From the NCBI GenBank assembly GCA_045539925.1, contig JAZQGH010000121.1, forward strand, positions 8,572 to 72,571: a stretch of 64,000 bases of DNA, read 5' to 3'. Positions 1-64,000 of the stretch are shown here, piece by piece. The notes beneath the pieces were generated by a model, which saw only the letters and a program-made list of their open reading frames with translations, had not been told where the DNA came from and did not search any database. Source of the DNA: Acutalibacteraceae bacterium. GTDB taxonomy: Bacteria > Bacillota > Clostridia > Oscillospirales > Acutalibacteraceae. Numbering within the stretch: position 1 is the stretch's first letter; each line of letters starts with the position of its first letter. A program made the position numbers and the translations under genes.

Positions 1-769
1 TCCTATAAAACTTTCATAATTCTCACCTTGATCCATAACAGTTTTTATCTTATTCAAAAACTGAGTTATTGCACTCTCCTGAACGGTAGTACAGCTTCCT
101 TTTTCAGAGATAATATATTCCTTAATAAAGCTTCTAGCATGATGCTCGGAGAACAATCCAATCTCATAATGCACATAGGGGATATTGTTTGACTTTAGAA
201 ATTCGCCAATATTTTGAGCCGTTTCTGTTCTAGAGAAAAATGCAGCATATGGTTGCTTACAATCTTTTAATATACCATCCATATCAGTTATAAAAGATCG
301 AACCATATGTTCACCAGAATTAACCTCAGACTCATCAAAAGCATCTACCACCAAAACGGTTTTAGCTTCCATAAGCGCATTAATATATGACGAATATTCT
401 ATTGCTCCTATCGAGGTGATCAATGTACCATTAAATGTTTTTTCACCCAAATGTATATCCGCCAAGTTCCAATACAAAGATGAATATTTGTGTGCGATAT
501 GCTTTGCTAATGCACTTTTTCCCGTAGCTCCAGGCGCGGAAAACAATACAATACGAGGTGATGCATCCGTATTGCATTCATGAAACGTAGGTGATACATA
601 GAAAGGTTTTTCCCGAATTAAACTAATAGACTTGTGTGCTTCAGGCATAAGAATAATTTCATATTGTTCTTTTATATGCGCAAAAATTGATTCAATCGTC
701 ATACTATTACCTCGTTGATTAATCTCTATTATTTTGGCATATTTATTATACAGAATTTTGTTGTTCATG
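1..769 (-). CDS. P-loop NTPase, N-terminal ~256 aa; gene continues past window start
   Basis: Minus-strand ORF absent from the ORF track because it is truncated at the edge. ATG at 767-769 is preceded by GGAG. Translation contains Walker A GAPGTGKS and Walker B-like VLVVDAFDE. Confidence 0.55.
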
Positions 770-943
770 TCAATAGCTCCTATCATTCATAATTGATACA
801 TTTTATTTTACTACATCCATAATATATTAATTTGTCACAATATGCTTAAAGTGCTTGCTAACTTATGTTTATACTTAAAAAACATGTTTATTAACCCATT
901 ATTATACATATGTCCTAGTGTATTGAGTGGATGGAAGACGCTT

Positions 944-1153
944 TCAATTCAATTTGACTTTATTCATAAATGCCATTTCGTAGGCAAGGTCTCTTGCTGT
1001 AGTTCTACGATAGTAGGTATCGTGGCTTATGATGCCGTTATCCTCTATATCGTTTTCCGCGATTTCTATAACCTGCTTAACGATAAAATGCTTTGTTCTA
1101 TAGACGTTATCTGCGTCGATTAGAAAGTCTGGTGTTATTCTTTCAAGTACCAT
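944..1153 (-). CDS. hypothetical small protein (69 aa)
   Basis: ORF whose start overlaps the stop of the upstream gene at 1153 (ATGA coupling). No recognisable domain. Confidence 0.35.
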   Translation of the reverse strand: MVLERITPDFLIDADNVYRTKHFIVKQVIEIAENDIEDNGIISHDTYYRRTTARDLAYEMAFMNKVKLN

Positions 1154-1461
1154 TAAGCTGCCTCCTTATTGAATTCGTTATAAAAGAAATTGATTATTTG
1201 CTTGTTAATTTTATAAACGTAGCTTACTGAGAAGCCAAGCTCTTCTGCTGCCAACTCGTAAGTACAACACTTAACGTAAAGTGCAACATAGATTTCATAA
1301 AGTCTTGGGGATGCATTACAGATCGCCTGATTATACAGGTTAACGGTCTGTAAAATACCATTTTTACCTACGGAGTCAAAAGCTTTGTCGAAAATGTCTC
1401 GACGTGCGAAATAGTAACGAATATCTTCAAGATTTTTCCTTATTTGATTAGTTGTTATCAT
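1153..1461 (-). CDS. small HTH regulator, sigma-70 region-4-like (phage late-activator-like)
   Basis: Internal ATG (MITTNQIRK...) at 1461 has a GGAG RBS. C-terminus YELAAEELGFSVSYVYKINKQ resembles sigma region 4 / ArpU-type HTH. The longer tracked ORF start lacks an RBS. Confidence 0.4.
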   Translation of the reverse strand: MITTNQIRKNLEDIRYYFARRDIFDKAFDSVGKNGILQTVNLYNQAICNASPRLYEIYVALYVKCCTYELAAEELGFSVSYVYKINKQIINFFYNEFNKEAA

Positions 1462-1666
1462 AATTATTCTCCTTTTCTTTGTTATGGTTATGCCGGGAGA
1501 AAAATGCCTCCACAAACAGTAACCCGATTTTCTGATTACCATTCGTAGAGGCTATATCTATAGATATTCCTTTGACACGAATCTTATCTATACAGTAGTG
1601 ATTAAGGATTTACCCGAACACTATTTCAGCTCGACCTTATATTTGCCATGTAGACGACTAAGATTA

Positions 1667-1858
1667 TTAATTTGCAGTGCTTCTGACGATCTTGATATGC
1701 CTTTCTCTTTCAGAATGCTGCTTGCTAAAGATGGATGAATGACAGACGGGACATTTGCCCGAGTAGCTTCCATTCTTTGCTGCTTTTACTTTCATATAAT
1801 TAAGGCATTCAGGACATCTCATAATGACAGTTTTGGCCACTTTATTTGAGTTTTCCAA
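1667..1858 (-). CDS. zinc-ribbon protein (CPEC...CPVC)
   Basis: 63-aa ORF with two CxxC pairs (MRCPECLNYMK...GKCPVCH). TTG start with GGAGG 8 nt upstream; an alternative ATG lies 12 codons in. Confidence 0.4.
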   Translation of the reverse strand: MENSNKVAKTVIMRCPECLNYMKVKAAKNGSYSGKCPVCHSSIFSKQHSERERHIKIVRSTAN

Positions 1859-2023
1859 TGTTTATACCTCCTTCTTCCCAATTCACACAACAGGAGGAGA
1901 ACTAGATATAACCAAGCAAGGGCTGGGAAACCACAAACCGAGTTTATCTTCCTTTGTGTGTTAATCTAATCCAAAGCTAATATCAATCAATTATGCTTTT
2001 GCCCTGGTTTTGACTATAATAGT

Positions 2024-2674
2024 TTACAAAACAATCTTTTGGGGCGAATGAATCACGTTATCTACAATCCCAAGTATTTCCCATTCCCCCTCAGGATAAA
2101 TGTTTTTATATACCAGATTTCCATGTTCATCAACCTCATCATTAGCAGGCTTAAGATAATACTTTCTATTCTCTCTAGCTAAAACCTTGGCGGTTGCTTC
2201 TTCGTTATTCACTCTCGCAATTACAACGTCTCCGACTTTGGCTGTTCTTTGAACTTTTACAACCATAAGGTCTCCGTCAAAAATACCGCGCTTGATCATA
2301 CTGTTGCCTTTTGCTTTTAAAATAAAATGTTGTTCAGCTCCAAATATCTCGACCGGTAACGCTACGGTAGCAACTATATTCTCTACAGCAAGGATTGGCT
2401 CACCGCAAGGACAAGTTCCTACAATAGATGCATTATTAGTTGTTCCGACACTAAGATTATCCGGAATTGAGATAACCTTTCGACTACCTCTCTGCTCTAA
2501 TTCAATCTTCCCTCTCTTTTCCAGAAGCTGAACTATAACCGAAACCCATCCCGTTGAGTTGATGCCGCATGAATTGGCTATTTCTCTATATGTGGGCGAA
2601 CGTCTCTCTTTAAAATGACAATCGCAGATAAAATTATATACGTCATTCAATTTTGATTCGTCAATCGTTCTCAT
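2024..2674 (-). CDS. lexA: LexA-family repressor (wHTH + S24 peptidase)
   Basis: N-terminal LexA-type DNA-binding region (YREIANSCGINSTGWVSVIVQLLEKRGKIE). C-terminal S24 motifs (GNSM with catalytic Ser, downstream KRG/KVGDVV). Start chosen at MRTIDESK with an AAGGCGAGG RBS. A Cheo box lies 23 nt upstream. Confidence 0.8.
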   Translation of the reverse strand: MRTIDESKLNDVYNFICDCHFKERRSPTYREIANSCGINSTGWVSVIVQLLEKRGKIELEQRGSRKVISIPDNLSVGTTNNASIVGTCPCGEPILAVENIVATVALPVEIFGAEQHFILKAKGNSMIKRGIFDGDLMVVKVQRTAKVGDVVIARVNNEEATAKVLARENRKYYLKPANDEVDEHGNLVYKNIYPEGEWEILGIVDNVIHSPQKIVL

Positions 2675-2696
2675 TTGGATACCTCGCCTTCTTAAG

Positions 2697-2711
2697 CGAA
2701 CATCTTGTTCG
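2697..2711 (-). promoter_or_regulatory. LexA (Cheo) box CGAACATCTTGTTCG
   Basis: Perfect GAAC-N4-GTTC palindrome flanked by C/G. It sits between the candidate -10 and the lexA start codon. Confidence 0.65.
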
Positions 2712-2718
2712 TGATTGA

Positions 2719-2747
2719 ATGATAACATAAAAATTGAGAGCTGTCAA
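2719..2747 (-). promoter_or_regulatory. sigma-A-type promoter for lexA: -35 TTGACA, 17-nt spacer, -10 TATCAT
   Basis: Read on the minus strand: TTGACA gctctcaatttttatgt TATCAT, then 8 nt to the Cheo box. Confidence 0.45.
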
Positions 2748-2788
2748 CAGATTTTTTGAAGAATTTTTTTGGAAACTATTAGGTGTTG

Positions 2789-3004
2789 TCAATTGGCATC
2801 ACCTTTTGCTTTTTTATCAATGTAGGATTTGCGTTTAACGTAATTTTCATATTGTTTGGAAAGAACGCTTTCAAGAATGGTTGCCAAAGCATTTAAATCG
2901 CTTTCAGGCAATAAGCTTATATCTAGTTCTCCATCAATAAACACTCTTAATCCCGTATCATTTCCTTTTACGCTGATTTCCTGCAAGTTATTACCTCCTC
3001 TCAT
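2789..3004 (-). CDS. hypothetical protein (71 aa)
   Basis: ORF upstream of and co-directional with lexA. No recognisable motif. Confidence 0.35.
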   Translation of the reverse strand: MRGGNNLQEISVKGNDTGLRVFIDGELDISLLPESDLNALATILESVLSKQYENYVKRKSYIDKKAKGDAN

Positions 3005-3402
3005 GTTTGGTATCTACACTATACACCATTTGAAGAGAAATGAAAACTGATATTACTATACAAATTGAGTAATTTACTCCCCTGTTTTTCGTTTAGTCAT
3101 TACTTTAATATTTCATTGTAATTTCATTTTGGAATCAACTATCACAAAGCTTTACATACTTACCTTTCGGTTATTTGTGGTATCAGAAAAGGTTTTGGCT
3201 GTCAAGTGTGAAAAAGCTTCGCTGAAAAATACAAGATTAACTAAACTGCAACCCAAACCTTTTTCATATACTAAAAGGAAGAAAACACTCCACTTGACCG
3301 CCCTTACCTTTCCTGATAGTTTTGGGTTGCCGAAAGGTAGATTAATCCAAGCATATAAGAGTAAGTATCAAACGTATAAAAGTTTGGTAATTGTAGGACT
3401 TA

Positions 3403-3425
3403 TTTGAGTATAGCAAATACTCAAA
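3403..3425. promoter_or_regulatory. perfect 9-bp inverted repeat TTTGAGTAT-N5-ATACTCAAA upstream of the recombinase cluster
   Basis: Seen directly, 75 nt upstream of the first recombinase start. No T-run follows, so an operator is more likely than a terminator. Confidence 0.3.
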
Positions 3426-3500
3426 ATTGGGTAAAGAAATAAGTTCACTTTTAGAAAACAATCTTGTATGCTATAAATATCATCAAGAAAGGAGAATAAA

Positions 3501-5033
3501 ATGAAAACAGCTGTAATTTATGCTCGTTATTCCAGCTATGGACAAACCGAGCAGTCCATTGAAGGACAAATTCGTGAGTGTACTGAATACGCTCGTAAAA
3601 ACGATATATTGATTCTTGACTCGTACATTGACAGAGCTATGACCGGTACAAATGATAACCGTACAGACTTTCAGCGTATGATTAAGGATTCAACAAAAAA
3701 AGCCTGGGATATGGTTCTTGTCTATAAACTTGACCGTTTCTCACGTAACAAATACGAGATGGCTATACATCGAAAAACATTAAGAGATAATGGCATAAGA
3801 CTCGTATCCGTTAAAGAAAACATTCCTGATACACCCGAAGGAATTATTCTTGAATCTTTACTTGAAGGAATGGCTGAGTACTACTCGGTTGAACTTGCCC
3901 AAAAAGTAATGAGAGGTCAGAGAGAAACACGTATTAAAGGAAATTACTGCGGAGGCGGTATTCCTTACGGCTATAAAGTTGAAAAAATCGACGGTAGCAA
4001 AAAATACGTAATCCGCGAAGAAGAAGCTGCTGTGGTTCGTCGTATATTTGAGGAATATGCGGACGGCAAGATTTGTAGAGATATAATTGATGGATTAACC
4101 GCAGACGGAATATTTGCACGTGACGGAAAACCCTTTGGCAGATGTGCTATATATGGTATTCTTCAAAACGAAAGATACACTGGTGTTTATAGGCACAAAA
4201 TCGATGGAGCCTTCTACAAAACCTTCCCTCGTATATTACCTCAATCACTGTTTGATGCGGTGCGTTTGATCTGCGAAAGTAACAAACTTGGCAAACATTC
4301 CACTGAAAGCCCTTACCTGCTTAGAGGCAAAATCAAGTGTGGATATTGTGGTGCTAACGTGCGAGGTGATGCAGGAACTTCTAAATCTGGTGAAGTTATC
4401 CGCTACTATGCTTGTGCCGGAAAGAAAAAGATTAGCCACAAATGCAAAAAACGATCCTTGCGAAAGGACGATTTGGAAAAGCTAGTAATAGACGTTACGT
4501 CCAGGGCTTTAAAAAATGCTTCCAACTTGGAAATCCTAATTGACCGAATTTTAGAGTTAAACGATAATCGCTCTAAAACCAATGACACACTAGCTGCGCT
4601 CTACAAAGAACAGTTAGACGTTCAAACAGCTATTGAAAATCTGATGATGGCTATGGAACAAGGTATAATAACCAATACCACGAAACTTAGATTGCACGAG
4701 TTGGAAACACGCTTTGAAGAATTAAAGGCACAGATTAAACTTGAAGATTCCAAAGCCAGAATTAAACTCACAAAGCCTGAAATCATTAGATTCATCAACA
4801 AGGCAATTCACAAAGAACCTTCACAAATGATCAGATCTCTCGTCAAAAAGATAATCATTTTTGATGACAAGATTGAAATCTATTATAACATATCCGAAGG
4901 ATCAAAACCTGATGAGGAAACTCATCAGGCTTTTTCTTTTTATACAGAGGAATATACCTATAATAATCATGCGTGGTGGTATACGGCAAATGGTGGTGAA
5001 TCAACAAAAATAGAAGTTGTTTTATTTATTTAA
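3501..5033 (+). CDS. large serine recombinase (resolvase catalytic domain + recombinase domain + zinc ribbon)
   Basis: N-terminal VIYARYSS-YGQTEQSIEGQ serine-recombinase catalytic motif (nucleophile Ser). DRFSRN motif. Cys cluster KCGYCG...YYACAG. Coiled-coil C-terminus. RBS AAAGGAGAA. Confidence 0.9.
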   Translation: MKTAVIYARYSSYGQTEQSIEGQIRECTEYARKNDILILDSYIDRAMTGTNDNRTDFQRMIKDSTKKAWDMVLVYKLDRFSRNKYEMAIHRKTLRDNGIRLVSVKENIPDTPEGIILESLLEGMAEYYSVELAQKVMRGQRETRIKGNYCGGGIPYGYKVEKIDGSKKYVIREEEAAVVRRIFEEYADGKICRDIIDGLTADGIFARDGKPFGRCAIYGILQNERYTGVYRHKIDGAFYKTFPRILPQSLFDAVRLICESNKLGKHSTESPYLLRGKIKCGYCGANVRGDAGTSKSGEVIRYYACAGKKKISHKCKKRSLRKDDLEKLVIDVTSRALKNASNLEILIDRILELNDNRSKTNDTLAALYKEQLDVQTAIENLMMAMEQGIITNTTKLRLHELETRFEELKAQIKLEDSKARIKLTKPEIIRFINKAIHKEPSQMIRSLVKKIIIFDDKIEIYYNISEGSKPDEETHQAFSFYTEEYTYNNHAWWYTANGGESTKIEVVLFI

Positions 5034-5053
5034 AAAACAGAAAGGAGAAGAAA

Positions 5054-6571
5054 ATGAAAACAGGTGTTATTTATGCCCGTTATTCAAGCAATGTACAAAC
5101 CGAGCAGTCCATTGAAGGACAAGTTCGTGCAATCAAAGAATATGCTAAGGAAAACAATATACAAATTGTTGGATCGTATATTGACAGGGCCACAACCGGC
5201 ACCAACGACAATCGAGTTAATTTTCAAAAAATGCTAAAAAAGGCTTCCCAAAAAGCTTGGGATTACGTACTAGTATATAAGCTAGACCGTTTCTCACGTA
5301 ACAAGTACGAAATGGCGATTCATAAAAAAACGCTAAGAAATAATGGAATTCAATTAATATCAGTTACAGAAAATATCCCCGATACACCAGAAGGAATAAT
5401 TCTTGAGTCCATTCTTGAGGGCATGGCAGAATACTATTCACTTGATATTTCTCAGAAAACCAAGCGAGGCAAACGTGAGAGTCGCCTCAAAGGAAATTAT
5501 GACGGCGGGGCTATTGCCTACGGGTACAAGATCGTAAAGATTGACGGAGAATACAAAGCAGCGATTTGCGAAGAAAATGCCGCAGTGGTGAGACGTATAT
5601 TCAAGGAATACTTGTCGGGGAAGGTTGTCCAAAAGATCGTTGATGGTCTGAATGCAGACAGAATACGTAATCAAAGAGGCAATCCGTTCTCTATATGTAC
5701 CGTCACCGGTATTCTGCACAATGAAAGGTACATCGGTAGATGTAAGTACAGAGATGATAAAGTCTACACAAACATCTTTCCGCGACTAATTCCTGATGAA
5801 TGGTTTGAACTGGCACAAAGGTTCTTGAAAGAAAATTACCGAGGAGGCAATTCCACCAAAAATCCGTTTATTCTTAAAGGCAAGCTCGTGTGCGGATGTT
5901 GCGGGGGCAAAATGCGTAGCAATAGTGCAACAACTCCTGCTGGTAAGACTTTCCGCTATTATTCCTGCGTAAACAAGCTCAAAAGTAAAGAATTATGTAC
6001 AAAAACAAGTATTCATCAAAAAGAATTAGAGGAGATAGTTGTAAGCACCGTAAAAGAAACGTTTTCTTCTCCACACCATATTGACACTATTGTAGAAATA
6101 ATTTACAAGATAAATGAAGATCAGATAAAAGACAACATTGAACTCGCAAAGCTTATTACAGAAAAAGAGGAATGCCAAGGTGCTATAGATAATCTTATGA
6201 CAGCATACGAAGCAGGAATTATAACCAACTTAATAAACGAACGTTTATCGGTTCTTCAAAATCAATTAGCCGACATCAACAAAAAAATAGAAAAACGTGA
6301 TTTGGTTATGACGTCAACAATATCAAAAGAGGAAATAAGAAAACATCTTCAAGATATCCTTTCATTAGATCCTTTACTGATTATCAAGCTTTTGGTAAAA
6401 GAGATTCTTTTATTTGAAGATAGGATTGAGATATACCTTAACTACACAAAAACGACTGAACAATATATTGGACTTCATTCTCCCATACGGATATTCTCTA
6501 AAAAATACTCATTTATAAATTGCCAAAACAACACAAAACATTTAGAAACAGAAGCGTCTATATTCATATAA
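5054..6571 (+). CDS. large serine recombinase (paralog 2)
   Basis: Same architecture (VIYARYSSNVQTEQSIEGQ; CGCCGG...YYSC). Starts 20 nt after paralog 1 with an AAAGGAGAAG RBS. Confidence 0.9.
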   Translation: MKTGVIYARYSSNVQTEQSIEGQVRAIKEYAKENNIQIVGSYIDRATTGTNDNRVNFQKMLKKASQKAWDYVLVYKLDRFSRNKYEMAIHKKTLRNNGIQLISVTENIPDTPEGIILESILEGMAEYYSLDISQKTKRGKRESRLKGNYDGGAIAYGYKIVKIDGEYKAAICEENAAVVRRIFKEYLSGKVVQKIVDGLNADRIRNQRGNPFSICTVTGILHNERYIGRCKYRDDKVYTNIFPRLIPDEWFELAQRFLKENYRGGNSTKNPFILKGKLVCGCCGGKMRSNSATTPAGKTFRYYSCVNKLKSKELCTKTSIHQKELEEIVVSTVKETFSSPHHIDTIVEIIYKINEDQIKDNIELAKLITEKEECQGAIDNLMTAYEAGIITNLINERLSVLQNQLADINKKIEKRDLVMTSTISKEEIRKHLQDILSLDPLLIIKLLVKEILLFEDRIEIYLNYTKTTEQYIGLHSPIRIFSKKYSFINCQNNTKHLETEASIFI

Positions 6572-6710
6572 CATCTATATCAGTTTATAGAAATATGTCT
6601 TATGATGAATCATATGAAAGCTACAAATAATCAAAATTGGATAGTAAAATCAGTTTAAATTAGGCAAAAAAACATTTATACTAAATTCACTACATTGAAA
6701 GGAGCAAAAT

Positions 6711-8246
6711 ATGAAAAAAAGAAAACGACAAAAGAAATCTGCACCCCCGGCAAAGAAAATTGAACCAGCAATCAATAAAGCTGTCATATATGCCCGCTAT
6801 TCGAGTGAGCATCAGAACGAGCAGTCAATCGAGGGTCAGATACGAGTATGCACCGATTATGCCGAGCGTAATGGTATTGTCATTGTTGATACGTATATCG
6901 ACAGAGCCACAACAGGAAGAAACGACAACCGTTCAAGCTTTCAGCGAATGATAAAGAACTCGGCAAAAGGTGAATGGAGTATCGTTCTTGTGTACAAGTT
7001 AGACAGATTTTCACGTAATAAGTACGATATGGCTACAAACCGAAAAGAATTACGTAACAACGGTGTTAAACTCATTTCTGCCTCAGAGAATATTCCAGAC
7101 ACGCCAGAAGGAATATTACTTGAATCACTGCTTGAGGGTATGGCAGAATACTACTCCGCTGAGCTATCTCAAAAGACACTTCGCGGTCAACGTGAATCAC
7201 GGTTAAAAGGTAATTATCCAAACGGTGTTCCTATTGGATATAAGCTTGTTAATGCAAAGGTAGAAGTTGACGAACAATCTGCCCAAATAGTGAAAACTAT
7301 GTTCCAAGAATGTGCAAACGGTAAGACAACAGCTGAGATTCTCAACGTGATTAATTGCATGGGATATCGAACTAAAAAAGGAACCCCCTTTACCCATAAA
7401 GGTTTGGAGGCAATTTTACATAACGAAAGATACATAGGGATTTACAGACATCACACCGAAGGCGAGTACACTAATATTTTTCCACCCATTATTTCAAAAG
7501 AGCTCTTTGAGGAAGCACGACTTGCACGTGCTAATAACAAAAGCCGCGGACGACCTCAATTAACCGACTATTTCCTTTCCAAAAAATTAACGTGTGGGCT
7601 TTGCGGTGAACCTTTTGTGGTCTTGAATACTACAAGTGAAACCGGTAAAACTAATTACTACTATCGGTGCAAAGGACGGCGTGAACGCACCTGTACTCTC
7701 AAATTTATACGAAAAGAATTCCTCGAAGGAGTCGTTGTTGATGCCGTCATTCAAGCATTAAATACTCCAGACAACATAGAAGCTTTAGCAAGTAAAATAG
7801 AAGAGGTAAATAAACAAAAAACAACGGACAATCCGATTATCGCAAAACTGATATCCGAGCAAAAGGCTACCGAAGAAGCTATAAACAACCTTTTAAAAGC
7901 AATTACAATGGGCATCACTTCTGACACAACGAAACAAAGGCTTGTTGAACTTGAGAAAAAACTTGAGACAATATCTAACGACCTTGAGTTTGAACAAACG
8001 AGGGAAATGATAAGCATCTCAAAGGAAGAGATTAAAAAACACATACTCGATGCTCTCAATGAAAATCCTTCCGTTATGATCAATACTCTTGTAGAAAAGA
8101 TAGTGCTCTTCCCCGATAAGGTTGAAATCTTCTTTAAGCTTACGAACAAGAAAAGGCCTGATGAGTCATATCATCAGGTCTTTGCTTTTTTCACTAAGGA
8201 CTTCGAAACAAAGGAGGGCATATTAAGAGTACAGATTTTCATATAA
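6711..8246 (+). CDS. large serine recombinase (paralog 3, Lys-rich N-terminal extension)
   Basis: VIYARYSSEHQNEQSIEGQ; CGLCGE...YYRCKG. RBS GAAAGGAG. Confidence 0.9.
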   Translation: MKKRKRQKKSAPPAKKIEPAINKAVIYARYSSEHQNEQSIEGQIRVCTDYAERNGIVIVDTYIDRATTGRNDNRSSFQRMIKNSAKGEWSIVLVYKLDRFSRNKYDMATNRKELRNNGVKLISASENIPDTPEGILLESLLEGMAEYYSAELSQKTLRGQRESRLKGNYPNGVPIGYKLVNAKVEVDEQSAQIVKTMFQECANGKTTAEILNVINCMGYRTKKGTPFTHKGLEAILHNERYIGIYRHHTEGEYTNIFPPIISKELFEEARLARANNKSRGRPQLTDYFLSKKLTCGLCGEPFVVLNTTSETGKTNYYYRCKGRRERTCTLKFIRKEFLEGVVVDAVIQALNTPDNIEALASKIEEVNKQKTTDNPIIAKLISEQKATEEAINNLLKAITMGITSDTTKQRLVELEKKLETISNDLEFEQTREMISISKEEIKKHILDALNENPSVMINTLVEKIVLFPDKVEIFFKLTNKKRPDESYHQVFAFFTKDFETKEGILRVQIFI

Positions 8247-8413
8247 AAGCCAATAATAGCGTTTTCATTTTTACCACAAAATACACACATTTAAACATCG
8301 TTTTTACATTTTTCATCTAACGTGTAACAACACGTTATTAATACATATTACGTAGTAATATGAAGCTCCAAAAAAGCGCAAGTTTATTGTGATACTACCC
8401 CGTGAGACTAAAT

Positions 8414-8449
8414 AAGACCAATCCGAACGCGGATTGGTCTTATTTTTTG
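8414..8449 (+). terminator. rho-independent terminator after the recombinase cluster
   Basis: 12-bp perfect stem AAGACCAATCCG / CGGATTGGTCTT with loop AACG, followed by ATTTTTTG. Confidence 0.7.
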
Positions 8450-8589
8450 CCTAAAAAGGGTGTTTTTGCACTATTTTTAGCATTTTTTCACTATTTTACA
8501 CATAATTTTATAGTTTTTCGTAATTGGAAAATCAGATGCAGCAAAGCATTTAACTCTCCATTTTTCTTTTTTACAAAAAATGCACCATT

Positions 8590-9582
8590 TTATTCTGCAA
8601 GGATATCATCGATTTCTGCGAGCTCCGCGGCGGTAAGCGGCGTGCCTTCAAGGGCACGAACGTTTTCCTCAATCTGCTCGGGCTTGCTCGCACCGATGAG
8701 TGCACTTGTCACAATCGGATTTCGTAGTGTCCAAAGAAGTGCAAGCTGTGCCATGGTCTGACCGCGACGCGACGCGATTTCATTAAGCCTGCGGACGACG
8801 GCGAGCTTGTCCTCGGTTACGTCATTTACACACAGGAATCTTGGATCATTTATTGCACGGGAATCACGTGGTATGCCATTCAGATAGCGATTTGTCAAAA
8901 TGCCACCTCTAAGCGGTGCAAATGCAACGCATCCAACACCTTCTTTTGCCAACAAATCCGTAAGTCCTCGCTCAATAGAGCGATTCAGCATAGAATAATT
9001 CGGCTGATGGACCAGCATGGGCGTTCCCATTTTTCGCAAAGTTTCAATAGCAACCTTGCTTTGCTCTGCATCATAATTGGAGATGCCAACGTAAAGAGCC
9101 TTTCCGCTTCGAACGATCTGATCCAAGGCTCCCATGGTTTCCTCGATTGGTGTGCTTGGATCAGGACAGTGGTGATAGAAAATATCAACGTAATCGAGAT
9201 GCATCCTCTTTAACGACTGATCAAGACTTGAGATGAGATATTTGCGGCTTCCGCCACTTCCGTATGGACCCTGCCACATATCAAAGCCCGCTTTGGTAGA
9301 GATCACAAGCTCGTCACGGTGGGTATGAAAATCCCGATCCATGTGAATACCGAAGCTGCGTTCCGCTTCTCCATACGGAGGACCGTAATTGTTGGCAAGA
9401 TCAAAGTGGGTAATGCCAAGGTCGAACGCCCTGCGAAGCATGCTTTGCTGCTGTTCAAATGAAGTAATAGCCCCAAAGTTATGCCACAATCCGAGAGAAA
9501 TCGCAGGGAGAAGCAAGCCGCTTTTTCCCACGCGACGATACGACATCCTTTGATAACGGTCAGATGCAGGTTGATAATTCAT
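8590..9582 (-). CDS. aldo/keto reductase family oxidoreductase
   Basis: AKR hallmarks: GLWHNFG, catalytic Tyr region DLANNYGPPYGEAE, LISTKAG, C-terminal NAD(P)-binding stretch IPKSRAIN-like. Start at MNYQPAS. Confidence 0.8.
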   Translation of the reverse strand: MNYQPASDRYQRMSYRRVGKSGLLLPAISLGLWHNFGAITSFEQQQSMLRRAFDLGITHFDLANNYGPPYGEAERSFGIHMDRDFHTHRDELVISTKAGFDMWQGPYGSGGSRKYLISSLDQSLKRMHLDYVDIFYHHCPDPSTPIEETMGALDQIVRSGKALYVGISNYDAEQSKVAIETLRKMGTPMLVHQPNYSMLNRSIERGLTDLLAKEGVGCVAFAPLRGGILTNRYLNGIPRDSRAINDPRFLCVNDVTEDKLAVVRRLNEIASRRGQTMAQLALLWTLRNPIVTSALIGASKPEQIEENVRALEGTPLTAAELAEIDDILAE

Positions 9583-9735
9583 AAAGAATATCCTTTCTAA
9601 ATATAAATACACTTAGTCTATGCCGAAACTCTTTAACAGAAGAAGCAATATATCCGTGAAACGATCCGTAATCGGCTGAATAGTCCTAAACACGTGACAT
9701 TCCTTCCGAATCATTTTCCGGACACACCTAATTAA

Positions 9736-10371
9736 TTATTTAAGATGCTCCAGAATATCGCTAAGGAACGTAAGGTTGTAGTCCGCGGCTTTGTTTTGAG
9801 AAGCGTCTCCAACAGCGAAGGTGAGCATATTCGCAGCCTTACCCGCTTGCACACCTGCTATGGCATCCTCGACAACGACCGCCTCATCACTTGCCAATGA
9901 TAGCTTCCTTGCGGCAACAAGAAACACGTCTGGGTCCGGCTTTGATTTATTAATATCGCTGCCATCTGCAATTGCATCAAACATATTTAAAAGTCCAACG
10001 TGCTCAAGTATCCTTTTAGCATTTCTGCTTGATGAGCCGATGGCAATTTTATATCCTCTTTTCTTCAAGGTCAGAAGAGTATTCATAACGTCTTCAGAAA
10101 CGTCCTTTTCGCTCATATTTGACAAAAGCTCAACGTAGAGGTTGTTTTTCTTCTCAGCAAGTGCCTTTTTCTCCTCGTCGGAATAGGCCACGCTCGATCT
10201 TTCAAGCACGATATCAAGGCTGTCCATTCGAGAAACGCCGCGAAGTCTGTTGTTGATCACCTCATCAAAGTAAATACCAAGCTCGTCTGCAAGCGTTTTC
10301 CAAGCTAAGTAATGATATTTATCGGTGTGAACTATCACGCCGTCCAAATCAAAAATTACACCTTTAATCAT
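9736..10371 (-). CDS. pgmB: beta-phosphoglucomutase (HAD superfamily)
   Basis: HAD motif I VIFDLDGVI. Typical beta-PGM length. Sits directly downstream of two GH65 phosphorylases. Start MIKGV with a GGGAGA RBS. Confidence 0.8.
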   Translation of the reverse strand: MIKGVIFDLDGVIVHTDKYHYLAWKTLADELGIYFDEVINNRLRGVSRMDSLDIVLERSSVAYSDEEKKALAEKKNNLYVELLSNMSEKDVSEDVMNTLLTLKKRGYKIAIGSSSRNAKRILEHVGLLNMFDAIADGSDINKSKPDPDVFLVAARKLSLASDEAVVVEDAIAGVQAGKAANMLTFAVGDASQNKAADYNLTFLSDILEHLK

Positions 10372-12418
10372 CTTTTCTCCCATATACCCTTGTACCCTTA
10401 ATTGTAGAAATCGACAAGCTTTTTATCTGCTTTGGAAGCTTAGGACTATTTTTAGCAAAGCCCTCATACAAGGTCAGCCAGGTTCCTCCACAGCTTGCGG
10501 GATGTGTGCCGCCAATGTAAAGCTTGCCAGCAAATTGTTTACTGTTTCCCGATAAATCACAGGTAGCGGTCTGCGTAAACCATCCATAAGCCTCGTCCTG
10601 TAGCCCAACCATACAACCGCATCTTGCATACATTGAAGCAGACAGACTTGAGCCATGCTCTGTGTATGGCAAATAAAAGCTATAGTTTGCCCTCTTTACC
10701 TCGGTGCTGAATCTATGTGGCAGCACACAAAGCAGTGCAACCACGTCTGCTTGCTTAATTACTCTTGTCGCAGTTGCAACACCGTTGCTTCCGCCCCAAT
10801 ATTCACTCGGATGCACAAGCCTTGCCCGAGCGACGCTTGGAAGCACGTCCTCCAGCTTGAAATATCCATCAAACTGCTCAATTATTCCATTTTCATCAGG
10901 TGATGGCAGGTAAATCTTACGTTTAAATTTTTTAATGCATTCTATATCCTTTTTATGTGCTTGGATCAGCTCACTATAATTCTCCGGACTGTGCTTCTTG
11001 AGTATTTCAAGTGCCTTGAGGGTCACGCAAGCAGTTTCGTGAGCCATATAGTTAGTGTACGCATTGTTGTTTACACTATCGTGATACTCGTCGGGGCCCA
11101 TAACATCAAGAAGCTCAAATCTGTCTTTGACGTGATTGTAATAGGCTCTGTAATAATAGAAAAGTGCACATTGGATAAGTGCTTCGGCTCCTCCGTCGGT
11201 CAATATTGACAGATCCCTTGTTTGCTTATAAACATCAAACAAGCACACGGCGATGTCGGCGGAAATATGAATTTGCTTATCCTTGAAGTATGTTCGCACG
11301 GCTCTTCCGGTAAATACATCGATCACATTGAAATCAGAGCAGGCATCATATCCGTTCTCCTGACTTTCCCAAGCATAAAACGCACCGCTATATCCGTATT
11401 CCTTCGCCTTAAGCATTGCACCGGACAGTCCGTTTATTCTATATCGGATAAGCCGTTTTGCAGTTTCCGGGTCGGTTTTCAGATAAAATGGGATCATAAA
11501 CATCTCGGTATCCCAGAACACCGCACCCTTGTACGTTTGCCCTGAAAGTCCTCTTGCACTGATAGAGAGATTTTCCACCTTCGGAGCATAAATTATAAGC
11601 TGATAAATACTGTGCTGAACTGCCGTGGCAAGTTTGTTCTCGTCGTCGATCATTACCCTGCTTCTCTTCCACGTATCACGCCACCACCCGTCATTCAGTC
11701 GAACAAGCGTTCCAAAATCTTCAATATTCTCATTGCTTGCAACCAAATTGGTGTGACTCAACGTACAGTATTTTTCCACCTCAAAGCTCTTACCAATCAA
11801 CAGGTATTTGTTAAGGAGCTTGCTTTTGCTTTTTATAACACCCCTCGGCTTTTCCGAGGCCTTTTCGTCCACGGCTACCCACAAGCTTTTGTTCTCGTTT
11901 GTGTGTGCAATAACCCTCAGGGGAGACGTTTCCATTTTATCAACGTAAAAATGCTTACCGTTTATGTTCCAAACGTTACAGTCAATTCCACTGCAAACCG
12001 TAATTTCGCATTCCTTGTTGCACTTGATTTGCAATTTGCTGACCAACAAATCGTTTCGGGTTTGAAGGAAAAATCGACTTGAATGAACACAAACCTCAAT
12101 ACCGTCAACCAGATAAACCGTTTTCCTTTCAAATATGCCATTGTCAAGGTTAAGGCTTTCCACGTGATCGATTATCTGATTATCACTTAGCTTCGAGTCG
12201 TTGATTTTGATTGTCAAATAAAGGGGGTTAGGCATATTGACCGGCTCTCTCCAGCTGCTGCCGCTTTGGTCATAGAAGCCGCAGGTAGTCAGTGCAACAC
12301 ATTCTTTTTTTGTGTGTTCCTCAAGTGTACCTCGGTAACCGTAGCAGCCATTGCCGATTATAAGTCTGTTTCCGCGTGCAATTCTATCGCACAGAATACC
12401 TCTTTCCTCTAAAATCAT
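10364..12418 (-). CDS. glycoside hydrolase family 65 alpha-glucoside phosphorylase (684 aa)
   Basis: GH65-type central (alpha/alpha)6 region (GYSGAFYAWESQENGYDACS, HISADIAVCLFDYY) and N-terminal beta-sandwich. Paralogous to the upstream gene. Confidence 0.8.
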   Translation of the reverse strand: MILEERGILCDRIARGNRLIIGNGCYGYRGTLEEHTKKECVALTTCGFYDQSGSSWREPVNMPNPLYLTIKINDSKLSDNQIIDHVESLNLDNGIFERKTVYLVDGIEVCVHSSRFFLQTRNDLLVSKLQIKCNKECEITVCSGIDCNVWNINGKHFYVDKMETSPLRVIAHTNENKSLWVAVDEKASEKPRGVIKSKSKLLNKYLLIGKSFEVEKYCTLSHTNLVASNENIEDFGTLVRLNDGWWRDTWKRSRVMIDDENKLATAVQHSIYQLIIYAPKVENLSISARGLSGQTYKGAVFWDTEMFMIPFYLKTDPETAKRLIRYRINGLSGAMLKAKEYGYSGAFYAWESQENGYDACSDFNVIDVFTGRAVRTYFKDKQIHISADIAVCLFDVYKQTRDLSILTDGGAEALIQCALFYYYRAYYNHVKDRFELLDVMGPDEYHDSVNNNAYTNYMAHETACVTLKALEILKKHSPENYSELIQAHKKDIECIKKFKRKIYLPSPDENGIIEQFDGYFKLEDVLPSVARARLVHPSEYWGGSNGVATATRVIKQADVVALLCVLPHRFSTEVKRANYSFYLPYTEHGSSLSASMYARCGCMVGLQDEAYGWFTQTATCDLSGNSKQFAGKLYIGGTHPASCGGTWLTLYEGFAKNSPKLPKQIKSLSISTIKGTRVYGRKDD

Positions 12419-14643
12419 TTTTTAATCTCCAGTTTGTCTAGGATCGTATATTCTCTACCGTATACGACTAATCTTACGGGTTTTTGTGAATTATTCGCTA
12501 TGTTTACACCGTTTTTGTCAACTTTTATTGACAAAAGAGCACCTTCAACGGTAATTTTGAAGCTATATGCCGCCCAGGAATCGGGACAGATTGGATTCAA
12601 GGAAATCTTCCCATCGCTGCGAAGACCTGCAAATCCATATACTATATTAAGCCACGCGGCCGAAATGCTGGTTGTATGCAAGCCCTCGTGTGTGTTGCGA
12701 TTGTAATCGTCAATATCCATTCGGGTGGCGAAGGCGAAAAAGTCGTATGCCTGATTATACTCACCGATTTCTGCCGCGAGAATTGAATGAACAGAGGGAG
12801 AGAGCGAGGACTCGTGAATACACCTCGGTTCATAGAACATATAGTTTGCTCTCTTTTGCTCTAGGGTAAAATCACTGTTGTATAAAAGCTGGAACATAAG
12901 GACGTCCGGCTGCTTTATCATATCGTTACGATAAATTCTATCGTAGCTCCAGGAGTGATAGAGTGGAAACTGCTCATCCGGAATTGAATGTATGTCTACG
13001 TGCGGCAATTTGAAATATCCATCGTGCTGCTCATACAGCTTTGTTTTTTCGTCATACAAAATGAGCATTTTTTCACTACATAGGGCAAAATAATCGGCCT
13101 CCTCTTTCGAAACCGAAAGCTCGCGAAGTCTTTCCTTCGGTAATTCCTGCAGCACGCTCAAGGTGTACGAAAGCGTTTTCTTCGCCATATAGTTAGTGTA
13201 GGTATTGTGATTAACCATCATCTGAAATTCGTCAGGTCCCATTACGCAGTAATAGCCGTAATAGGAATTCGTCGCATCCCACTGACCGCGAGTTACGAGA
13301 TAACGACAAATCTCAACAAGCATTTCTATACCGTGTGAATACAAAAATTCCTTATCACCGCTAACATTCACGTAGTGGTAAATGCCATACGCGACAGCGG
13401 TTGACGGTTGCATCTGCAAGGAAGCATGTTGCCAGAGAGTACAGGCCTCCTCACCGTTAAGCGTTGCGATCGGATAGCAGGCACCGTCACAGTCAAGATC
13501 TCTAGCACGCTTCTTGGCTTCCTCAAGTGTTCCGTATCTGAACTCAAGCAGATTCTTTGCAGCCTGCAAATTATTGAACAAATAGTAGGGCAGGCAGTAG
13601 GTTTCGGTATCCCAAAAGGCGTGTCCCGAATAGGCCTCGCCCGTAAGGCCCTTTGCTCCTATATTGCTTCCCTCTTTTGCACCGTGATAGGTCTGCTGAA
13701 GCTGGAAAATGCAGAAGCGTATTCCCTGCTGATTTTGGTCATCGCCCTCAATTTCTATATCGGATTTGCTCCAAAAATCATTCCAATACTCATTGTTACG
13801 CTGATATGCTTTAACATATCCCTCTGCACACTGCTCTCTCAGCTCTTTTCTCGCCTGTTCAAGACAGCCTTCACCGCCCTTATCGGTAGCAACCGAGATT
13901 AATCGAGTGAATGTCCTTTTGCTCTTTCCGTCAAGTGCAACCGCAAAGCTCTGCTTTACACCCTTGTTTATTTCTGCAGAAGTAGGAGCCGCCCCCTCCA
14001 TATCACAATGCATGGCACAGGCAACCCTTTGATTTATGGAATCGGTGCTGCATTCTATTGCAGCCTGCTCACTCTCTACAACTCTCCAACGAGAAGGATT
14101 TCCAAAGTGCTTTTCATCAAAGCTCAGCGATGCTTCAACGGTAATATTACACGGCTTGTCGGAGCAAAAAGCGATCTGCTGATATGCCCTGCCACAATGC
14201 TCCATATCCAAAAAACGACAAAATTCGGTTTTAAGTCGGATATCGCCAACCTCCCACACGAGCGATCTGAAAAGCTTTCCCTGCTTCAGATCAAGTGTAC
14301 GGCTATAGTCGGTGTAAGGCGTGCTTGCCATATCCAATACTACATCATCCACGGTAATTCTAATGCCAAAAAAATTGACGCTGTTTACCATATAATGTGT
14401 TCTTGTTGCAATTCCACGGTAACCGGTTGCGGCCTTATCAATCGCATACTCATATATGCCATTTATGTAAGTTCCGATAAGCGACGGCGCGATCGTACCC
14501 TCATCAAGAAATCCGCGTGCACCCATAAACTCGTTGCCCAGCGAGAAAACCGATTCGGCAACCTTTGAAAACTTGTCACTGAATTCCGATTCAGTAAGAC
14601 TCCATTTATCTATTTCAAAATGCTTTCTTGGTGTTTTTCCCAT
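12415..14643 (-). CDS. glycoside hydrolase family 65 phosphorylase (742 aa; maltose/kojibiose/trehalose/nigerose-phosphorylase class)
   Basis: GH65 motifs (TGEAYSGHAFWDTETYCLPYYLF, LEEAKKRARDLDCDGACYP). Start codon overlaps the stop of the downstream gene. Confidence 0.8.
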   Translation of the reverse strand: MGKTPRKHFEIDKWSLTESEFSDKFSKVAESVFSLGNEFMGARGFLDEGTIAPSLIGTYINGIYEYAIDKAATGYRGIATRTHYMVNSVNFFGIRITVDDVVLDMASTPYTDYSRTLDLKQGKLFRSLVWEVGDIRLKTEFCRFLDMEHCGRAYQQIAFCSDKPCNITVEASLSFDEKHFGNPSRWRVVESEQAAIECSTDSINQRVACAMHCDMEGAAPTSAEINKGVKQSFAVALDGKSKRTFTRLISVATDKGGEGCLEQARKELREQCAEGYVKAYQRNNEYWNDFWSKSDIEIEGDDQNQQGIRFCIFQLQQTYHGAKEGSNIGAKGLTGEAYSGHAFWDTETYCLPYYLFNNLQAAKNLLEFRYGTLEEAKKRARDLDCDGACYPIATLNGEEACTLWQHASLQMQPSTAVAYGIYHYVNVSGDKEFLYSHGIEMLVEICRYLVTRGQWDATNSYYGYYCVMGPDEFQMMVNHNTYTNYMAKKTLSYTLSVLQELPKERLRELSVSKEEADYFALCSEKMLILYDEKTKLYEQHDGYFKLPHVDIHSIPDEQFPLYHSWSYDRIYRNDMIKQPDVLMFQLLYNSDFTLEQKRANYMFYEPRCIHESSLSPSVHSILAAEIGEYNQAYDFFAFATRMDIDDYNRNTHEGLHTTSISAAWLNIVYGFAGLRSDGKISLNPICPDSWAAYSFKITVEGALLSIKVDKNGVNIANNSQKPVRLVVYGREYTILDKLEIKK

Positions 14644-14692
14644 ATTATCTCCTTTTTAAAAATGCCCATTGATACACTCAATGGGCATTTTA

Positions 14693-15586
14693 TTAACCTT
14701 TCATTCCACTTGTAGCGTTTGTTCCCGTAATTTGCTTCTGGAAAATAGCAAAAACTATGATCTGCGGTAAAATGGAAATAGAAAGTGCCATTAAATATTT
14801 ATCAATTCCAAATCCCATCATATTGGACATATTCATTTTTAGGTTGTATATCTTCACCATCACCGTGGCAAGAGAATCGTCCTGAAGAAGCAGATACGGC
14901 AGCAGGAAATCCGCCCAGGATGCAGTCATTGCAAAAATGCTGACAACACCCACGATCGGACGGCTTAGTGGCAATGCAACCTTAAAGAACATTTGAATTG
15001 ATCTTGCTCCATCGATCTCGGCGGCCTCAAACAGCGATCTGGGAATGGTGTCAAAATAGTTTTTGAACATCATAAAATAGTAAGCGTTTGCTCCGTAGAG
15101 CAAGCAAAGCGGTATGTACCAGGCGTAGCCATCAAGCCCAAGCTTTGCTATGTTTGAATAAAGCGGCACAAGACTTGCGACCGCGGGAATCATATAGCTT
15201 CCCATAATAAGGCTATACACCAGCTTATGTCCAATCGGCTTAACGATTGATACCGCATAGGCAAGAAGTCCATTAAATACAACCGCACAAAGCACCGAGC
15301 CGGCCATAATAATAAACGTGTTGATGAAATATTTGCCAAAATCCACCATCTTCCACACTTCGATAATTTTCGATAAATCTATTGATTCCGGGAAGAATTG
15401 AAATGGAGATTTGAAAACGTCATCGGCGTCCTTAAATCCCGCCAGGAAAAGCCACGCGATCGGAATAATTCCAACCAGGCATGCGGTTATTAATATAAAA
15501 ATAATGATACCATATAAAACGTGAAAGCGTTTATGCCGATATTCTATGCCGATTATTAATCCTTCTCGTTTTTTACTTAATTTCAT
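14693..15586 (-). CDS. ABC sugar transporter permease (CUT1 family, MalG-like)
   Basis: Six predicted TM helices and EAA loop LFEAAEIDGARSIQMFFKVALP. Confidence 0.85.
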   Translation of the reverse strand: MKLSKKREGLIIGIEYRHKRFHVLYGIIIFILITACLVGIIPIAWLFLAGFKDADDVFKSPFQFFPESIDLSKIIEVWKMVDFGKYFINTFIIMAGSVLCAVVFNGLLAYAVSIVKPIGHKLVYSLIMGSYMIPAVASLVPLYSNIAKLGLDGYAWYIPLCLLYGANAYYFMMFKNYFDTIPRSLFEAAEIDGARSIQMFFKVALPLSRPIVGVVSIFAMTASWADFLLPYLLLQDDSLATVMVKIYNLKMNMSNMMGFGIDKYLMALSISILPQIIVFAIFQKQITGTNATSGMKG

Positions 15587-16491
15587 TCCACATCATCCCC
15601 CTTTTTTGAGAGCTTGAAATATAGAATACTGAGAGAAACAATAATTATCGCCAAAACAACTCCACACGCTGCACCCATACCCGCCTCATGATCAATAAAG
15701 GTGTAACGGTAGCAAAGATACATAAGTGATATTGATGCGTTATCAGGTCCGCCGGCAGTCATCATCATTGGCTCGTAGAATACCTGGAAAACTGAAATGA
15801 TCTGCAAAATTAAAAGCAGACGTATGGTTGGGCTGATCGTTGGCAGGGTTACGTGCCAGATTCTATGGAACAGATTTGCTCCGTCAAGTCTTGCCGCCTC
15901 GTAGAGTGTATTATCAACAGCCTGTAACGACGACAGATAAACCAGCACAGTAGCACCTGCACCTCGCCAGGTCATTACAAGCACAATCATTGGTATTACC
16001 CACTGCGAATTAGATAAAACGGTTATTTGCTCCATTCCGAACAAGGATAGTATTCCGTTTATCATACTGCCCCTTGAGCCGTCCAAAATCTGTGTCCACA
16101 TAAGCATTACCGCAACACCTGAGATAATGCTGGGAAGATACAAAAGGCATCTGAAGCCCGCCTTGAAGTGTATTACCTCGGAGAGCAACAAACCAAGGAA
16201 CAGAGGAAGCAAAAATCCTATTACAAGTGACCAGAAGGCATAGATAAAGGTGTTTTTTAATGCACTGAAAAATGCGGGGTCACTAAACACTCTTTGGTAG
16301 TTTTCAAACCATATAAAGTCCTGCTTTTGAAAACGGTGTACCTCATAAAAGGAATAGGCGATGTTCTCTATCAGCGGTGCCCAAACAAAGAAAGTAAAGA
16401 GCACAAGGGTGGGCAACATAATTGCCCATCCTCCGATGTTCTTTTTGACTATTACATTCAGCTTGTGCCACTTGCTTTGATTTTTAGTCAT
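15583..16491 (-). CDS. ABC sugar transporter permease (CUT1 family, MalF-like)
   Basis: TM-rich. EAA loop YEAARLDGANLFHRIWHVTLP. Overlaps the downstream permease by 4 nt. Confidence 0.85.
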   Translation of the reverse strand: MTKNQSKWHKLNVIVKKNIGGWAIMLPTLVLFTFFVWAPLIENIAYSFYEVHRFQKQDFIWFENYQRVFSDPAFFSALKNTFIYAFWSLVIGFLLPLFLGLLLSEVIHFKAGFRCLLYLPSIISGVAVMLMWTQILDGSRGSMINGILSLFGMEQITVLSNSQWVIPMIVLVMTWRGAGATVLVYLSSLQAVDNTLYEAARLDGANLFHRIWHVTLPTISPTIRLLLILQIISVFQVFYEPMMMTAGGPDNASISLMYLCYRYTFIDHEAGMGAACGVVLAIIIVSLSILYFKLSKKGDDVE

Positions 16492-16545
16492 ATCTCTTTA
16501 CCTCAATGATAACCAAAAGCTTGATCCGAGATTAATTATCCCGTC

Positions 16546-17955
16546 CTATTCATTCATACGTGATAAATAGTTGTTTTCAAAGGTCGTATCCGCAGTGTTC
16601 AGTAGGGACAGCGGATTTGCCTTGCTATTTGTAAGCACGTTCTGAATAGAATTATCTAATAATCCATACATCTCCTGACAATAATTCGGCTCCTCTGCGC
16701 GACGCATTTCGTGAATAGTATCGAAGAAGTCCTTCATATAGTCATAATTTACGTTTATATACTTCTGCTCGAGTGCATTAGCAGTATCCAAATACTCCTG
16801 ATTCTTCCAGGGCTTAATTGTCGGCAAGATAGGCATACCCTTCTTCTCTGCTACCTGGAAGCCCTTTTCCATAGCCGCAAGTGAAATATCGTCAACGTCG
16901 GGGCTTCTGCCGATATAATGCAGGAACTTAAGTGCACCCTCAACCTGCTCATCGCTGGCGTTCTCTGCAAATACATAGGGGGTTCCGCCAAACAATGCAT
17001 ATCTGCTTTCACCGTCACCGGTGGGCATGGGAACAAAGGCAAAGTTGTCCTTATCAAAATTGTATCCCGTAATGGGCTGGCTGAGCGCATCGTTACCAAC
17101 GAACGCCATAAGCACCTGATTGGTTCCGATTTTTGCAGGGAAATCGTTGTAGTTAAGAGATGCACCGGGATAGCAAAGCCCCTCGCTTGCAAGCTCCTGA
17201 AGCCAGGACAATGCGGCAACCATACCCGGATCTGCAAGATTGCTCTTCCAGACGCCATCCTCCTGATACTGCAAATTGCCTGCACCAAAGTTCCATGCTA
17301 AGTTGGTAAGCTGCCAGCCGCCCTGCTTATTGGCGGACAGAATAAGAATACCGTATACGTCGTCATAGGTTTCCTGGGTAAGTCTGCAAAGATCGGTTAC
17401 CTCGTCAAACGTAGTCGGGTACAGAGGCTCACCGTTATCGTCGTAGAGCTTATATTTGCCGTCTTCATCCTTGTCGATTACACCCATATCATAAAGCAGC
17501 TCCAGATTGATGAACAGGCCCATACCGTATCCGTCACGGGGAACGCCATACACCTCACCGTTTTTCGATAAGGTCGCACGCATACTGTCATCCATCTTGT
17601 CAAGCCATCCAAGATCCTGAAGCTGAGAGGTGATCGGTCTGATATATTCCTCTCTGATGAGCATTTCAGGCTCGGTGAAATATGTCTGGAATACTGTTGG
17701 CAGTGCACCGATATTACCCTTTGCCGCTACGGTTTCGGGGCTGTATGTATAGGGCTCGGGAACTATTTCGTACTGAGGATAATCCCTCTCGAAATTCGCC
17801 TTCCACTCATTATACATAGCAACGTCATCGGTCTGTGATGCCTCAGGCCAAAAACCTATTGTGATTTTGATTCTTTCGTCATTTTCATTATTACATGACG
17901 TTAATAACAACAATGAAAGTACCAGAAGAAAAATAATACATAATGTTTTTTTCAT
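16546..17955 (-). CDS. extracellular solute-binding lipoprotein (SBP family 1)
   Basis: Start reassigned to MKKTLCIIFLLVLSLLLLTSC (lipobox LTSC) with a GGAGAGG RBS. The tracked upstream extension lacks an RBS. Sugar-binding protein size and composition. Confidence 0.8.
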   Translation of the reverse strand: MKKTLCIIFLLVLSLLLLTSCNNENDERIKITIGFWPEASQTDDVAMYNEWKANFERDYPQYEIVPEPYTYSPETVAAKGNIGALPTVFQTYFTEPEMLIREEYIRPITSQLQDLGWLDKMDDSMRATLSKNGEVYGVPRDGYGMGLFINLELLYDMGVIDKDEDGKYKLYDDNGEPLYPTTFDEVTDLCRLTQETYDDVYGILILSANKQGGWQLTNLAWNFGAGNLQYQEDGVWKSNLADPGMVAALSWLQELASEGLCYPGASLNYNDFPAKIGTNQVLMAFVGNDALSQPITGYNFDKDNFAFVPMPTGDGESRYALFGGTPYVFAENASDEQVEGALKFLHYIGRSPDVDDISLAAMEKGFQVAEKKGMPILPTIKPWKNQEYLDTANALEQKYINVNYDYMKDFFDTIHEMRRAEEPNYCQEMYGLLDNSIQNVLTNSKANPLSLLNTADTTFENNYLSRMNE

Positions 17956-18113
17956 AAGCACCTCTCCAATAAATAATTTTTTTAAAATATTATTGTCTAT
18001 TTTAATTATATCTTTTTTTGCCGGCTTTTTCAATATAAATATACTGCTAAATGGTGGAGAAAACTGCATAGGAATAAACAAAAATTCAGCAGTCCGGGAC
18101 TGCTGAATTTTTT

Positions 18114-19049
18114 CTAAATATCTGTACTTGCTCGTTTATACAGGTTGTTCAGTGGGACTATAAGCCTATCGCTTAAAGAGCGGGCGGCAAGCACACTCAG
18201 GATGATCAATGCTATATCGACCGCAAAGAATATCGCAAAAATCTCAAGGGATATTTTCCAAAACTCATGCTGCGGAGCATAGATTACCACCTGCCATCCG
18301 TCCTGCATCTCGCTTGCTACAATATAGTTCATTATGTCATTTGACAATCCGTTTTTCTCTTCACTTTGAAAGTTTTTTGCCAACTCATAATCATCGGTAA
18401 GCAAATTTCCGTTTGACAGATAGACCTTGCAGTCAACTCCAAAGCTCTGACAGTTGAACTTAAGCGAGCCTATGGTTTCGGGTAAAATATCTGCCACAAG
18501 CAAACCAATATTATTGCCATCCGAATAAACCTTTTGTATACAGGAGACAATTCCCTTTCCCGAGTTATATCTGTTGTAGTTATACGTTTGTGCCAGCGAC
18601 TCGGTTCTTACCGAAACCATACTGTCCTTATCACTTTGAATAAAGCTGCTTATTTCCTCGTTCAATAACAGCTCCTCAAGAGTCGGTGGAGAGCCCACGC
18701 CCGCCGAATATGCAATATAGCCGTTATACCCGTATAGAATTACTCCGTCAATTTTTACCGAATAGTTGCACAGTGAGTTCAGCGAGGCCGAAACGTCACT
18801 TACGTCACCTTCAACCACGTCAATAAGTCTATCGTTAAGCGAAGCATTCTTTACAAATCCCATAACCGTTGAGATGTATAAGCTTCCGCTATCAAGACAG
18901 CTCTGGGCATTTTGGTAGGTTCTGTTTGCCTGTGAGTTGAACAGGTTACGAATAATTACAAAATATGAAATTGACGAAAGCAGCAGCACGAACACAATTG
19001 TCATCAAAAGCATACTGTAAAATATTCTTTTATATAATTTGTTAAACAT
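18114..19049 (-). CDS. stand-alone two-TM sensor-domain protein resembling the N-terminus of the adjacent histidine kinase (possible truncated paralog)
   Basis: N-terminal TM, ~250-aa extracytoplasmic domain, second TM, then RSLSDRLIVPLNNLYKRAS. This parallels the post-TM2 segment HRTIAPINKLSRKISAIDFKKRAS of the neighbouring kinase. No kinase core. Start is 2 nt after the kinase stop. Confidence 0.55.
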   Translation of the reverse strand: MFNKLYKRIFYSMLLMTIVFVLLLSSISYFVIIRNLFNSQANRTYQNAQSCLDSGSLYISTVMGFVKNASLNDRLIDVVEGDVSDVSASLNSLCNYSVKIDGVILYGYNGYIAYSAGVGSPPTLEELLLNEEISSFIQSDKDSMVSVRTESLAQTYNYNRYNSGKGIVSCIQKVYSDGNNIGLLVADILPETIGSLKFNCQSFGVDCKVYLSNGNLLTDDYELAKNFQSEEKNGLSNDIMNYIVASEMQDGWQVVIYAPQHEFWKISLEIFAIFFAVDIALIILSVLAARSLSDRLIVPLNNLYKRASTDI

Positions 19050-19050
19050 A

Positions 19051-20733
19051 TTATAAACTCTTCTTTATTCTGACAGTTACCGTTGTTCCCTCTCCAACGA
19101 CCGATTTAACGTTCAAGCCATAGCCATCGCCATATTCAAGACGGATACGTTCATTTACGTTATACAAGCCATAGCCGCCGGAGTTTTGTTTTTTCGGCTT
19201 CAGCCAAAAATTCTCTTCAACCTCAAAGCCACCGCCGTTATCCGAAACGTCAATCAAAACATCTTCTCCATCGGTATACGCCTTGATGTTTATTGTTCCG
19301 ACGCCTTCCTTGCCTGCAAATCCGTGCTTGATACAGTTTTCAACTATTGGTTGCAAAATAAGCTTAATTACCTTATAGTTTTCCGTTCCGTCCCTCAAAT
19401 CACACTGATAGTTGATCGTGTTGGGGAAACGTATTTTTTCAATTTCAAGAAAATGCTCGATAAGCTCGGTTTCTTCCACTATGTAGATGTATTTATCACC
19501 CTTATGCAAGCTTAAGCGGAAAAATTTTGCAAGGTTGATGGTAAGCTTTTCAATTTCCGGCTGCTTTTTAATCTTTGCCATCCAGGTAATTGCATCGAGT
19601 GTGTTATACAAAAAGTGGGGATTGATTTGCATTTGGAGAGCATCTATCTCAAGCTTTCGCTGTGTCTCCATATTCTGCTTGTTCTGATCCATAAGCTGAT
19701 AGAGTCTGCTCAGCATCTGATCGTAGCTTTTTTCAAGCTCGTAAAGCTCATCACCGTCCTCGCCGATAGAGAGGGGATTGGATGCTCTTTTTTTGAAATC
19801 AATGGCAGAGATCTTCCTTGAGAGCTTGTTGATAGGAGCAATGGTTCTATGCGAGATTATCAGCGAAACGATCAACACGAGAACAAAGCAAACGGCCGCA
19901 ACGCCAACCAAAATCCACTTCAGCGTAGTGTAGCTCTGCGTGAACTCCTCGTAGTCAAGCTGCGTCACCATATACCAGTCAAGCCCATAGTTATCCTGAA
20001 TCGCGGTAGCTATAATCAGATATTCCTTACCGTCAATCCTTGCTCTGTATATGTTATTGTCATCTAAAGCATATTTACTGCTCTCAAGTATGCTTTTGCC
20101 AATGTCCTCGCCGTCGGATTTAGCCAAAATGCTGAAATCGGGTGAAAGAAGCATAGTTTCACCAAATTCAAACCGATTTTTTTCAAAAACAGAGGCAAGC
20201 TCTTTCGTTGAAAGATAGAAAACGAAATAACAATCCTGCTTTGAAAACGAAGCACCCTGAAGCCTTCTGCCAATCTCAACGTACCCTGCTCTGCTATTAA
20301 TATTTCCCATCACAAGCGATTCGTCAGAGCTTTTCAGTGCTTCTCCAACGTACATTGACGGCAGGTCAAATCCCTCTTTTTGCAAAAAGCAGCTTCCGTT
20401 CACGACCAAGGCGGCGTTCAGATAGTCGTCTGACAAATAGGCTTCCTCCAGGATCTCAACAAAAAGCTCCTGCTTCTGATCATAGGGTATATCGGTAAAC
20501 AATTTTTGAAATTTGTCATTCTTGGTTATTCTTGTGTAGCCATAATTGACCTCGTTCAGCATATCAACAAGCTCGGCACCAACCAATTTATGTCTGTTCA
20601 GCACATCGTTATTCGCATATCCCTGAACATAGGTACTTGCCACCACCTGCACCACGATAAGCATTACCGCAAGTAAAACCAAAAGCACAGATAAAAATAT
20701 TATCGTTATTTTTCTATTAAGACTTTTTTTCAT
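19051..20733 (-). CDS. sensor histidine kinase, YesM/LytS-type
   Basis: Two TM segments flank a periplasmic domain. His_kinase motif QINPHFLYNTLD. HATPase_c G-boxes (DNGGGF, GGYGLYNV). Confidence 0.9.
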   Translation of the reverse strand: MKKSLNRKITIIFLSVLLVLLAVMLIVVQVVASTYVQGYANNDVLNRHKLVGAELVDMLNEVNYGYTRITKNDKFQKLFTDIPYDQKQELFVEILEEAYLSDDYLNAALVVNGSCFLQKEGFDLPSMYVGEALKSSDESLVMGNINSRAGYVEIGRRLQGASFSKQDCYFVFYLSTKELASVFEKNRFEFGETMLLSPDFSILAKSDGEDIGKSILESSKYALDDNNIYRARIDGKEYLIIATAIQDNYGLDWYMVTQLDYEEFTQSYTTLKWILVGVAAVCFVLVLIVSLIISHRTIAPINKLSRKISAIDFKKRASNPLSIGEDGDELYELEKSYDQMLSRLYQLMDQNKQNMETQRKLEIDALQMQINPHFLYNTLDAITWMAKIKKQPEIEKLTINLAKFFRLSLHKGDKYIYIVEETELIEHFLEIEKIRFPNTINYQCDLRDGTENYKVIKLILQPIVENCIKHGFAGKEGVGTINIKAYTDGEDVLIDVSDNGGGFEVEENFWLKPKKQNSGGYGLYNVNERIRLEYGDGYGLNVKSVVGEGTTVTVRIKKSL

Positions 20734-21967
20734 GGTGTCTTCTCACGTACTCACTGGGGGTACAGCCCTCATATTTTCTAAACACCTGGCCAAAATATTT
20801 CATATCCAAATATCCAACCATTTCGGTAATTTCATACACCTTATATTCCTGCTCAAGCAACAGTCGCTTTGCCATCATAAGTCTGTATTCCGTCAGGCAG
20901 GTATTAAAGGTTTTACCAAGTTCCTTCTTGAATAGATGCATCAGATAGCTCTCGGATACGTATAAATAGTCTGCAACCGTCTTTATTTTAAGCTGATTAT
21001 CCTGATAATGCTCTGCAATATACTGAAGTGCATCCACAATATGCTTTTTATACATTTTTGTGTTTTCGGAGTCATTTTGCTCAACGTAAATGCTGTTTAT
21101 TGAATAGAGTCTGTTTGTCGCCATGAATTTTGCAGCACCAAAGGCCTTCGTTATATCGTGAATGCTCTCAAAAATTGCACTGATGCCGATCGAAATCACA
21201 ACAGAGCATTGCTTTTCATATTCACAAAGCATATAGGTAAGCAGCTTTTCAAGCGTTTCAACCTCTGAAAATTCACAGGCAAAACAAATACGTTTGTCGT
21301 TTAATGAATAGAAGGCTCTGTTGTTTTTCAGTACCGACAGCACTCCGTTTTTGATAATCTCCAGCGAGGCCTGAATGTTTTTCTCGCTTTCAAATTCGTT
21401 GCCGGCGGTTGAGCCGTTTACCTTACAATAAACAACAATACCGTTTTCTATGATCGGAATATCGTAGAGCCGCATTTTCTTTATGAACTCTGCATCAATT
21501 TTGCTGCCGTGGAAGATGCTGTCTACAATGCTGTTTTTGATAATTGGAATACCAACGTCAAAATCGGAGAGAAACATATCCATCTTGCGACGCTTTGCAA
21601 GCTTTTCCTTTGCCTTCAGCACCACCTCTATCAGCTCTTCGTTGTCAATCGGCTTCAGCAAATACTTGAAAACTCCCTTTTCAAGCGTTCCCTTAGCATA
21701 CTCAAAATTATCATATCCGGACAAAATGATAATGATTCCGTCATAATTCCTGTTATATAATTCACCCGCAAGTGCAATGCCATCCATTTGTGGCATTTTT
21801 ACATCGCTGATTATTATATCGGGCTTCAATTTTTCAATTTTGTTGAGGGCGTCCAAGCCATTCACCGCGGTATCAACAATTTCAATATCGTAGTTATTCC
21901 ATTCAATGGTTTCCGAAATACCCATTCTTACAATGTATTCGTCATCCACTATAAGCATCTTGTACAT
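20717..21967 (-). CDS. response regulator with AraC-type HTH output (YesN-like)
   Basis: REC domain (LIVDDE...D...K). C-terminal AraC HTH (YLMHLFKKELGKTF...EITEMVGYLDMKYFGQVFRKYEGCTPSEY). Start at MYKML with a GGAGGG RBS. The first ATG overlaps the RBS. Confidence 0.85.
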   Translation of the reverse strand: MYKMLIVDDEYIVRMGISETIEWNNYDIEIVDTAVNGLDALNKIEKLKPDIIISDVKMPQMDGIALAGELYNRNYDGIIIILSGYDNFEYAKGTLEKGVFKYLLKPIDNEELIEVVLKAKEKLAKRRKMDMFLSDFDVGIPIIKNSIVDSIFHGSKIDAEFIKKMRLYDIPIIENGIVVYCKVNGSTAGNEFESEKNIQASLEIIKNGVLSVLKNNRAFYSLNDKRICFACEFSEVETLEKLLTYMLCEYEKQCSVVISIGISAIFESIHDITKAFGAAKFMATNRLYSINSIYVEQNDSENTKMYKKHIVDALQYIAEHYQDNQLKIKTVADYLYVSESYLMHLFKKELGKTFNTCLTEYRLMMAKRLLLEQEYKVYEITEMVGYLDMKYFGQVFRKYEGCTPSEYVRRHHEKKS

Positions 21968-22051
21968 AATACCCTCCAAAAATTGCAGATTGACTGCAAG
22001 CCTAACTATATTTTACTTCAAATTGACCCTTCTGTCAATAGACATATAAAA

Positions 22052-22085
22052 TAAAAAAAGAGGAGCACCGAGGTGCTCCTCTCTG
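22052..22085 (-). terminator. rho-independent terminator downstream of the 1119-aa surface protein gene
   Basis: Minus-strand hairpin AGAGGAGCACC-tcg-GGTGCTCCTCT followed by TTTTTTTATTTT. Confidence 0.65.
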
Positions 22086-22097
22086 GAATTTATTCAA

Positions 22098-25000
22098 TTA
22101 CTGCTTCTTTGTGAAGAGATTCTTGAAGAAGTTGCCGATCATCTTGAAGAAATCGGTGATTGCCTTCCAGATCTTCTGGAAGAAGTTGAGCTCGGGCTCA
22201 GGCTGCTCGGGCTGCTCGTCATCAGGCTGCTCGCCGTCATCGGGAGTCTCGCCCTCGCCAGGCTTGTCGTCGCCACCGGGAGTTTCATTCTCACCGGGCT
22301 TGTCGTCGTCGGGATTTTCGTCGTCGGGCTTGTCGTCACCGGGAGGTGTCGTCATCTGGAAATCACACGCATCGCACTTGCCATCGTTGTTTCCATCAAC
22401 GTGCTCACAGGTTACTACAACAGATACAACCTCTTCTCTTTCGTTAATACCATCGCTGGCAATGATCTTTACGCTATAAGTACCAACCTTGGAAGCCACG
22501 AACTTGCCATCGGAAACCTCAACAGCCTCAGTGCCGAAGGTTACTTCGAATCTGATGGTTACGTCGCCGCCGTAGTTATCGGTAGCAGTTGCGGAAAGAA
22601 TGATCTCGTCGCCAAGCTTAGCAGAATCTGCTATGCCCTCGGAAATTACGGGTGCACAGTCATCATTCTCGGGAAGAACGATATCCTCATATCCTATCAA
22701 TTCCTTTGCGAACTTAGCAGATGTGATCTTAAGCACGTCGCCTGCTGCTGCAAAGTCGTTATGAACGTGGATGTCGCCCAAGGTGCCAACGATACCGGAC
22801 TTTTCAAGATCGATTACAAGGATCTGCTTTCCGGAGGTAGCAAACAAATTGCCATCTCTATCTCTGAGAGAGCCTGCATCGTTCTGCTCTACCCAGAATA
22901 TACCGATACCACCAAACTCTATACGAAGCTTGCTGATGTCACCCTCAACCTCAAGGATAAGGTAATCATATCCGTTACCAAGAGAGCCGTTGATCCAGCC
23001 AATGTAAGAGTATCCTGCAGCGCCTGCGGTTACTTCCTTACCGGGGAAATCATCTGCAAGAATTTCATCGGATTTAGCAAGCTCTTCTTCAGGCTCCTTT
23101 GCAAACTTAGCAGATGTGATCTTAAGCACGTCGCCTGCTGCTGCAAATTCGTTATGAACGTGGATGTCGCCCAAGGTGCCAACTATACCGGACTTTTCAA
23201 GATCGATTACAAGGATCTGCTTTCCGGAGGTAGCAAACAAATTGCCATCTCTATCTCTGAGAGAGCCTGCATCGTTCTGCTCTACCCAGAATATACCGAT
23301 ACCACCAAACTCCATACGAAGCTTGCTGATGTCACCCTCAACCTCAAGGATAAGGTAATCATATCCGTTACCGGAGGAGCCGTTGATCCAGCCAATGTAA
23401 GAGTATCCTGCAGCGCCTGCGGTTACTTCCTTACCGGGGAAATCATCTGCAAGAATCTCGTCACTGGTCTCAAGGGGAGCGGAAGGATAGTCTGCATATC
23501 TGATGGACTCGATAATGATCTTACCGCCGCCTACTACGGGTGAACCGTGAACGTGGATCTCATTCAAAGCACCTGTAATGCCACTGTTAGCCAGATCGAT
23601 GTAGTAAACCTGGTTTTCGGTGCTCAGAGCGGGCATCCTTCTGCCATAGCTATCAAGGAAGGTGCCTTCAGCGTTATCAGCAAACCAAGTTACCTTTCCG
23701 CCCATTTCAAAGCGTACGTTATCAAGATTTGCGTTACCCTCGCCTCTCATAACGATCTCAATACCTGCGTGCTTCTGACCGTCAAGTCCAACCCAGCCAA
23801 GATACTGATAACCGCCATCAGCGTCATTAACAACGATCTCCTGAGGAGCTGCAAGAATGTTTTCGCCAAGCTCACCGGCCTCAATTACGGGATGAGCATA
23901 GAAGATCTCGTCGATAAGAACCTGACCTTCACCGGAAATGTACATATCAACACCGGAAATATATCTTTCGCCAAAGGTCTTTTCAAGGTCAATTACAAGG
24001 TAATTGTAGCCGTTTGTACCAAGATAGGGGTTAGCATCAGACAAGGAAGGAAGTCCTGTACCTACTAACAGCTGGTTTGCATACTTAATGCCAACGCCTG
24101 TATCACCGTCGGTCTTCAGTACGTCGAAACGGAAATCATTAAGTGTTGCACCGTTTTCAAGCTTGTACTTGATTACGAGGTACTGCTTACCCTCGCTTGC
24201 TACCTTAGAACGGATCTTAATGCTTGTAAACGCTTCGCCCTGAGCGTCGAGTACAAGGTGACCGTCCTTGATAACGTTATTCTTTGTGGAATAGGACAGA
24301 ATATAATCACAGTTGAATGCCGCACTATCGGTTACTGCCTTATCGTAGTCAGGTCCCGCAGTCAGATATTCAAAGTTGAACTGCGACATATATGTAATGC
24401 TCTCTGTATCGAGCACGGGGAAATACTTATCAGGCTGGATGCTATCCAGGTTTGTGAAGAACGCTCCTGCTACAAGTACGTTGCCCGAAATCTCTACGCC
24501 CTTGATCTTCTTTGCACCAAGGCTTTCAAGAGAAATAACTGCATTGCGGAAATTGACATCAAGAGCTGCTACGGGTGTACCTGCCAGATCGGTAAGCTCA
24601 TTCCAGGATTTAGCCGCTCCAACACTTCCATCCTCCAGAATAGGAGCAACGCTTGCATTCTCACCTGCAACGTTGAGTACGATTGCACCGTACTTTTCAT
24701 CAAGGTTATTGTGTGCTGCATCGTCACTTGCGATGGAAATCTTATCTGTTACTGCATAGTGCTTGGGAACATTGACGAACGTGCCTGCCTCGCCACCGTT
24801 CCACCATGCTTCGTTAACGGTATCAAAGTCTAATACAACAGTTTCATTCGAGCCGGTAGTAACAGATACCTTACGGATATCAAGCTTACCTGCTACGGTG
24901 CTGTCTGCTGTGTATAAGTGGAAGGCCAGCATAGCATCGGGTGCTGTCGAGTCAAAAGCCTTGCCGGAAACCTTCACCTCGGTCGAAGCAAAGTCAATGG

Positions 25001-25457
25001 ACAATACTGCAAACTCAGAACCGATGTCCTCTCCAGAGGAGAAGGATATACCACCGATAATATCCTCGTGTGACAAAACGTAGCTGTTAGCTGCTGCAAT
25101 ATCATCCGAATCGGCAGTTCTGAGGCCGATCTTCAGATCCTCAAGCTTTATGCTGCCATCGGGGCTACGCAATTCAATGTTGAGTGTTTCAAATCCTGCT
25201 GAAATCTTAGGACTACCAACCTTGAAAATGGGGTCGGTAACATCATCACATTGTCCTGCTGACCAGCTGATTGAACGATAAGCTCTTTCCGAGCCTGCTC
25301 CTGCACCGGCATCGAGCAGTCTGTCAAATGCTTCGTTAAAATCTCTTGTCTGAGGCTCAGCATCAGCAAAGCTGACGGTGGGAATCATACAAAGAATCAT
25401 AGAAGCAAGCAACAATACTACGGTAATGCAAGCAATTTTACGATTTTGTTTTCTCAT
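22098..25457 (-). CDS. secreted 1119-aa repeat protein (signal peptide, at least five ~130-aa beta-rich modules, Ig-like domain, acidic Pro-rich linker, C-terminal amphipathic helix)
   Basis: N-terminal signal peptide. Recurring module pattern Y.Y.GW......YL.IE..G......EFGG....W....G........F......Q.L.IDL..SGI.G.L..IHVH. Ends in NFFQKIWKAITDFFKMIGNFFKNLFTKKQ. No LPXTG. Confidence 0.75.
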   Translation of the reverse strand: MRKQNRKIACITVVLLLASMILCMIPTVSFADAEPQTRDFNEAFDRLLDAGAGAGSERAYRSISWSAGQCDDVTDPIFKVGSPKISAGFETLNIELRSPDGSIKLEDLKIGLRTADSDDIAAANSYVLSHEDIIGGISFSSGEDIGSEFAVLSIDFASTEVKVSGKAFDSTAPDAMLAFHLYTADSTVAGKLDIRKVSVTTGSNETVVLDFDTVNEAWWNGGEAGTFVNVPKHYAVTDKISIASDDAAHNNLDEKYGAIVLNVAGENASVAPILEDGSVGAAKSWNELTDLAGTPVAALDVNFRNAVISLESLGAKKIKGVEISGNVLVAGAFFTNLDSIQPDKYFPVLDTESITYMSQFNFEYLTAGPDYDKAVTDSAAFNCDYILSYSTKNNVIKDGHLVLDAQGEAFTSIKIRSKVASEGKQYLVIKYKLENGATLNDFRFDVLKTDGDTGVGIKYANQLLVGTGLPSLSDANPYLGTNGYNYLVIDLEKTFGERYISGVDMYISGEGQVLIDEIFYAHPVIEAGELGENILAAPQEIVVNDADGGYQYLGWVGLDGQKHAGIEIVMRGEGNANLDNVRFEMGGKVTWFADNAEGTFLDSYGRRMPALSTENQVYYIDLANSGITGALNEIHVHGSPVVGGGKIIIESIRYADYPSAPLETSDEILADDFPGKEVTAGAAGYSYIGWINGSSGNGYDYLILEVEGDISKLRMEFGGIGIFWVEQNDAGSLRDRDGNLFATSGKQILVIDLEKSGIVGTLGDIHVHNEFAAAGDVLKITSAKFAKEPEEELAKSDEILADDFPGKEVTAGAAGYSYIGWINGSLGNGYDYLILEVEGDISKLRIEFGGIGIFWVEQNDAGSLRDRDGNLFATSGKQILVIDLEKSGIVGTLGDIHVHNDFAAAGDVLKITSAKFAKELIGYEDIVLPENDDCAPVISEGIADSAKLGDEIILSATATDNYGGDVTIRFEVTFGTEAVEVSDGKFVASKVGTYSVKIIASDGINEREEVVSVVVTCEHVDGNNDGKCDACDFQMTTPPGDDKPDDENPDDDKPGENETPGGDDKPGEGETPDDGEQPDDEQPEQPEPELNFFQKIWKAITDFFKMIGNFFKNLFTKKQ
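22705..23458. repeat. near-identical tandem duplication, 2 x 393 bp, inside the surface-protein gene
   Basis: Identical 64-aa spurious ORFs at 22771..22965 and 23164..23358, exactly 393 nt apart. Direct comparison of the 22705-23065 and 23098-23458 stretches shows only a few mismatches. Confidence 0.85.
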
Positions 25458-25489
25458 AGTTCCTCTCCTTCAAATGTATTTTATATTAT

Positions 25490-28162
25490 TTATTCCCCAT
25501 ATACATACAATTCCGATACCTGAGCACCGTAACCCGTACTATTGGAGCTATAAACCAATTTAATGTATTTCATGCTTACTGCCTCGTCTAAAACGATTGC
25601 TACCATATTACCCGCAGACGAATCGAATAAATATGCGGCTTTTTCTACTACGGTAAAGTAGGTAACGCCGTCAATGCTACCCAGAATTTCAATCTCCTGA
25701 GTTCTGTTTTCCCACAGTAAAAGTGGAGGCAGGTGAAGGTTAATGTACTTAACGTTTTCTACATCTCCAAGGTCGATTGCAAATTCTGCCGGGAATACGC
25801 CCTTCTTGGACTCAAAGTAAGTAAGGGTATTACCGTCAATCATATTGGTAATATCGTAAACGTCCTCGTGCTCGGCAACCTCTACAAAGGATTTGCTCGT
25901 TGTCAAGCTGGGTGGATAGAACTCAATTTCGCCAATATTGATCTCTTCGGGATGAGTAAGACTGTTGTTATAGAAGAATCTCAGCTGCAGTCCGTAGTAT
26001 CCGGACTCGCTAAGTCTGATAAGCACGTCATTAAAGTTGCTAGACTGTGGGCTGAGTGCAATATTTGTCTGGGACTGAATACGCTTCCAATCTCCGCCCT
26101 CTGTGTTCTGTGCAAATATGGATACACTGTAATATCTCATAATATTCGAGTCGCTAGAACCCAAAATACGAATATTACCAACCTGTGTGGGCTTTCCGAA
26201 TTCAAAGCTGATAGCTACAAACTGCTTATCAACCGATACATCCCACTCGTTGAATTGCCATTCGGTGGTTCTGTCGCCATCAAGAAGATTGGCAACTCCC
26301 TTTCCCTCGGCCTCGGGTATGCTTCCATCGTTCCAAGGCGAATTTGCTCTGTCGCCGTGTCCGAAGGTTGCGCTGATGCTTGTATTGGTTGTGTCAACCT
26401 TCTGACCTGCATAAGGCGGGTCGTTGTTGAGTACACCGAAATCGGGAATTACCAGGCCATCCTGCTTTATACTCGGAACAACCGTGATGCTGGGTGTTTC
26501 CCCTTCGGTAATCTTCAATTCATAAGGTAAAACTACCGTCGCGCCCGAGCACTCGCCCTGTGCGTAGGTTATATTGCTTGTATAAACACCGGGAATCAAG
26601 CCGATCTGATCAAGAGATTTTATCTGCTTACCCTCAACCTTTACTCCGGAAATTGAAACTCCGTTTACATCGCTTGATGCTCCCTCACCAAATACTCTGC
26701 ACTTAATTGTATCAGCCATATTAAGCACGTTGATGTTTGAGAAGGTGACGTTTGAAATCTTGCCGCGAACACCACCCGATTGTGTCCACTCGGTGTTGAA
26801 TGCGATCGTTATGTCAATAAGAAAATCGTTTTCACCGTCAAGCTGATTGTCTCCAAGCATTTGAGCATCCTCAATGGTGATGTTCTGATACTTAACGTTA
26901 CTGATATTTGCATTGTCTGCATTGTGAATGGACATTGCTGCCTTATGGAAGTTATGGAAAACTGTGATGTTTCTGAACGTAATATCGGTCATTGACGAGC
27001 CATAGGTTTCATAACCTACTTCCATGCTCTGAGCCAGATCGGTCCATACATAAACGCTGTCAAACGTAACGTTCGAGGTGCTGAAGCCGTCTACGTTCTT
27101 TACTACAAGGCTATCGTCCCATGTACGAACGAATCCACCCTTTACAAATACGTTTTCACAGGACTGAACCGAGATTCCGTCGCCGTTTGAACGGGCGGTA
27201 ACGATCTTCAGGTTTTCAATATATACGTCGTTGCAGCAGTAAAGTGTAACTGCCCAACCCGCAGGGTCTAAAATAGCGATATCCTTAATGATTACGTCGG
27301 AGCAGTTCTGAAGCTCGATAGGAAGTGTAAATTCACTCGCCTTTGTTCTGTCGAACAATTCTCCTGCAAGTATTCCTCTTCCCCTGATGGTAAGATTCTT
27401 TACGTTTGCAGTACGGATCTGTCCATATACGACCGCACCGCCTGCAAGATATACCGTGGTGTTATCCTCATAAACGGGAAGTGCGTTTGCCATCCACACG
27501 CCGGGGCCAACGTATACTGTGTTCTCAGGCAGGTTATTAGGGTCGATCGGGTCCTCTTCAATGGGGTTTGCAAATATGTGCATTACGTTTTCCGATGCTA
27601 TCGGACTGCTCTCGGTTGCATATTCCACAACGTAGTTGTCGGTGTAATCAAGAGTGAAGGAAATTTTATTGCCTTCAACCGTCGGAACGATTCCACGAGA
27701 GAGAGGTCTGACCACAACGTCGCTCAGCGAGGCTTCACCATATACCTCGATTTCCACGTTGATTCTACCCTCAAAGTCGAATATTACTACCTGGTTGTAG
27801 TCCTCACTGGGTGTATAGGTAAAGCTACGCATGTGATTTACACGAGTGTCATAAACAAACAGCGACTCGCCGTTTACCTTTACTCCCGCAACCGAGGAAG
27901 TAGTCATAATCTCAGGTCCGTCATAGAGTACGACCTTTGTCTCTTCAACCTTTTTATCGGTGCTTTGAACAGGGGGCACGTCATCTGTGCTGTCATGTCC
28001 CTGGCACTTATCAGCACACGCTTTTTCGGTGCAAGTCTCGTCGGTACAAAGCTGACATTCTTCACAGACACTTTCGCAGGTGTGCACAAACAGATGACAG
28101 GAAGTCAAAGCCAGTGCCAGCAAAGACAGCAAAGCCAATACCGCCAATAGGTTTTTTCTCAT
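25490..28162 (-). CDS. secreted lipoprotein with right-handed beta-helix (pectin-lyase fold) glycosidase-like domain plus two discoidin/F5-8 type C-like domains
   Basis: Lipobox LTSC followed by a Cys-rich segment. Beta-helix signature RSNGDGISVQSCENV...TWDDSLVVKN with stacked NxT/NIT repeats. C-terminal discoidin-like segments (DGDRTTEWQF, MIDGNTLTYFESK). Confidence 0.7.
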   Translation of the reverse strand: MRKNLLAVLALLSLLALALTSCHLFVHTCESVCEECQLCTDETCTEKACADKCQGHDSTDDVPPVQSTDKKVEETKVVLYDGPEIMTTSSVAGVKVNGESLFVYDTRVNHMRSFTYTPSEDYNQVVIFDFEGRINVEIEVYGEASLSDVVVRPLSRGIVPTVEGNKISFTLDYTDNYVVEYATESSPIASENVMHIFANPIEEDPIDPNNLPENTVYVGPGVWMANALPVYEDNTTVYLAGGAVVYGQIRTANVKNLTIRGRGILAGELFDRTKASEFTLPIELQNCSDVIIKDIAILDPAGWAVTLYCCNDVYIENLKIVTARSNGDGISVQSCENVFVKGGFVRTWDDSLVVKNVDGFSTSNVTFDSVYVWTDLAQSMEVGYETYGSSMTDITFRNITVFHNFHKAAMSIHNADNANISNVKYQNITIEDAQMLGDNQLDGENDFLIDITIAFNTEWTQSGGVRGKISNVTFSNINVLNMADTIKCRVFGEGASSDVNGVSISGVKVEGKQIKSLDQIGLIPGVYTSNITYAQGECSGATVVLPYELKITEGETPSITVVPSIKQDGLVIPDFGVLNNDPPYAGQKVDTTNTSISATFGHGDRANSPWNDGSIPEAEGKGVANLLDGDRTTEWQFNEWDVSVDKQFVAISFEFGKPTQVGNIRILGSSDSNIMRYYSVSIFAQNTEGGDWKRIQSQTNIALSPQSSNFNDVLIRLSESGYYGLQLRFFYNNSLTHPEEINIGEIEFYPPSLTTSKSFVEVAEHEDVYDITNMIDGNTLTYFESKKGVFPAEFAIDLGDVENVKYINLHLPPLLLWENRTQEIEILGSIDGVTYFTVVEKAAYLFDSSAGNMVAIVLDEAVSMKYIKLVYSSNSTGYGAQVSELYVYGE

Positions 28163-28313
28163 AGAATTTCCTCCTTACAAATAGGTAGACTTTTGAACAT
28201 ATTGTGAATTATCTATTTTAATGATACAGTCTTTCGTAAAAAAATAAAAGACAACATAACTGCAAAAATGGTTGCAATTCTGCTGTCTTTGTATTTTTTT
28301 CCTGTTTTAGGGG

Positions 28314-30032
28314 TCAATTCGGCTCAATCTTAGCAAAATTTGTATATTGTGCTAAAGTTTCGTCGCTTTGACTGAATTCAAATTGTGCAAAAATTGGTGC
28401 TGAACCAAGATTAAAGGATGCATTGGCATATTCGTTTACCGTCAGATAAGCATAGTTGCTTCCTATCTGCTTGCCGTTTGCCCAGATGTTATTCAGCAGT
28501 ACGTTGCTTACGTAATGGAGCGATGCACCGTATCCGCTTCTCATATCTCTGCATCCAACAATTTTAATCGGTAAAATAATATTTCCCGAACGCACCGTAA
28601 CGTTGCTGATTGTAACCGTATCTATGCTTCCGAGAGCAGTCTTTTTATGCGAGTCAGACCAGGTTGAGCTATATGCCACCGATATCTCTATCAATTGATT
28701 ATTCGCACCTGCGTCACCCCTGCCCATTGATGCATCCTCAACGGTTATTCTATTATATGTAACATTCTTGATATTTGCATTGTTGCCGTTATGTATGCTG
28801 ATTACAGGCTTATGGAAATTATGTAAAACGGTTATGTCCTCAAACGTGATATTTTCCATCACCTGACCGACGGTCTCATAGCCGATTTCCATGCTTTGTG
28901 CCAAGTCTGTCCAAATAGTACAGTTTCTAAAGGTAATGTCCCTCGTTGTGCCCTCGATATCCCTATTTGACCATTGCGGATAGTTTTTTACCACCAAGGA
29001 ATCGTCCCAGCTTCTCACAAAGCAATCGCTGACGTCAATTCTTTGGCAGGACTGCAAGGATATTCCATCTCCGTTTGAACGGGAGGAAATAATCTTTATA
29101 TTCTCAATTTGGCTGTCGGTGCAAAAATACCAGTTTACACACCAGCCTGCAGGGTCGTGAACGGAAAAGTCCTTGAAGGTGACGTTTGAGCAATAATTGA
29201 AATCAAGCGGAACGGTTACCTGCCCCGTTGTTGCATTTCTGATAAAGGCAGAGCCATCGATTATGCCAGTACCGCAAATTGTAATGTTGCTTGCATTGTT
29301 GGCAACAAATCTAGCACGAACAACCGCACCGTCCTCCAGAATGACGGTTGTATTAGAGGAAAGAGTTACAGTATTATTCTTTATGTTAGGATTGTTTGCA
29401 CCTGTATGTAAGCCCTTTTCAAAACGGATAACCTTGTTATTTTCCTCTTCAATATCCTTATCGGCATAATCCGACACGAACAGGAAAATAGCCCTTGTCG
29501 GGTCTCCGTCCGGCTCAATCGAGTAATTTCCACTGCTTGAAAGCGTGAATCTGGCCACACCGTTTTCAACCGTTGCCTCAACGTTGGCAGAAAGCGGGCG
29601 AACAACGCAGCTTGACATCCCATCGCATCTTAGCAAAACGTTTACCTTTCCCTCAAGGAAGAAATATCCCACACCGACCGTATCTCTGTCGCTCACGTTT
29701 CCCTTCCAATACTGGGAGTTGTTTACATACACGCTGTATAACGGCAATTGTGATTCCTCAAGATAGAGTGCACATTTATTGTAAAGCGGAACCGAGGGCG
29801 GAATCGTATAAGAAGCCTTGCTTTGCAGAAGACTTGGCTCATCGGAGTCGTCGGGAGCTTCAGGCTCATCGGAGTCGTCAGGAACGCCGGGATCATCATC
29901 CGGAGTGGACGGATCGCCATCCTGTACAGGCGGATTGCCTTCATCATCGGGCTCATCCGGTATATTATGCCACGAGCAGGAATTGAGCAGAAGGACAAGC
30001 ACTAAAATCAATATATAATAAGCTTTTTTCAT
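28314..30032 (-). CDS. lipoprotein, beta-helix glycosidase-like paralog (572 aa)
   Basis: Lipobox LLNSC. Acidic Pro-rich linker. Core nearly collinear with the upstream gene (SRSNGDGISLQSCQRIDVSDCFVRSWDDSLVVKN). Confidence 0.7.
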   Translation of the reverse strand: MKKAYYILILVLVLLLNSCSWHNIPDEPDDEGNPPVQDGDPSTPDDDPGVPDDSDEPEAPDDSDEPSLLQSKASYTIPPSVPLYNKCALYLEESQLPLYSVYVNNSQYWKGNVSDRDTVGVGYFFLEGKVNVLLRCDGMSSCVVRPLSANVEATVENGVARFTLSSSGNYSIEPDGDPTRAIFLFVSDYADKDIEEENNKVIRFEKGLHTGANNPNIKNNTVTLSSNTTVILEDGAVVRARFVANNASNITICGTGIIDGSAFIRNATTGQVTVPLDFNYCSNVTFKDFSVHDPAGWCVNWYFCTDSQIENIKIISSRSNGDGISLQSCQRIDVSDCFVRSWDDSLVVKNYPQWSNRDIEGTTRDITFRNCTIWTDLAQSMEIGYETVGQVMENITFEDITVLHNFHKPVISIHNGNNANIKNVTYNRITVEDASMGRGDAGANNQLIEISVAYSSTWSDSHKKTALGSIDTVTISNVTVRSGNIILPIKIVGCRDMRSGYGASLHYVSNVLLNNIWANGKQIGSNYAYLTVNEYANASFNLGSAPIFAQFEFSQSDETLAQYTNFAKIEPN

Positions 30033-30184
30033 ATTTCCCCACCTTAGTTTTTTATTCTATTCTAACCTTTTTATATCTACTTTTCAATGGGCGAAAATTG
30101 CAAAATTGTTGACAATAGCACTTTTTTTGAGCCGTCTTATATAATAACTAAGGAAGCTCTCTGTATATGCAGGATGTCTGCTTT

Positions 30185-31393
30185 TTATTCTGAGGCTTTG
30201 AAATTGTAGATGGGCTTTATGTGGTGGAGGATCTCTGCGGTGGGGGCGATGTTATGGATTATTTCGTCCATGCTCTTATAGGCCATAGGCGACTCGTCGA
30301 GAGTGTCGGGTGTGACGCTGGTAGAGTAGATGCCTGCCATCTCGCGCTCGTAATCCGCCATGGTAAGGCGCTCAAAGGCGACGGAACGGGACATAAGACG
30401 TCCTGCGCCGTGAGGCGCGGAGAAATTCCAATCCTCGTTTCCCTTACCGATGCAGATAAGCGAGCCATCACGCATGTTGATGGGAATGAGAAGCTTCTCG
30501 CCCGCCTTGGCTGAGACCGAGCCCTTTCGAAGTATCATATCCGAGACGTCAATATAATTATGTATCGTCTGGAAGGACTCTATTGCGGTCCAGCCGCATC
30601 TGTCAAGGATGATCTCTGCCATTTTTGCGCGGTTTCTCACAGCAAATTTCTGACAGATATCCACGTCGTGAAGATAATCCTCCATAAAGGATCCGTGAAG
30701 GTAGCAAAGCTCCTTAGGTAAGGAGGGCTCCTTCGCTTGCCATTCCTTAGCAACCTGCTTCAGGGCATCCTGAATCTCCGAGCGTCTGCCCTCGGCTTTA
30801 TAGGTAGAGATGATCTCATTCCTCTTTTTAAAGTACTCCTCCTTGCCGATATCAAGATCGGCGGCAAGCTGCTGATAATAGTTTGCCACCTGGGTGCCAA
30901 GATTACGGCTGCCCGAGTGGATTATAAGATACTTTCCTCCCTCATCGTCAACGTCCACCTCGATAAAATGGTTGCCGCCACCGAGGGTACCGAGAGATCT
31001 CTCAAGCCTTCTGGAGTCCTGAAGATTTCTGTAACAGCGAATCGCGGTAAGATCAAATCTCTCCTGTCTGCCCTCCCAGACATCTCTGCCGGAGGGAATA
31101 AAGTGTGCCGCCTCATCAAGCTTCTCAAAATCTATATCTATCTTGCCAAGGTAAACGGTATACATACCGCAGCCTATATCCACGCCCACCATAGCGGGAG
31201 CGACTCTATCCGATACGGTCATGGTTGTGCCTATGGTACAGCCCTTGCCCGCGTGTACGTCGGGCATTATTCTTATCTTGGAGCCTGCATAGGCTTCGGT
31301 GTCACACACCGCCATTATCTGCTCGGCGGCTCCATCCTCAAGCGTAGTCGCAAACACGCGCGCAGTGTTAAATTTTCCTTTAATTTCTATCAT
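30185..31393 (-). CDS. rtcB: RtcB-family RNA 3'-phosphate/5'-OH ligase
   Basis: Motifs PDVHAGKG, DIGCGM, GGGNHFIE, HSGSRNLG, APHGAGR. Start at MIEIKGKF with an AAAGG RBS. Confidence 0.85.
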   Translation of the reverse strand: MIEIKGKFNTARVFATTLEDGAAEQIMAVCDTEAYAGSKIRIMPDVHAGKGCTIGTTMTVSDRVAPAMVGVDIGCGMYTVYLGKIDIDFEKLDEAAHFIPSGRDVWEGRQERFDLTAIRCYRNLQDSRRLERSLGTLGGGNHFIEVDVDDEGGKYLIIHSGSRNLGTQVANYYQQLAADLDIGKEEYFKKRNEIISTYKAEGRRSEIQDALKQVAKEWQAKEPSLPKELCYLHGSFMEDYLHDVDICQKFAVRNRAKMAEIILDRCGWTAIESFQTIHNYIDVSDMILRKGSVSAKAGEKLLIPINMRDGSLICIGKGNEDWNFSAPHGAGRLMSRSVAFERLTMADYEREMAGIYSTSVTPDTLDESPMAYKSMDEIIHNIAPTAEILHHIKPIYNFKASE

Positions 31394-31450
31394 AATGTAA
31401 ACCTTTCTTGTCATTTAGTCGGATTTGGCATACCCGACCTTGGTTTACGG

Positions 31451-32551
31451 TCAGGTATTGCCCTTGATAATTCCTGTAAGCTGAGATAGAATATCTCCAC
31501 CGCCGGCAATGCTGATGTTGCCAACGTTCTCAAAGATTCTCTCAACGTACTCAAGCTCCTTAAGCTTATAGAGGGTCTGGTTTTCGTCCATCAGCTTTGC
31601 AGTGTTAAGTAGCGATCTGGTGGATGCAACCTCCTCGCGGCGGGTGATAACGTTTGCCTGAGCACGCTTTTCGGCAATGAGAACGGTATTCATAATATCA
31701 CGAACCTCGCCGGGGAGGATAATATCCTTTACTCCCGCGTCGACGATCTCGATAAAGAGCTCTTTTTCCTTTGCCTTGAGTCTTTCCAGCATAAATTCGG
31801 TCATACGCTCCTTGTTTTCAAGGATCTCATCTAGCTTGTATTTACCAACGTATTCGCGGAGAGCAAGCTGTGCCGCAACGTGCATCTGCTCCTCGAAGTT
31901 ATCGATCTCGGTAAGGATCTTAACGTAATCGGTAATTCGGTAGTTGCAAACGAAGTTGATGCGAAGCGAAACCTTATCGGCGGTAAGGATCTCCTGGCCG
32001 GTAATATTCATCTGAGTGAGACGGGTATCCACATAGCTTACCTCGACCTTTACAGGTGTTCTCCAGAAATAATAGGTGCCTGCGCCGAGAATACGCTCAA
32101 GCTTCTGATTGAAGTATACTCTGGCCTTCTGATACTCGGCAACCTCAACCTTGATATACCAGAGCTGAGGGATCTTCGAGAATACGTATTCGGGAACAGA
32201 CTCATCAACGTCGGGAGTAGAGATATCAACGATCCTGAACTCGTGGCTGTCCACCACAGACCAGAAGGCATATTTACCGTAAGGAAGGACCGAGGACAGC
32301 TTGCCGTTTACGTAATGAAGAGCAAGCTCCTGATCACCCACCTCGACTACCGCAACATTCTCTGCCACCTTTTCGTCTTTAAGCAGCGTTTCAAGAGAGC
32401 ATTTTGCCGAGATGATGGGTCGATCGAGGGCAGAAGCCTCGATTTCTCTGCCGCCGTAGAGGTAGTATTTGCCCGCATCGAGCATTCTGATATATTTTCC
32501 ATTTTTGAAAAGAAAGCCTCTTTGGTTTTCATTGATAATGATCTTTTTCAT
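31451..32551 (-). CDS. SPFH/Band-7 domain protein without N-terminal TM, with an N-terminal SPFH-like half-repeat
   Basis: C-terminal region matches stomatin/prohibitin family (FVCNYRITD...AAQLALREYVGKYKLDEILENKER...VKDIILPGEVRDIMNTVLIAEKRAQANVI). N-terminal ~170 aa repeats the start of the fold. Start MKKIIINE with an AAAGGA RBS. Confidence 0.65.
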   Translation of the reverse strand: MKKIIINENQRGFLFKNGKYIRMLDAGKYYLYGGREIEASALDRPIISAKCSLETLLKDEKVAENVAVVEVGDQELALHYVNGKLSSVLPYGKYAFWSVVDSHEFRIVDISTPDVDESVPEYVFSKIPQLWYIKVEVAEYQKARVYFNQKLERILGAGTYYFWRTPVKVEVSYVDTRLTQMNITGQEILTADKVSLRINFVCNYRITDYVKILTEIDNFEEQMHVAAQLALREYVGKYKLDEILENKERMTEFMLERLKAKEKELFIEIVDAGVKDIILPGEVRDIMNTVLIAEKRAQANVITRREEVASTRSLLNTAKLMDENQTLYKLKELEYVERIFENVGNISIAGGGDILSQLTGIIKGNT

Positions 32552-32568
32552 AATATGTATTCCTTTTC

Positions 32569-33186
32569 TCAATAATTAATCGATTTTTGTCCTGTTTTGT
32601 TGTATCCGAAGCACTCGTGGTAGAGCTTTTTGCCCACGTAATCCTTATATCGGTAGCAGTCATATCGGTAAAACTCGTTCCAATAGCTGATCATCCTGGA
32701 GTGGCCGAGCTTGAAATAATCAAGATTAAGTGCGCAGAGAGCTTTATATTTTTCATTATTTTTCCCTTGAAGCTCGCGATAAACAACCTCAAGGATCTCT
32801 TTTACATATTCATCGCAAATTTTAATAACATACGGTATCGCATAATCAGGCAGATCCAAGCCCAGCATAGCTTCTATATGCTTTTGGCGAATATATCCGT
32901 CATAGCTTCTCGAAAAGATGCAATGATATATCAGCCTTTGACCTTCGGTCAATTTATCGGCTGAGACAGATACGTCATCAACGTATATACGATAAGGGAT
33001 CTTTATGCTTTGACCCGACGGAAGCCGCCATTTGGTACTTTTGTCGCTGATCAGCGCACCGCCGAATGCGAGACCTCTTGTTGACATAGCCTTAACAACC
33101 GTCTCCACGTCTGAGGCAAGCTCACACGGAAACGCAGGCAGAAGCGATCGGAGCAGCATATTTCTTTTTGTCCTGAAGAAAAGCAT
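32569..33186 (-). CDS. hypothetical protein (205 aa, Tyr/Cys-rich C-terminus), first gene of the operon ending in rtcB
   Basis: ORF with an AGGAGGG RBS 6 nt upstream of ATG. No recognisable motif. Confidence 0.5.
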   Translation of the reverse strand: MLFFRTKRNMLLRSLLPAFPCELASDVETVVKAMSTRGLAFGGALISDKSTKWRLPSGQSIKIPYRIYVDDVSVSADKLTEGQRLIYHCIFSRSYDGYIRQKHIEAMLGLDLPDYAIPYVIKICDEYVKEILEVVYRELQGKNNEKYKALCALNLDYFKLGHSRMISYWNEFYRYDCYRYKDYVGKKLYHECFGYNKTGQKSINY

Positions 33187-33473
33187 TCTATCCCTCCTTT
33201 TTATTGTTTTTGATCATTCATACAAAAGCAGCGGCTGAGGGCTTAAGTGCTCCCGTCTCGGTGCGGAAGGCTAAGCTCTGGCAAGGATAAGAGATACACG
33301 GTATCTGCACTCAGGCAGGGCTGCTTTTGTATTGCCGAGGCATAGGGATCTCTCCCCCTGCTCGGCCGAATGACGTGTATGAATATAACGTTCCCGCACG
33401 TGGGATCTCTCCTCACGTACCGTTATAAGCGCCTCAATGAAACAAATCCAAAACCTCCTGGCGATACGCTTTT

Positions 33474-33562
33474 TGCGCACGGTGGGATTCGAACCCACGA
33501 AAAAAATCGGCTGTGAACCGCTGCATGTCAGGCAGAAGCAAGCAACCTCCTTTGGCATACGC
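33474..33562 (-). other. tRNA-like 3' fragment (canonical T-arm GTGGG-TTCGAAT-CCCAC plus 7-nt acceptor 3' strand) lacking a foldable D-arm; pseudo-tRNA or att remnant
   Basis: Minus-strand sequence CGTGGGTTCGAATCCCACCGTGCGCA. An anticodon-like hairpin (CTGC-ctgacat-GCAG) lies upstream. A 7-T run sits where the variable loop would be. No D-stem pairing. Flanked by imperfect direct repeats GCGTATGCCAAAGGAGGTT and GCGTATCGCCAGGAGGTT. Confidence 0.3.
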
Positions 33563-33649
33563 TACGGAATATCCCCGCGCACCTCGGTGAAAAATACACT
33601 CGTCGAAAGCCCCTTGCAAATTCATTCTATCATCCTTTATATGCGTTTT

Positions 33650-33690
33650 CACGGAAAAAAAGCTGCGAACTCTTATCTGAGTCCGCAGTT
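33650..33690 (-). terminator. rho-independent terminator overlapping the stop of the WYL gene
   Basis: Minus-strand hairpin CTGCGGACTC-agataa-GAGTTCGCAG (one mismatch) followed by CTTTTTTTTCC. Confidence 0.5.
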
Positions 33691-34584
33691 TTTCTGTTTT
33701 TTTAGCTTTTTGATGACTAAATTCCTGAAATCCTCGGACTCCATCACCTCTACAAGAGGACCGAAGGAAAGGATCCTTATTACCATTTCAGGCTCGTCAT
33801 CGTGAGCATATTTAATTTTTATAAGATAATGCTTACGGTCAAGCTTCTCTGCCCTCTTTTCAAAATGGGCAAAATGAAGCATAAAACGCTCCAACGCGTT
33901 TCTCTCATCGGTAAGACGTACAGTCACCGTATCATACTTGACGTCGCGCTCGTGACCTGCAAGCTGCTTCTCACCATTGTAGTGATTGCAGTTTATGATC
34001 TTCGAAAGGTTGACCGTTCCGATTGAACGTCTGCCTGCCGTAACAAGCCTGAATTTATCATCCTTTTCGGAATACTCAAGCCTTACGGGATAGCATCTTA
34101 TATAGATCGGATTACCATTTCGGCTGATCATCTCAAAACGGATCTGCGTGTGATTTCGAATAGCCTCAAGAATCACTCTGAACTGTCTTATATATTCCTC
34201 GTCCTCATACGGATCGCCGTCGGAATATTTGTCGTAAACATAATAGTCCTCGGAGGTGAAAAGAGGCTCTACACCGTCAAGGTCGGGAAGCTCCACACCG
34301 AAAAGCCTGATTCTCGGATCGAGAGAAACGGCCTTCAGCCATCGCCTTTGCAGATTGGTGAGCGGCATTGTAGGCTTGTGCAGAAGGGGGGTGGTCATAT
34401 CGGGGCGAACAAGCTGCCACCTCTCGCTCTTAAGCGAGGGAATAACGGTAAGAGCGCTCTCCTCAAAGGCCTTTTCAGTGACTATTCTTTTAAGCTCCTT
34501 CTCCGAGCGCTCGCCGTCACAGATCCTCGACAGGATCGCGGCTACGGTGTTATAGTATGCTGAGTAAAGCTCGGAAAATATCAT
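33673..34584 (-). CDS. WYL-WCX domain transcriptional regulator (303 aa)
   Basis: N-terminal HTH-like segment. WYL beta-barrel region (NGNPIYIRCYPVRLEYSEKDDKFRLVTAG...NLSKI). C-terminal WCX-like MVIRILSFGPLVEVMESEDFR. ATGA overlap with the upstream WYL gene. Confidence 0.65.
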   Translation of the reverse strand: MIFSELYSAYYNTVAAILSRICDGERSEKELKRIVTEKAFEESALTVIPSLKSERWQLVRPDMTTPLLHKPTMPLTNLQRRWLKAVSLDPRIRLFGVELPDLDGVEPLFTSEDYYVYDKYSDGDPYEDEEYIRQFRVILEAIRNHTQIRFEMISRNGNPIYIRCYPVRLEYSEKDDKFRLVTAGRRSIGTVNLSKIINCNHYNGEKQLAGHERDVKYDTVTVRLTDERNALERFMLHFAHFEKRAEKLDRKHYLIKIKYAHDDEPEMVIRILSFGPLVEVMESEDFRNLVIKKLKKQKNCGLR

Positions 34585-35837
34585 TCCTCCACCTCCTCTA
34601 TACCGTACATTTTATACATCGCACGAAGATCGTCCTTAAATCTGTTTTCAATAGTACGGTTTGAAAAATTCATCTGCACAATACGGCAAATAAAGGTACG
34701 TATCCAGGGAATCATCTCGCTTGTGTCATAAACGTCAGCGACGAAGCGGTAGGTGTTATCGTCAATTTTCTCTACCCTGCCGACTCGCTTTTCTCTCTCA
34801 AGGCGGCGCACAATATATTCCTCTCCCTCGCCGACCCTTACAGTAAACTCCACGTGCTCCAGGTGATCGTGCCCCCATTTGCTGTGCTTTACGTTAACGC
34901 CCCACATCTTATCCTGCATTCGGTCAAGCTCCGCGCGAAGCTCGTCAAATCGAGGAGTCACCTCCTCAAGCCTTGCGTGCGAAAGATAGTCAAGGCGGTA
35001 TGCGTGAAAGGAGTTGAATTCGGGAATATAGGCGATAAGGTTCTGCCTGCCGTTCTGAACGCTTATGAGAATACGAAGAGGTATCAGGCGACAACGCCTC
35101 GGCATATCCTTTCTCTTCGCAAGATTGGATACGGTAACAGCCCGCTTTTCTCTCATAGCGGTGAAAAGCGTTGCCATAATGCCGCTGTCTATAGCACCTG
35201 TTATGTAGTGATGCTTGAAGGTAAAGTGATCCTCGTGATGCTCGCTCTTATCCAGAATGAAGGAGCCTATTACTCCGCAGGGCGCAACCTCCGAATAGTA
35301 ATGCAGAAGATCGTTAAGCTCGGAAACATCAACATCACGGGCTCTTCGATAGTATACCCTACGTCCCTCGCGCTCGGTAATGATAATACCCTCATCGGCG
35401 TATTCCTTAAGCTTTTTACGTACCGTAGACTCGTCAAACATCATCGGTGTCTTAAAGCCTGAGAGATATTTTTCGTCTACGTCCTCCATTATCTCCGACA
35501 AGGTGCGTCTGACGGTGGGATCGTGAAGAATATCGAAGATAATGAAATGAAGAGTAATGTCTCCGTCGGTAAAGCTCTTGGCCTTCCAGGCGTTATAAAG
35601 AGGGGTGTGGCTGATGCTTCTGCTATCGATGGAGATAAATACGTTCTTGCCCTCGGGAGTACGGACAAAGCTCATATGCGAGCCAAGCCAGCTGGCAATA
35701 CGGCGGCGCTCGTCATCGTAGGAGCGCGCACTTTTCCTACTGTAATCCTCGCGACTCTTGAAGCCGTAGACATAGAATTCACGCATATACGCGCGAATTC
35801 GCTCAAAGCTTTTAATAAGCTCGCTGTATGATGACAT
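34581..35837 (-). CDS. WYL-WCX domain transcriptional regulator (418 aa), tandem partner (PafB/PafC-like arrangement)
   Basis: wHTH N-terminus (YSELIKSFERIRAYMREFYVYGFKSREDY). WYL core CRLIPLRILISVQNGRQNLIAYIPEFNSFHAYRLDY. C-terminal WCX-like region. Start reassigned to MSSYSELIK with an AGAAAGGAG RBS. Confidence 0.65.
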   Translation of the reverse strand: MSSYSELIKSFERIRAYMREFYVYGFKSREDYSRKSARSYDDERRRIASWLGSHMSFVRTPEGKNVFISIDSRSISHTPLYNAWKAKSFTDGDITLHFIIFDILHDPTVRRTLSEIMEDVDEKYLSGFKTPMMFDESTVRKKLKEYADEGIIITEREGRRVYYRRARDVDVSELNDLLHYYSEVAPCGVIGSFILDKSEHHEDHFTFKHHYITGAIDSGIMATLFTAMREKRAVTVSNLAKRKDMPRRCRLIPLRILISVQNGRQNLIAYIPEFNSFHAYRLDYLSHARLEEVTPRFDELRAELDRMQDKMWGVNVKHSKWGHDHLEHVEFTVRVGEGEEYIVRRLEREKRVGRVEKIDDNTYRFVADVYDTSEMIPWIRTFICRIVQMNFSNRTIENRFKDDLRAMYKMYGIEEVEE

Positions 35838-35941
35838 ATTGCGCTCCTTTCTACCGTTATCCCAAGGGGAAAGGCGTGTTGTTTTTTGTGTTTTTGACAA
35901 CTATAGTTGTCATATTTGTCTTTTCAAGCCAAAACACGCGC

Positions 35942-38900
35942 TTATTTTTTGCGTTTAAAGACAAATCTTTGCACAAGGAAGCAGGCAAGAATGCTGAGGC
36001 CTGTGGGAAGAAATCCGAATGCCAGGGCATCCCAAATCGAATAAATATCGAAAATCATCCACTCAAAGATGTCGAGCTGAACAAACAGAAACATAGCAAA
36101 TTGCAGGAAAACAGCTCCCCAGATGAATCTGCCCGGCCACTTCGCAATTGGAAACAGCTTGCCTGAAATGCGTGAGTTTATAGCGAAGGGAATGATCGCA
36201 CTGAGCATGATCAAGACGTAATACTGAACAAAATCATAGCTCAATTCTATAAGCGGAAACAGTCCGGAAATAATACCGAATGCGGCGATTATGATCATGG
36301 CGATAATACCGACTATTTGCTTTGCAGTCGGCTTTTCCCTTACGCCAGCGAAGGCGACACTCTTCCTTACAAAGGGCTTTTGCCGAGCTTTTTGTGCTTT
36401 CTCGCGGCGGTTTTTCTTGCCGTCGGTATTTACGGAAGTATTTTTTGCAGAATGTGATACCTTTTTATTTTTCTCGGTCATCGTAGACTTTTTGCTTTCG
36501 GGAAGAGCAGTTTTTGCGGGGGTTACTTGTCTTGCAATTGTTTTTTCGCCCTGCTCGTCCCACGAGTTTCTTATCTTATCCCAAAAAGCAGACCTTGAGG
36601 CCTTTACAAAGGGGTCATTCTGGCTAAGATTATCAAAGAGGAGGATCTTTTTGGGAATGCCCAATGTGGTAGGATCGTTGACCAGATGAAGCTCGCCTCT
36701 TACCACGGAGTTCTTAAGCGTGGTTATCTTCAGGATTGAGACCATATTGTATGATATATTATAAAAGCAACCGTCAACACAGATAATAACATCGCGGCTC
36801 GACATAACAAAAGCATCATTATGTTTTTCAACCAGCTTGCCTTTAGTATACATTTCAAATGACCTGATGGCTTCATTTATGTTACCCGAACGATACCGGC
36901 ACTGACCCGCCTTAAATAAAGCAGTATTGCTTCTGGCAGAGATTGCCTTATAACATTTCAAGGCGTTGCCTGCGTCCTTTTTCTCCATATATGCATCGCC
37001 CATTTTTTCGATGCATTCGACAGTACGACCGTTAAGGTAATTTCCATTTACTTTATCTAATATACGAAGCGCCGCATCGTTATTTTTCTCATCGAAGCAC
37101 AATTGCAGAATGCCTTCTGCCAATTTATTATTATAGCTACCAAGGCGGTTGTACCAGATAAGAGCATTCTCGATATCTCTTTTATAGCAGTAAAGGGATA
37201 TCATTGTCTCTGCTGCGCGCGGATTTTTCTTTGTTTTCCAGCTTTTGGTTAACCATTTAACGGCTTCCTCGGATTGACCCTTGCTACGATAGAAGGAACC
37301 GATGGTCAGCATAAATTCGTCATCCTCTATCTCAACGCCTGCAACCTCGCACGCCTTAACAAAGGAATCCAAATTAAGATTCACGTTGGAATTAGAGGGG
37401 CGATCGATATTCTTCTGAACATCCGCGTAGCGTCCGTTCTTAGCATATGCGACCAACAGACAGAGCATATCCTTGATATATTCGTTTTTTGCTTGCGCAC
37501 CCCAATTTGAATTGGGATTTTTATGCTTAAGCTTGCTATCTAAGATTCTGATGGCCTCAAGTCCGCTGCCAACTCTTACACTCAAATCGCATATACGGGG
37601 CTCCAGATAACTCAGGTCCTTGGTGATGTACTTGATCATAGCATAATAGGAATATGCCTTTTTCTCTTCCCCTTTATCAAAATACCAATCTCCCAATCTG
37701 CAAATAATGGAAGTATCAGAATGAGCATTGCCGTCGATGTAACGGTCATACCATATTACAGCATCACCGCGCTTTCCGTTATTCCAGTAAATATGGCCGA
37801 TATCGAGTGCGACTCTCGGATTCTTTTCGGATTCCCATGCCCCGGCATACCAAACTATCGCATCGTCGAGCTTTCCGTTCTTTCGATAAATATTACCGAT
37901 CTCAAGCGCGGCGTTCGTATTCTTTTCAGATTCCCACGCTCTGCTATACCATTTAAGAGCCCTGTCATATTGCTCTGAAGAACGGTAACTTTCTGCCAGG
38001 ATCATTTCAAATCCGCGGTCGGAGCTCGACCACAGCTGCTCATAAAGGCGCTCTGCCTCGGTGTGGTTCTGATTTTCCAAATGATATCTGGCAATGATTT
38101 TAAGAAGGGGGACATTATCGGTATCCTTATCTGTCTCCGCCTTAATGCATATCTCTGCTACCTTATTGTCATTAACAGATTTGCATTTGGTAATGTAACC
38201 GATCATAAGCTTCTCAATGTCGGACCTGCGACCTGCCTTAAGGTACGAGTCCGCAACCGCAAATACTACCCTCGAGTATGCGCTGATCTCGCCTGGCGCA
38301 AGCTGGAGTTTATCATTGAGACTCAAATAGATCTCATAATATGGAATCGCTTCATTTTCTTTGCCGGTTGATGCGTAAAGATCGGCAAGGCGCAGGTTGA
38401 TATCAGCACTCTCGCCGGCCTTGGAAAGTCTATCATACCAAAGGACCGAATTTTCAAGATCACCCTTATCCAGATAATATTCAAGAATGCGCTCGATTAC
38501 CTTTTCGCTGAGCTTTTCATTCCCGTATTTCAGATACTCGCAAACAGCATCCTCCTTATGTCCCTTGGAATAAATAGCATCACCGAGCTTCATTGTCAGG
38601 CTCTTCAGCCTTGTCTTATATTCAGGTCCCTTGCCGCGAGCGATGTTCTCATCACGCTTTTTTTCATAAATGGGGATAATGCCTCTTATATCGCTCAAGC
38701 CTACGAGGTTGGGGGACTTTTTCTCAATTTCCTCAAAACAGCTTATGGCTTTTTCGGGATCGTTCTTTTTGTAATACTCCAGCAAGAATGAACACATTTC
38801 GTAGTTGTATTCCTCGCTGCAATACTCTGCGTAAAGCTCTTCGACAGCACCCGTATCGCCGCTGTTGTTATATATATTGCCAAGGAGAAGGTACCATACC

Positions 38901-39706
38901 TCTACAGCCTTAAGATCGCCTCTTTTTTTGTAGAGATCAATAACTGCGCGTGCGACAGATACCTTTTCTTCATCCGATAAGCAATTGTATTCTTTGTTTC
39001 GTGTGATGTTGCTGACAGCACGGACCCTTTCAATGCACTTATGCATTTTTTCTTCTGTGGTGCTATCGCTGTATTTAAGATAATAAATTAACGCCTCCAC
39101 GGGCTGATCGCAGGAGCAAAGAATATCTGCCATCTTGATGCCGAGCTCCTTATCTTCCTTGATGGAGAGAGCCTTTTTATATTGCTCTATAGCCTCGGAT
39201 CTCTTGCCTAGTGCCATATAGCAATCGCCCATGCCTGTTATTACGCGAGGGTCTGTATCCCGACTCTCACATTCGGAATAATGCCATAATGCTTCGTCGG
39301 GATCCTCAGAGGCAAGCATACCTGCAACGAAGATCCTCTGCTCATCCGAGAGAGGCTCTTTATCGGAGAACATATAGTTTTCCAATGCCATATCATCCTT
39401 AGAAAGCATACGATAGGCATCTCCGAGACGTGGAGCAGCACCATAGCTTTGCAGTCCCTCAAGCCAGCTTATGACATAGGTATAGCATTCGGAGTCGAAA
39501 AGCGTATTGGCAACCGAGAGTCTCTGCTTTACCGACAGAGAGCCAACGTCAGCATCCTCCGCATCGGTTGCAAGACGATAATACTCCGCCGCGCTCTTGA
39601 GATCATTTTCAGCACGGCATTCGTCGCCAAACTTAATATATCCGTCGAAGCCTATTTCGCCCTGCTCTGATGCTGCCGCGGCTTCGTTTTTCAAGATATC
39701 ATTCAT
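35942..39706 (-). CDS. giant Sel1/TPR-repeat protein (1254 aa) with C-terminal polytopic membrane anchor
   Basis: Many Sel1-like repeats (YSRAWESEKNTNAALEIGNIYRKNGKLDDAIVWYAGAWESEKNPRVALDIGHIY...). A basic linker, then ~5 hydrophobic helices at the C-terminus. GGAGG RBS. Confidence 0.7.
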   Translation of the reverse strand: MNDILKNEAAAASEQGEIGFDGYIKFGDECRAENDLKSAAEYYRLATDAEDADVGSLSVKQRLSVANTLFDSECYTYVISWLEGLQSYGAAPRLGDAYRMLSKDDMALENYMFSDKEPLSDEQRIFVAGMLASEDPDEALWHYSECESRDTDPRVITGMGDCYMALGKRSEAIEQYKKALSIKEDKELGIKMADILCSCDQPVEALIYYLKYSDSTTEEKMHKCIERVRAVSNITRNKEYNCLSDEEKVSVARAVIDLYKKRGDLKAVEVWYLLLGNIYNNSGDTGAVEELYAEYCSEEYNYEMCSFLLEYYKKNDPEKAISCFEEIEKKSPNLVGLSDIRGIIPIYEKKRDENIARGKGPEYKTRLKSLTMKLGDAIYSKGHKEDAVCEYLKYGNEKLSEKVIERILEYYLDKGDLENSVLWYDRLSKAGESADINLRLADLYASTGKENEAIPYYEIYLSLNDKLQLAPGEISAYSRVVFAVADSYLKAGRRSDIEKLMIGYITKCKSVNDNKVAEICIKAETDKDTDNVPLLKIIARYHLENQNHTEAERLYEQLWSSSDRGFEMILAESYRSSEQYDRALKWYSRAWESEKNTNAALEIGNIYRKNGKLDDAIVWYAGAWESEKNPRVALDIGHIYWNNGKRGDAVIWYDRYIDGNAHSDTSIICRLGDWYFDKGEEKKAYSYYAMIKYITKDLSYLEPRICDLSVRVGSGLEAIRILDSKLKHKNPNSNWGAQAKNEYIKDMLCLLVAYAKNGRYADVQKNIDRPSNSNVNLNLDSFVKACEVAGVEIEDDEFMLTIGSFYRSKGQSEEAVKWLTKSWKTKKNPRAAETMISLYCYKRDIENALIWYNRLGSYNNKLAEGILQLCFDEKNNDAALRILDKVNGNYLNGRTVECIEKMGDAYMEKKDAGNALKCYKAISARSNTALFKAGQCRYRSGNINEAIRSFEMYTKGKLVEKHNDAFVMSSRDVIICVDGCFYNISYNMVSILKITTLKNSVVRGELHLVNDPTTLGIPKKILLFDNLSQNDPFVKASRSAFWDKIRNSWDEQGEKTIARQVTPAKTALPESKKSTMTEKNKKVSHSAKNTSVNTDGKKNRREKAQKARQKPFVRKSVAFAGVREKPTAKQIVGIIAMIIIAAFGIISGLFPLIELSYDFVQYYVLIMLSAIIPFAINSRISGKLFPIAKWPGRFIWGAVFLQFAMFLFVQLDIFEWMIFDIYSIWDALAFGFLPTGLSILACFLVQRFVFKRKK

Positions 39707-39772
39707 TGCTTTACCTCCAAAATCTTATACTGTCTGTATGGCCCAAGATGGCCTATAGATCCGACGATGCGA

Positions 39773-42700
39773 TTATCTGCTCCTGCGAGCCTCGTTTCGT
39801 CTGTCGATCCATTTCTCCGCCCTCTCGGGGCTTTCTGTTCCCTTGTAATATCTGATCATATAATTAATGATTCCGGTATCTGTAAGTGAGCCCTCATCAG
39901 CGTATTTCTCATAGCATTCTACGGCTCTGACATCACCGCTTAAGCGATAGTAATTACCGAGATCGATAAGAAGCGAGACGTCGGGAAGTGTGCATCCGTA
40001 TTCGCTGTACCACGCGGAGAGCCTGTCCCATTTGTTGTATTCTCTGACATAGGAAATAATTCCCTCGGGAATTTTCTTGTACTCACCGCCACCGATAAGC
40101 TGCTCAAAAAGCCCGAAGGCTTCTTTGTTCCTGCCGCCTTTAATAAGCATTTCGCAGACGAATTCCAGCTTGTTAACGTCGGTAATGACGTCGAGGCACT
40201 TCATATACGTCTCAAAGGCCTTCTCATCCTCCTGCTCCTCCCGATAACAGTCTCCTATGCGCTCGGTTACGGTATCGTCATAGAAGAACTCGGTTGAGCA
40301 TTCAAGATAATTGGTGAGGGCGTCGGTATAATTTCCACGATCGTACCAGACGTCGGCAAGCTTTTTCTTTATTGAGGGGTCACCGGTCTCCTCTATGCAT
40401 TCCTTGTAAATCCTGATTGCGCCATCGACGTCATCGTTGGCATAATAGCAATCGGCTACTCTGCCTTTGAGCTTCGGATCGGTATCAACGTTTTTACATC
40501 TGCTGTAATACCCATAGGCCTCCCCGATCTTACCATCCTCAAGCAGATAGTCGGCTACTACTATCTTACGGTCATCGGGCAGCCTATCCGCCTCGACACC
40601 AAGATACTTTTCCACCGCCTCCTTACGCTTGCCGAGCATAAGATAACAGTCACCGCAATAAACGGCAGGCAAAATGTCCTCATCTGCTATTCTCTCAAAC
40701 CAGCTTATAGCCTCGGTGTAGTTCTTCTTATTCATATAATCCATACCCAACAGATAGCAGGGACGGTATTTATACATATTTTCCCTGTTGCTGCCATCCT
40801 TAGGCATGTAATCCTTGGCCAGAAGGAAATAATGAACCGCCTGCTTTTTATCCTCGACCTTGTCCGATTTACCATAGTAATTACCAAGATAAATGCAAGC
40901 ATTGAAGTTGGGATGCTTTTGAGACGCGGCCTTCGTATACCATTCCAGGGAGATCTTCTCATCCTGAGACTCGTAATAGCGCGCAAGCCTATACTGAGCA
41001 TCGGTATAATTGTTATCGGCGGACATCCTATAGTAGGCAAGGGCAATATCCATATTCTGCGTAAAGCCGATGCCTCTTTCATAATTAGACGCAAGTCTGT
41101 ACTGCGCCTTGCGGTCGCCCATATCGGCAGCCTTCTTAAGATAATCATTTGCAAGGACTATAAGATCCTCACTCTTTGTTTCCTTATATTGATTGAAATA
41201 GCTGTATCCCAGACTGCAGAATTCGGTGGCGCTTATGCTTCTGGACTTGTATTCCTTGATAAGCTCGCTGAGATTTACGTTGCTGTTAAGCTCGATCGCC
41301 TCGCTTACATCACGGTTCAGCAGATCCTCGTCCACGTATTTTGCAAAGCACATCTTGCCCTTGTAACCACCGTAGATCTGCTTCTTGTTGACAAGCTTAA
41401 AGCCCCAGGTCTTCTCAAAGCTCCTTACAAGGCTTTTCAGATGCTCTGCCTTTTTACTGAGCACATCCGCGCTGAAGGTGGGGTTATAATAATCGCGTAC
41501 AAAATGCTCAATATCTGCGGACATATCTATAATTCTCTCAAGCTGAGAATCAAGGATGATCTGGTCGTGCTTTTTTTCGTTAAGAGCGTGATTGAAGGCG
41601 TGCTTTGTCCAATATGTAAGCCCGTCTGTCTTTTTAAGATAAATACCGCAGGCCTCGAATTTTTCAAAGTTTTCGATATGACTGTCAATCTTAAGCGGCT
41701 TGATAGAATCAACGGCGCGGCACCTCTCAAACTCCTTATCAAAGGGAAGCATATATTTTATAAGAATGGTTTCCTTAAAGAGACTCTGATATTCCCATCT
41801 CTTGCTGTGTAGCTTAAGTCTGTCGATCTCCACACCATCCTTCAGCCTTGCAGAAAGCTGATCCATAGTCATACCCGTGGCGAGAAGCTTGTCTCTGTGC
41901 TCCTGCTGTGCATCTATAAGCTTGCAAAGCTGCAGGTATCTCTCATAAAATCTCTTGGGATGAGTGTTATTCAGAATGGCATTGATTGCCTTATCGTCTC
42001 GCTCTATCTTGCCGAGCCAACGCCTTACGTTACCCTCTATGCCCTGCTTCTCACCCGAGTATCGGCTTGCTATCTCCTCAAGATCCTCGGAGTCATATCT
42101 GCAGGGGTACTCCTCATCATATAAAATACGATACTCGTCAATATCGTTAAGCTGATCGTTGATGAGATCTATCAGCTCCTCTATCTCCCTTGAGGAACGT
42201 CCGGGCTGGTCGATTATTCCCTGTATTTTCTTCTCACGGAGTGTAAGGTTATCTATAAGCGCTTTCTTGGATGCGGTGCCGTCGTTGATAAGCCTGGATG
42301 CCATATTGCCCACCTCGGATGCCCAATCCTCGGAGCTCATAGAAACGGTAGGAATATCCCCCTTCTCGTCGGCCGCTTCGGTAACAAAGAGAAGCTTTTT
42401 TTCCTCCTCGGACTTCATCTCCGTATACTGCACCGTAAGGAAGCTCTTTTCCGCATCCTCTGCCGATTGACAGAAACAGATCATAAGGGAGGATGTACGC
42501 ATTGCAGCGAGAAGCTCGGGAGATGCATATGCAGTGCTGCCATTCAGACGGAAGGCCTCCACCGAGTACTGATCCATCTCGGTCATCTCATTGAGCAGAT
42601 CGATCGCCTGATCCTTGTATTTTCCCTCATATAGAATTACGACGTCGATCTCAGAGCTGTTTTCAAGAGCAGCATAGTATTTTTCAAGTGGGTCTGCTAC

Positions 42701-43162
42701 CTGCTCCTTTACGTCTCTGTAATCATTAAGAAGCTCATTTCTCTTTGTCGCATCGCCAATAGCCTTATACGTATCCTGAAGCTTTTCAAATATCTGATAT
42801 CCCTCAGAGGATTTCCAGGAATCCACGCTGTCATAGGCGTAATCATAGATAGCAATTCTGATATCCTCTTTTCCAAGCTCGAGAACGGCGTTGGAGTCGC
42901 ATTTAAGCTTCTCGGACACTAACAATAAATACTGCTCGGTGTCAGAGCCGCAGTCGGCGAGGATCTCAATAGCCTGAGACAGGTCAACGTCTGCAAAATT
43001 GCGAACAGCACGTCTGCCCATCGAGCGCTTGATAAGATCATCTGTCTTTTCAATAATGGCATACGCCGCGTCGGACATTTGCCTCAGATCGACGATCTGC
43101 TCCTCGTTCTCGACATCAGGACGTCTTATACCAATAATAGGTTCTGTCATCATTGCATCCAT
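39773..43162 (-). CDS. giant Sel1/TPR-repeat protein (1129 aa) with ~600-aa N-terminal domain of unknown function
   Basis: Sel1-like repeats in the C-terminal half (GDRKAQYRLASNYERGIGFTQNMDIALAYYRMSADNNYTDAQYRLARYYE). GAGGAG RBS. Confidence 0.7.
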   Translation of the reverse strand: MDAMMTEPIIGIRRPDVENEEQIVDLRQMSDAAYAIIEKTDDLIKRSMGRRAVRNFADVDLSQAIEILADCGSDTEQYLLLVSEKLKCDSNAVLELGKEDIRIAIYDYAYDSVDSWKSSEGYQIFEKLQDTYKAIGDATKRNELLNDYRDVKEQVADPLEKYYAALENSSEIDVVILYEGKYKDQAIDLLNEMTEMDQYSVEAFRLNGSTAYASPELLAAMRTSSLMICFCQSAEDAEKSFLTVQYTEMKSEEEKKLLFVTEAADEKGDIPTVSMSSEDWASEVGNMASRLINDGTASKKALIDNLTLREKKIQGIIDQPGRSSREIEELIDLINDQLNDIDEYRILYDEEYPCRYDSEDLEEIASRYSGEKQGIEGNVRRWLGKIERDDKAINAILNNTHPKRFYERYLQLCKLIDAQQEHRDKLLATGMTMDQLSARLKDGVEIDRLKLHSKRWEYQSLFKETILIKYMLPFDKEFERCRAVDSIKPLKIDSHIENFEKFEACGIYLKKTDGLTYWTKHAFNHALNEKKHDQIILDSQLERIIDMSADIEHFVRDYYNPTFSADVLSKKAEHLKSLVRSFEKTWGFKLVNKKQIYGGYKGKMCFAKYVDEDLLNRDVSEAIELNSNVNLSELIKEYKSRSISATEFCSLGYSYFNQYKETKSEDLIVLANDYLKKAADMGDRKAQYRLASNYERGIGFTQNMDIALAYYRMSADNNYTDAQYRLARYYESQDEKISLEWYTKAASQKHPNFNACIYLGNYYGKSDKVEDKKQAVHYFLLAKDYMPKDGSNRENMYKYRPCYLLGMDYMNKKNYTEAISWFERIADEDILPAVYCGDCYLMLGKRKEAVEKYLGVEADRLPDDRKIVVADYLLEDGKIGEAYGYYSRCKNVDTDPKLKGRVADCYYANDDVDGAIRIYKECIEETGDPSIKKKLADVWYDRGNYTDALTNYLECSTEFFYDDTVTERIGDCYREEQEDEKAFETYMKCLDVITDVNKLEFVCEMLIKGGRNKEAFGLFEQLIGGGEYKKIPEGIISYVREYNKWDRLSAWYSEYGCTLPDVSLLIDLGNYYRLSGDVRAVECYEKYADEGSLTDTGIINYMIRYYKGTESPERAEKWIDRRNEARRSR

Positions 43163-43189
43163 ATATTTTCTCCTCTGAAGATAGTTTTT

Positions 43190-45103
43190 TTAGTCTGTCA
43201 CCTCCGCGGAAGCAACAAGTTGTACCTCATCTGCACAAGGGCCGTTATAATTTCTTCCCATCACGAAGGAAACCCTGGCACCGATTACAAATCCTTTGTC
43301 ATCTCCCTTTACCTGGAAATAAATACCTTTTTTATCCTGCGGCCTGTCGGGATTTCTGATAAATCCATATTTGCTCTCGGGGTTATATTTCATTATTACG
43401 CTCTCGCGTCCGGGCTTCTGCTTGCCGATAGGTGATACAGGCTTTGCCACCTCGGTCTTTACGGGCTGAGGCTTAGGCTCCGTATAGGCTTTGGCGGTGT
43501 CATCCGCCTTATCAAGATAAGCCTTGACATCATCAAGCGACTTGAATCTGATCTCGGGAATCCTGACGTAAAGTGCCTGAAGATCCTTTTCAAGCTTCCT
43601 TCCGTCTGAGAAGAAACGAGTGAGCTTGTCATCCGAGCCTGATTCCCTCTCGACAAAATTCTTGTCGATCCTGCCGTCCTCAAGCATTTTCAAAAGCATT
43701 TCATCTCTGGTGACGTAGTAGTTTTTGATTCCATCGGTCAGATCATACTGATCCACGCCCCATTCGTGAAGTTTTCTTGCATTTTCTCTGATTATTTCGG
43801 CATTCTTCTTTCTCTCGGCATCGCTCATTATGATTAACCTGTTTTCATTATGAATGAAGGCATTGGTGCTCGAGTAAATGCCCGCAAGCTCATCGTCATG
43901 TGCAGCAGGCTTTGACGATGCGAACTTCTGCTTCACCTTCTCTCCGGGGGAGAACAGGAGACCGTCGGTAAGCTTGATTCCCTTCTTGAATCGGCAATAC
44001 AGCTCAATGCAGGCGCGGATCTTAAGCTGTGCGGACTGAATATCCGCGGGATTTCTGGAAAGGTGATGCTCAACCTCCTTAACGATATCGCCGGTCGTAT
44101 CCCCACGAAGCGCAGAAAGATATGCGGTATTCGCAAGCAGCTCGTCAAGCTGCGCCTGATTTCTCTCCGCCTGCCTTTTCTGCTCGCCGCGAAGATCTTT
44201 TATAAGTCCCTCAAGATCGGTAATTTTTCTCATTACCTGAAGCATCGCCACGTTAAGCTCATCCTTCGGCATAGCCTTGACTGAGTCTTCATAATCCTTG
44301 GCATCGCTTCTGTAAAGTCTCTCGAGAAGAGTCTCCTCAATTGCCCTCCTGAAGTCGGTATCGTCGATCTCCGCCATAAATGGGCTGTCTGATACCTCCC
44401 CTGCAATTCTATCAATAGCCTCAAGCTCGGCGAACAGCTCGCCCTCCAGCTCCTTGTTCTCCATAACAAGATCGCTGTACTCATCGGCGCCCATGGTGAT
44501 TCCCGCCATAGCGCTCTCGGTGGACCGCCTTCTCTCAACCGCGCTGCTGATGGAGACGTTAGCCTTGTTCATTCTATGAAGCTTTGAAAGCTCGGATTTC
44601 TTATCCTTAAGACCGGACAAAAGTCCGCTGTGCTCGGATACAAGAGCCATATATCTTGCGGAGTCGGTGGGGTAATTGTTGATAATCCATTCCTCCTCTA
44701 TTGCCTTGATACGCTTCTCGGTCTCCTCTATCTCTGTGGTGATTCCCTTGATCTTAATACGGCCTTCCATAGCCTTATCCTTACCGGCCTCATAATCCGC
44801 GTCGAATTTGTTGCTTTCAAGAAGGTAGCTCCTTACGTGATCGTGAACTCGCTCGGCGTAGAGCTCGAAAGAATCGGGATTCTTCACCGCCTTGTTTATG
44901 TATTCCTGAATTCTTAAAAGCACATCCGAATAGTCGGAAAGAGTCTCATCGGTGGCAGAGCGAATAACGGCAATGTCCTCCTTAAGCATGCGAAGAGCGT
45001 TTACCGAAACATCGGTTATCTCAAGTCGCTCAACTATTTTGTCTGACGCTGTTTCTATATTGAGAACCATTTCTCTTACATCGGTCTTTGTCTTATTCCA
45101 CAT
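43190..45103 (-). CDS. coiled-coil protein (637 aa) with C-terminal cold-shock-like OB-fold domain
   Basis: About 560 aa of charged heptad-like sequence. Last ~65 aa match the CSD pattern (VIMKYNPESKYGFIRNPD...KGIYFQVKG...GARVSFVMGRNYNGPCADEV, compare VKWFNxxKGFGFI...VFVHFS...G..V.F). AGGGAG RBS. Confidence 0.6.
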   Translation of the reverse strand: MWNKTKTDVREMVLNIETASDKIVERLEITDVSVNALRMLKEDIAVIRSATDETLSDYSDVLLRIQEYINKAVKNPDSFELYAERVHDHVRSYLLESNKFDADYEAGKDKAMEGRIKIKGITTEIEETEKRIKAIEEEWIINNYPTDSARYMALVSEHSGLLSGLKDKKSELSKLHRMNKANVSISSAVERRRSTESAMAGITMGADEYSDLVMENKELEGELFAELEAIDRIAGEVSDSPFMAEIDDTDFRRAIEETLLERLYRSDAKDYEDSVKAMPKDELNVAMLQVMRKITDLEGLIKDLRGEQKRQAERNQAQLDELLANTAYLSALRGDTTGDIVKEVEHHLSRNPADIQSAQLKIRACIELYCRFKKGIKLTDGLLFSPGEKVKQKFASSKPAAHDDELAGIYSSTNAFIHNENRLIIMSDAERKKNAEIIRENARKLHEWGVDQYDLTDGIKNYYVTRDEMLLKMLEDGRIDKNFVERESGSDDKLTRFFSDGRKLEKDLQALYVRIPEIRFKSLDDVKAYLDKADDTAKAYTEPKPQPVKTEVAKPVSPIGKQKPGRESVIMKYNPESKYGFIRNPDRPQDKKGIYFQVKGDDKGFVIGARVSFVMGRNYNGPCADEVQLVASAEVTD

Positions 45104-45115
45104 GATGATACTCCC

Positions 45116-45676
45116 TTAAAACTTAAATCTGTGTTTATTTAGTTGCTTTGGCTGCTGAGTCTGATTGCTTGCAACCTTTGTCTTTATATCCACTCTATCA
45201 ATCAGCATTCCAAGATCCTTGATAAAATGCTCGCGGAAGAAGATCATAAGCTCCCTCTCGAGCAGCTCGCATGCATTGCCGCCGAAGAATGCAGCCTCGT
45301 TGGTAATGGATCTGTCGGCGAGAAATTTGGTTATTAGGTTTGTAGCCGCCGTCATACCTTCCCATTCAAGGATCAGATCGGGCATTTTTGCCTTAAGCAG
45401 ACGACTGTTATTAATAACGATAGTCGGAAAAGCAACGTGTGCGATCACCAAAAAGGTGAAGGAGATATTACCGCGATCGTAGAAAAGCTCGAAGCTGTTC
45501 TCGCCCTCGTCTACAAAATACCACTCTGCACCCTCGTGGGAAAGCGGATAAGTGCCTCCACCCCTTATAAGGCCACTCACGCGTCCGTTCTCAACCGAGA
45601 CAAGCAATTCGTTGTTGTCAAGCTTGAAGGAGGCTCTGTTTTTTGGAATTTTGTAAGCGATCTTCGAGTTTCTCAT
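45116..45676 (-). CDS. hypothetical protein (186 aa)
   Basis: ORF with a GAGGAG RBS. No motif recognised. Confidence 0.5.
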   Translation of the reverse strand: MRNSKIAYKIPKNRASFKLDNNELLVSVENGRVSGLIRGGGTYPLSHEGAEWYFVDEGENSFELFYDRGNISFTFLVIAHVAFPTIVINNSRLLKAKMPDLILEWEGMTAATNLITKFLADRSITNEAAFFGGNACELLERELMIFFREHFIKDLGMLIDRVDIKTKVASNQTQQPKQLNKHRFKF

Positions 45677-45770
45677 AATCTGCTCCTCAATGATTTAAAA
45701 GTAGTTATTTAAAGTATTATATCATATTCAGTCGAATTTTACAATACATTTGGCCATTTACACGAAATAA

Positions 45771-46907
45771 TTAGAGCTGTCCTGCTCTATAGCGCTCTAT
45801 TCCGGCGAGATCCTCCGCTCTTACCGAGCTTCTTGTGTGGCTCAGCACGCTTGCAACGTCATCATTAGTGATAAGCTCGGCGCCGCCTTCACCTATGATT
45901 CGCTCAATGGCCCGATCCTTCATTCTCTCGCAGGCATTGACTATATCCGCTCCGCTGAAGCCATCCGTCTTTTCGACGATCATTTCTATATCCAGATCGG
46001 CAGCACTGGGAACCTTGGATATCACCGAGTCGATTATCGCCCGCCTTGCCGCAGCGTCGGGCAGAGGAATATGAACTGAAATGCTGAACCTTCCGGGACG
46101 GAGGAAGGCGGAATCGATATCCCAGGGACGGTTGGTGGCGGCAATTACTATCAGGGTGTTCTCACTCTCCTCGGCGTTCTGAATTCCTACCAGAAGCTCG
46201 GGGATTATTCGCTTCATTGATGAGGAGTCGGTGTCGCGCTTAGTGCCGAGAGCATCAAACTCATCGAAGAAAATTACCGACGTCTTATGCTTTGCTGCCT
46301 CATCAAAGAGCGCCTTCACGTTCTGCTCTGCCTCGCCAAACCATTTAGATAGGATGTCAGAGCATTTCACCTGAAAAAAGCTGGCGCCAAGCTCGTTTGC
46401 AATGGCGTTTGCGATCATGGTTTTGCCCGTTCCGGGAACTCCGTAGAGGAGAATTCCGGCATTTTTCTTTTTCTTGAATTTTTCATAGATCTCGGGATGC
46501 TGTCTGGGATAAATCGCAAGCCGCCTTATCTCCTCCTTCACCTCATCGAGGCCGATAACGTCATCGAAGGTTATTCGCTTTGCATCTGTGGTAGCAAATC
46601 CCGACTCCTCGCTCTCCCCTGCCTCCGACTGAGAGCTTTGCTCCTCGCTTTCCTCGTTAAGCTCGGGCGCATTTATCTCGCCGACCTTCATCTCGACAGC
46701 CTCAGCGAGGGCGATCATCTCATCGGCTCTCGAAATCATTTTAGCCCTTGCCTCGCCCCTCAGCTCCTTGGCAATGAGAATGGCGTTTTCCGCCGTGGAA
46801 TAGAAATATTTGATCGCTCTCTCGGGCTTGCCGCCGTTCAGCGAACGAATTCCGCTGTCATAGTAGGTGTTAAAAAGCTCGTATAGAAATTTCAGACTGT
46901 CACTCAT
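45771..46907 (-). CDS. Vps4-like AAA+ ATPase with N-terminal MIT-like domain
   Basis: MIT-like three-helix N-terminus (AIKYFYSTAENAILIAKELRGEARAKMISRADEMIALAEAV). Acidic linker. Walker A GVPGTGKT, Walker B VIFFDEFD, SRH ATNRPWDIDSAFLRPGRF. AGGAGG RBS. Start overlaps the stop of the upstream gene. Confidence 0.8.
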   Translation of the reverse strand: MSDSLKFLYELFNTYYDSGIRSLNGGKPERAIKYFYSTAENAILIAKELRGEARAKMISRADEMIALAEAVEMKVGEINAPELNEESEEQSSQSEAGESEESGFATTDAKRITFDDVIGLDEVKEEIRRLAIYPRQHPEIYEKFKKKKNAGILLYGVPGTGKTMIANAIANELGASFFQVKCSDILSKWFGEAEQNVKALFDEAAKHKTSVIFFDEFDALGTKRDTDSSSMKRIIPELLVGIQNAEESENTLIVIAATNRPWDIDSAFLRPGRFSISVHIPLPDAAARRAIIDSVISKVPSAADLDIEMIVEKTDGFSGADIVNACERMKDRAIERIIGEGGAELITNDDVASVLSHTRSSVRAEDLAGIERYRAGQL

Positions 46908-47491
46908 ACTCCCGCCTCCTTTATCCTGCTCCTTATGAGCTGTATTTTTGCATCCAGCGCCGCGCCGTCTGTGTCCTTGTCGCTATCACCGATCATCTGC
47001 TCAAGCTCGCTATCGAGAGCCACGTCCTCACCCGCATAGCCCAGCCGATTAAGCGAAAGATCCTCGTAAAGAGTGTTGTAAAAATCAATGGTTCGCTCCA
47101 CGCCGCCCATTGCCTCCTTGTAGTTTTTTAACAGGGTGTGGGGGTTGCCTGCGATCGAATGCTGCTTTTTCAGGGCATCCATACAGGAGCTGTAGCTCTC
47201 TACCATTCTATCCATATTATCAAGCTGTAGGGCGATCTCAAGCTGAGTAAGCATTTCGGAAACGAGCCTTGTGTTTACAAGACATACAGAAAGCCTCTTC
47301 TTAAGCGACCTGTATGCATCCTCATCGCCTCTGTCCTTCGCCTTTCTTGCCAGCGAGATGATCTTGTTTTTCTCCCTTTCAAGCTGCTCGATGGAATACT
47401 CCATCATTCCGATGGTTCGGAAAACCTGATATCGGATATTTCTCTTGTCATCCTTCGCGGGTCTCCCATCGTCTCTTGTGCTTTTAAGCAT
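46904..47491 (-). CDS. Snf7/ESCRT-III-family protein (195 aa)
   Basis: Basic N-terminal helices similar to CHMP2/Vps2 (EQLEREKNKIISLARKAKDRGDEDAYRSLKKRL versus KLETQEKKIIADIKKMAKQGQMDAVRIMAKDL). Acidic C-terminal half. Terminal amphipathic helix ALDAKIQLIRSRI in the MIM position. AAGGAGGA RBS. First gene of the operon. Confidence 0.65.
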   Translation of the reverse strand: MLKSTRDDGRPAKDDKRNIRYQVFRTIGMMEYSIEQLEREKNKIISLARKAKDRGDEDAYRSLKKRLSVCLVNTRLVSEMLTQLEIALQLDNMDRMVESYSSCMDALKKQHSIAGNPHTLLKNYKEAMGGVERTIDFYNTLYEDLSLNRLGYAGEDVALDSELEQMIGDSDKDTDGAALDAKIQLIRSRIKEAGV

Positions 47492-47783
47492 GCTTTTTTC
47501 CTCCTTGATCTGCTGATTTCCGGTCGTTGTTTTCGTTTTTTACATCCTTATTATAACACGCAAAAGCGGAACATTGTTATGTCTGCTTTCAAAAATACTT
47601 TGTTCCGTTTTAAGGGTTTTTCTTGTGTTTTTCTTTGTTTTGTGTTCCTCTAAAAAGAACAAATCAGCCATTTTGCCGAAAATTTATGAAAATTCAGCAC
47701 TTTTTAAATTATTTTGTTCCGTTTATCTTTACTTTTACGGAAAAAGATGCTATAATAAGTTCATATTTTAAAGGAGGGCTGAT
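47492..47783. promoter_or_regulatory. divergent promoter region with three copies of a GTTCCG(C/T)TT motif
   Basis: Minus-strand extended -10 TGtTATAAT (~47544-47552) for the ESCRT operon, with an inverted motif copy CGGAAC at the -35 position (~47563-47570). Direct copies TTGTTCCGTTT at ~47592 and ~47716. Plus-strand -10 TATAAT at ~47746 and RBS AAAGGAGGG for the divergent WYL gene. Confidence 0.4.
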
Positions 47784-48878
47784 ATGGGATTCTTTATTAA
47801 TGAAATAACCTATGAGCTGAAGCAGCATCTCAACCTTTCGGAGGGCGCGTGGGATGTGATCTATAACGATATGAACAGCTTCTTCGGTGAGGCGGGAAAG
47901 CAATCCTTCTCGGGCTTTCTCAACCGTGTGTTCTATAATTTCTATCAGCAGGCCGAGGGTAGCGTTAGGCTGCAGGGCGAGAGGCTGAAGGAGGAGCTTA
48001 AGGCTCTTGTTAATAGAAACGGTGAGATTTTCCGAGACGAAGAGGGCGCAGGGCAGACGGTCAGGCTGCTGGTAGATGAATATGAAAAAAGAGCCCTGAA
48101 GAAGGCTACCTCCTATCCCAAGGGAATAGGCAAAAAGTTCAGGGTGAACAGGCAGAATCTTGACGTGCTGAGAGACCTGGACTGTGCGGATATGTACGAC
48201 GACTCTATCGGCGCATATATGAAGGCGGTGTTTGAGGAATATACCACCCTTCCTCAGGCGAAGAGAGAGGCAATATTCTTCAAGGACACCATAGATGCCT
48301 GCAATTTCGCTATCTCAAAGCGCAACAAGCTGAAGATCAGCCTGAGTCAGAGGTTCTCCGCAAGGAGGCAGGAAAGCTATACCAGGCGGTTTTACGTTTC
48401 GCCATACGCGGTGGTGGTGGATAAAAACGGCTTTTTCAACTACCTTATAGGCATATCCGAGGAGATCCGCCGAGACGGTACGCTTGACGAGAAAAGGATC
48501 ACCAGCTTCCGTATTTCGAGAATCGAAAAGATCTCGATCATGAGCAGTATGAGTGGATTTTTATCAAGTCAGAAAATCGACGAAATAGAATGCGAGCTTA
48601 AGACAAAATCGCCCCAATATATGGCGGGTGAGATATCTGAGATCGAGGTGCTGTTTACAGCTAAGGGTCTGGAGCTTTTCGAGCGCCAGTTATATTTACG
48701 GCCTACCGTATACACGAAAATCGGTACAAACCGCTATTTATTCCATTGCACCGAGATGCAGGCAATACACTATTTTTTCAAGTTCGGTCGTGACGCGCAG
48801 ATAGTAAGCCCGACTCATCTGAGGGAGAGATTTATCAGCTATTACAGAGAGGCTCTGGCGGCCTACGAAAAGGAATAA
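47784..48878 (+). CDS. WYL-WCX domain protein (364 aa), divergent from the ESCRT-like operon
   Basis: WYL-like core RRFYVSPYAVVVDKNGFFNYLIGI...EKRITSFRISRIEKI. WCX-like C-terminus FKFGRDAQIVSPTHLRERF. The N-terminal 200 aa are not an obvious HTH. Confidence 0.6.
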   Translation: MGFFINEITYELKQHLNLSEGAWDVIYNDMNSFFGEAGKQSFSGFLNRVFYNFYQQAEGSVRLQGERLKEELKALVNRNGEIFRDEEGAGQTVRLLVDEYEKRALKKATSYPKGIGKKFRVNRQNLDVLRDLDCADMYDDSIGAYMKAVFEEYTTLPQAKREAIFFKDTIDACNFAISKRNKLKISLSQRFSARRQESYTRRFYVSPYAVVVDKNGFFNYLIGISEEIRRDGTLDEKRITSFRISRIEKISIMSSMSGFLSSQKIDEIECELKTKSPQYMAGEISEIEVLFTAKGLELFERQLYLRPTVYTKIGTNRYLFHCTEMQAIHYFFKFGRDAQIVSPTHLRERFISYYREALAAYEKE

Positions 48879-48885
48879 ATAAGAA

Positions 48886-48918
48886 AAAGACAGAGGTTTT
48901 TTCTCTGTCTTTTTTTAT
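48886..48918. terminator. bidirectional rho-independent terminator
   Basis: AAAGACAGAG-gtttttt-CTCTGTCTTT with an A-run upstream and a T-run downstream. Sits between convergent genes. Confidence 0.7.
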
Positions 48919-48949
48919 TAACGATTAAAAATCTGATGGTAGCATACGG

Positions 48950-49522
48950 TCAGCCAAAGAGGTAAGTATTAACCAGCTCCGAGAAGGCTATGGGTGAGCC
49001 GACCAGATTGTGATCTGCGCCGCGAATTATCTCTACGTGGGCGTGCTTTTCTACAAAGGGAACGTATGGGTATGAGGGGTCCAGACTGCCGTAAATCAAA
49101 GTAAGCGCCTCCCTGCCCAGCTTTTTTACACCCGGGAGGGTCTTGCCGTGGTAGTTTATCATAAGGGGAGCATTTATGCTGAGCATCCGCCTGATCCTCG
49201 GCTCGTTACAGCCGTGCCATATGCCGATAAGACCGCCCTTGGATACACCGACGTAGTACATCTCGAAATCATCGCTTCCAAGACATTCTTCCACCGCCCG
49301 CATATCGGCAAGGAAGGAGTCCGCCGTGTCGATAGTGGTGGCAGAAACAAACACCGAAAACCCAAGCGTCTCTCTGACCCAGATGGCAAATCCGAGATAT
49401 TTATTATCATTTCCGTATATCGATCCACCCTGCCCTGTTTTAATAAAAAGAACCTTGTTTGAACCGATAAAACAGCCAATATGTAAACTGTCTGTTTGCA
49501 TTATCCTTTCAAAATCCGTCAT
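48950..49522 (-). CDS. alpha/beta-hydrolase-like protein (190 aa)
   Basis: GVSKGG nucleophile elbow (GxSxG), downstream Asp, and HN motif near the C-terminus. Confidence 0.55.
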   Translation of the reverse strand: MTDFERIMQTDSLHIGCFIGSNKVLFIKTGQGGSIYGNDNKYLGFAIWVRETLGFSVFVSATTIDTADSFLADMRAVEECLGSDDFEMYYVGVSKGGLIGIWHGCNEPRIRRMLSINAPLMINYHGKTLPGVKKLGREALTLIYGSLDPSYPYVPFVEKHAHVEIIRGADHNLVGSPIAFSELVNTYLFG

Positions 49523-49716
49523 AACACCGCTCCATCATACCTAAAACGCAAAAAAAGATTTGAGCGAAAATCGCTACAAAAAACACAGCGCCAAGCTCGG
49601 CACGTCACGTTTACATACCATTATAACTCAAAACCAAAAATTAGTCAACCACCCCACCCCATCTTTTCAAAAGAAAAAGCACGCGCCCGAAGGCGCGTGC
49701 TGAAATGTTGGGGGGA

Positions 49717-52700
49717 TCATTCTGCGTATTCTACAGAAATAGACTTGATATACAAAGCCTTGCTACTTGTTTGAGTATACTCAAACTTTATTACACCGGA
49801 AAGATTACCTACATCAATTGAATATTCTGTTGCTGTTTTTGTAAGCGTTATTGTATTAACAAGTTTATCTCCAACATAAACTTTCAATGTGCCTTTAATA
49901 TCAGATGCTCCAGAAGTGTTAATAACTATCTTGGATACATTACTAAAGGAATCAGAGCTGAAAGTCAATTCCGTGTAAGGCTTATTACCGGAACCAAATT
50001 GCTGACCCTTAGTACCATCATATCCCCAGTATCCACCATCTCCTGCAAGTGTCCACTTAATGCCATTGAGCGTTTTCTCGCCATTAGCAGAATACTGACT
50101 TGCAGTGAATGTATAAGAATATGTTTTTTCTGTTAATTCAGGTTTGGTAGGCTCTTCTTCTCCGCAACCTTCACGATTACAAACTCCATCAACATAGTTG
50201 TGGCCAAGTGCATCAATTATTTCAGTGCTTACGGTTTCACTACAATCATTACAAGTAACTGTTACAGAGCCTGCTTCTGTACAGGTTGCATTTACGGTTG
50301 TTGTGGTTGTGTTGGTGTGCTCGCAAGTAGGTTCGCTACCAGATGTACCTGCATTATATTTATAGAAAGCTATAGTCTGATTTGCGGTATTACCTGTTGT
50401 ATTTGTATAACAACGAACATCGGGGGCGGTAGTATATACACCAAGATAACGGCTTGTGCCAGTATGCTTAAGATAACCAGAGCTTGCATCAATTGTAAAT
50501 ACTTTATTTGCGTTAGTACCTACACGAACACCGTTATTAGTAGATGTACAGTAAAGCCAAGTAGCGGTTGTGCCATTGGGGTAGATGGTCAATTCTCCGT
50601 TAGTGTAAGAGATGTTCCACTTAATATTTTCAGCAATATCACCGCTTAATTTGTCGCCTTCAACCGTTACTACTACAGCAGCGGGAGCAGCACTGGTTCC
50701 CTTGTCATTGGAAAGTGCCCACGAAGTATTATCTTTTGTCCAAACAATAACAACAACGTCAGTCGCTTTAATGTCAGCAAGATCTGTCTTTATCCATCCG
50801 GATCCTGTGGGTGTTTCGGGCTCGGTGGGTTCTGCTGCACCGCATCCTGTACATATTCCGTCAACATAATTGTGATCTATCGCAGGAATTTCTGTTATGC
50901 TTACAGTTGCACCACAATCATCACAAGTAACGATTGTAGAACCTGCTTCTGTACAGGTTGCATCCACAGTTGTTTCGGTTGTGTTCTGGTGACCTGTTGC
51001 CTTTTCGCCAATTTCCTTTTCGATGATTTTTCCACACTCACCGCACTTTTTAGCTGTATAACCAGCCTCGGTACATGTAGGAGCTACAGTATCGGTTATA
51101 ATGCTTTCGTGAGCACATACAAGAGTTGCTGAATAGATAATATCTATAGATTCAATTCCGACCTTGTTTTCAACATCAAATGTTACAGATTCTGCATTAA
51201 CATCTACCGTCTCACCGGAAACAATATGTGAACCATTCAACAACAATTTGGCTACAACATCTTTGTCTATATTTGTCTTGTAAGTGATGGTAACAGAAAT
51301 AATCTGAACATCCTCAGCGCTAATTATCAACTGAGCATTCTCGGAACCGTACAATCTCCAGTTTTCACCGTTTATATAATACTTTCCTGTATTACCACCG
51401 CCTTCAGCAGTAATATTAATTTTATCTACAACAACACTTTTATATTTAGTAGAATCGCTCCATTGCTTGCCATCAGCATATGTAGCAATAACAACTGTTG
51501 CCTTTACGCATCTGCAAATGCAAGTATTATCTACACTGAAATCATGCTCATGTGTTCCTTCAAGAGTATAGAAGCCGTTGTTTGCTACATCAACAAGACG
51601 GAAGGTAACTTCTTTGTTTTCGGCACCGGTAATTTTAAAGCTATCAACGTAGGTGGGAATCTCAAGCTTATAAATTTCTCCGCCTTCCTGAACAGGAGAA
51701 AGAGCAATAGATTCGAGAAGGTTTGTCCAAGTATCTTCGCCGTGCTTGTACCAATAATCAAGCTTAAGATTTGTCCAAGATGCGTTATTATGGATATAAA
51801 CGGTCTTTACATTCTTCTTGAATACAGTTACACCCTCGTGGGTTGCGGTACCGTACATACCTTGGTCTGCGCCGTAAAGCTGGTCGAAAGTGATTACAAC
51901 GTGGTCGTCAGCAAGTTCTTCTGCTGTCTTACCATCAATTTCGGTAACTTTAACGCCATTAATCTGAGGAATACCATATCTGATGTTGGAGAAAGCGTCG
52001 CAATACTCGCCCTTTTCAGCTCTTACCCAAGGATAATTGCTGTACCAAAGGGGATTGCCCTCTGCATCTGTCTGTTGGTCAAATCTATAATAGTTTTGAT
52101 TTACCCAATCGCCGTAGTAAACCTTAACGTTTTCGCAAGTAAGGAAGCTTGCAGTTGCGTTGCCGGAGTGTCTACCATCGGAGTAAGGCTCCTCGGTGTG
52201 GCCGATAAGCATACCGCAGCCGCGGAATGCGTACCACTGATATGCGGAGACAACGTCGTTATATACGTCCATCTCTGCGGCGGAAACAACGTTTTCCATT
52301 TTAACGGTTGCGTCGCCCCACTTACCACCGATTACACCGCCCATACCGCAGCCGAAGGATCCCCAAAGGCCGGAAACCTTAACGGTAGAGTCAATGGTGA
52401 TGTTCTTGAAGGTGTGGCTGTAACCCTTGGTGGTATCGATGCCATAAGGACCGTAGCTAACCTCACCTACAAGGCCGCCTGTGTAGCGGTTGTAGTTTGC
52501 GATATTGGAGTCGGTAACAACGATGTTCTCAAAGTGACATTCGCCCTGAGCATAGCCAACAAGAACGCCCATGTCAACACACTCGAAAACGATCTCTGCG
52601 CCGCTTATTGCAAGGTTCTTAATAGTAGCGTCCTTGATGGAAGCGAAGAGACCTGCGCCTGCGGTGCTGTAGGTGTATGTGCTGTAATTTGTCTTATCGG

Positions 52701-54111
52701 GATCGAGCTCCCAGCAATTCTCATAGAGGTTGTAGATGGTGTGATTTCCACCGTCGAAGGTACCCATGAAAACTCTGGTATTGGTTTCTGCATTATAGTA
52801 ACCAAAACCGATGGGATCGAAGGGAATTCTTGTAAGGTCGATGTCAACACCAAGCTTTACGGTCTTGCCTGCGAAGGTGTTGCCACCGTCAACAAGATCT
52901 CTGAAGCCTGCGAACTGCTTTGCAGTTGTAAGAGTGAACTCTGTGTCATTCTCATTATACCAAGTGGTATCGGACGTGCCATCCCACTTATCAGCATATG
53001 TCAGAATGCTGGAGAACACAGAGAAGTTATCTACATAGATAACGAGATCGCCTGTTGCGGGATCGTAGGTGTACTGGTTGTTGGTAGCGAAATCAGAGAC
53101 GCTGTTCACTCTGGTCATCAGAGCATCCTCGTGATAGAGCTTAAGAGAGGTGTCGCTGATGTTCTTATCGAGGATCGGGCCGAGGTAAACGGTGATCGCA
53201 ACGTTGTTGTCGTCAGCAATGCCCTCGATGTGAATATCATAGCTCTTCGCGCTGTCGCCATCGCCGAGAGTGATGTTGGCGTTATCTACCGACTTGCCGG
53301 AGAACTTAAGGCTGTCAACACCGTCAGCAAGCTTTACGCCTGCGGGAAGGAGAGCATAAACTGTGTCGCTGTATCTGATGATAAAGTCGTTTGCAAGCTC
53401 GCCGTATACGGTCGCAACGTTATCAAGGCTTGCGGTTGTCTCAAAGCCTGCTTCATCAGGCCACTTTGCATCTGCATCATAGTCATTGCCGAAGGAGTCG
53501 TTCTCAAAGCTTGCCTGAGTTGCAAGAATCTTGATATCAAAGTTTGCACCAAGGTTGAGACCCTGGTACTCGTTGCCCGCGTCCTCTCTCATATGGAGGG
53601 CGATAACGATGGGCTGACGGTGGCCGGGCTCAATAAAGTCGCCGCTCATAAGCAGACCGTCATTTTCAAGAAGCTCACGCACGGTACCCATTTTTCTCCA
53701 GGTGCCGTCCTCAAAGTCGGGACGAGAGGTGGAGTCGAAGAGGTGATCGTATGTAGAGTAAACCTCGATCACGTCTGCGAGAATAGAGGGTGTGCCATTG
53801 AGAGTAAGCTGTGCCTGCCACCTTGCGGCAAGGGTGCCGTGGTTCTCAACTGCGAGAGCTGCCCACGTGGTATAGCCGGGCTCCCACTTGTCATAATCAA
53901 AGATAGCTTCACCGCTGTTTTCTGTCCAGGTCCAACCGCCGTTGCCGTCGGGAGTTCCCTTCATAAGAGCGATGTCCAGGTTACCTGCCTGAATCACGTT
54001 ATCCGAGCTTACCGCAATGTCAGTAAACCACGCAAAGGTCGTGCTGACAAGCATCACGAAGCACAGAAGCAGTGAAATGCAGCTGGTGAATAATGATCGC
54101 TTTGTGTTCAT
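49717..54111 (-). CDS. giant secreted surface protein (1464 aa) with SipW-cognate-type signal (AWFTD), beta-helix region and Cys-pair repeats
   Basis: Start reassigned to MNTKRSLF with an AAGGAG RBS. Signal anchor ends ...STTFAWFTD (TasA/camelysin-class motif). Beta-helix-like repeats (GNHTIYNLYEN). Repeated modules TCTEAGYTAKKCGECG / TCTEAGSTIVTCDDCG / TCTEAGSVTVTCNDCS. Internal DNA repeats visible as similar antisense ORFs (50200..50649 and 50872..51132). Confidence 0.75.
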   Translation of the reverse strand: MNTKRSLFTSCISLLLCFVMLVSTTFAWFTDIAVSSDNVIQAGNLDIALMKGTPDGNGGWTWTENSGEAIFDYDKWEPGYTTWAALAVENHGTLAARWQAQLTLNGTPSILADVIEVYSTYDHLFDSTSRPDFEDGTWRKMGTVRELLENDGLLMSGDFIEPGHRQPIVIALHMREDAGNEYQGLNLGANFDIKILATQASFENDSFGNDYDADAKWPDEAGFETTASLDNVATVYGELANDFIIRYSDTVYALLPAGVKLADGVDSLKFSGKSVDNANITLGDGDSAKSYDIHIEGIADDNNVAITVYLGPILDKNISDTSLKLYHEDALMTRVNSVSDFATNNQYTYDPATGDLVIYVDNFSVFSSILTYADKWDGTSDTTWYNENDTEFTLTTAKQFAGFRDLVDGGNTFAGKTVKLGVDIDLTRIPFDPIGFGYYNAETNTRVFMGTFDGGNHTIYNLYENCWELDPDKTNYSTYTYSTAGAGLFASIKDATIKNLAISGAEIVFECVDMGVLVGYAQGECHFENIVVTDSNIANYNRYTGGLVGEVSYGPYGIDTTKGYSHTFKNITIDSTVKVSGLWGSFGCGMGGVIGGKWGDATVKMENVVSAAEMDVYNDVVSAYQWYAFRGCGMLIGHTEEPYSDGRHSGNATASFLTCENVKVYYGDWVNQNYYRFDQQTDAEGNPLWYSNYPWVRAEKGEYCDAFSNIRYGIPQINGVKVTEIDGKTAEELADDHVVITFDQLYGADQGMYGTATHEGVTVFKKNVKTVYIHNNASWTNLKLDYWYKHGEDTWTNLLESIALSPVQEGGEIYKLEIPTYVDSFKITGAENKEVTFRLVDVANNGFYTLEGTHEHDFSVDNTCICRCVKATVVIATYADGKQWSDSTKYKSVVVDKINITAEGGGNTGKYYINGENWRLYGSENAQLIISAEDVQIISVTITYKTNIDKDVVAKLLLNGSHIVSGETVDVNAESVTFDVENKVGIESIDIIYSATLVCAHESIITDTVAPTCTEAGYTAKKCGECGKIIEKEIGEKATGHQNTTETTVDATCTEAGSTIVTCDDCGATVSITEIPAIDHNYVDGICTGCGAAEPTEPETPTGSGWIKTDLADIKATDVVVIVWTKDNTSWALSNDKGTSAAPAAVVVTVEGDKLSGDIAENIKWNISYTNGELTIYPNGTTATWLYCTSTNNGVRVGTNANKVFTIDASSGYLKHTGTSRYLGVYTTAPDVRCYTNTTGNTANQTIAFYKYNAGTSGSEPTCEHTNTTTTTVNATCTEAGSVTVTCNDCSETVSTEIIDALGHNYVDGVCNREGCGEEEPTKPELTEKTYSYTFTASQYSANGEKTLNGIKWTLAGDGGYWGYDGTKGQQFGSGNKPYTELTFSSDSFSNVSKIVINTSGASDIKGTLKVYVGDKLVNTITLTKTATEYSIDVGNLSGVIKFEYTQTSSKALYIKSISVEYAE

Positions 54112-54470
54112 TACTAGATCTCCTTGTATGAATAAATTAATAAAAAGCTTCATCAAAATGCAAAAAATCCCGTCACAAATAAATGTAAAAGGGGATTTTC
54201 TTAAAAATAACTATAATACTAATTAAGTATAACACAAAATATTGTATAAATCAAGTATTATTTAACTAAATATGTAAATATATGTAAAATATATAAAAAG
54301 CCCCGACTTGAATGAGCCGGGGCCGGATGTTTTAGAATATATTTATTAAGCATAGCCGCGAAATCTGCAATTTCACCAGGCCAATTACCGTGACTCCACA
54401 TCGACTACGGGACCTTCGTTGCTTCATCTGTTGCAAGCTCGTAAGCAAGGCCGGTTATCAAAAGCTTTTC

Positions 54471-55238
54471 TCATTTCTTTTTGCTCTCGGTCTTGCTTTT
54501 AATATTTTTCCCCCTCATCGACAGAGCAAGATATATAGCATATGATCCGGTGATGAGGGTCAGGAGAATGCAGGAAATAATGCGCTGCTCCTGAGTCAGT
54601 GCGGATTCATCCGAAAAGACACTCAGGGCATTGAAGATACCGTGAGCAAGGATACAAGCGATAAGGCTATCCTCCTTCAGATACATCATTACGAACATAA
54701 AGCCTGCGGCGGTGGCATAAACCACTTGCAGGAGATTGGGTATAAGCTCGGCTCCCGAGCCGTTTACAAGGTTGATAATATGACCTATGCCAAACGTAAC
54801 CGAGGAAACTATCACCGCAGCCTTAAGGCTGTCCTTTTTCATTGTGTTGAATAGTAGACCGCGGAAGATGACCTCCTCGAGAAAGCCGACCGCAAGCATG
54901 GAAAGAACGTATAAAACAGCTTCAAGTGCGCCAAGGCTCAGGGTAACACCGTACCATAGGTTTGCCGTAAGCATTATCAGTATGGGTATGTAAAGCAGCA
55001 TTGACCCGATTGACGCCTTGGAACGGCATAGTCCGTACTCCTTAAAGAGACCGTGTTTATGAAGGAAGAGAAGAAGCAAGCCTGACAGAAGGACTCCCAT
55101 AACCAGCGTAATCGATTTCTGAATTCCAAGCATATCCGACAGACCGTCACCCACCGACATAAGCAGACAGTATGCTACGATCCAAAGAACTGCAAACCAT
55201 ATTCTACTTTTATCATACAATCCTTTTAACAGCTTCAT
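54471..55238 (-). CDS. CPBP (CAAX protease / bacteriocin-processing, Abi) family intramembrane metalloprotease
   Basis: Polytopic. Motifs EEVIFRGLLF (motif 1), FGIGHIIN (motif 2), HGIFNAL. Start MKLLKGLY with a GGAGG RBS. Confidence 0.8.
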   Translation of the reverse strand: MKLLKGLYDKSRIWFAVLWIVAYCLLMSVGDGLSDMLGIQKSITLVMGVLLSGLLLLFLHKHGLFKEYGLCRSKASIGSMLLYIPILIMLTANLWYGVTLSLGALEAVLYVLSMLAVGFLEEVIFRGLLFNTMKKDSLKAAVIVSSVTFGIGHIINLVNGSGAELIPNLLQVVYATAAGFMFVMMYLKEDSLIACILAHGIFNALSVFSDESALTQEQRIISCILLTLITGSYAIYLALSMRGKNIKSKTESKKK

Positions 55239-55289
55239 TTTATCCTCCAAACCGATTTTTGCGCATACGTGCGGTCGTTTTTATGTATT

Positions 55290-55982
55290 TTACAGAAAGG
55301 CGATGCTCCATGCGATAGAAAACTGAGCCAGATAATAGGCGATGTGCAGAGCAATATTCTGCAGATAGAAGGGCTTCTCGCCAAGCTTGAAGGCAAAGAG
55401 AATATTATCGCTCACTACAAAGAGCGCGCCGCCAAGGGCAAAGAGACCTGCGCCAAGCGAGATCCTATGCGCGAAGAGACCGACAGCCACCGCAGTAACT
55501 ATAATAACTACACCAAGATAGGCGGTCAGCGGAAGCTTCATCCTTCCCTCAAGGAATCCTTTGCGCTTCGAATAGATTCCACCAAGGCCAATACTGAGCA
55601 GAGCAAATATCACCACTAATATCCAGTTTACCCTGTCAACAAGCAAAAGGGATATGGTATAAAGAACGTGACCCGCAAGAAAGCAGGAGCCACCTGCGAC
55701 AAAGGCAAGAGTATCGTGCTTTGGAATAACCTGACACAGCGCGATCACCTCATCACCCACTATGCCAAAGCAAAGGCCAATAAAAATAATGAGCGCGGAT
55801 GGAGTCGGTTGAGTATTAAAGCAGATAATAGCGCCGAAAATGATAAAGCAAAGGCTGGCAATCCCCTTAAAGATCAGGGCATTTATGTATTTTTTCTTAT
55901 GAAATGCGAGAAGAAACAGGGTAACAAATCCGGCGCACACCGCCATAAAGACAAATCCGAAAATGATCAATTCTGTTGACAT
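55290..55982 (-). CDS. polytopic membrane protein, YhhN-like (lysoplasmalogenase family)
   Basis: Eight predicted TM helices. Size and hydropathy fit the YhhN/TMEM86 family. Family assignment is from pattern only. Confidence 0.5.
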   Translation of the reverse strand: MSTELIIFGFVFMAVCAGFVTLFLLAFHKKKYINALIFKGIASLCFIIFGAIICFNTQPTPSALIIFIGLCFGIVGDEVIALCQVIPKHDTLAFVAGGSCFLAGHVLYTISLLLVDRVNWILVVIFALLSIGLGGIYSKRKGFLEGRMKLPLTAYLGVVIIVTAVAVGLFAHRISLGAGLFALGGALFVVSDNILFAFKLGEKPFYLQNIALHIAYYLAQFSIAWSIAFL

Positions 55983-56033
55983 ATTTCCCTCCGGATATTA
56001 CTTTCAAAGATAAATATTTCACTCTGATGATTA

Positions 56034-56951
56034 TTAAAGCATCTGCTTCATAAATCCGATCCTTACATCAATAACGCGCCTTGTGATATCCGACCTCTGC
56101 ACAATATCAAAGCCGTGCATAGTGCTCTTCGTTTCGTAAAGTGTTACCGGAACACCGGCCTCGGAAAGCTTATATGCATAAAGAATTCCGTCATCGTGAA
56201 GGCAATCGAACTCAGCAGTCTCTATGTAGGCAGGAGGCATTCCCTCAAAGCTATCCGCCTCAACAGGTGAATAATAAACGTAATCGGGACGGCTCTTATC
56301 CACACGGGTCATAGGCGCAATTTTCTCGCTAAGTCTCGAATTCCACATAGGCGTATCGGTAAATTTCTTACACGATTCACTGTTTGAGCGCGCATCAAGG
56401 AAGGGATAAGGCAACATCTGGAAGCGGAATCTGATGAGATGATTTCTATCTCTTGCCATCATAATTACACCGACAGAAAGAGTCGAGCCCGCACTGTCAC
56501 CGCCGATACCTATCCTACCAGTATCGATCCCGAGATCATCGGCATTATTATATGCCCAATCCATAGCGGCATAGCAGTCCTCAAAGAATACAGGATGCGG
56601 ATTTTCAGGCGCGAGACGGTATTTGGGGAAAATTATTCTGCATCCCAGCTCGCGCGCATATCTGAAGCAATTTCTGAAATGATATTCCGCCGCCTCCATA
56701 ACAAATCCGCCGCCGTGAAGATAGATAAGGCAGGGTGCCTTGCCTGACAATTCCCTCGGCGCAAAATAATAGCACTCTATTTCCTTACCGTCATAGCTCT
56801 TTATCTTATAGGTTCTCGCCTCAATATCCTTATCGCGAAAAACGAACTTAGGAGTCTTCATAAAAGGAACGGCGATTTTAAGAAATCCCTTGCTTATGGG
56901 AGGTGAAAAACGGGAAAATGGAAAGAATTCTTTACTTATATTGTATTTCAT
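56034..56951 (-). CDS. alpha/beta-hydrolase esterase/lipase (HSL family)
   Basis: Oxyanion-hole HGGGF. Nucleophile elbow GDSAG. Downstream Asp and His. Confidence 0.85.
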   Translation of the reverse strand: MKYNISKEFFPFSRFSPPISKGFLKIAVPFMKTPKFVFRDKDIEARTYKIKSYDGKEIECYYFAPRELSGKAPCLIYLHGGGFVMEAAEYHFRNCFRYARELGCRIIFPKYRLAPENPHPVFFEDCYAAMDWAYNNADDLGIDTGRIGIGGDSAGSTLSVGVIMMARDRNHLIRFRFQMLPYPFLDARSNSESCKKFTDTPMWNSRLSEKIAPMTRVDKSRPDYVYYSPVEADSFEGMPPAYIETAEFDCLHDDGILYAYKLSEAGVPVTLYETKSTMHGFDIVQRSDITRRVIDVRIGFMKQML

Positions 56952-56957
56952 AGGAGC

Positions 56958-57548
56958 TTATACCTCTTCTGTAGTAGTTGCTTCAACCTCAGTCTTTTGT
57001 CGCTTAGATGCCTCGCCCTCAGGGAATATCATCTTATTGACAAAGAAGAATACCACCATTGATACTCCTCCGTTCAGTATGATCGTGCCTATCTTGGCTA
57101 TCCAGTCGGGAATAAGGCTGACGATAACACCCTTCCATACGGAGTCTATGGAAAGAACAATACAGGTGACAACGCAAAAGGCCAAAAGATAAACCAGTCC
57201 CTGCAGATATATATTTCCCTTACTGCGGAACACCCAGCTTCTCTGAAGGAAGAAATTGATCAGCTCGCCGAGGAACATAGCCACCATATAGGCGGTGAAT
57301 TCATCTGCCTTGCCGCCCAGGATATACCACTTGAAGGTCTGACCAAACAGGGTTACGTCTGTACCCGGGAAGCCTACGTAGCTGTCACCCATAAAGGCAA
57401 ATGCAGCGGGAAGGAACAAAAGAATAAGATATTTAAAAATTGTAATGAGGTTTGAGACAAGGAAGAACATTCCACCCTCTCTCAGCCATTTTGCGGCCTT
57501 GGGATTTTTCTCCTGCAGGCTTCGCCAGTAGTTTTTGAGCTTTTCCAT
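56958..57548 (-). CDS. small polytopic membrane protein (GtrA-like?)
   Basis: Four TM helices. N-terminal EGGMFFLVSNLITIFKYLILLFL resembles GtrA-family flippase-associated proteins. Start MEKLKN with a GGAG RBS. Confidence 0.45.
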   Translation of the reverse strand: MEKLKNYWRSLQEKNPKAAKWLREGGMFFLVSNLITIFKYLILLFLPAAFAFMGDSYVGFPGTDVTLFGQTFKWYILGGKADEFTAYMVAMFLGELINFFLQRSWVFRSKGNIYLQGLVYLLAFCVVTCIVLSIDSVWKGVIVSLIPDWIAKIGTIILNGGVSMVVFFFVNKMIFPEGEASKRQKTEVEATTTEEV

Positions 57549-57567
57549 ATTTACTCCAAAATGCATT

Positions 57568-58371
57568 TTATTTTTTCGGCGATCGAAGAATGAGTCTGAT
57601 AATAAACAGCTGCATTCTGCGAGGCAAAAGATCGAGAAGCAGCAATAATGGATTGCGATTTATGCTATATGCAAACTTTGGTTTACTTTTTGACAGTATT
57701 TTACTTACTTTTAAAGCTAATTTCTCAGGCTTGATACACCTGGATTCCACGCTATCGACGATCTTCTTAAAGCGCCTTGCGTTGCAGGAATACAGCTCGG
57801 TGCTATCGCAAAAGCGGTCGAGGGCAGTGGTGGAAACCCCAAGCATACCCGTATCCACAGCTCCCGCGCGCAAAACCGATACCGAAATACCCAAAAGCTG
57901 AAGCTCCATACGAAGAGAATAGGCATATTTATCAAGTGCGCCCTTGGTTACCGCGTATATTCCGGTAAAGGGCAATGGATCAAGCGGAGCAAGCTCGCTG
58001 GTGGTGATAAGTATATTTCCACCGGAGGAAAGAAGGGGTAAAAAGGCTCTGTTGACCAAAAATGCGCCATACGTATTGACGGAAAATATACGGTGAAAGG
58101 CTTCGGGCTCCATTTCCACAAGCGAATCAAGAATATAGATACCCGCAAAATGAACTATTCCGTCAAGCGAATCTGTATATTCTCTGACCTTATTATATGC
58201 CTCTGTCACACTCTGCTCACTCGTCACGTCAATCTCGATGGGAATTATATTTTTCTCTTCCTTCCCTACCGATCTGTCGGCAGCAAAAACGCGATAGCCC
58301 TTATCGCGAAGAAGCAAGGCGGTCGCCCTTCCCATACCGCCATAGGCGCCTGTAATAAGTATATTCTTCAT
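57568..58371 (-). CDS. short-chain dehydrogenase/reductase (SDR)
   Basis: TGAYGGMGRA Rossmann motif. Catalytic YxxxK (YAVTKGALDKY). Start MKNILITG with a GGAGA RBS. Confidence 0.85.
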   Translation of the reverse strand: MKNILITGAYGGMGRATALLLRDKGYRVFAADRSVGKEEKNIIPIEIDVTSEQSVTEAYNKVREYTDSLDGIVHFAGIYILDSLVEMEPEAFHRIFSVNTYGAFLVNRAFLPLLSSGGNILITTSELAPLDPLPFTGIYAVTKGALDKYAYSLRMELQLLGISVSVLRAGAVDTGMLGVSTTALDRFCDSTELYSCNARRFKKIVDSVESRCIKPEKLALKVSKILSKSKPKFAYSINRNPLLLLLDLLPRRMQLFIIRLILRSPKK

Positions 58372-58535
58372 ATTAATCTCCAAAAAACAGAAAACGTGGT
58401 CATTTTAACTATAATTATAGCATATAAAAATATTTTTTTCAATAATTTTAACTAAATAGTGTAACTACTTGTAATATGAATTTTCATATGTTATAATCAA
58501 ATCAGCATTATAAATGCACAAAGGAGGACTTCATT

Positions 58536-60332
58536 ATGAAGCTAACAGCAAAAACCCTGCTAATCATTTCATTGATCCTCTGCCTTGTCAGCTCGCTGGG
58601 AGCAAGTCTCTTCCAGACGAGCTTTGGTCAGGTGGAATATCACGACATGACCTTCGTCACCGACAGTGGTCATGAGCTGGACGCTCTGCTTCTGGTTCCC
58701 AAAGGAGTAAGCGCGGAAAACAAGGCGCCTGCTATCGTTGTCAGCCACGGCTGGTACAACAACAGAGAGATGCAGGATCTCAATTACGTTGAGTACGCCC
58801 GCAGAGGCTACGTTGTTCTGGCGATCAGTATGTACGGCCACGGTGACTCCGAGGTTATCGAATCCGGCAGCTGGTGGGATGACGAAAACAACGCCAACGG
58901 TCTCTACGACGGTGTAAAGTACCTTGCTTCGCTTTCCTTCGTTGATAAGAGCCGAATCGGTGTTACCGGCCACTCTAACGGCGCGCTTGCCTGCCGCGAG
59001 GCTGTTCTTCAGGATGAAGAGGGCCTTATTGGCGCGGCGCTGCTGGTATCAAACGATGCGGTATACTATGACGAAAACAACAACTTCTACAACCAGTTTG
59101 GCAACAGAGATGCAGCTATCGTAGCATGTCAGTATGATGAATTCTTCCACCGTGTGGACGGTAATCCCCCAAGAGAGTACATAAACCAGGTTACCGCACA
59201 GTCGTTTTTACACTTTGGCGTAGATCCTGCGGGACTTGAAAAGCGCGTTGCGGGAAGCTTCTACACTCAGGAGATTGACGGAAAAGAGGCTATACGTGCC
59301 ATCTATAATCCCGCGATCACCCATCCCTGGGCGCATTTTTCCACCAACGTAGTTAGCTTCAGCGTTGATTTCTTTGATAGGGCGCTGGATGCTCCAAACG
59401 AGCTTAAAAATACCAACCAGATCTGGCAATGGAAGGCGCTCTTCAATGCTATCGGCATCGTAGGATTCTTCGCCTTTGTGGTTTGCCTTGCAATAGTGCT
59501 TCTCGACCTTCCCTACTTTGCACCTCTTAAGGCAAGTGAGACCGTTCTTCCCTGGCCTGCACTTGAGGGAAAGGCGAAAAAGCGCTTCTTCAGTAAAAGC
59601 ATCTGGGGCGCAGTTCTCAGTGTTCTCTTCTACTTTATCGGCTTCATAATCGGCTTCCTCGGCTCATCCTTCATCGGCATATGGAACCAGGGCGGATCGC
59701 TCGCCATCGGTATGTGGTCGGCGCTCTGCGGTCTGTTCACACTACTCACCATCCGCGGTAACAACAAAAAATATCCCATCGACCTTGAGCAGCGCGGTGT
59801 CAGAATCGGCAAGGATAAGCTTATCCGCAGTATAGTTCTTGCGCTGACGGTGGTTTCAGCCGCCTTTGCACTGGTGTTCATCTCGGATTATCTCTTCCTC
59901 ACCGACTACAGACTGTGGTGCTTTGCTACCATCAGAGCCTTCAGCGCTCACCACATTCCCAAGATCCTTCTCTTCCTTCCCTTCTGGATCTTCTACTACG
60001 TGGTTACCAGCGTTGCAGGCAACTGCTACAACTACACCGAGATGGGCAAAAAGTCCTGGGTAAGCGTGGTATGGCAGGCCTTCTTCGTATTCATCGGCCC
60101 GCAGTTTATGATAATGGCTCAGTATATCAAGTTCTTTATCACCGGCAAGATGTTCCTCGATCCCATCACCGGCATTATGGGAATATGGCTGTTCCCCATC
60201 GTGCTTATTCTTCCTTTAGCATCGGTTATCTGTAACATCATCTACCGCAAGACAAAGAACCCCTATATCGGCGGTATTATTATGGGCCTTATCGCCTGCA
60301 TCCTCACCGTAACCAACACACTTACCGGCTGA
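58536..60332 (+). CDS. alpha/beta hydrolase with N-terminal signal and C-terminal polytopic membrane domain
   Basis: Signal peptide. GHSNGA nucleophile elbow. HGW oxyanion-like motif. Then ~8 TM helices in the C-terminal 280 aa. RBS AAAGGAGGA. Confidence 0.7.
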   Translation: MKLTAKTLLIISLILCLVSSLGASLFQTSFGQVEYHDMTFVTDSGHELDALLLVPKGVSAENKAPAIVVSHGWYNNREMQDLNYVEYARRGYVVLAISMYGHGDSEVIESGSWWDDENNANGLYDGVKYLASLSFVDKSRIGVTGHSNGALACREAVLQDEEGLIGAALLVSNDAVYYDENNNFYNQFGNRDAAIVACQYDEFFHRVDGNPPREYINQVTAQSFLHFGVDPAGLEKRVAGSFYTQEIDGKEAIRAIYNPAITHPWAHFSTNVVSFSVDFFDRALDAPNELKNTNQIWQWKALFNAIGIVGFFAFVVCLAIVLLDLPYFAPLKASETVLPWPALEGKAKKRFFSKSIWGAVLSVLFYFIGFIIGFLGSSFIGIWNQGGSLAIGMWSALCGLFTLLTIRGNNKKYPIDLEQRGVRIGKDKLIRSIVLALTVVSAAFALVFISDYLFLTDYRLWCFATIRAFSAHHIPKILLFLPFWIFYYVVTSVAGNCYNYTEMGKKSWVSVVWQAFFVFIGPQFMIMAQYIKFFITGKMFLDPITGIMGIWLFPIVLILPLASVICNIIYRKTKNPYIGGIIMGLIACILTVTNTLTG

Positions 60333-60344
60333 TTTTTGAATACA

Positions 60345-60380
60345 AAAAGCACAGAAATCCTGTGATTTCTGTGCTTTTTT
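60345..60380. terminator. bidirectional rho-independent terminator between convergent genes
   Basis: AAAGCACAGAAATC-ctgt-GATTTCTGTGCTTT with a flanking A-run and a TTTTTTC run. Confidence 0.75.
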
Positions 60381-60397
60381 CTTTGTTTTATACCATT

Positions 60398-62617
60398 TTA
60401 CAGCGTCTTTTTACGAATGATCTTATAGCCGTTGGAGGTGAGAAGCCAATATGCGTCATCAAGGATCTGATAGTCATATTTGATAACGTCCTTCTTCTCC
60501 GCGGATGCTCCGTCGCGCTTGCAGATAAGATTTCTGAACTCCACAAGTCCCTCAAAGGTGGTGAAGTTACCGTGACGGCGAAGCGAATAATTCTTACCGT
60601 TTGTATATCTGAGCTTACCCTCGCTGTCGGGAAGCTGCTCGGTGAGGATCTGCTCGCGCGTGGCGGGAATCATACCTCGGCTGATCATAAAGGAATTCCA
60701 GCGCTGATGCTCGTGGATCGCCATATTCTTACGTCTGGAGGGCTTGAAATCAATGCCGTAGTAAACTATGTCCTTGCCGTTGGCGCGAAGATTATACTTC
60801 TCGGTGTTGGGACGGTCGTCGCCGGCATAGATCTGCATATATTCCTCCTCGGTAAGCGCCTCGCCCTCCGCGCCTTCCTCGCAATAGTCGAGATCCATCA
60901 GATTAAGCTTGGATCTGAGGCTCAGACAGCCGTAAAGACTGGAGTCGCGCTCCATCTGAGACTTTGATTTATACCATTTTTCATTGGCTCTGCGCTTATT
61001 TTCCTCTACGTACTGATCGGTGATCTCCACCGCATCCTCCTTGGTCATATCGTACTCGAGGTCATAGACCTCGTTGCGCATCTTAGCCATTCTGTATATC
61101 TTGTCGGAAAGCAGCTTGTTAATGTTATAGACGCACTCCGACTCATTTCCGATGAAGAAGCAGCCCTCGTCGTCGATAAGAGTCTCCTCCTTTCGCCATT
61201 CGAAGGCGCGGACAAAGATCTTCAGGTTCTTAACACCCCACTCGCGGCGCTTTTCAACCAGCTTCTGCGCCATATCGAGATTTTCAAGATCATTGCCGAA
61301 GGCGATCACAAAATAGTTCACATCGCTTTCGTTTCTCGTACAAATATCCCGAAGTCGCTCATAGAAATTCGCATCGTTAATATCAAGGTGGAAGTACTTA
61401 TCCTCTGCGGGAACCGAGGGCAGAGGCAGATAATCCTTCGGATCAATGCGACTAAGCTCTCGCTCATAGCGATAATAGCTGTGATTCATGTTCTTGTCAT
61501 GCTCGGATGGATCCTTATCGAAGATAAAATACTTGACAGGCTTGAGCACAGGATCACCGTCACCCGCAGTAAGGAACTGGTTATTAGCCACCGAGGCAAG
61601 CATAATCTGCTGATTTGTTCTGCCAAAGCCGATAAGAGCCACGTTGATGTCAACTCCCTCTCTTACCAGCGAGGTTTCATAGTCGATCTGTTCCTCATCC
61701 ATAAAGACAGAAAGCGGATAGCGGTCGATAAGATCCATGGCGATCTTCTGATACTTATTAATATAGTGAATACATCCGTGAGCATTCGCAACGATGTCCT
61801 CATAGATCGCCTGATACTTGGGATCGCCGAAAACGTAAACCTTAAGATTTAAATACAAGCGCTCGCGAAGCTTATCCGACGAGCAATTAATAAAATCAAT
61901 AACTCCGCGACAGAGCTTGATGTTCTCGTCATCCTTGCCCTTGCCCATATTAAGAACGAATATGTACTCTCTATCAAGTCTCTTAGTTACCTTCAGCAGG
62001 CTCTTAAGCCTTCCCACGGGCGAATGAGAGTTGATATACGCCACCCTTTCCATATAAAGCTTGTCGCACTCGGCGGCGGTCATCTCGTCAATGATGATCT
62101 TAACGCGCTTTTTGTCGCTACGGTATATGGAAATATTGCCCTCGTTGTTGCCGAAGAGATACAGCTTATTCTTTCTGGTGAGGAATGCCCTCATAGCGCA
62201 CACGCCGGTCCAGATGTGCTGAATAGTCAGCGACAGAGCGAACAAAAGTGCATTGATGATAACCATTGCGAAGCATAGGTAAACGGTGTATTTATAAATA
62301 TCGTCAAACTCCATAAGCTCCGAGATGCTGCCAACCTCGAACTTCATTACCACAAGGCTTAGTATCTCGTTTATGGAATAGATCAGCGCGTCAACAACCT
62401 CCTCATGCGCGTATATATGACCCACGCACCACAGAGGATATGCAATCAGATAGATGATTGCAAACGGGCCGTTTTTAAAGCTTCTGAGGAAGGCGATCCT
62501 GCGCTTTCTCTTGCTGAATATAAGATTTCCCGCTACGAACAGCGCCTCGCCGATCAGTAGCAGCAGCGCAAAGGCGGTGACCGTCTTTTCAAGCCCTATA
62601 ATAAACTCCTGCGACAT
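60398..62617 (-). CDS. membrane protein with N-terminal TM helices, central RCK/KTN-like Rossmann segment and C-terminal RyR-like repeats
   Basis: Start MSQEFIIGLEK with a GAGGAG RBS. About 5 TM helices. Gly-rich VALIGFGRTNQQIM Rossmann-like segment. Two segments resembling the ryanodine-receptor RyR domain (KMRNEVYDLEYDMTKEDAVE...NEKWYKS and AIHEHQRWNSFMISRGMIPA). RyR assignment is by motif resemblance only. Confidence 0.6.
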   Translation of the reverse strand: MSQEFIIGLEKTVTAFALLLLIGEALFVAGNLIFSKRKRRIAFLRSFKNGPFAIIYLIAYPLWCVGHIYAHEEVVDALIYSINEILSLVVMKFEVGSISELMEFDDIYKYTVYLCFAMVIINALLFALSLTIQHIWTGVCAMRAFLTRKNKLYLFGNNEGNISIYRSDKKRVKIIIDEMTAAECDKLYMERVAYINSHSPVGRLKSLLKVTKRLDREYIFVLNMGKGKDDENIKLCRGVIDFINCSSDKLRERLYLNLKVYVFGDPKYQAIYEDIVANAHGCIHYINKYQKIAMDLIDRYPLSVFMDEEQIDYETSLVREGVDINVALIGFGRTNQQIMLASVANNQFLTAGDGDPVLKPVKYFIFDKDPSEHDKNMNHSYYRYERELSRIDPKDYLPLPSVPAEDKYFHLDINDANFYERLRDICTRNESDVNYFVIAFGNDLENLDMAQKLVEKRREWGVKNLKIFVRAFEWRKEETLIDDEGCFFIGNESECVYNINKLLSDKIYRMAKMRNEVYDLEYDMTKEDAVEITDQYVEENKRRANEKWYKSKSQMERDSSLYGCLSLRSKLNLMDLDYCEEGAEGEALTEEEYMQIYAGDDRPNTEKYNLRANGKDIVYYGIDFKPSRRKNMAIHEHQRWNSFMISRGMIPATREQILTEQLPDSEGKLRYTNGKNYSLRRHGNFTTFEGLVEFRNLICKRDGASAEKKDVIKYDYQILDDAYWLLTSNGYKIIRKKTL

Positions 62618-62775
62618 ATTTTCTCCTCGCTTTCTCTGAAAGAATTGACCCGACCGCCCCGGGGCATAAGCCACCAAAAGCAAGCCAAGTGCCGCGGCAC
62701 CCGGCCACAGCCGATTTCTCATTACATATTAATTATACTATAAAGGAAGCGTATTTTCAATACGAAAAGCAAAAA

Positions 62776-62800
62776 AAGAGCCGAGGTTTCCCTCGGCCCC
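62776..62800 (-). terminator. rho-independent terminator downstream of the 62843..63808 gene
   Basis: Minus-strand GGGCCGAGG-gaaa-CCTCGGCTC followed by TTTTTTTGC. Confidence 0.6.
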
Positions 62801-62842
62801 AAAACTAGAAAAACAATTTAGGAGAAATCGTTTTTTGTTATT

Positions 62843-63808
62843 TTATTCTTCTGTGGGAGTAACGAGAGTTAATTTGTAGTTATCACCAAAGGTAAGCTCG
62901 TTTACCCACGCGCCGTACTGCGCATAGCTTTCATACGACGCATTGCCGAGCAGATTTTCTGCTACACGAAGCAGATTTGCATCCTCGGGAAGATTGGTAT
63001 AGGTAAATGTATAATCATTACCTTCCTTTGTATAAGTGCCTGTGAGAGTATACTCCTCGGACATCTCGCCGTCAACGGTACCCGCGCTGTACTTAACAGT
63101 TACCTCGGTTTCCGTAAGCGTTACCTCGGAGATAGTCACACGAGTGAAGCTGACGGGCTCGTAAACATGCATATCACAGAGCGCCAGTTTTTCTTCTGTG
63201 TAACCGAATACCTGCAATACGTCAAATAAATCTTTCTTCACCTGCTCCGGCGTATCGTTTTCAGGGAACTCGTCACTATAGTGATAATCGGGTTGACCGT
63301 CCTCTGTAATAAATACCCAGTAACGCTTATAATCATAACGCACGTCGTTGGGCTTTTGCAGAACGATCATAGTTTCGCCAGAAAAATACTCGGTATATTC
63401 GCACAGAATGTATTCCTGCATATCATTTGGCAGGAATGTACCAACCGAAGAAACTGTGCCCTCGGTCTCGGGAATCTCTTCCTCTCCGCCACCTTCACCG
63501 CCAGAAGCCATATCATTTATCTTACCAATAAGTATACCGGCTATGATTCCTGCAATGATTATTATAGAACCTAAAACTATAAGAAGAATATGCCACCATT
63601 TAAGGCGTTTAGGTGATTTTTCACCCTTGTCTTTCTTCTCTTTTTCAAAGGAAAACTCATCATCAAATGAAGGTGTTTTTTTAAACAATCCGCTTAAAAA
63701 TGAACCTTCACCAAATAGTGGTTTACTCTCTTTTTCTTCGCGCTGTGGTTTTTCTTTCTTTTCTTTTTTATCAGGAATATCAAAATCAAATTCGTCTTTT
63801 TTAGACAT
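62843..63808 (-). CDS. membrane-anchored protein of unknown function (Lys/Glu-rich cytoplasmic N-terminus, single TM, extracellular domain)
   Basis: ORF with a GGAGGC RBS and one strong TM segment (WWHILLIVLGSIIIIAGIIAGILIG). Confidence 0.55.
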   Translation of the reverse strand: MSKKDEFDFDIPDKKEKKEKPQREEKESKPLFGEGSFLSGLFKKTPSFDDEFSFEKEKKDKGEKSPKRLKWWHILLIVLGSIIIIAGIIAGILIGKINDMASGGEGGGEEEIPETEGTVSSVGTFLPNDMQEYILCEYTEYFSGETMIVLQKPNDVRYDYKRYWVFITEDGQPDYHYSDEFPENDTPEQVKKDLFDVLQVFGYTEEKLALCDMHVYEPVSFTRVTISEVTLTETEVTVKYSAGTVDGEMSEEYTLTGTYTKEGNDYTFTYTNLPEDANLLRVAENLLGNASYESYAQYGAWVNELTFGDNYKLTLVTPTEE

Positions 63809-63920
63809 TATATGCCTCCGCTATTATAGATTAACAAGACGCACGGTTTCCCGTGCGCTTTGTTATGAAGGTTGCCGCCAATGACGGCAACCTTCTGATA
63901 AATCTATTATTGTAGTTGTT

Positions 63921-64000
63921 GAGATCTGCTTACTGCTTAACCCAACCTTCCTCAGATACGCTACCCTGTGTAACAGAAACATACTTATATGTTCCTGCCT
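63921..64000 (-). CDS. 3' end of a minus-strand gene that starts beyond the window (...AGTYKYVSVTQGSVSEEGWVKQ*)
   Basis: Open frame to the window edge ending in TAA at 63921-63923, followed downstream by two hairpins (63840-63893). Confidence 0.3.

Follow-up and report, generated by a model that had tools for sequence, protein, structure and literature searches.

Does this locus encode a bacterial counterpart of the ESCRT-III/Vps4 pair and, if so, how many of the surrounding genes belong to the same system? According to recent reviews, the membrane-cutting pair is absent from bacteria; a Snf7-family protein beside an ATPase built like Vps4 in a gut Clostridia-type bacterium contrasts with this view. 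In the window (the whole 64,000-nt stretch of Acutalibacteraceae DNA that was analysed), the initial annotation had described eight co-directional genes as a single operon. The eight-ORF minus-strand array was recovered with identical coordinates (Table 1). The gaps were indeed tight (-4, 94, 12, 27, 66, 41 and -4 nt from g1 to g8; g2 and g8 each overlap the preceding stop by 4 nt), all eight genes had their own Shine-Dalgarno sequence (GGAGG/AGGAG/GAGG-type), and the terminal hairpin over the last stop codon was found. The proposed promoter near 47.5 kb corresponds to a TGnTATAAT-type -10 upstream of g1 (~47555-47550). It is not the only one, since further promoter-like sites are located in the g2-g3 gap (45744-45716, promoter scan) and in the g6-g7 gap; a scan of the locus found no terminators between g2 and g8.

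Table 1. Features of the locus, with positions in the window
Feature	Position	Strand	Description
Intrinsic-terminator-like hairpin	33663..33688	-	10 pairs, 6 GC; then T-run; overlaps g8 stop codon
g8	33673..34584	-	WYL-WCX protein, 303 aa; PADLOC WYL E 2e-10; weak Pfam WCX
g7	34581..35837	-	wHTH-WYL-WCX regulator; 418 aa from ATG 35837; ORF reaches TTG 35900
Candidate separate g7-g8 promoter	35895..35927	-	TTGAAA, 16-nt spacer, TATAGT (35927-35900)
g6	35942..39706	-	1254-aa TPR scaffold; juxtamembrane beta-rich domain, polybasic linker, 4-TM anchor (1131-1245)
g5	39773..43162	-	1129 aa; Sel1 + TPR repeats in C-terminal half
g4	43190..45103	-	637 aa; helical/coiled-coil, Pro/Lys linker, C-terminal cold-shock-like OB domain (~567-630)
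g3	45116..45676	-	186 aa; specific to the window's subclade
g2	45771..46907	-	MIT-domain AAA ATPase, 378 aa; Pfam AAA + AAA_lid_3; MIT-fold model
g1	46904..47491	-	Snf7-family ESCRT-III protein, 195 aa; predicted fold, family-level Snf7 matches, MIM1-like helix
Divergent control region	47492..47783	.	GGAACA repeats, g1 and u1 promoters
u1	47784..48878	+	WYL1-like regulator; N-terminal ribbon-helix-helix, WYL, C-terminal dimerisation/WCX domain

In the g1 protein, a basic N-terminus leads into an alpha1/alpha2 hairpin (pLDDT 85-93 in the AF2 model), which an acidic linker connects to a MIM1-like helix at the C-terminus (LDAKIQLIRSRIKE). When the model was compared with the PDB by Foldseek, the best 16 matches all belonged to the ESCRT-III superfamily, with modest E-values (0.014 or higher). 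No direct sequence match to g1 itself was obtained in Pfam, NCBIfam or PDB. Within its family (515 representatives), Snf7 (PF03357) was matched by 7 of 56 and 18 of 95 members, and one fused member reached the gathering score; Snf7 was the only Pfam family matched repeatedly, and PspA_IM30 was absent among the Pfam families listed for these proteins. The MIM1 consensus columns were conserved in 49-56 of the 56 sequences. In the window's own g1, the acidic residue that leads the MIM1 motif is missing, as is the hydrophobic and polybasic motif found at the N-terminus of the main clade. Because the predicted fold, the transitive Snf7 matches and the family-wide MIM1-type helix point the same way, the assignment of g1 to the Snf7 family of ESCRT-III proteins is supported; the original label "Snf7-like" holds through fold and family rather than through any direct match.

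In g2, a three-helix MIT fold (residues 1-79) is joined through a linker of low complexity to one AAA cassette of the classical type. The N-domain was modelled with pLDDT 95 and its leading Foldseek matches were the MIT domains of VPS4, CdvC, NRBF2 and MITD1 (TM 0.65-0.8); Pfam MIT did not match this domain, and we are confident, on the basis of the model, that it has the MIT fold. The cassette (Pfam AAA + AAA_lid_3, E 1e-41) has its motifs intact, with Walker A as GVPGTGKT, Walker B as FFDEFD, the arginine fingers as RPGRF and the pore loop as SKWFGE. It is nearest to CDC48 D2, PAN and FtsH, scores far under the CdvC equivalog cut-off, and is accompanied by neither a Vps4_C match nor a HbYX-type C-terminus. 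From its sequence, the cassette is predicted to be active and CDC48-D2-like, not that of an orthologous Vps4. The designation "Vps4-like" is thus justified for the architecture, i.e. MIT fold plus single AAA, but not for the AAA module, and the pair annotated at the locus stands as a Snf7-family protein with a MIT-AAA ATPase.

The resemblance to the ESCRT-III/Vps4 systems (CdvB/CdvC; Snf7/CHMP and Vps4) lies in a hairpin protein with a MIM1-type C-terminal helix, encoded in translational coupling with an ATPase whose AAA cassette has an aromatic pore loop. Besides the AAA module, which has RPGRF fingers and no Vps4_C/beta-domain, the locus differs in its bacterial hosts (Bacillota, Mollicutes), in the absence of ESCRT-I/II or CdvA partners at the locus, in its WYL regulators and in its companions, which are proteasome-like, SPFH-like, TPR-TM, TIR, LRR and kinase genes. 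PspA/Vipp1 systems likewise place an ESCRT-III-superfamily protein in stress-type operons, and in main-clade relatives of the locus the ATPase gene is followed by a Band_7_1 (YdjI-type) gene, with a zinc-ribbon protein also encoded, as in B. subtilis PspA-YdjGHI with its SPFH protein YdjI. However, the g1 family matches Snf7, PspA systems have no MIT-AAA partner (PspF being a different, sigma54-type AAA+ protein), and g3 of the window shows no detectable similarity to SPFH.

How far the unit extends was judged from 14 g1 loci, two of which lie on contigs ending at g1. In all 12 others, a MIT-AAA gene is located directly downstream of g1, including two-AAA variants in which the MIT domain is retained. 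The best-conserved partner of g1-g2 is u1, a third WYL protein, divergently transcribed from g1 and missing from the initial annotation: 13 of the 14 loci encode a u1 homologue at most a few genes away from g1 (E 1e-47 to 1e-211), and the N-terminal strand K-x-H-L-N-L-S of u1 is invariant. The pair and the divergent regulator recur across Bacillota and wall-less Mollicutes (carriers include Liberiplasma, Acholeplasma and Haloplasmataceae). Family-wide conservation is restricted to these three genes, which does not agree with one conserved unit of eight: g3-g6 are confined to about four close genomes, apart from a g4 homologue beside the pair in the distant locus L030, and no homologues of g7-g8 occur in any other locus compared. 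By this comparison, the other six members of the proposed operon would be lineage-specific additions.

The u1 protein matched WYL1, the Cas13d accessory protein (PDB 6OAW), over its full length with E 8.8e-19, i.e. through ribbon-helix-helix, WYL and dimerisation domains; its Pfam WCX/WYL matches were weak. In contrast to WYL1, no Cas13d or CRISPR element was noted around u1 in the loci examined, and u1 is accompanied by conserved operator-like repeats. GGAACA occurs on the minus strand at 47720-47715, 47648-47643 and 47606-47601, and an inverted copy (47573-47568) abuts the g1 promoter, whose extended -10 (TGTTATAAT) ends at ~47550 and which is followed by the g1 ribosome-binding site AAGGAGG; a u1 promoter is predicted at 47728-47756 (+) by promoter scan. 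The sequence ACGGAACAAA is present in two exact copies in the window, both inside this region. L007 and L009 keep the motif positions; in L010, L016 and L021, the variants AGGAACA/AGGTACA appear. These repeats suggest that u1 acts as a transcription factor rather than as a nuclease stimulator.

No copy of the system was detected on phages, on plasmids or on viral contigs. At other loci, the pair is neighboured by TIR, LRR, Sel1, Pkinase, VWA, Proteasome, Band_7_1, DUF2357, PDDEXK and trypsin genes, and Snf7-like domains of the g1 family are fused to FtsK or to RuvB+NERD/TnsA. Such variable companions (proteasome-like, SPFH-like, TIR, LRR, kinase/VWA, nuclease fusions) argue for an inducible conflict or stress role, in which membranes are remodelled or repaired under attack, and against housekeeping. 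We propose that u1, g1 and g2, not eight genes, form the functional core of a WYL-gated, inducible membrane-remodelling module of this type, and judge the chances of this reading to be about even. According to it, u1 would bind the GGAACA repeats, as footprinting suggests, and silence the operon for as long as its WYL domain has not detected a ligand, which by analogy could be a nucleic-acid fragment. Once made, g1 would polymerise along the inner side of the membrane like other ESCRT-III proteins. Judging from motifs and folds, a g2 hexamer might then dock by its MIT domain on the MIM1-type helix and thread g1 through the KWFG pore loop, leading to turnover or remodelling of the polymer. WYL regulators do occur at the locus, and the membrane-directed, possibly defence-type role suggested originally is a reasonable reading.

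Alternatively, the locus could encode an abortive-infection or toxic effector system: upon phage sensing, the Snf7-like polymer and the TPR-4TM protein would damage or permeabilise the membrane so that the infected cell dies or is arrested, the ATPase would activate the system or serve as its safety catch, and the WYL proteins would keep it silent. This would fit the three WYL-type regulators at the locus (defence systems, CBASS among them, are under comparable regulators, one of which is reported in PMC9122588), the immune-type neighbours or fusions (TIR, LRR, NERD, TnsA-like, PD-(D/E)XK, DUF2357) and the patchy distribution. We nevertheless consider it rather unlikely: PADLOC returned only generic AAA (IetA) and WYL models at the locus, in agreement with the earlier statement that no named system was recognised, the window's cluster has no recognisable toxin, and the established roles of ESCRT-III are repair and scission, not lysis.

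The CDC48-like module could also serve as a general unfoldase, and in nine loci g1 or an AAA gene is immediately preceded by a proteasome-family gene; L032 has a trypsin-like protease. It is conceivable, if improbable, that the ATPase unfolds clients for such peptidases, with g1 as adaptor or substrate, and that the window's version has lost the peptidase; the relatedness of the AAA module to CDC48 D2, PAN and FtsH would agree with this. However, peptidase genes are absent from the window and from L003, L005, L007-L009, L017, L030 and L031, the ATPase lacks the HbYX-type end, and the SPFH-like partners, like the conservation of the MIM-MIT pairing, fit better with a membrane polymer.

As for the additional genes, g3 matched no Pfam, NCBIfam or PADLOC family; its orthologues were found in L007, L008 and L009 only, and in L030 the gene preceding the g4 homologue shows a weak but colinear alignment to g3. 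The cold-shock OB fold annotated at the g4 C-terminus scores below threshold, but CSD (PF00313) was the best match in all three orthologues (E 2e-3, 2.7e-2 and 7e-5), with the whole profile covered; PADLOC CSD_V also matched, and PDB 5XV9 gave E 0.5. Homologues of g4 are present in L007, L009 and L030. Two giant Sel1 proteins had been annotated, of which g5 has Sel1 (Pfam, E 9e-17) as well as TPR families, with its N-terminal 650 aa unassigned, whereas g6 is a TPR, not Sel1, protein (Pfam TPR families, E 1e-23). Profile searches recovered the AAA, Sel1 (g5), TPR and WYL/WCX calls, not a direct Snf7 match for g1 or Sel1 for g6. The polytopic anchor of g6, the sole membrane protein of the cluster, was recovered as four predicted C-terminal TM helices. 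In L002, the g5 and g6 equivalents are fused into one 2127-aa protein, also with about four TM helices, whose C-terminus aligns with the C-terminal part of g6.

For g7, ATG 35837 is the most likely start; it has AAAGGAG as its ribosome-binding site and leaves 104 nt to g6. The annotated WYL/WCX domains of g7 and g8 are marginal by Pfam (for g7, WYL scores 21.6 bits where the cut-off is 21.8, and WCX is also matched) and are retained by the PADLOC WYL model (g7: E 5e-11); g7 also has an ArsR-type HTH. A perfect 18-bp palindrome, TGACAACTATAGTTGTCA (35895-35912), covers the -10 of their candidate promoter. The two genes form a tandem wHTH/WYL/WCX pair reminiscent of PafB/PafC, and, like the WYL-domain defence regulators CapW/BrxR, PafBC and DriD, u1 and g7-g8 are divergent from or adjoin their presumed targets. 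They would represent a separately promoted, probably autoregulated regulator pair found only here, and are missing after the TPR giant in L002, a relative with 59% identity.

These observations bear on whether g3-g8 are simply unrelated, co-oriented neighbours of g1-g2. The separate candidate promoter and unconserved linkage of g7-g8 would agree with this, and g3-g6 occur only in close relatives whose synteny extends to flanking unrelated genes. We regard this as quite improbable given the lack of terminators from g2 to g8, the tight gaps and coupled ribosome-binding sites, and the reappearance of a g4 homologue beside the pair in L030. Moreover, MIT-AAA + TPR-TM dyads of other phyla, including Opitutus ACB74714.1, are described in PMC11237479 (section 18, Table S3); together with the g5-g6 fusion, they speak for linking the TPR-TM scaffold to the ATPase. 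By architecture, such dyads resemble the locus in that one operon encodes a MIT-AAA ATPase and a large TPR protein anchored by several TM helices at its C-terminus, an arrangement that suggests action close to the membrane. Compared with the dyad as described there, the locus has a Snf7-family gene as constant partner, four rather than six TM helices, and g6 three genes away from the ATPase and limited to a small subclade. Within the remodelling module that we favour, the pair would be coupled to this accessory set here and in about three relatives, as conservation and gene fusion indicate: g5 and g6 might act as one TPR/Sel1 scaffold tethered by the 4-TM anchor, and g3-g4 might supply an adaptor with a nucleic-acid-binding cold-shock domain.

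A housekeeping membrane process (cell division, vesicle budding or sporulation) analogous to archaeal Cdv appears very improbable: although the system occurs in wall-less Mollicutes-type bacteria, where membrane scission matters, and the g4 beta-barrel and coiled coil loosely recall CdvA, it is rare and patchy (21 u1 loci among 185,579 species representatives, only some with g1), one carrier genome encodes FtsZ and FtsA, and the highly variable accessory genes and WYL control indicate an inducible, dispensable system.

Finally, the locus had been described as GC-richer and compositionally distinct, and horizontal acquisition had been argued from this. The argument fails, as its GC content (46.5%) is close to that of the adjacent flanks (45.2% and 45.3%). 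The true compositional outlier within the window is the region 1-8000.

The eight minus-strand genes that the initial annotation had joined into a single unit (g1 to g8) were all found in the ORF listing at exactly the coordinates assigned to them. The tight gaps (-4, 94, 12, 27, 66, 41 and -4 nt), the Shine-Dalgarno sequences (GGAGG, AGGAG or GAGG) at all starts and the terminator were likewise as described. The single unit itself did not survive comparison with related loci, where only a core of three genes is conserved. We therefore redraw it as i) a conserved core consisting of u1, a WYL1-like regulator gene divergent from g1, together with g1 (Snf7 family) and g2 (MIT-AAA, 378 aa), ii) a lineage-specific scaffold, g3-g6, and iii) a separate regulator pair, g7-g8. 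An extended -10, followed by a strong RBS, was found upstream of g1, but that this is the only promoter was not confirmed: promoter-like sites are also present in the g2-g3 and g6-g7 gaps.

Positions of genes, signals and neighbouring features in the window
Feature	Position	Strand	Details
g1 to g8	47491-33673	-	eight genes
u1	47784-48878	+	364 aa
Extended -10, TGTTATAAT	~47555-47550		upstream of g1
Terminator	33688-33663		10-pair hairpin and T-run, overlapping final stop
g7-g8 candidate promoter	g6-g7 gap		TTGAAA, 16-nt spacer, TATAGT; then AAAGGAG RBS for ATG 35837
Palindrome, TGACAACTATAGTTGTCA	35895-35912		perfect, 18 bp, over -10; unique in window
205-aa gene	32569-33186		without known family
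SPFH/Band_7 gene	31451-32572		4-nt overlap with 205-aa gene
RtcB RNA ligase gene	30185-31414		comes after SPFH/Band_7 gene
190-aa protein	48950-49522		
1479-aa protein	49717-54156		N-terminal hydrophobic segment, without Pfam family
Compositional outlier	1-8000		GC 0.355-0.376, top tetranucleotide distance

The comparison comprised 14 loci with a g1-family gene. Immediately downstream of g1 comes an MIT-AAA gene in every one of the 12 loci whose contig extends far enough, the two other contigs stopping at g1, and u1 lies near g1, within a few genes and usually divergent, in 13 of the 14. Two of the ATPases (in L028 and L029) contain two AAA domains and keep the MIT domain. An exhaustive profile search with a membership cut-off of E <= 1e-3 brought the g1 family to at least 515 representatives (sequence clusters). 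The carriers are Bacillota (gut and rumen Eubacteriales, Lachnospiraceae, Oscillospiraceae and Bacilli) and Mollicutes-type bacteria, including the cultured Liberiplasma polymorphum. Neither the g1 family nor u1 was found in cultured phages, plasmids or IMG/VR, where the sole matches were two weak WYL ones in Fusobacterium.

The u1 gene had been overlooked in the initial annotation. Its product aligned over its full length (ribbon-helix-helix, WYL and C-terminal dimerisation domains) with the WYL1 structure PDB 6OAW (E 8.8e-19, residues 16-364 on 26-390). The N-terminal ribbon-helix-helix strand is invariant, and conservation of u1 is far above that of g1 (approximately 270 bits where g1 keeps approximately 30). 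The u1/g1 intergenic region contains both exact copies of ACGGAACAAA present in the window, a third GGAACA and, directly adjoining the g1 promoter, a copy in inverted orientation. In L007 and L009 the positions of these motifs are unchanged, and distant Mollicute loci contain them in the form AGGAACA/AGGTACA; on this pattern, the GGAACA-type repeats are putative u1 operators. In the close relative L008 (2449-3648), a 317-aa gene between u1 and g1 splits the otherwise compact control region. WYL1-like u1 homologues also occur beside operons without g1 (L011-L027), so u1 belongs to a broader regulator family. Some of these operons contain other AAA ATPases and kinase/VWA pairs, L027 has two tandem u1 copies, and no Cas13d was noted beside the u1 homologues of L011-L027.

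The proposal that g1 is Snf7-like was supported, though not by direct match: g1 itself matched nothing in Pfam, NCBIfam, PADLOC or PDB sequences, the top PDB phmmer matches being designed TIM barrels. Its alignment-based AF2 model has the ESCRT-III feature of a long alpha1/alpha2 hairpin (pLDDT 85-93) followed by shorter helices, of which one precedes and two, at the C-terminus, follow a disordered acidic linker. When the model was compared with the PDB by Foldseek, the top 16 matches all belonged to the ESCRT-III superfamily (CHMP2A/3, Asgard ESCRT-IIIB, Vipp1, CHMP1B, Shrub, Snf7), at modest E-values of 0.014 or above. At the family level, Snf7 (PF03357) was a recurrent match: 7 of the 56 close members and 18 of the 95 distant ones hit it (best E 4e-6), and a fused member (P0319) scored 27.3 bits, which equals the gathering score; any other Pfam family was matched by one protein each among the 95. 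As for PspA/Vipp1, the PspA_IM30 profile (PF04012) did not match g1, and the families listed in the scans of the 56 and 95 members do not include it. The MIM1 motif has the consensus (D/E)xxLxxRLxxL(K/R), and the C-terminal helix of the g1 family fits it, the columns at all six consensus positions being conserved in 49-56 of 56 sequences. In the window, g1 keeps LxxKIxxIR and lacks the first acidic residue. On four lines, i.e. fold, profile links, C-terminal helix and linkage to the MIT-ATPase gene, we regard g1 as Snf7-like, as judged from model and sequence, with membrane polymerisation or remodelling as its predicted activity. In the family alignment, main-clade N-termini carry a short hydrophobic stretch and, after it, a polybasic segment (e.g. 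MDLFGIKKRK), an arrangement resembling ESCRT-III membrane-insertion motifs; it has been lost in the subclade of the window, which has the TPR-4TM anchor.

The Vps4-like call for g2 holds for its architecture (MIT fold, single active AAA cassette, KWFG pore loop) but not for orthology to Vps4 or CdvC. The N-terminal 80 residues form a three-helix bundle (model pLDDT 95), for which Foldseek returned mostly MIT domains (VPS4A/B, yeast Vps4, Sulfolobus CdvC bound to CdvB, NRBF2, MITD1 and katanin), with TM 0.65-0.8 and probability 1.0 for matches including VPS4A/B, yeast Vps4 and Sulfolobus CdvC. At the sequence level, Pfam MIT matched none of 26 N-terminal fragments, and the best hit in a PDB profile search reached only E 0.16 (2MPK). 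The remainder is a classical AAA ATPase (Pfam AAA E 1e-41, with AAA_lid_3) with a single cassette and intact Walker A, pore loop (SKWFGE), Walker B (FFDEFD), sensor (AATN) and arginine fingers. Its score against the NCBIfam CdvC equivalog was 189.5 bits versus a cut-off of 650, no better than those for CDC48 (196), PAN and FtsH, and Pfam Vps4_C was not matched in g2. The lid is colinear with p97 D2 (53 bits, versus 27 for katanin). The second region of homology reads D[ST]AFLRPGRF in 92 of 101 members of the ATPase family, and we take the RPGRF arginine-finger region of g2 to be of CDC48/FtsH type. The g2 family could be either a relative of Vps4 or an independent derivative of Cdc48; Vps4 itself was derived from Cdc48 according to Makarova et al.

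Among the accessory genes, g3 (a 186-aa protein) and g4 were confined to the window, L007, L008 and L009, apart from L030, which has a homologue of g4 and perhaps one of g3. An identity of g3 as a divergent SPFH protein was dropped after hhalign against Band_7_1-like C8 proteins proved negative, as was hhalign of g4 against C9 coiled-coil proteins. The OB fold proposed for g4 is consistent with CSD matches over the whole profile at the C-terminus of all three orthologues, but these are sub-threshold (E 7e-5 to 0.03). As for the two claimed Sel1 giants, the C-terminal half of g5 (1129 aa) does carry Sel1 repeats, together with TPR ones, while g6 (1254 aa) is a TPR protein. The membrane anchor of g6 was recovered: a polybasic linker leads to four TM helices at the C-terminus, making g6 the sole membrane protein of the cluster. 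In L002, the equivalents of g5 and g6 are fused into a 2127-aa protein with a juxtamembrane domain and TM anchor, which argues that g5 and g6 act as one scaffold. The next gene in L002 is convergent, hence an equivalent of g7-g8 is absent there.

g7 and g8 are probable WYL-WCX proteins of the BrxR/CapW/PafBC class: the PADLOC WYL model matched both (E 5e-11 and 2e-10, respectively), Pfam being marginal. g7 contains an ArsR-type HTH (NCBIfam) and scored 21.6 bits for Pfam WYL against a cut-off of 21.8 and 18.2 for WCX against 23.9; g8 has a weak WCX and no detectable HTH. No PDB sequence matched either protein, and no homologues were present in any other locus examined. Taken as a whole, the initial observation is largely correct, and the boldest of its domain calls survived. 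The palindrome in the g6-g7 gap is probably the g7/g8 operator, and its position places the g7 start at ATG 35837, not TTG 35900. Because this gap contains a candidate promoter of its own, the palindrome and an RBS, g7-g8 is probably a separately promoted, autoregulated unit, which may also be reached by read-through from g6.

The claim that the locus represents no named system was upheld, as PADLOC-DB v2 gave generic matches only (IetA and TRIP13 for the AAA protein, WYL/Csa3 for the regulators, a weak CSD_V) and its models matched none of g1, g3, g5 and g6. According to the literature, a Vps4-like ATPase 'appears absent in bacteria' (PMC7619361), and recent syntheses state that bacteria have no partnership of ESCRT-III with a Vps4-type ATPase. 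The closest prior art is a comparative genomics study of PSP (PMC11237479), which describes bacterial 'MIT+Vps4-AAA -> TPR+TM' dyads from other phyla, with Snf7 'displaced', and also lists some associations in which PspA or Snf7-TM occurs with other AAA+ proteins. Our locus shares with the dyad an MIT-AAA gene and a TPR/multi-TM gene (here 4TM), but here the two lie three genes apart, in the company of a Snf7-family gene; none of the listed associations has the Snf7-family, MIT-AAA and WYL1-like triad. AEY64321.1, the 'PspA + two-AAA protein' of that study, was kept apart from the present family, having another gene order and a true PspA. We found the u1-g1-g2-type triad described nowhere in the literature, our coverage of which was incomplete, so that an earlier description elsewhere is possible. 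The locus carries a bacterial ESCRT-III/MIT-AAA module whose regulators and partners are new. Support was lacking for Vps4 orthology, for a match to a known defence system and for a compositionally foreign island.

In other genomes, the pair is directly followed by genes for Band_7_1 (YdjI-type SPFH), coiled-coil or zinc-ribbon proteins. Further variable partners include Ser/Thr kinase and VWA pairs, LRR, TIR, Sel1, DUF2357, PD-(D/E)XK, Csm6-like, colicin V and trypsin-like protease genes. Fusions of the Snf7-like domain were also found, either with FtsK/SpoIIIE translocase ATPases or with RuvB-like AAA+ modules that are in turn followed by NERD/TnsA-like nucleases (P0227, P0235, P0242, P0246, P0256, P0282, P0312 and P0319; loci L033/L034). 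An LRR_5 gene precedes the Snf7-RuvB-NERD gene. Variable immune-type partners, together with WYL control, favour an inducible function in conflict or stress.

From the observed folds, motifs, gene linkage, g5-g6 fusion and footprints, we infer all interactions and the physiological role. In our preferred model, on which belief and doubt are evenly balanced, a u1-gated g1 polymer at the membrane is remodelled by g2 and scaffolded by g3-g6. u1, bound at the GGAACA sites, would repress the divergent operon; signal binding by its WYL domain would lift the repression, whereupon g1 would polymerise at the membrane. A g2 hexamer would dock by MIT-MIM1 contact, thread g1 and remodel or recycle the polymer. 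In the lineage of the window, the TPR/Sel1-4TM scaffold of g5/g6 and a g3-g4 adaptor, to which g4 would bring a nucleic-acid-binding OB domain, might localise or trigger the polymer.

Four other explanations were considered. An abortive-infection membrane effector is unlikely; immune-type genes do occur among the partners, and the defence models of PADLOC matched only generic components. That the locus encodes an unfoldase/protease machine, with g1 as adaptor or substrate, is distinctly improbable. Proteasome-family genes (PF00227, E 9e-11) were detected in nine loci (L010, L013, L015, L016, L019, L020, L021, L028, L029), just upstream, between u1 and g1 or beside the AAA ATPase, with four tandem copies in L020; an HbYX proteasome-docking tail was sought on the ATPases, including those of proteasome-gene loci, and none was found. 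It is very unlikely that functional unity ends with g1-g2, given on one side the restricted distribution of g3-g6 and on the other the g4 homologue in L030 and the fusion in L002. Housekeeping division or vesiculation is the least credible, with WYL control and immune-type partners pointing to an inducible function.

A bolder extension of the preferred model, plausible if rather more doubtful, is that Bacillota and the wall-less Mollicutes possess a genuine working ESCRT-III/Vps4-type machine with MIM1-MIT disassembly, wired to WYL sensors and immune partners and with g4, g5 and g6 as recruiters. The immune-type partners would then be the TIR, LRR, kinase/VWA, nuclease and proteasome-like genes, WYL proteins would serve as nucleic-acid sensors, and g4 (coiled coil and OB fold) and g5/g6 (TPR-TM) would fill the role of CdvA or ESCRT-I/II. 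A bacterial Snf7-family protein with an MIM1-type tail, always paired with an MIT-AAA, runs against the syntheses that deny such a partnership. If the pair works as its architecture suggests, it i) bears on how the partnership of ESCRT-III with its ATPase originated, whether it is ancient, was acquired by horizontal transfer or arose convergently by recruiting a CDC48-type motor, ii) offers a minimal bacterial model for ESCRT-III turnover, and iii) points to a class of WYL-controlled membrane effectors so far overlooked among bacterial conflict systems.

The locus had also been considered GC-richer and compositionally distinct, which was not the case: its GC content is 46.5%, versus 45.2% (20-33.7 kb) and 45.3% (48.9-64 kb) in the flanks, and tetranucleotide distances are unremarkable. 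Horizontal transfer argued from composition was rejected, since the locus resembles its flanks; the true outlier lies at the start of the window. Rfam and tRNA scans of the window found nothing. On the 3' side of the terminator, a 486-nt gap whose sole content is a doubtful Cys/Arg-rich 95-aa ORF precedes the 205-aa gene, and the genes within 30185-33672 may form a second unit, perhaps controlled by g7/g8. On the other side, the genes for the 1479-aa and 190-aa proteins are syntenic with L007 only, and are thus probably unrelated surface-protein neighbours.

Follow-up and report, generated by a model that had tools for sequence, protein, structure and literature searches.

Organisation of the locus

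The window (the whole stretch of 64,000 nucleotides of Acutalibacteraceae DNA that was analysed) carries two adjacent genes, A and B, with the following features.

34581..35837, minus strand: gene A, 418 aa, ATG start with GAAAGGAG upstream
33673..34584, minus strand: gene B, 303 aa, its start overlapping the stop of gene A
35900..35927, minus strand: promoter-like site of A-B, TTGAAA-16-TATAGT (consensus scan, 10/12 matches)
35895..35912: perfect 18-bp palindrome TGACAACTATAGTTGTCA, covering the -10 of the A promoter, single copy in the window
33663..33688, minus strand: terminator-like hairpin and U-tract at the end of B, whose 3' arm and T-tract belong to the conserved box described below

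The original prediction had described a tandem pair joined by ATGA, and this arrangement is upheld: both open reading frames are on the minus strand, and the stop of A and the start of B share a 4-nt ATGA overlap. In 73 of the 80 genome loci, A is followed by B (the contigs of the other seven stop there), and all complete metagenome loci likewise have the two genes side by side. The family is core-like: it runs to thousands of clusters and is present in 441 species genomes. With its own promoter-like site and terminator hairpin, A-B is a self-contained unit. The sequences that precede A in 79 other loci bear no relation to the one here, and many of them have a TATAAT-like box of their own. We considered the 18-bp palindrome as a conserved operator and rejected it, as it is confined to this window and missing from the 79 other upstream regions.

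Domain architecture of A and B

The product of gene A comprises a conserved N-terminal domain of ~100 aa, a winged helix-turn-helix (wHTH, ~100-168), a WYL domain (~218-293), and a WCX domain (~328-410); that of gene B has an HTH-like N-terminus followed by WYL (~129-202) and WCX (~217-298). The presence of WYL and WCX in both proteins and in a third, C, encoded elsewhere in the window, had been predicted and is upheld by matches to the PADLOC WYL model PDLC01652 (A: 4.7e-11, B: 2e-10, C: 2.8e-14) and, for A and B, by AF2 models and Foldseek. The Pfam profiles proposed as a check were less generous than PADLOC, since every score lies under the gathering score: WYL (PF13280) gives 21.7 bits for A (cut-off 21.8), 14.5 for C, and no match in B, and WCX gives 18.4, 17.1, and 21.3 bits for the three proteins (cut-off 23.9). 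Pfam WYL is annotated in most close homologues of A, and WCX passes its cut-off in several homologues. The AF2 secondary structure of both WYL domains is a helix and five strands, and the motifs singled out in the original prediction, YPVRLEY (B 165-171) and AYRLDY (A 279-284), do fall in predicted β-strands of the WYL barrel.

A wHTH-like N-terminus had been claimed for both proteins. In A, the assignment is solid: the domain is ArsR-like (NCBIfam HTH 1.5e-5; PADLOC Csa3-type HTH 1.6e-7), rich in Arg and Lys, and well modelled (pLDDT 74-88), within a model that is poor overall (mean pLDDT 53.9; residues 1-95 below 50). In B (model pLDDT 67.5), by contrast, residues 22-70 align with the A wHTH only by profile comparison. 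Basic residues are scarce in this stretch, its pLDDT stays under 50, and the N-terminal HTH of B is probably degenerate.

Foldseek searches with the two models retrieved PafBC, DriD, CapW, BrxR, and WYL1 at E values of 1e-9 to 1e-4, with DriD the best match of A (DriD/PafBC, 2e-9) and PafBC matching B at 5.6e-9; the full-length matches are DNA-binding activators and repressors. Profile searches of the PDB matched A to PafB (E 9e-4) and B to PafB/PafC (0.01), in each case over the WYL or WCX parts only, and single-sequence searches of the PDB with A and B gave nothing significant. BLASTP detected zero similarity between any of A, B, and C. Comparison of the A and B profiles by hhalign gave E values of 3.9e-5 and 3.3e-6, which are reached only with more diverse alignments and not with shallow ones. 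As judged from these profiles, A and B are very divergent, distant HTH-WYL-WCX paralogues.

Single-polypeptide A-B fusions occur in other lineages (P0461, P0474, and P0508). In P0474, the part that aligns with A spans residues 1-420 (E 9e-63, 30% identity) and the part that aligns with B spans 450-752; beyond P0474 there are four fusions, and the related loci L085 and L103 show in-frame read-through. Together with the start/stop overlap, such natural fusion proteins lend good, if indirect, support to a putative PafBC-like heteromer of A and B. The PafB/PafC analogy drawn originally for the tandem pair thus stands, the two proteins being distant paralogues (hhalign 3e-6) that are always adjacent, fused in places, and have PafBC among their top Foldseek matches. 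Arthrobacter PafBC is likewise a single fused protein.

The RtcB cassette beside A-B

On the same strand, beyond B, lies a cassette of RNA-repair genes.

33474..33562, minus strand: tRNA-like ncRNA (Band-7-associated tRNA type), perfect T-arm GTGGGTTCGAATCCCAC
32569..33186, minus strand: 205-aa ORF, no family match, a variable cassette member (7/80 loci)
31451..32572, minus strand: SPFH/Band-7 protein, 373 aa (Pfam Band_7 5.4e-30), syntenic in 38/80 loci
30185..31414, minus strand: RtcB RNA ligase, 409 aa (Pfam RtcB 1.3e-55), syntenic in 48/80 genome loci

The T-arm 11-mer of the ncRNA recurs exactly, no more than 1.5 kb beyond B, in 41 of 77 loci, and the RNAalifold structure comprises an acceptor stem plus anticodon-like and T arms, with three compensatory pairs. 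A tmRNA, tRNA, or known Rfam family in 33187..33672 was rejected: ARAGORN and Rfam at its gathering threshold were negative, the only match being the sub-threshold tRNA score of the ncRNA itself (20.6 bits, gathering score 29).

We compared 160 related loci in which A is 29-86% identical, every box and cassette locus having been collected through A or B. A-B stands beside an RtcB ligase gene cassette in ~130 related loci of other gut Clostridia. The cassette there consists of tRNA-like or Y-RNA-like ncRNAs, a Band-7 or DUF2828 protein, and RtcB, and is either co-directional with A-B or divergent from it. Downstream sequence of 4.5 kb or more was available for 48 genome loci, of which RtcB is present in 38 and Band-7 in 27; tblastn found neither in four, three of which have a DUF2828-type gene. 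RtcB is also syntenic with A-B in most metagenome loci, and the cassette is linked in 50 of the 52 that could be evaluated (33 co-directional, 15 divergent, and 2 other). In L085 (a true fusion) and L163, the cassette is absent within 8 kb on both sides. We examined whether DUF2828 might be a Ro60 relative and dropped the idea, as PDB searches by sequence and by profile were both empty.

A conserved box at the cassette promoter

Between B and the cassette lie a promoter and a conserved element.

33624..33652, minus strand: RNA-repair cassette promoter, GTGAAA-17-TGaTAGAAT (weak -35, extended -10)
33650..33670, minus strand: conserved box GTTCGCAGCTTTTTTTCCGTG, directly adjoining the -35 of the RNA-repair promoter

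The box is ~21 bp long and non-palindromic, with the consensus GTTCGCARCTTTTTTTCC, and TGGTAAAAT is kept at the cassette-promoter position in related loci. It occurs once in the window, where none would be expected by chance. An exact 20-mer of the box is found in 66 of 80 genome loci, in which A is just 63-86% identical, and a relaxed form in 69/80 and 61/80 loci (130/160 in total; none in shuffled sequences). Its spacing is close to fixed, the cassette -10 beginning 23 nt past the box in 119 of 135 boxes. The box follows the strand of the cassette and switches strand where the cassette is divergent; in L100 it lies 4.4 kb from B, directly before Band-7, and in L047 and L123 it is duplicated, with one copy per cassette. 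Within the fetched flanks (2 Mb), it was found only at repair cassettes.

We also considered the box as a plain terminator or a palindromic operator. In other loci, the left arm of the hairpin is missing or carries wobble-compatible changes, and the right arm is invariant; the right arm, the T-tract, and the CC are fixed and oriented with the cassette strand even where the left arm is missing. Both proposals were rejected on the variable or missing left arm (for example L008, L009, L012-L014, L019, the divergent L134, and L100). A sigma-54 promoter was also discarded, as the TGG..TTGCA spacing is two nt too long and TTGCA is missing in the DUF2828 class. From its conservation and placement, we regard the box as a candidate A-B binding site; its reader could be another factor or RNA polymerase itself.

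The AAA/TPR segment and protein C

Upstream of A-B is a large segment that holds the third WYL gene.

35942..54470: segment of ~18.5 kb containing C, two further ORFs (190 and 1479 aa), and an AAA+/TPR 'ESCRT-like' operon at 35942..47491
47784..48878, plus strand: gene C, WYL1-family, 364 aa (PADLOC WYL 2.8e-14), in the inserted segment and outside the A-B module

The last gene of the operon ends 104 nt from A on the same strand, and since there is no terminator between operon and A here, read-through into A-B is possible. In L001, L002, and L004, the genes that flank the segment are present without it; in L001, a gap of 46 nt separates the end of the Rce1-like gene (54471..55250 in the window) from A. 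No gene of the segment is near A-B in any of the 160 related loci. The idea that the pair ends the operon does not survive these comparisons and the signals of A-B itself, and neither does the view of three WYL proteins in one island: the operon and C are missing from L001, L002, and L004, and A-B travels with the RtcB cassette. The same linkage (38/48 and 50/52 evaluable loci) speaks against the suggestion that the pair controls the 'ESCRT-like' operon in response to a ligand.

What was said of the third WYL-WCX protein itself is correct, as C is indeed encoded divergently from the AAA operon. It has this position relative to an equivalent AAA/TPR operon in L081 and L082 as well, and among the three WYL genes only C is co-inherited with such an operon. 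A phmmer comparison with WYL1 (6OAW) gives E 8.8e-19 over the full length (C 16-364 against 26-390), and the C family profile gives 9e-42. By sequence, C belongs to the WYL1 family and is not closely related to A or B. A search for an HTH in C found no match, and the N-terminal domain of its homologue WYL1 is a different one. We also looked for Cas13 or CRISPR in the neighbourhood of C and rejected both, the window having no CRISPR-like tandem array and the neighbouring large ORFs no PADLOC Cas match.

Discussion

We conclude, with a probability of roughly 0.68, that A-B is a two-subunit, PafBC-like WYL regulator, predicted to be dedicated to the adjacent RNA-repair cassette and not to the AAA/TPR operon. 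Its position and the placement of the box suggest that it probably switches on the RtcB cassette, and our best reading is that A-B would be the WYL-domain counterpart of RtcR, gating RNA repair. A would provide the DNA-binding wHTH and perhaps also its conserved N-terminal domain, while B, with its degenerate-looking HTH, would provide a second sensor module. The complex would bind the box beside the weak -35; a nucleic-acid ligand would bind the WYL/WCX domains, and ligand-bound A-B would activate transcription of the ncRNAs (tRNA-like or Y-like), Band-7 or DUF2828, and RtcB. Relief of repression by A-B would be less likely than activation. The ligand would most plausibly be cleaved RNA or tRNA fragments; other WYL factors respond to ssDNA, and the CARF regulator RtcR to tRNA fragments with 2',3'-cyclic phosphate ends. 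A fuller version of this model, to which we would give rather less than even odds, is that the A-B heteromer may detect damaged RNA (cleaved tRNA, 2',3'-cyclic-phosphate ends) and activate the RtcB/ncRNA regulon through the ~21-bp box at ~-36 to -56, as a sigma-70-dependent WYL replacement of the CARF/sigma-54 RtcR in Clostridia, one subunit binding DNA and the other acting only as sensor.

An unlikely alternative, though the one that survives best, is that A-B could be a global stress or DNA-damage regulator of the PafBC/DriD kind, sensing ssDNA, with the RtcB cassette simply the nearest member of a large regulon. The closest structures, those of PafBC and DriD, are of ssDNA-sensing proteins, the family is widespread enough to look core-like, and two loci lack the cassette. 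Against this, the box is restricted to repair cassettes in the flanks that were fetched, and the tight synteny seen in co-directional and divergent loci alike favours a local regulator with a dedicated target. The account of A-B as a global regulator overlaps with that of A-B as the regulator of the RNA-repair cassette.

A shade less probable again is the proposal, by analogy, that A and B are not transcription factors at all and would instead act as RNA-binding repair cofactors, presenting damaged RNA or tRNA-like/Y-like RNAs to RtcB. WYL (Sm-like) and WCX (ferredoxin-like) are RNA-binding folds (PMC6789036), the Cas13d RNA-binding cofactor WYL1 is among the structural matches of A-B, and the neighbouring cassette is rich in ncRNAs. 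However, A has a well-modelled, Arg/Lys-rich wHTH of ArsR type, the full-length structural matches regulate by binding DNA, and a divergent arrangement is typical of regulators. In addition, a conserved DNA box at a fixed distance from the promoter needs a reader, for which A-B is the sole co-inherited candidate. It is very improbable that A-B close the AAA/TPR 'ESCRT-like' operon and, with C, gate it: the pair does follow the operon closely on the same strand of the window, with no intrinsic terminator between, and WYL repressors often govern defence-type operons, but no operon gene is near A-B in any of 160 related loci, the operon is missing between the same flanking genes in three of them, A-B has its own promoter-like site, it is C and not A-B that travels with the operon, and the conserved box is absent from the promoter region at 47492..47783.

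We know of no mechanism by which RNA damage is sensed and RtcB switched on in bacteria outside Proteobacteria, and RtcR is, to our knowledge, the only characterised regulator of RtcB repair. The reading of A-B as a regulator of the RNA-repair cassette offers a testable set: a two-protein regulator, a candidate site that is precisely placed on the DNA, and a target unit with clear limits. Each of the three recurs across the sampled gut Oscillospirales/Clostridia loci. If it is right, heteromeric WYL regulators would extend past the actinobacterial PafBC, and A-B would test RNA sensing by WYL domains in vivo, an idea reportedly raised with the PafBC structure. For annotation, the conserved A-B/RtcB module is separable from the inserted AAA/TPR segment, which has its own WYL1-family regulator.

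Comparison with known systems

The comparison class for A-B is that of the PafBC-like class A HTH-WYL-WCX transcription factors (PMC6789036). PafBC itself (PDB 6SJ9, 7P5X, 9FND) is, like A-B, the product of neighbouring paralogous HTH-WYL-WCX genes, which certain lineages have as a single fused gene; both A and B have it among their top Foldseek matches, and it recognises an asymmetric promoter element, as the non-palindromic candidate box would be. BLAST similarity between the two systems is undetectable, and PafBC, an actinobacterial DNA-damage activator, belongs to a different phylum. A-B has no link to pafA or a Pup-proteasome locus, its neighbours being RtcB, Band-7/DUF2828, and ncRNAs, so that it stands beside RNA repair and not DNA repair. 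The extra N-terminal domain of ~100 aa in A and the degenerate-looking HTH of B are both unlike PafBC. The candidate A-B box GTTCGCARCTTTTTTTCC, just upstream of the -35, also differs from what we take to be the RecA-NDp motif.

DriD, a Caulobacter WYL activator gated by single-stranded nucleic acid, has the HTH-WYL-WCX architecture of A-B but is a homodimer of one gene with a DNA-damage regulon. The fold of BrxR and CapW is also that of A-B (Foldseek E 1e-6 to 1e-4), and both are local regulators encoded beside their target; unlike A-B, they are single-gene homodimers with palindromic operators and phage-defence targets, and a defence-island repressor role of the BrxR/CapW type suits C better than A-B. 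The full-length homologue of C is the Cas13d accessory protein WYL1 (RspWYL1, PDB 6OAW), from which C differs in adjoining an AAA+/TPR operon divergently, with no Cas13d or CRISPR nearby.

The cassette beside A-B contains every component of the Band-7/b7a-tRNA/RtcB repair system, with a tRNA-like ncRNA and an SPFH/Band-7 protein alongside RtcB; as quoted in bioRxiv 10.1101/312249, a system of Band-7, tRNA-like RNA, and RtcB was predicted by Burroughs and Aravind (2016). Sister loci of A-B with a DUF2828 protein and Y-RNA-like and tRNA-like RNAs resemble the Ro60/Y-RNA/RtcB systems.

In function, the closest parallel would be RtcR, the CARF-AAA+-HTH sigma-54 activator of rtcBA in Proteobacteria. 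The fold and mechanism are wholly different: A-B has no CARF, AAA+, or sigma-54 promoter, and searches of A and B with Pfam, NCBIfam, and PADLOC gave zero matches to CARF, sigma-54 AAA+, or an RtcR-type HTH. Damaged tRNA fragments activate RtcR, a CARF regulator (PMC7790460), and one proposal has transcription factors of the WYL and CARF types sensing RNA ends and regulating RNA repair (PMC9503650). The ligand-sensing domains of RtcR and A-B come from this CARF/WYL pair of sensor families, and the gene for RtcR, often in divergent orientation, neighbours a repair operon with RtcB (and Y-RNA), just as A-B is encoded beside rtcB in co-directional or divergent orientation.

Proteins A, B and C

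The three WYL genes considered here are:
ATG at 35837, end at 34581, minus strand: gene A (418 aa), with GAAAGGAG before the start codon
34584..33673, minus strand: gene B (303 aa), its start overlapping the stop of A as ATGA
47784..48878, plus strand: gene C (364 aa), divergent from the AAA/TPR operon

The coordinates and ATGA coupling of A and B in the original prediction are correct, as re-reading the ORFs on the minus strand confirmed. Its assignment of all three proteins to the WYL-WCX class also holds, based on the following observations: PADLOC WYL model PDLC01652 matches A, B and C (E 4.7e-11, 2e-10 and 2.8e-14), Foldseek searches of the PDB with A and B place PafBC, DriD, CapW, BrxR and WYL1 at the top (E 2e-9 to 1e-4), and PF13280 is recorded in precomputed annotation for close homologues of A, which NCBI names WYL-domain regulators. 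The Pfam profiles, proposed as a check, make by themselves a marginal case. A scores 21.7 bits for WYL (cut-off 21.8) and 18.4 for WCX (cut-off 23.9), C scores 21.3 for WCX and 14.5 for WYL, and B reaches 17.1 for WCX (cut-off 23.9) with no Pfam WYL match in the profile search. The helix-turn-helix (HTH) of A was recovered and is ArsR-like (NCBIfam, 1.5e-5; profile matches to ArsR/SmtB structures); the winged HTH at residues 96-168 is well modelled in a predicted structure of low overall confidence (mean pLDDT 53.9).

BLASTP finds no similarity in any pairing of A, B and C. Profiles from diverse alignments do align the WYL and WCX regions of A and B (hhalign E 3.3e-6), and a second run matches A 107-390 to B 22-282 (E 3.9e-5). 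B therefore appears to share the ancestral layout of A; its HTH-equivalent region has few basic residues and is poorly modelled. A has in addition about 100 N-terminal residues of unrecognised fold. These are its most conserved part, with many positions invariant down to 31% overall identity, yet residues 1-100 have no family match and a pLDDT below 50 and constitute an unrecognised domain.

A and B as one unit

Scanning a single genome for each species gave 441 relatives, of which the best 80 (63-86% identical to A) were examined. B follows A in 73 of the 80 loci and the contig ends there in the other seven. When B was searched against 1.8 billion cluster representatives, 349 clusters were found at E <= 1e-30, several of them proteins of 685-834 aa with an A-like N-terminal half and a B-like C-terminal half. 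One such fusion, P0474, aligns with A over residues 1-420 (E 9e-63) and with B over 450-752; P0461, P0508, P0480 and P0370 are built alike, and in loci L085 and L103 A reads into B in frame. The tandem is present in all complete metagenome loci. PafB and PafC are separate genes in some organisms and fused as PafBC in Arthrobacter; this parallel with the natural fusions gives good, if indirect, support to A and B acting as one complex. The PafB/PafC-like pairing originally proposed is thus sustained by the tandem in relatives, by fusion elsewhere and by distant paralogy at the profile level.

Relation to the AAA/TPR operon

The pair was thought to close the neighbouring 'ESCRT-like' operon.

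47491..35942, minus strand: AAA/TPR operon of six genes (195-aa protein, AAA+ ATPase, 186-aa and 637-aa proteins, two very large TPR/Sel1 proteins)
35927..35900, minus strand: promoter-like site of A-B, TTGAAA-16-TATAGT
33688..33663, minus strand: terminator-like hairpin and U-tract at the end of B

This is not the case. A-B has its own promoter-like site and hairpin, and none of the operon genes, C, the 190-aa ORF or the 1479-aa ORF adjoins A-B in any of the 80 genome loci. In L001 an Rce1-like gene (window 54471..55250) ends 46 nt upstream of A, and L002 and L004 likewise have it just upstream of A; window 35942..54470 (about 18.5 kb) is therefore missing in these relatives. The reading of A-B as operon-closing genes and members of a three-WYL island is wrong; for C alone is it right in spirit.

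The 35942..54470 segment comprises the operon, C and two ORFs of 190 and 1479 aa; it recurs in L081 with the same right flank and in L082 with other flanks. The operon ATPase has IetA as its best PADLOC match (8e-44) and CdvC/CDC48 in NCBIfam, all far below curated cut-offs. The 1479-aa ORF (49717..54156, minus strand) lies in a locally GC-richer stretch (0.50), has no Pfam or PADLOC match, and is overlapped by a long antisense ORF (51463..54075, 870 aa); a counterpart of 1524 aa adjoins C in L081, whereas L082 has none beside C. The -10 of the A-B promoter is overlapped by a perfect 18-bp palindrome, TGACAACTATAGTTGTCA (35895..35912), single in the window; we rejected it as a conserved operator, as it is absent upstream of A in the 79 other loci. 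Elsewhere, a 393-nt tandem duplication (22702..23558, about 2 copies, 88-98% identical) lies inside a 1119-aa ORF (22098..25457) without Pfam match.

The repair cassette

The same strand continues downstream of B with 490 nt of non-coding sequence, then a 205-aa ORF, Band-7 and RtcB.

33650..33670, minus strand: conserved box GTTCGCAGCTTTTTTTCCGTG, directly after B, sole copy in the window
33474..33562, minus strand: tRNA-like element (7-bp acceptor stem, variable 'anticodon', perfect T-arm)
31451..32572, minus strand: SPFH/Band-7 protein (Pfam 5.4e-30)
30185..31414, minus strand: RtcB (Pfam 1.3e-55)

The tRNA-like element scores 20.6 bits with the Rfam tRNA model, under the gathering score, and is not called by ARAGORN. 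It is kept after B in many species: in 41 of 77 loci the exact T-arm 11-mer recurs no more than 1.5 kb past B, and the RNAalifold consensus for 11 versions shows compensatory changes and comprises an acceptor stem, an anticodon-like arm and a T arm. Some versions have a second T-arm-like module (GGGGTTCAACTCCCC). Between the element and the 205-aa ORF, about 290 nt of non-coding sequence (33187..33473, minus strand) contain several GC-rich hairpin-like stretches and no Rfam match. The cassette matches the system of Band-7, band-7-associated tRNA and RtcB predicted by Burroughs and Aravind (2016), as that system is described in bioRxiv 10.1101/312249.

In loci lacking Band-7, its place is taken by a DUF2828/DUF7788 protein of about 490 aa, accompanied by Y-RNA-like modules and by tRNA-like genes recognised by Rfam and ARAGORN. 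The Y-RNA-like arrays (5' AAAGRCNCNNACAGCAA ... 3' GNGNCTTTGT) surround tRNA-like inserts and were seen in L134 (7100..7720, minus strand), L004, L029, L047 and L110; within these arrays ARAGORN reports tRNA-Phe(GAA), Thr(UGU), Ile(UAU), Met(CAU) and an unusual Phe(AAA). In one metagenome locus (L110, 15463..17586) about 25 tandem tRNA genes lie directly downstream of RtcB.

All loci were collected via A or B; among the 48 genome loci that extend 4.5 kb or more past B, RtcB is found in 38 and Band-7 in 27. By tblastn four of the 48 have neither, and three of these four carry a DUF2828-type gene. With the fusion proteins as seeds, a metagenome scan gave 80 loci whose A is 29-67% identical to that of the window.

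Metagenome loci by arrangement (linked: RtcB, DUF2828 or Band-7 nearby)
Linked, with a co-directional cassette downstream of B: 33
Linked, with a divergent cassette upstream of A: 15
Linked, arranged otherwise: 2
Unlinked, with 4 kb or more on each side: 2 (L085, L163)
Too short for judging: 21
A-B pair incomplete: 7

Linkage that persists through rearrangement is a classical mark of a dedicated regulator, and we suggest this role for A-B because its linkage to the cassette outlasts changes of arrangement.

The conserved box

No box copy is expected by chance in the window and one is observed. Of the 80 species loci, 66 contain the exact 20-mer TTCGCAGCTTTTTTTCCGTG, so this non-coding box is better conserved than protein A (63-86% identical in these loci). 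A relaxed form (TCGCA[AGC]C, T-tract, CC) occurs in 69/80 and 61/80 loci of two 80-locus sets; the shuffled controls contain none. In 119 of 135 boxes a TANNNT hexamer, usually in TGGTAAAAT, begins 23 nt past the box, which adjoins a weak -35 (GTGAAA, GTGATA or similar).

In the window the box is also the 3' arm and U-tract of the terminator of B. We rejected the view that it is essentially this terminator, as the 5' arm has wobble-compatible substitutions or is missing altogether. The box follows the cassette: in divergent loci (L134, L145, L129 and others) it is on the other strand, between A and DUF2828, in L100 it is 4.4 kb after B, immediately before the Band-7 cassette, and L047 and L123 have one box for each cassette. 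Because its strand and position track the cassette and the 5' arm varies or is missing, these comparisons assign the box to the promoter of the repair cassette, as a non-palindromic element that co-occurs with A-B. The A-B complex, as the simplest co-inherited reader, would read it through the winged HTH of A; an asymmetric box would suit a heteromer in which one subunit has a competent HTH. That the box abuts a weak -35 may point to activation, by analogy with PafBC and DriD.

Protein C

C has only 133 detectable homologues. Those at 85% (L081) and 64% (L082) are divergent from the same AAA/TPR operon, giving three genomes with this pairing, and a homologue at 47% lies elsewhere. C is a full-length homologue of WYL1 (E 8.8e-19 alone, 9e-42 with a family profile), a Cas13d accessory protein (6OAW); the window contains no CRISPR array or recognisable Cas protein, Cas13d included. 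The region between C and the operon has a 25-nt direct repeat (47586-47610 and 47700-47724, 84% identical) that adjoins two divergent TATAAT boxes and contains TTTGTTCCGTTT twice (0.02 expected); GTTCC and CGGAAC motifs are kept in L081 and L082. We consider the repeat a candidate operator for C. As C is co-inherited divergently with the operon and the repeats lie in the shared intergenic region, it is plausibly a local regulator of the operon. The predicted WYL control of the 'ESCRT-like' operon thus survives for C, which travels with it, and fails for A-B, whose loci in relatives lack it.

Comparison with known systems

Taken together, the sequence comparisons and structure models suggest that A-B is probably a widespread, heteromeric regulator of WYL type for the RtcB RNA-repair cassette, and that the box is a sharply defined candidate for its operator. 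The model is readily testable. In the literature searched we found no account of the A-B pair, its fusions or the box; the 2016 survey, which possibly mentions the association, lay outside that search. One paper suggests in passing that WYL transcription factors sense RNA ends and control RNA repair (PMC9503650), and RtcR is a local rtcB regulator gated by damaged RNA (PMC7790460). A-B resembles RtcR in its proposed role as a local rtcB regulator but has neither the CARF nor the sigma-54 AAA+ domain (Pfam, NCBIfam, PADLOC). It resembles PafBC in being a two-gene or fused, probably heteromeric WYL regulator with an asymmetric promoter site as candidate operator; however, it has no link to PafA or the proteasome, and its similarity to PafB/C is at the domain level only. 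A-B therefore stands outside both families.

What the first reader, a model, noticed from the sequence alone, without database searches (positions are those of the whole stretch)
45771..47491. Snf7/ESCRT-III-like protein translationally coupled to a Vps4-like MIT-AAA ATPase in a bacterial genome
- **ESCRT-III-like protein.** The 195-aa product of 46904..47491 aligns by eye to CHMP2/Vps2-type ESCRT-III subunits. Compare EQLEREKNKIISLARKAKDRGDEDAYRSLKKRL with KLETQEKKIIADIKKMAKQGQMDAVRIMAKDL. It shows the same charge asymmetry, basic N-half and acidic C-half. It ends in an amphipathic Leu/Arg helix where MIT-interacting motifs sit.
- **Vps4-like ATPase.** The next gene overlaps it by ATGA and encodes an AAA ATPase. 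Its N-terminus looks like a MIT three-helix bundle, followed by an acidic linker and a single AAA cassette. That is the Vps4/katanin/spastin architecture.
- **Why it matters.** MIT-MIM recognition is how Vps4 disassembles ESCRT-III polymers in eukaryotes and in the archaeal Cdv system. A dedicated ESCRT-III plus Vps4 pair is not part of the standard Firmicutes gene set. Bacteria normally carry only the distant PspA/Vipp1 branch, without a Vps4 partner. This pair is either a horizontally acquired archaeal-type module or a little-studied bacterial lineage.
Basis: partly seen in the sequence, partly recalled or inferred. Interest (0 to 1): 0.85.

Follow-up and report, generated by a model that had tools for sequence, protein, structure and literature searches.

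The report
Bacterial ESCRT-III-like protein with partner ATPase
A gut Clostridia-type bacterium carries a membrane-remodelling-type (ESCRT-III, Snf7/CHMP branch) protein coupled to its own AAA ATPase, a pairing that recent reviews say is confined to archaea and eukaryotes; the ATPase is not a true Vps4, and its N-terminal domain could not be shown to be a MIT domain.

Summary
**Observation: confirmed.**
- Two minus-strand genes overlap by ATGA: 46904-47491 (195 aa, "S") and 45771-46907 (378 aa, "V").

**S is a real ESCRT-III-superfamily protein of the Snf7/CHMP branch, not the PspA branch.**
- Its family matches a eukaryotic ESCRT-III profile at 89% probability (E 2e-6). The PspA/Vipp1 profile gives 6%, and a reversed-sequence control gives 0.4%.
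- The top 19 Foldseek hits of its AlphaFold model are all ESCRT-III-superfamily proteins.
- Relatives give sub-threshold Pfam Snf7 hits.
- The tail carries a conserved motif matching the core of the MIM1 consensus as I recall it.

**V looks like Vps4 in architecture only.**
- It has a predicted three-helix N-domain, an acidic linker and one complete classical AAA cassette.
- It fails every Vps4/CdvC membership threshold.
- It scores about equally against the CDC48, CdvC, PAN and FtsH models.
- The MIT assignment is unproven (hhalign probability 18%, P 0.001).

**The pairing is conserved.**
- The N-domain sits on the ATPase beside an S-family gene in every locus inspected, even where the ATPase is of a different type.
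- At least 110 protein clusters carry this N-domain. Named sources are Eubacteriales/Clostridia MAGs and a Mollicute.

**Reading.** This is most likely an undescribed bacterial ESCRT-III plus dedicated remodelling-ATPase module, not a recent archaeal import. Its physiological role is unknown.

The parts
46904..47491 (-). S: 195-aa ESCRT-III-like protein (Snf7/CHMP branch)
   Evidence: ORF. AF2 model pLDDT 81 with five helices. Foldseek top 19 hits are all ESCRT-III-superfamily proteins. hhalign 89% against eukaryotic ESCRT-III and 6% against PspA/Vipp1.
46976..47458 (-). S core, residues 12-172: long alpha1/alpha2(-3) hairpin, alpha4 and alpha5
   Evidence: Helices H12-53, H57-112, H118-147 and H156-172. 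Residues 20-125 align to CHMP2A 19-124.
46913..46972 (-). S C-terminal amphipathic helix, residues 174-193, with MIM1-like motif LDAKIQLIR (179-187)
   Evidence: H174-193. Column conservation across 53 sequences. Motif found in 24/53 tails against 0.4 in shuffled tails.
45771..46907 (-). V: 378-aa classical-clade AAA+ ATPase; start codon overlaps the S stop codon (ATGA)
   Evidence: ORF. Overlap and ribosome-binding site. Pfam AAA 1.4e-41 and AAA_lid_3. NCBIfam CDC48, CdvC, PAN and FtsH all score about 183-196 bits.
46674..46907 (-). V N-domain, residues 1-78: predicted three-helix domain, MIT-like by architecture only
   Evidence: Helices 3-24, 28-47 and 51-78 (low confidence). Present in 110 of the 120 best homologue clusters. 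hhalign against MIT 17-18%, P 0.0013-0.0015. No Pfam MIT hit.
46584..46673 (-). V acidic, low-complexity linker, residues 79-108
   Evidence: Sequence INAPELNEESEEQSSQSEAGESEESGFATT. pLDDT below 35.
45774..46583 (-). V AAA cassette plus lid and C-terminal helices, residues 109-378
   Evidence: Read from the sequence: Walker A GVPGTGKT, Walker B IFFDEFD, pore loop SKWFG, ATNRPWDIDSAFLRPGRF. Family-wide motif counts. Vps4_C only 15.6 bits against a 21.3 cut-off.
47784..48878 (+). Divergent WYL/WCX-type putative regulator (364 aa), conserved next to the S-V pair
   Evidence: PADLOC WYL 2.8e-14. Pfam WCX 3.6e-4, sub-threshold. Homologous gene next to the S-V pair (divergently transcribed in most loci, same strand in L015) in L001, L003, L014, L015 and L016, and a WCX-type gene in L018.
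47492..47783 (.). Divergent intergenic region between S and the WYL gene (presumed promoters/operator)
   Evidence: Sequence with AAGGAGG ribosome-binding site before S. Promoter-like matches are not above chance.
45116..45676 (-). 186-aa protein of unknown fold, conserved third gene in the close lineage
   Evidence: Orthologues follow V in L001, L003 and L016. No significant Pfam, PADLOC, PHROG or PDB match (best: Pfam DUF7435, E 0.004, sub-threshold).
43190..45103 (-). 637-aa coiled-coil protein with C-terminal cold-shock-like OB domain (residues ~567-630)
   Evidence: Profile against PDB: all 16 hits are cold-shock proteins, best CspA at E 0.006. Weak CSD hits in Pfam, PADLOC and NCBIfam. 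Orthologues in L001 and L016.
39773..43162 (-). 1129-aa Sel1/TPR repeat protein
   Evidence: Pfam Sel1 8.8e-17 and TPR. Orthologue in L001.
35942..39706 (-). 1254-aa TPR repeat protein
   Evidence: Pfam TPR_8 1.5e-23. Orthologue in L001. A 2127-aa TPR protein sits at the same position in L016.

Best explanation
S and V form a bacterial ESCRT-III-type module.

**Shown**
- S is a soluble helical protein of the Snf7/CHMP branch of the ESCRT-III superfamily.
- It has a basic N-terminal half and an acidic C-terminal half.
- Its C-terminal amphipathic helix carries a conserved MIM1-like motif.
- V is a single-cassette classical AAA+ ATPase with intact Walker A and B motifs, an aromatic pore loop (SKWFG), an RPGRF motif at the Arg-finger position, and a family-specific N-terminal domain predicted as three helices.
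- S-family genes and N-domain ATPase genes are adjacent and conserved, and often translationally coupled.

**Inferred**
- S polymerises, probably on the inner face of the membrane.
- V assembles into a hexamer and uses its N-domain to dock on the exposed C-terminal helix of S.
- V then threads S through its pore to remodel or disassemble the polymer, as Vps4 does with ESCRT-III.
- V is a functional analogue of Vps4, not an orthologue.

**Wider unit**
- The pair is part of a larger unit controlled by a divergent WYL-type regulator.

**Physiological role (speculative)**
- The role is not established.
- Partner genes in other lineages include SPFH proteins, a TIR-TPR membrane protein, a BrxL-like protein, a protease, and kinases with vWA proteins.
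- Together with the WYL regulators, these make a stress- or phage-triggered membrane remodelling or repair function the best guess.
For: **S belongs to the ESCRT-III superfamily**
- A 4-sequence profile of S finds 59 relatives among 1.84 billion representatives. Seven of 61 hit Pfam Snf7 (best E 5.7e-6) and none hits PspA_IM30 at E<=0.01.
- Subfamily consensus sequences have Snf7 as their top Pfam family (E 8e-5 and 2e-4), covering nearly the whole model.
- hhalign links:
  - The close family against the two distant subfamilies gives 99.6% and 99.2%.
  - Those subfamilies against a eukaryotic ESCRT-III profile, validated, give 92% and 88%.
  - The whole family gives 89% (E 2e-6).
  - The reversed-sequence control gives 0.4%, and PspA/Vipp1 (validated) gives 0.2-6%.
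- The AF2 model has pLDDT 81. Its top 19 Foldseek PDB hits are all ESCRT-III-superfamily proteins, led by Asgard ESCRT-IIIB and CHMP2A.

**Tail motif**
- The core pattern is present in the last 25 residues of 24/53 members, against 0.4±0.6 in shuffled tails. Only 2 occurrences lie elsewhere in these proteins.
- Column conservation at all six consensus positions is shown.

**V is an intact ATPase**
- Motifs are read from the sequence and counted across 110 homologues.

**Linkage of S and V**
- An S-family gene lies next to an N-domain ATPase gene in the window, L001, L003, L004, L005, L009-L016 and L018.
- In L005 the same N-domain sits on a SpoVK/CbbX-type ATPase.
- S-like domains occur fused to an AAA start (P0056) and to FtsK-type ATPases.
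Against: - The window protein itself has no Pfam Snf7 hit.
- Its close family alone reaches only 3.6% probability against ESCRT-III, so the assignment is transitive.
- All Snf7 hits are below Pfam's gathering score.
- The N-domain has no significant match to MIT: Pfam gives none, and the best PDB profile hits are 2jpu at E 0.015 and a chitin-synthase chain (2mpk, a MIT domain as I recall) at E 0.42.
- No complex model could be made, so the N-domain-to-tail interaction is pure inference.
- The window's S lacks the N-terminal MGLF-type motif seen in distant relatives, so membrane binding is untested.
- Polymerisation, membrane binding and ATP-driven disassembly are all untested.
Confidence: 0.6

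Rival explanations
1. S regulates or adapts V rather than being its substrate, as PspA binds and inhibits the AAA+ protein PspF. The real clients of V would be other products of the operon, such as the giant TPR/Sel1 proteins or the cold-shock-domain protein.
For: The large TPR/Sel1 proteins and the cold-shock-domain protein are co-directional and conserved in the close lineage. An ESCRT-III-superfamily protein regulating an AAA+ protein has a precedent in PspA-PspF (review PMC7619361).
Against: The downstream genes differ completely between lineages, while the S plus N-domain ATPase pair stays constant. V is an unfoldase-type classical AAA with an aromatic pore loop and is not a PspF-type transcription activator: the Pfam Sigma54_activat match is only E 0.0055, below its cut-off. 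The conserved exposed tail motif fits substrate recruitment.
Confidence: 0.15
2. S is an ordinary coiled-coil protein and V a generic AAA chaperone, for example of an IetA-like defence system. The ESCRT-III resemblance would be an artefact of helical-hairpin composition.
Against: The reversed-sequence control drops from 89% to 0.4%. The alignment spans 104-152 columns in a consistent register. Foldseek's top 19 hits are exclusively ESCRT-III-superfamily proteins. Snf7 is the top Pfam family for two subfamily consensus sequences. The IetA match covers only the generic AAA cassette (V 67-334), and no IetS-type protease is present.
Confidence: 0.12
3. The pair is a recently transferred archaeal CdvB/CdvC (ESCRT-III/Vps4) module.
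For: The gene order (ESCRT-III gene next to an N-domain AAA gene) mimics cdvB-cdvC. The CdvC model aligns over almost its whole length, 63-358 of 370.
Against: The CdvC score of 189.5 bits is far below its 650 cut-off and equals the CDC48, PAN and FtsH scores. V has RPGRF where those Vps4 sequences have RRRFE. At least 110 homologue clusters carry the bacterial-type N-domain, and every source name available is bacterial. The region's GC content is unremarkable.
Confidence: 0.03
4. S is a divergent PspA/Vipp1-type phage-shock protein, the usual bacterial branch of the superfamily.
For: PspA and Vipp1 structures appear among the Foldseek hits at ranks 5, 7 and 11-13. SPFH genes, which are known PspA partners (papers), lie nearby in the window, in L003 (translation, my reading) and in L013.
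Against: hhalign against a validated PspA/Vipp1 profile gives 0.2-6%, against 88-92% for the eukaryotic ESCRT-III profile. No member hits Pfam PspA_IM30 at E<=0.01. Snf7/CHMP-type structures rank above PspA and Vipp1.
Confidence: 0.05

Closest known systems
Eukaryotic and Asgard ESCRT-III (Vps2/CHMP2, CHMP1, CHMP3, ESCRT-IIIB) with Vps4
   Same: - About 200 aa, with a five-to-six-helix layout.
- Basic N-terminal half and acidic C-terminal half.
- C-terminal helix matching the MIM1 core.
- Profile-profile homology at 88-92%.
[quoted passage not shown]
   Different: - S scores below Pfam's Snf7 threshold.
- The window protein lacks the N-terminal MGLF-type motif.
- The ATPase is not a Vps4 orthologue: RPGRF where the typed Vps4 sequences have RRRFE, Vps4_C sub-threshold.
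- The N-domain is not detectably MIT by sequence.
- No ESCRT-I or ESCRT-II components were seen.
- The module has a WYL-type regulator and TPR/Sel1 partners.
Archaeal Cdv system (CdvB/CdvC)
   Same: [quoted passage not shown] The CdvC model aligns across V residues 70-367.
   Different: - No CdvA-like gene was seen nearby, and S is a single helical domain with nothing after its tail.
- The CdvC equivalog score is 189.5 bits against a 650 cut-off.
- The host is bacterial.
Bacterial PspA/Vipp1 systems (PspA-PspF; PspA with YdjGHI/SPFH)
   Same: Same superfamily, bacterial host, nearby SPFH genes, and association with an AAA+ protein.
   Different: - S lies on the Snf7/CHMP side of the superfamily.
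- The partner is a classical unfoldase-type AAA, not the sigma-54 activator PspF.
- The window protein has no PspA-type N-terminal amphipathic helix.
Bacterial cases in Ravi et al. 2024 (PMC11237479): (1) Vps4-like ATPases transferred to bacteria with snf7 replaced by a TPR+6TM protein; (2) PspA or membrane-anchored Snf7 with a two-domain AAA
   Same: Bacterial association of ESCRT-III-superfamily or TPR proteins with classical AAA ATPases.
   Different: - Here a soluble Snf7-like protein is retained.
- It is paired with a single-cassette AAA carrying a distinct N-domain and a WYL regulator.
- The lineages are Bacillati (Clostridia, Mollicutes), which that paper does not list for the Vps4-like transfer.

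Membership tests
ESCRT-III, Snf7/CHMP branch (Pfam PF03357 Snf7) | Match to the Snf7 profile at or above Pfam's gathering score (27.3 bits) | tested here: not met
   The window protein has no hit. Seven of 61 relatives hit at best E 5.7e-6. Subfamily consensus sequences score 21.4 and 22.9 bits.
ESCRT-III, Snf7/CHMP branch (Pfam PF03357 Snf7) | Remote homology to bona fide ESCRT-III over the helical core | tested here: met
   hhalign gives 89% (E 2e-6) for the whole family and 92%/88% for the subfamilies, over 104-152 columns. The reversed control gives 0.4%. The reference profile was validated against PDB.
ESCRT-III, Snf7/CHMP branch (Pfam PF03357 Snf7) | Fold: long alpha1-alpha2 hairpin followed by shorter helices and a C-terminal tail helix | tested here: met
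ESCRT-III, Snf7/CHMP branch (Pfam PF03357 Snf7) | Basic N-terminal half and acidic C-terminal half | tested here: met
   +5 (pI 9.3) against -7 (pI 4.5). Family means are +6.8 and -9.8.
ESCRT-III, Snf7/CHMP branch (Pfam PF03357 Snf7) | Polymerisation into membrane-bound filaments | not testable with these tools
   Needs purified protein, EM and liposomes.
ESCRT-III, Snf7/CHMP branch (Pfam PF03357 Snf7) | N-terminal membrane-insertion motif (MGLF-type) | tested here: inconclusive
   Many distant family members start with MGLF(K), M(D)LFG or a related LF motif. The window protein and its close relatives start MLKSTRDD....
PspA/Vipp1 (Pfam PF04012) | Profile similarity to PspA/Vipp1 | tested here: not met
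   No PspA_IM30 hit in 61 members at E<=0.01. hhalign 0.2-6%.
Vps4/CdvC (meiotic-clade AAA ATPases) | N-terminal MIT domain (Pfam PF04212) | tested here: inconclusive
   No Pfam MIT hit at E<=10. hhalign against a validated MIT profile gives 17-18% and P 0.0013-0.0015 over up to 63 columns, with controls at P 0.19-0.62. PDB profile search: a chitin-synthase chain (2mpk, a MIT domain as I recall) at E 0.42. Three helices of MIT-like length appear only in a low-confidence model.
Vps4/CdvC (meiotic-clade AAA ATPases) | Family-level score (NCBIfam NF041006 CdvC, cut-off 650 bits) | tested here: not met
   189.5 bits. CDC48 scores 196.2, PAN 187.5 and FtsH 183.3.
Vps4/CdvC (meiotic-clade AAA ATPases) | Vps4 C-terminal oligomerisation domain (PF09336, cut-off 21.3 bits) | tested here: not met
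   15.6 bits, E 0.016.
Vps4/CdvC (meiotic-clade AAA ATPases) | Meiotic-clade second region of homology (RRRF/RRRL type, not RPGRF).
   V has LRPGRF, found in 106 of 110 family members. The typed Vps4A and yeast Vps4 have RRRFE(K/R)R. Only their N-terminal parts were validated against PDB.
Vps4/CdvC (meiotic-clade AAA ATPases) | Single active AAA cassette with an aromatic pore loop | tested here: met
   GVPGTGKT, IFFDEFD, SKWFG and RPGRF read from the sequence. Pfam AAA 1.4e-41. Family-wide counts.
Vps4/CdvC (meiotic-clade AAA ATPases) | Encoded next to ESCRT-III genes whose tails carry MIM motifs | tested here: met
   Adjacent in all loci inspected. MIM1-like core in 24/53 tails.
IetAS anti-phage system (PADLOC IetA) | IetA ATPase together with an IetS subtilisin-like protease | tested here: not met
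   The IetA model matches only the generic AAA region, V 67-334, at 7.8e-44. No protease domain was found among the nearby gene products that were scanned.

The most novel reading that the evidence does not exclude
Bacillati (Clostridia, Mollicutes and relatives) have a genuine ESCRT-III/Vps4-type machine of their own. It consists of a Snf7/CHMP-branch filament protein whose MIM1-type tail is read by a MIT-like three-helix domain on a dedicated AAA unfoldase. That ATPase either evolved independently of archaeal Vps4 or diverged from it very early. If so, the ESCRT-III plus disassembly-ATPase principle is not confined to archaea and eukaryotes. In bacteria it would be wired into WYL-controlled, TPR/SPFH/TIR-associated stress or defence modules.
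Probability: 0.45. Interest if true: 0.9.

Novelty: new variant of a known kind. Interest (0 to 1): 0.78.

Why it matters
**What current syntheses say**
[quoted passage not shown] 2024, PMC10936438).
- A Vps4-like ATPase appears absent in bacteria (PMC7619361).

**What this module would change**
- A conserved bacterial Snf7-branch protein with its own N-domain AAA partner would revise that picture.
- It would offer a simple two-gene bacterial model for ESCRT-III remodelling.
- It bears on whether ATPase-driven turnover of ESCRT-III arose once or repeatedly.

**Possible link to defence**
- In other lineages the pair sits with WYL regulators, SPFH proteins, TIR-TPR and BrxL-like genes, proteases and kinases.
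- This hints at an unexplored link between membrane remodelling and bacterial stress or anti-phage responses.

Tried and rejected
**Searches that found nothing or too little**
- Direct Pfam, NCBIfam, PADLOC, PHROG and PDB sequence searches with S gave nothing meaningful.
- A word-indexed homologue search found only 3 relatives of S and 1 of the N-domain. The latter search was wasted.
With the close family it returned only 2 genome loci, 1 metagenome locus and 0 viral contigs.
- tblastn of S and of a subfamily consensus against the plasmid and phage collections found no match.
- Four literature searches found no description of this bacterial module.

**Structure work that led nowhere**
- A single-sequence AF2 run of V was a poor use of one of two jobs: pLDDT 45. 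Its Foldseek search returned only AAA hits and said nothing about the N-domain.
- AFDB50 was not available.

**Negative or inconclusive tests**
- N-domain profiles against PDB and Pfam found no MIT. The best hit, 2jpu (E 0.015), covers only helices 1-2.
- I tested whether the 186-aa protein is SPFH-like or homologous to the third genes of distant loci. hhalign was negative, and a profile search against PDB found nothing.

**Ideas considered and dropped**
- I first took the 659-aa proteins labelled "transitional ER ATPase" (P0065-P0072) as evidence for Cdc48 ancestry. They are tandem duplications of the V-type cassette behind the same N-domain, so I dropped that reading.
- Archaeal transfer, a PspA identity for S, and an IetAS defence system were considered and rejected. 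The reasons are given under the rival explanations and the membership tests.
Full report
**1. Observation**

  - S is 47491..46904 (195 aa). V is 46907..45771 (378 aa).
- The stop codon of S and the start codon of V overlap as ATGA. A Shine-Dalgarno-like AAAGGAGG lies 9-10 nt upstream of the V start, inside S.
- S has its own AAGGAGG ribosome-binding site. A 292-bp divergent intergenic region separates it from a WYL/WCX-type gene at 47784-48878.
- The genes that follow V run in the same direction:
  - a 186-aa ORF;
  - a 637-aa coiled-coil protein;
  - a 1129-aa Sel1/TPR protein;
  - a 1254-aa TPR protein;
  - a second WYL protein;
  - further on, an SPFH/Band_7 gene and RtcB.
- The rest of the window carries sugar-utilisation genes, a two-component system and serine recombinases. 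The closest related contigs are Eubacteriales MAGs from gut or faecal samples.

**2. What S is**

*Direct searches and homologue collection*
- Direct library searches fail. There is no Pfam, NCBIfam, PADLOC or PHROG family and no meaningful PDB sequence hit.
- A profile of S and its three closest relatives, run against 1.84 billion representative proteins, returned 59 hits with E<=1e-3 and 16 with E<=1e-10.
- Most hits are about 190-230 aa long.

*Pfam evidence from relatives*
- Seven of the 61 collected proteins match Pfam Snf7 (best E 5.7e-6). None matches PspA_IM30 at E<=0.01.
- Consensus sequences of the two distant subfamilies have Snf7 as their top Pfam family.
  - E values are 2e-4 and 8e-5, covering positions 1-163 and 6-155 of the 171-position model.
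  - Scores of 21-23 bits remain below the 27.3-bit gathering score.

*Profile-profile comparison*

- The ESCRT-III profile retrieves only Snf7, CHMP1-4, Vps24, Shrub and Asgard ESCRT-IIIB.
- The PspA/Vipp1 profile retrieves only PspA, Vipp1 and IM30.

| Comparison | Probability | E-value |
|---|---|---|
| S family (53 seqs) vs ESCRT-III | 88.7-89.2% | 2e-6 |
| S family vs PspA/Vipp1 | 6% | 6e-3 |
| Reversed S family vs ESCRT-III | 0.4% | 0.14 |
| Close family alone vs ESCRT-III | 3.6% | 0.012 |
| Close family vs distant subfamilies | 99.6% / 99.2% | 9e-24 / 1e-19 |
| Distant subfamilies vs ESCRT-III | 92% / 88% | 5.5e-7 / 2.9e-6 |
| Eukaryotic ESCRT-III vs PspA/Vipp1 (benchmark) | 4.2% | 0.0099 |

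- The assignment of the window protein is therefore transitive but statistically solid.
- The benchmark uses two groups accepted as remote homologues. S is much closer to the Snf7/CHMP side than PspA is.

*Structure*
- An AF2 model built with the 53-sequence alignment has mean pLDDT 81. Its helices are 12-53, 57-112, 118-147, 156-172 and 174-193.
- The top 19 Foldseek hits against PDB are all ESCRT-III-superfamily chains.
  - They include Asgard ESCRT-IIIB, CHMP2A, CHMP3, Vipp1, CHMP1B, PspA, Loki CHMP4-7, Shrub, Snf7 and Vps24.
  - E-values are weak (best 3.8e-3), as expected for proteins that change conformation.

**3. The tail of S**

- Charge asymmetry is confirmed: +5 for the N-terminal part and -7 for the C-terminal part.
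- Family columns equivalent to window residues 176, 179, 182, 183, 186 and 187 are conserved as D/N, I/L, K/R, I/L, I/L/V and K/R.
- This is the MIM1 consensus (D/E)xxLxxRLxxL(K/R) as I know it from the Vps4 MIT-CHMP literature. That consensus rests on my own knowledge.
- The C-termini of the validated CHMP2A, CHMP1B and CHMP3 sequences fit the same core pattern.
- The core pattern occurs in the last 25 residues of 24/53 members, including the window protein (LDAKIQLIR).
  - Shuffled tails give 0.4±0.6.
  - Only 2 occurrences lie anywhere else in these proteins.
- Upstream lies a conserved (S/T)D(E/D)E(I/L)(D/E)x(L/M/I)I segment, which resembles the alpha5 region of CHMPs by eye.

**4. What V is**

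*ATPase cassette*
- V has one complete classical AAA cassette (Pfam AAA 1.4e-41, AAA_lid_3 1e-9).
- The motifs GVPGTGKT, IFFDEFD, SKWFG and ATNRPWDIDSAFLRPGRF are read from the sequence.

*Family placement*
- V does not belong to any named family. All scores fall far below the curated cut-offs:

| NCBIfam model | Score (bits) |
|---|---|
| CDC48 | 196 |
| CdvC | 189.5 (cut-off 650) |
| PAN | 187.5 |
| FtsH | 183 |

- Vps4_C is sub-threshold at 15.6 bits against 21.3.
- Against archaeal CDC48 domains it scores 158-202 bits, at 37-44% identity.
- The family has RPGRF (106/110 members) where those Vps4 sequences have RRRFE. It does share the SKWxG pore loop with Vps4 (92/110).

*N-domain*
- Residues 1-78 form a conserved, gap-free family domain. 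Its consensus is roughly ..rLLYDAFNiYYekG.eAL......A.RN...AaEtLLKLAK.S.G.lK.qR.KRAeEL..LA..IE.K.
- It is present in 110 of the 120 best homologue clusters.
- A low-confidence single-sequence model predicts three helices: 3-24, 28-47 and 51-78.
- Sequence tests for MIT are negative or marginal.
  - There is no Pfam MIT hit even at E<=10.
  - Profile searches of PDB hit 2jpu (E 0.015, helices 1-2 only) and a chitin-synthase chain, 2mpk, at E 0.42. I recall 2mpk as a MIT domain.
  - hhalign against a MIT profile gives 17-18% probability and P 0.0013-0.0015, over up to 63 columns in the expected register. Reversed and unrelated controls give P 0.19-0.62.
  - That MIT profile retrieves Vps4, spastin, CdvC, MITD1, calpain-7, ULK3 and spartin from PDB.
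- I therefore call the N-domain MIT-like by architecture only.

**5. Genomic linkage**

An S-family gene lies next to an ATPase carrying this N-domain in every locus that could be inspected.
- Window, L001 and L003.
- L009 to L012, which are short contigs.
- L016 and L018.
- L015.
- L014, from the Mollicute Liberiplasma polymorphum.
- L013.
- L005.
- L004, which has three S-like paralogues and two ATPases.

Three further points bear on the linkage.
- **L005 swaps the ATPase.** Its ATPase body is of the SpoVK/CbbX type (AAA_lid_6), yet it carries the same N-domain at 98.6 bits. The N-domain, not the ATPase body, tracks with S. This is what one expects of a recruitment domain.
- **Fusions exist.** S-like domains are fused to FtsK/SpoIIIE-type ATPases (P0042, P0050, P0051). 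In a partial Clostridia protein (P0056) the S-like domain joins the start of an AAA cassette through a Pro-rich linker.
- **A regulator travels with the pair.** A homologous WYL/WCX regulator gene lies next to it in seven loci, mostly divergently transcribed.

Downstream genes vary by lineage.
- Here and in L001 and L016: the 186-aa protein, the coiled-coil protein with a cold-shock-like C-terminal domain, and giant TPR/Sel1 proteins. For the cold-shock-like domain, all 16 PDB profile hits are cold-shock proteins, best E 0.006.
- L015: Ser/Thr kinases, vWA, LRR and Sel1 proteins.
- L013: an integrase, a Band_7_1 protein, a BrxL-like protein and a TIR-TPR membrane protein.
- L004: a trypsin-like protease.

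No relatives were found in the viral contig, phage or plasmid collections.

**6. Mechanism**

*Shown*
- S has ESCRT-III-type sequence and predicted fold, plus a conserved MIM1-like tail.
- V is an intact unfoldase-type AAA with a dedicated N-domain.
- The two genes are tightly and widely linked.

*Inferred*
- S polymerises, probably on membrane.
- The V N-domain binds the S tail.
- The V hexamer extracts S subunits through its pore and turns the polymer over, as Vps4 does.

*Speculative*
- The module serves stress- or phage-triggered membrane remodelling or repair under WYL control.

*Main rival*
- S may regulate V, as PspA regulates PspF, with other operon proteins as the clients of V.

**7. 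Comparison with what is known, and novelty**

- Ravi et al. 2024 describe two kinds of bacterial case (PMC11237479):
  - PspA or membrane-anchored Snf7 with a two-domain AAA.
- Neither matches the module found here.
- Four literature searches found no description of it, and the few source annotations available call these proteins hypothetical or give generic ATPase labels.
- I classify it as a new variant of a known kind. It works like an ESCRT-III/Vps4 pair, but only S passes a homology test. V is an analogue that fails Vps4/CdvC membership.

**8. Limits**

- The MIT question and the N-domain-to-tail interaction remain open.
  - The first three sets were validated as profiles against PDB.
  - The AAA parts of the typed Vps4 sequences were not independently validated.
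- The taxonomy of most family members is unknown, because they come from unnamed metagenome contigs.

Noticed in passing
window 3501-8246 (+), within the low-GC stretch 1-8000: Three tandem ~510-aa ORFs. The first is a large serine recombinase (Resolvase, Recombinase and Zn_ribbon_recom domains). GC is 35-39% here against about 45% elsewhere, which suggests an integrated mobile element.
   Followed up: partly
window 30185-33186 (-): An SPFH/Band_7 protein (373 aa) overlaps a 205-aa ORF by 4 bases and is followed by RtcB. All lie on the same strand as the S-V cluster. SPFH proteins also sit beside S-V modules in L003 and L013, and are known partners of PspA and of archaeal ESCRT systems.
   Followed up: partly
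L013 2637-12938 (GCA_965333775.1): An island next to a phage-type integrase with this gene order: Band_7_1 plus zinc ribbon, a 126-aa gene, an MGLF-type 207-aa gene that I suspect is an ESCRT-III-like paralogue (neither the S-family HMM nor Pfam Snf7 matched it), the S-family protein P0030, a 497-aa N-domain AAA, a BrxL-like ATPase, and a 1169-aa protein with TIR_2, TPR and a predicted TM region. It looks like a defence island.
   Followed up: partly
L005 747-1868: The same N-terminal domain as in V (98.6 bits) is fused to a SpoVK/CbbX-type ATPase (AAA_lid_6) rather than a classical AAA. The gene directly follows an S-family gene and is followed by double-zinc-ribbon proteins.
   Followed up: yes
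P0042, P0050, P0051; L017 8001-11127: The ESCRT-III-like domain is fused to an FtsK/SpoIIIE-type ATPase. In L017 this gene lies between der-plsY and MatE-spoIVA in a spore-former, and is followed by a 187-aa gene and a 355-aa AAA. This hints at a housekeeping or sporulation-related membrane role in that lineage.
   Followed up: partly
P0065-P0072 (658-661 aa): Variants with the V-type N-domain followed by two tandem V-like AAA cassettes. JGI labels them 'transitional endoplasmic reticulum ATPase', but they are internal duplications of this family.
   Followed up: yes
window 43190-45103 (-), residues ~567-630: The 637-aa coiled-coil protein ends in a cold-shock-like OB domain. All 16 PDB profile hits are cold-shock proteins (best E 0.006). 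There are also weak matches to PADLOC CSD_V and to the retron Se72 effector. It could be a nucleic-acid sensor.
   Followed up: partly
L004 1-4931: A high-GC contig with an XRE-type HTH gene, an N-domain-like AAA, three ~200-aa helical genes (one is an S-family member, P0022; one matches the S-family HMM at 61 bits; the third matched neither that HMM nor Snf7), a trypsin-like protease with a helical N-terminus, and a second N-domain AAA.
   Followed up: partly
L014 8635-11161 (Liberiplasma polymorphum, Mollicutes): A proteasome/HslV-like 204-aa gene lies directly upstream of the S-V pair in a Mollicute (a class I know as wall-less). The WYL-type regulator is also present.
   Followed up: no
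window 49717-54156 (-): A 1479-aa predicted secreted protein with repeated Cys-rich segments (CTEAG...C.DCG) and no Pfam family on record for its L001 orthologue. It is syntenic with L001.
   Followed up: no
window 34581-35900 (-): A second WYL-domain protein (439 aa; Pfam WYL E 2.2e-4, just below the gathering score) lies inside the co-directional cluster. Its 3' end overlaps the start of the next ORF (303 aa) by 4 bases.
   Followed up: no
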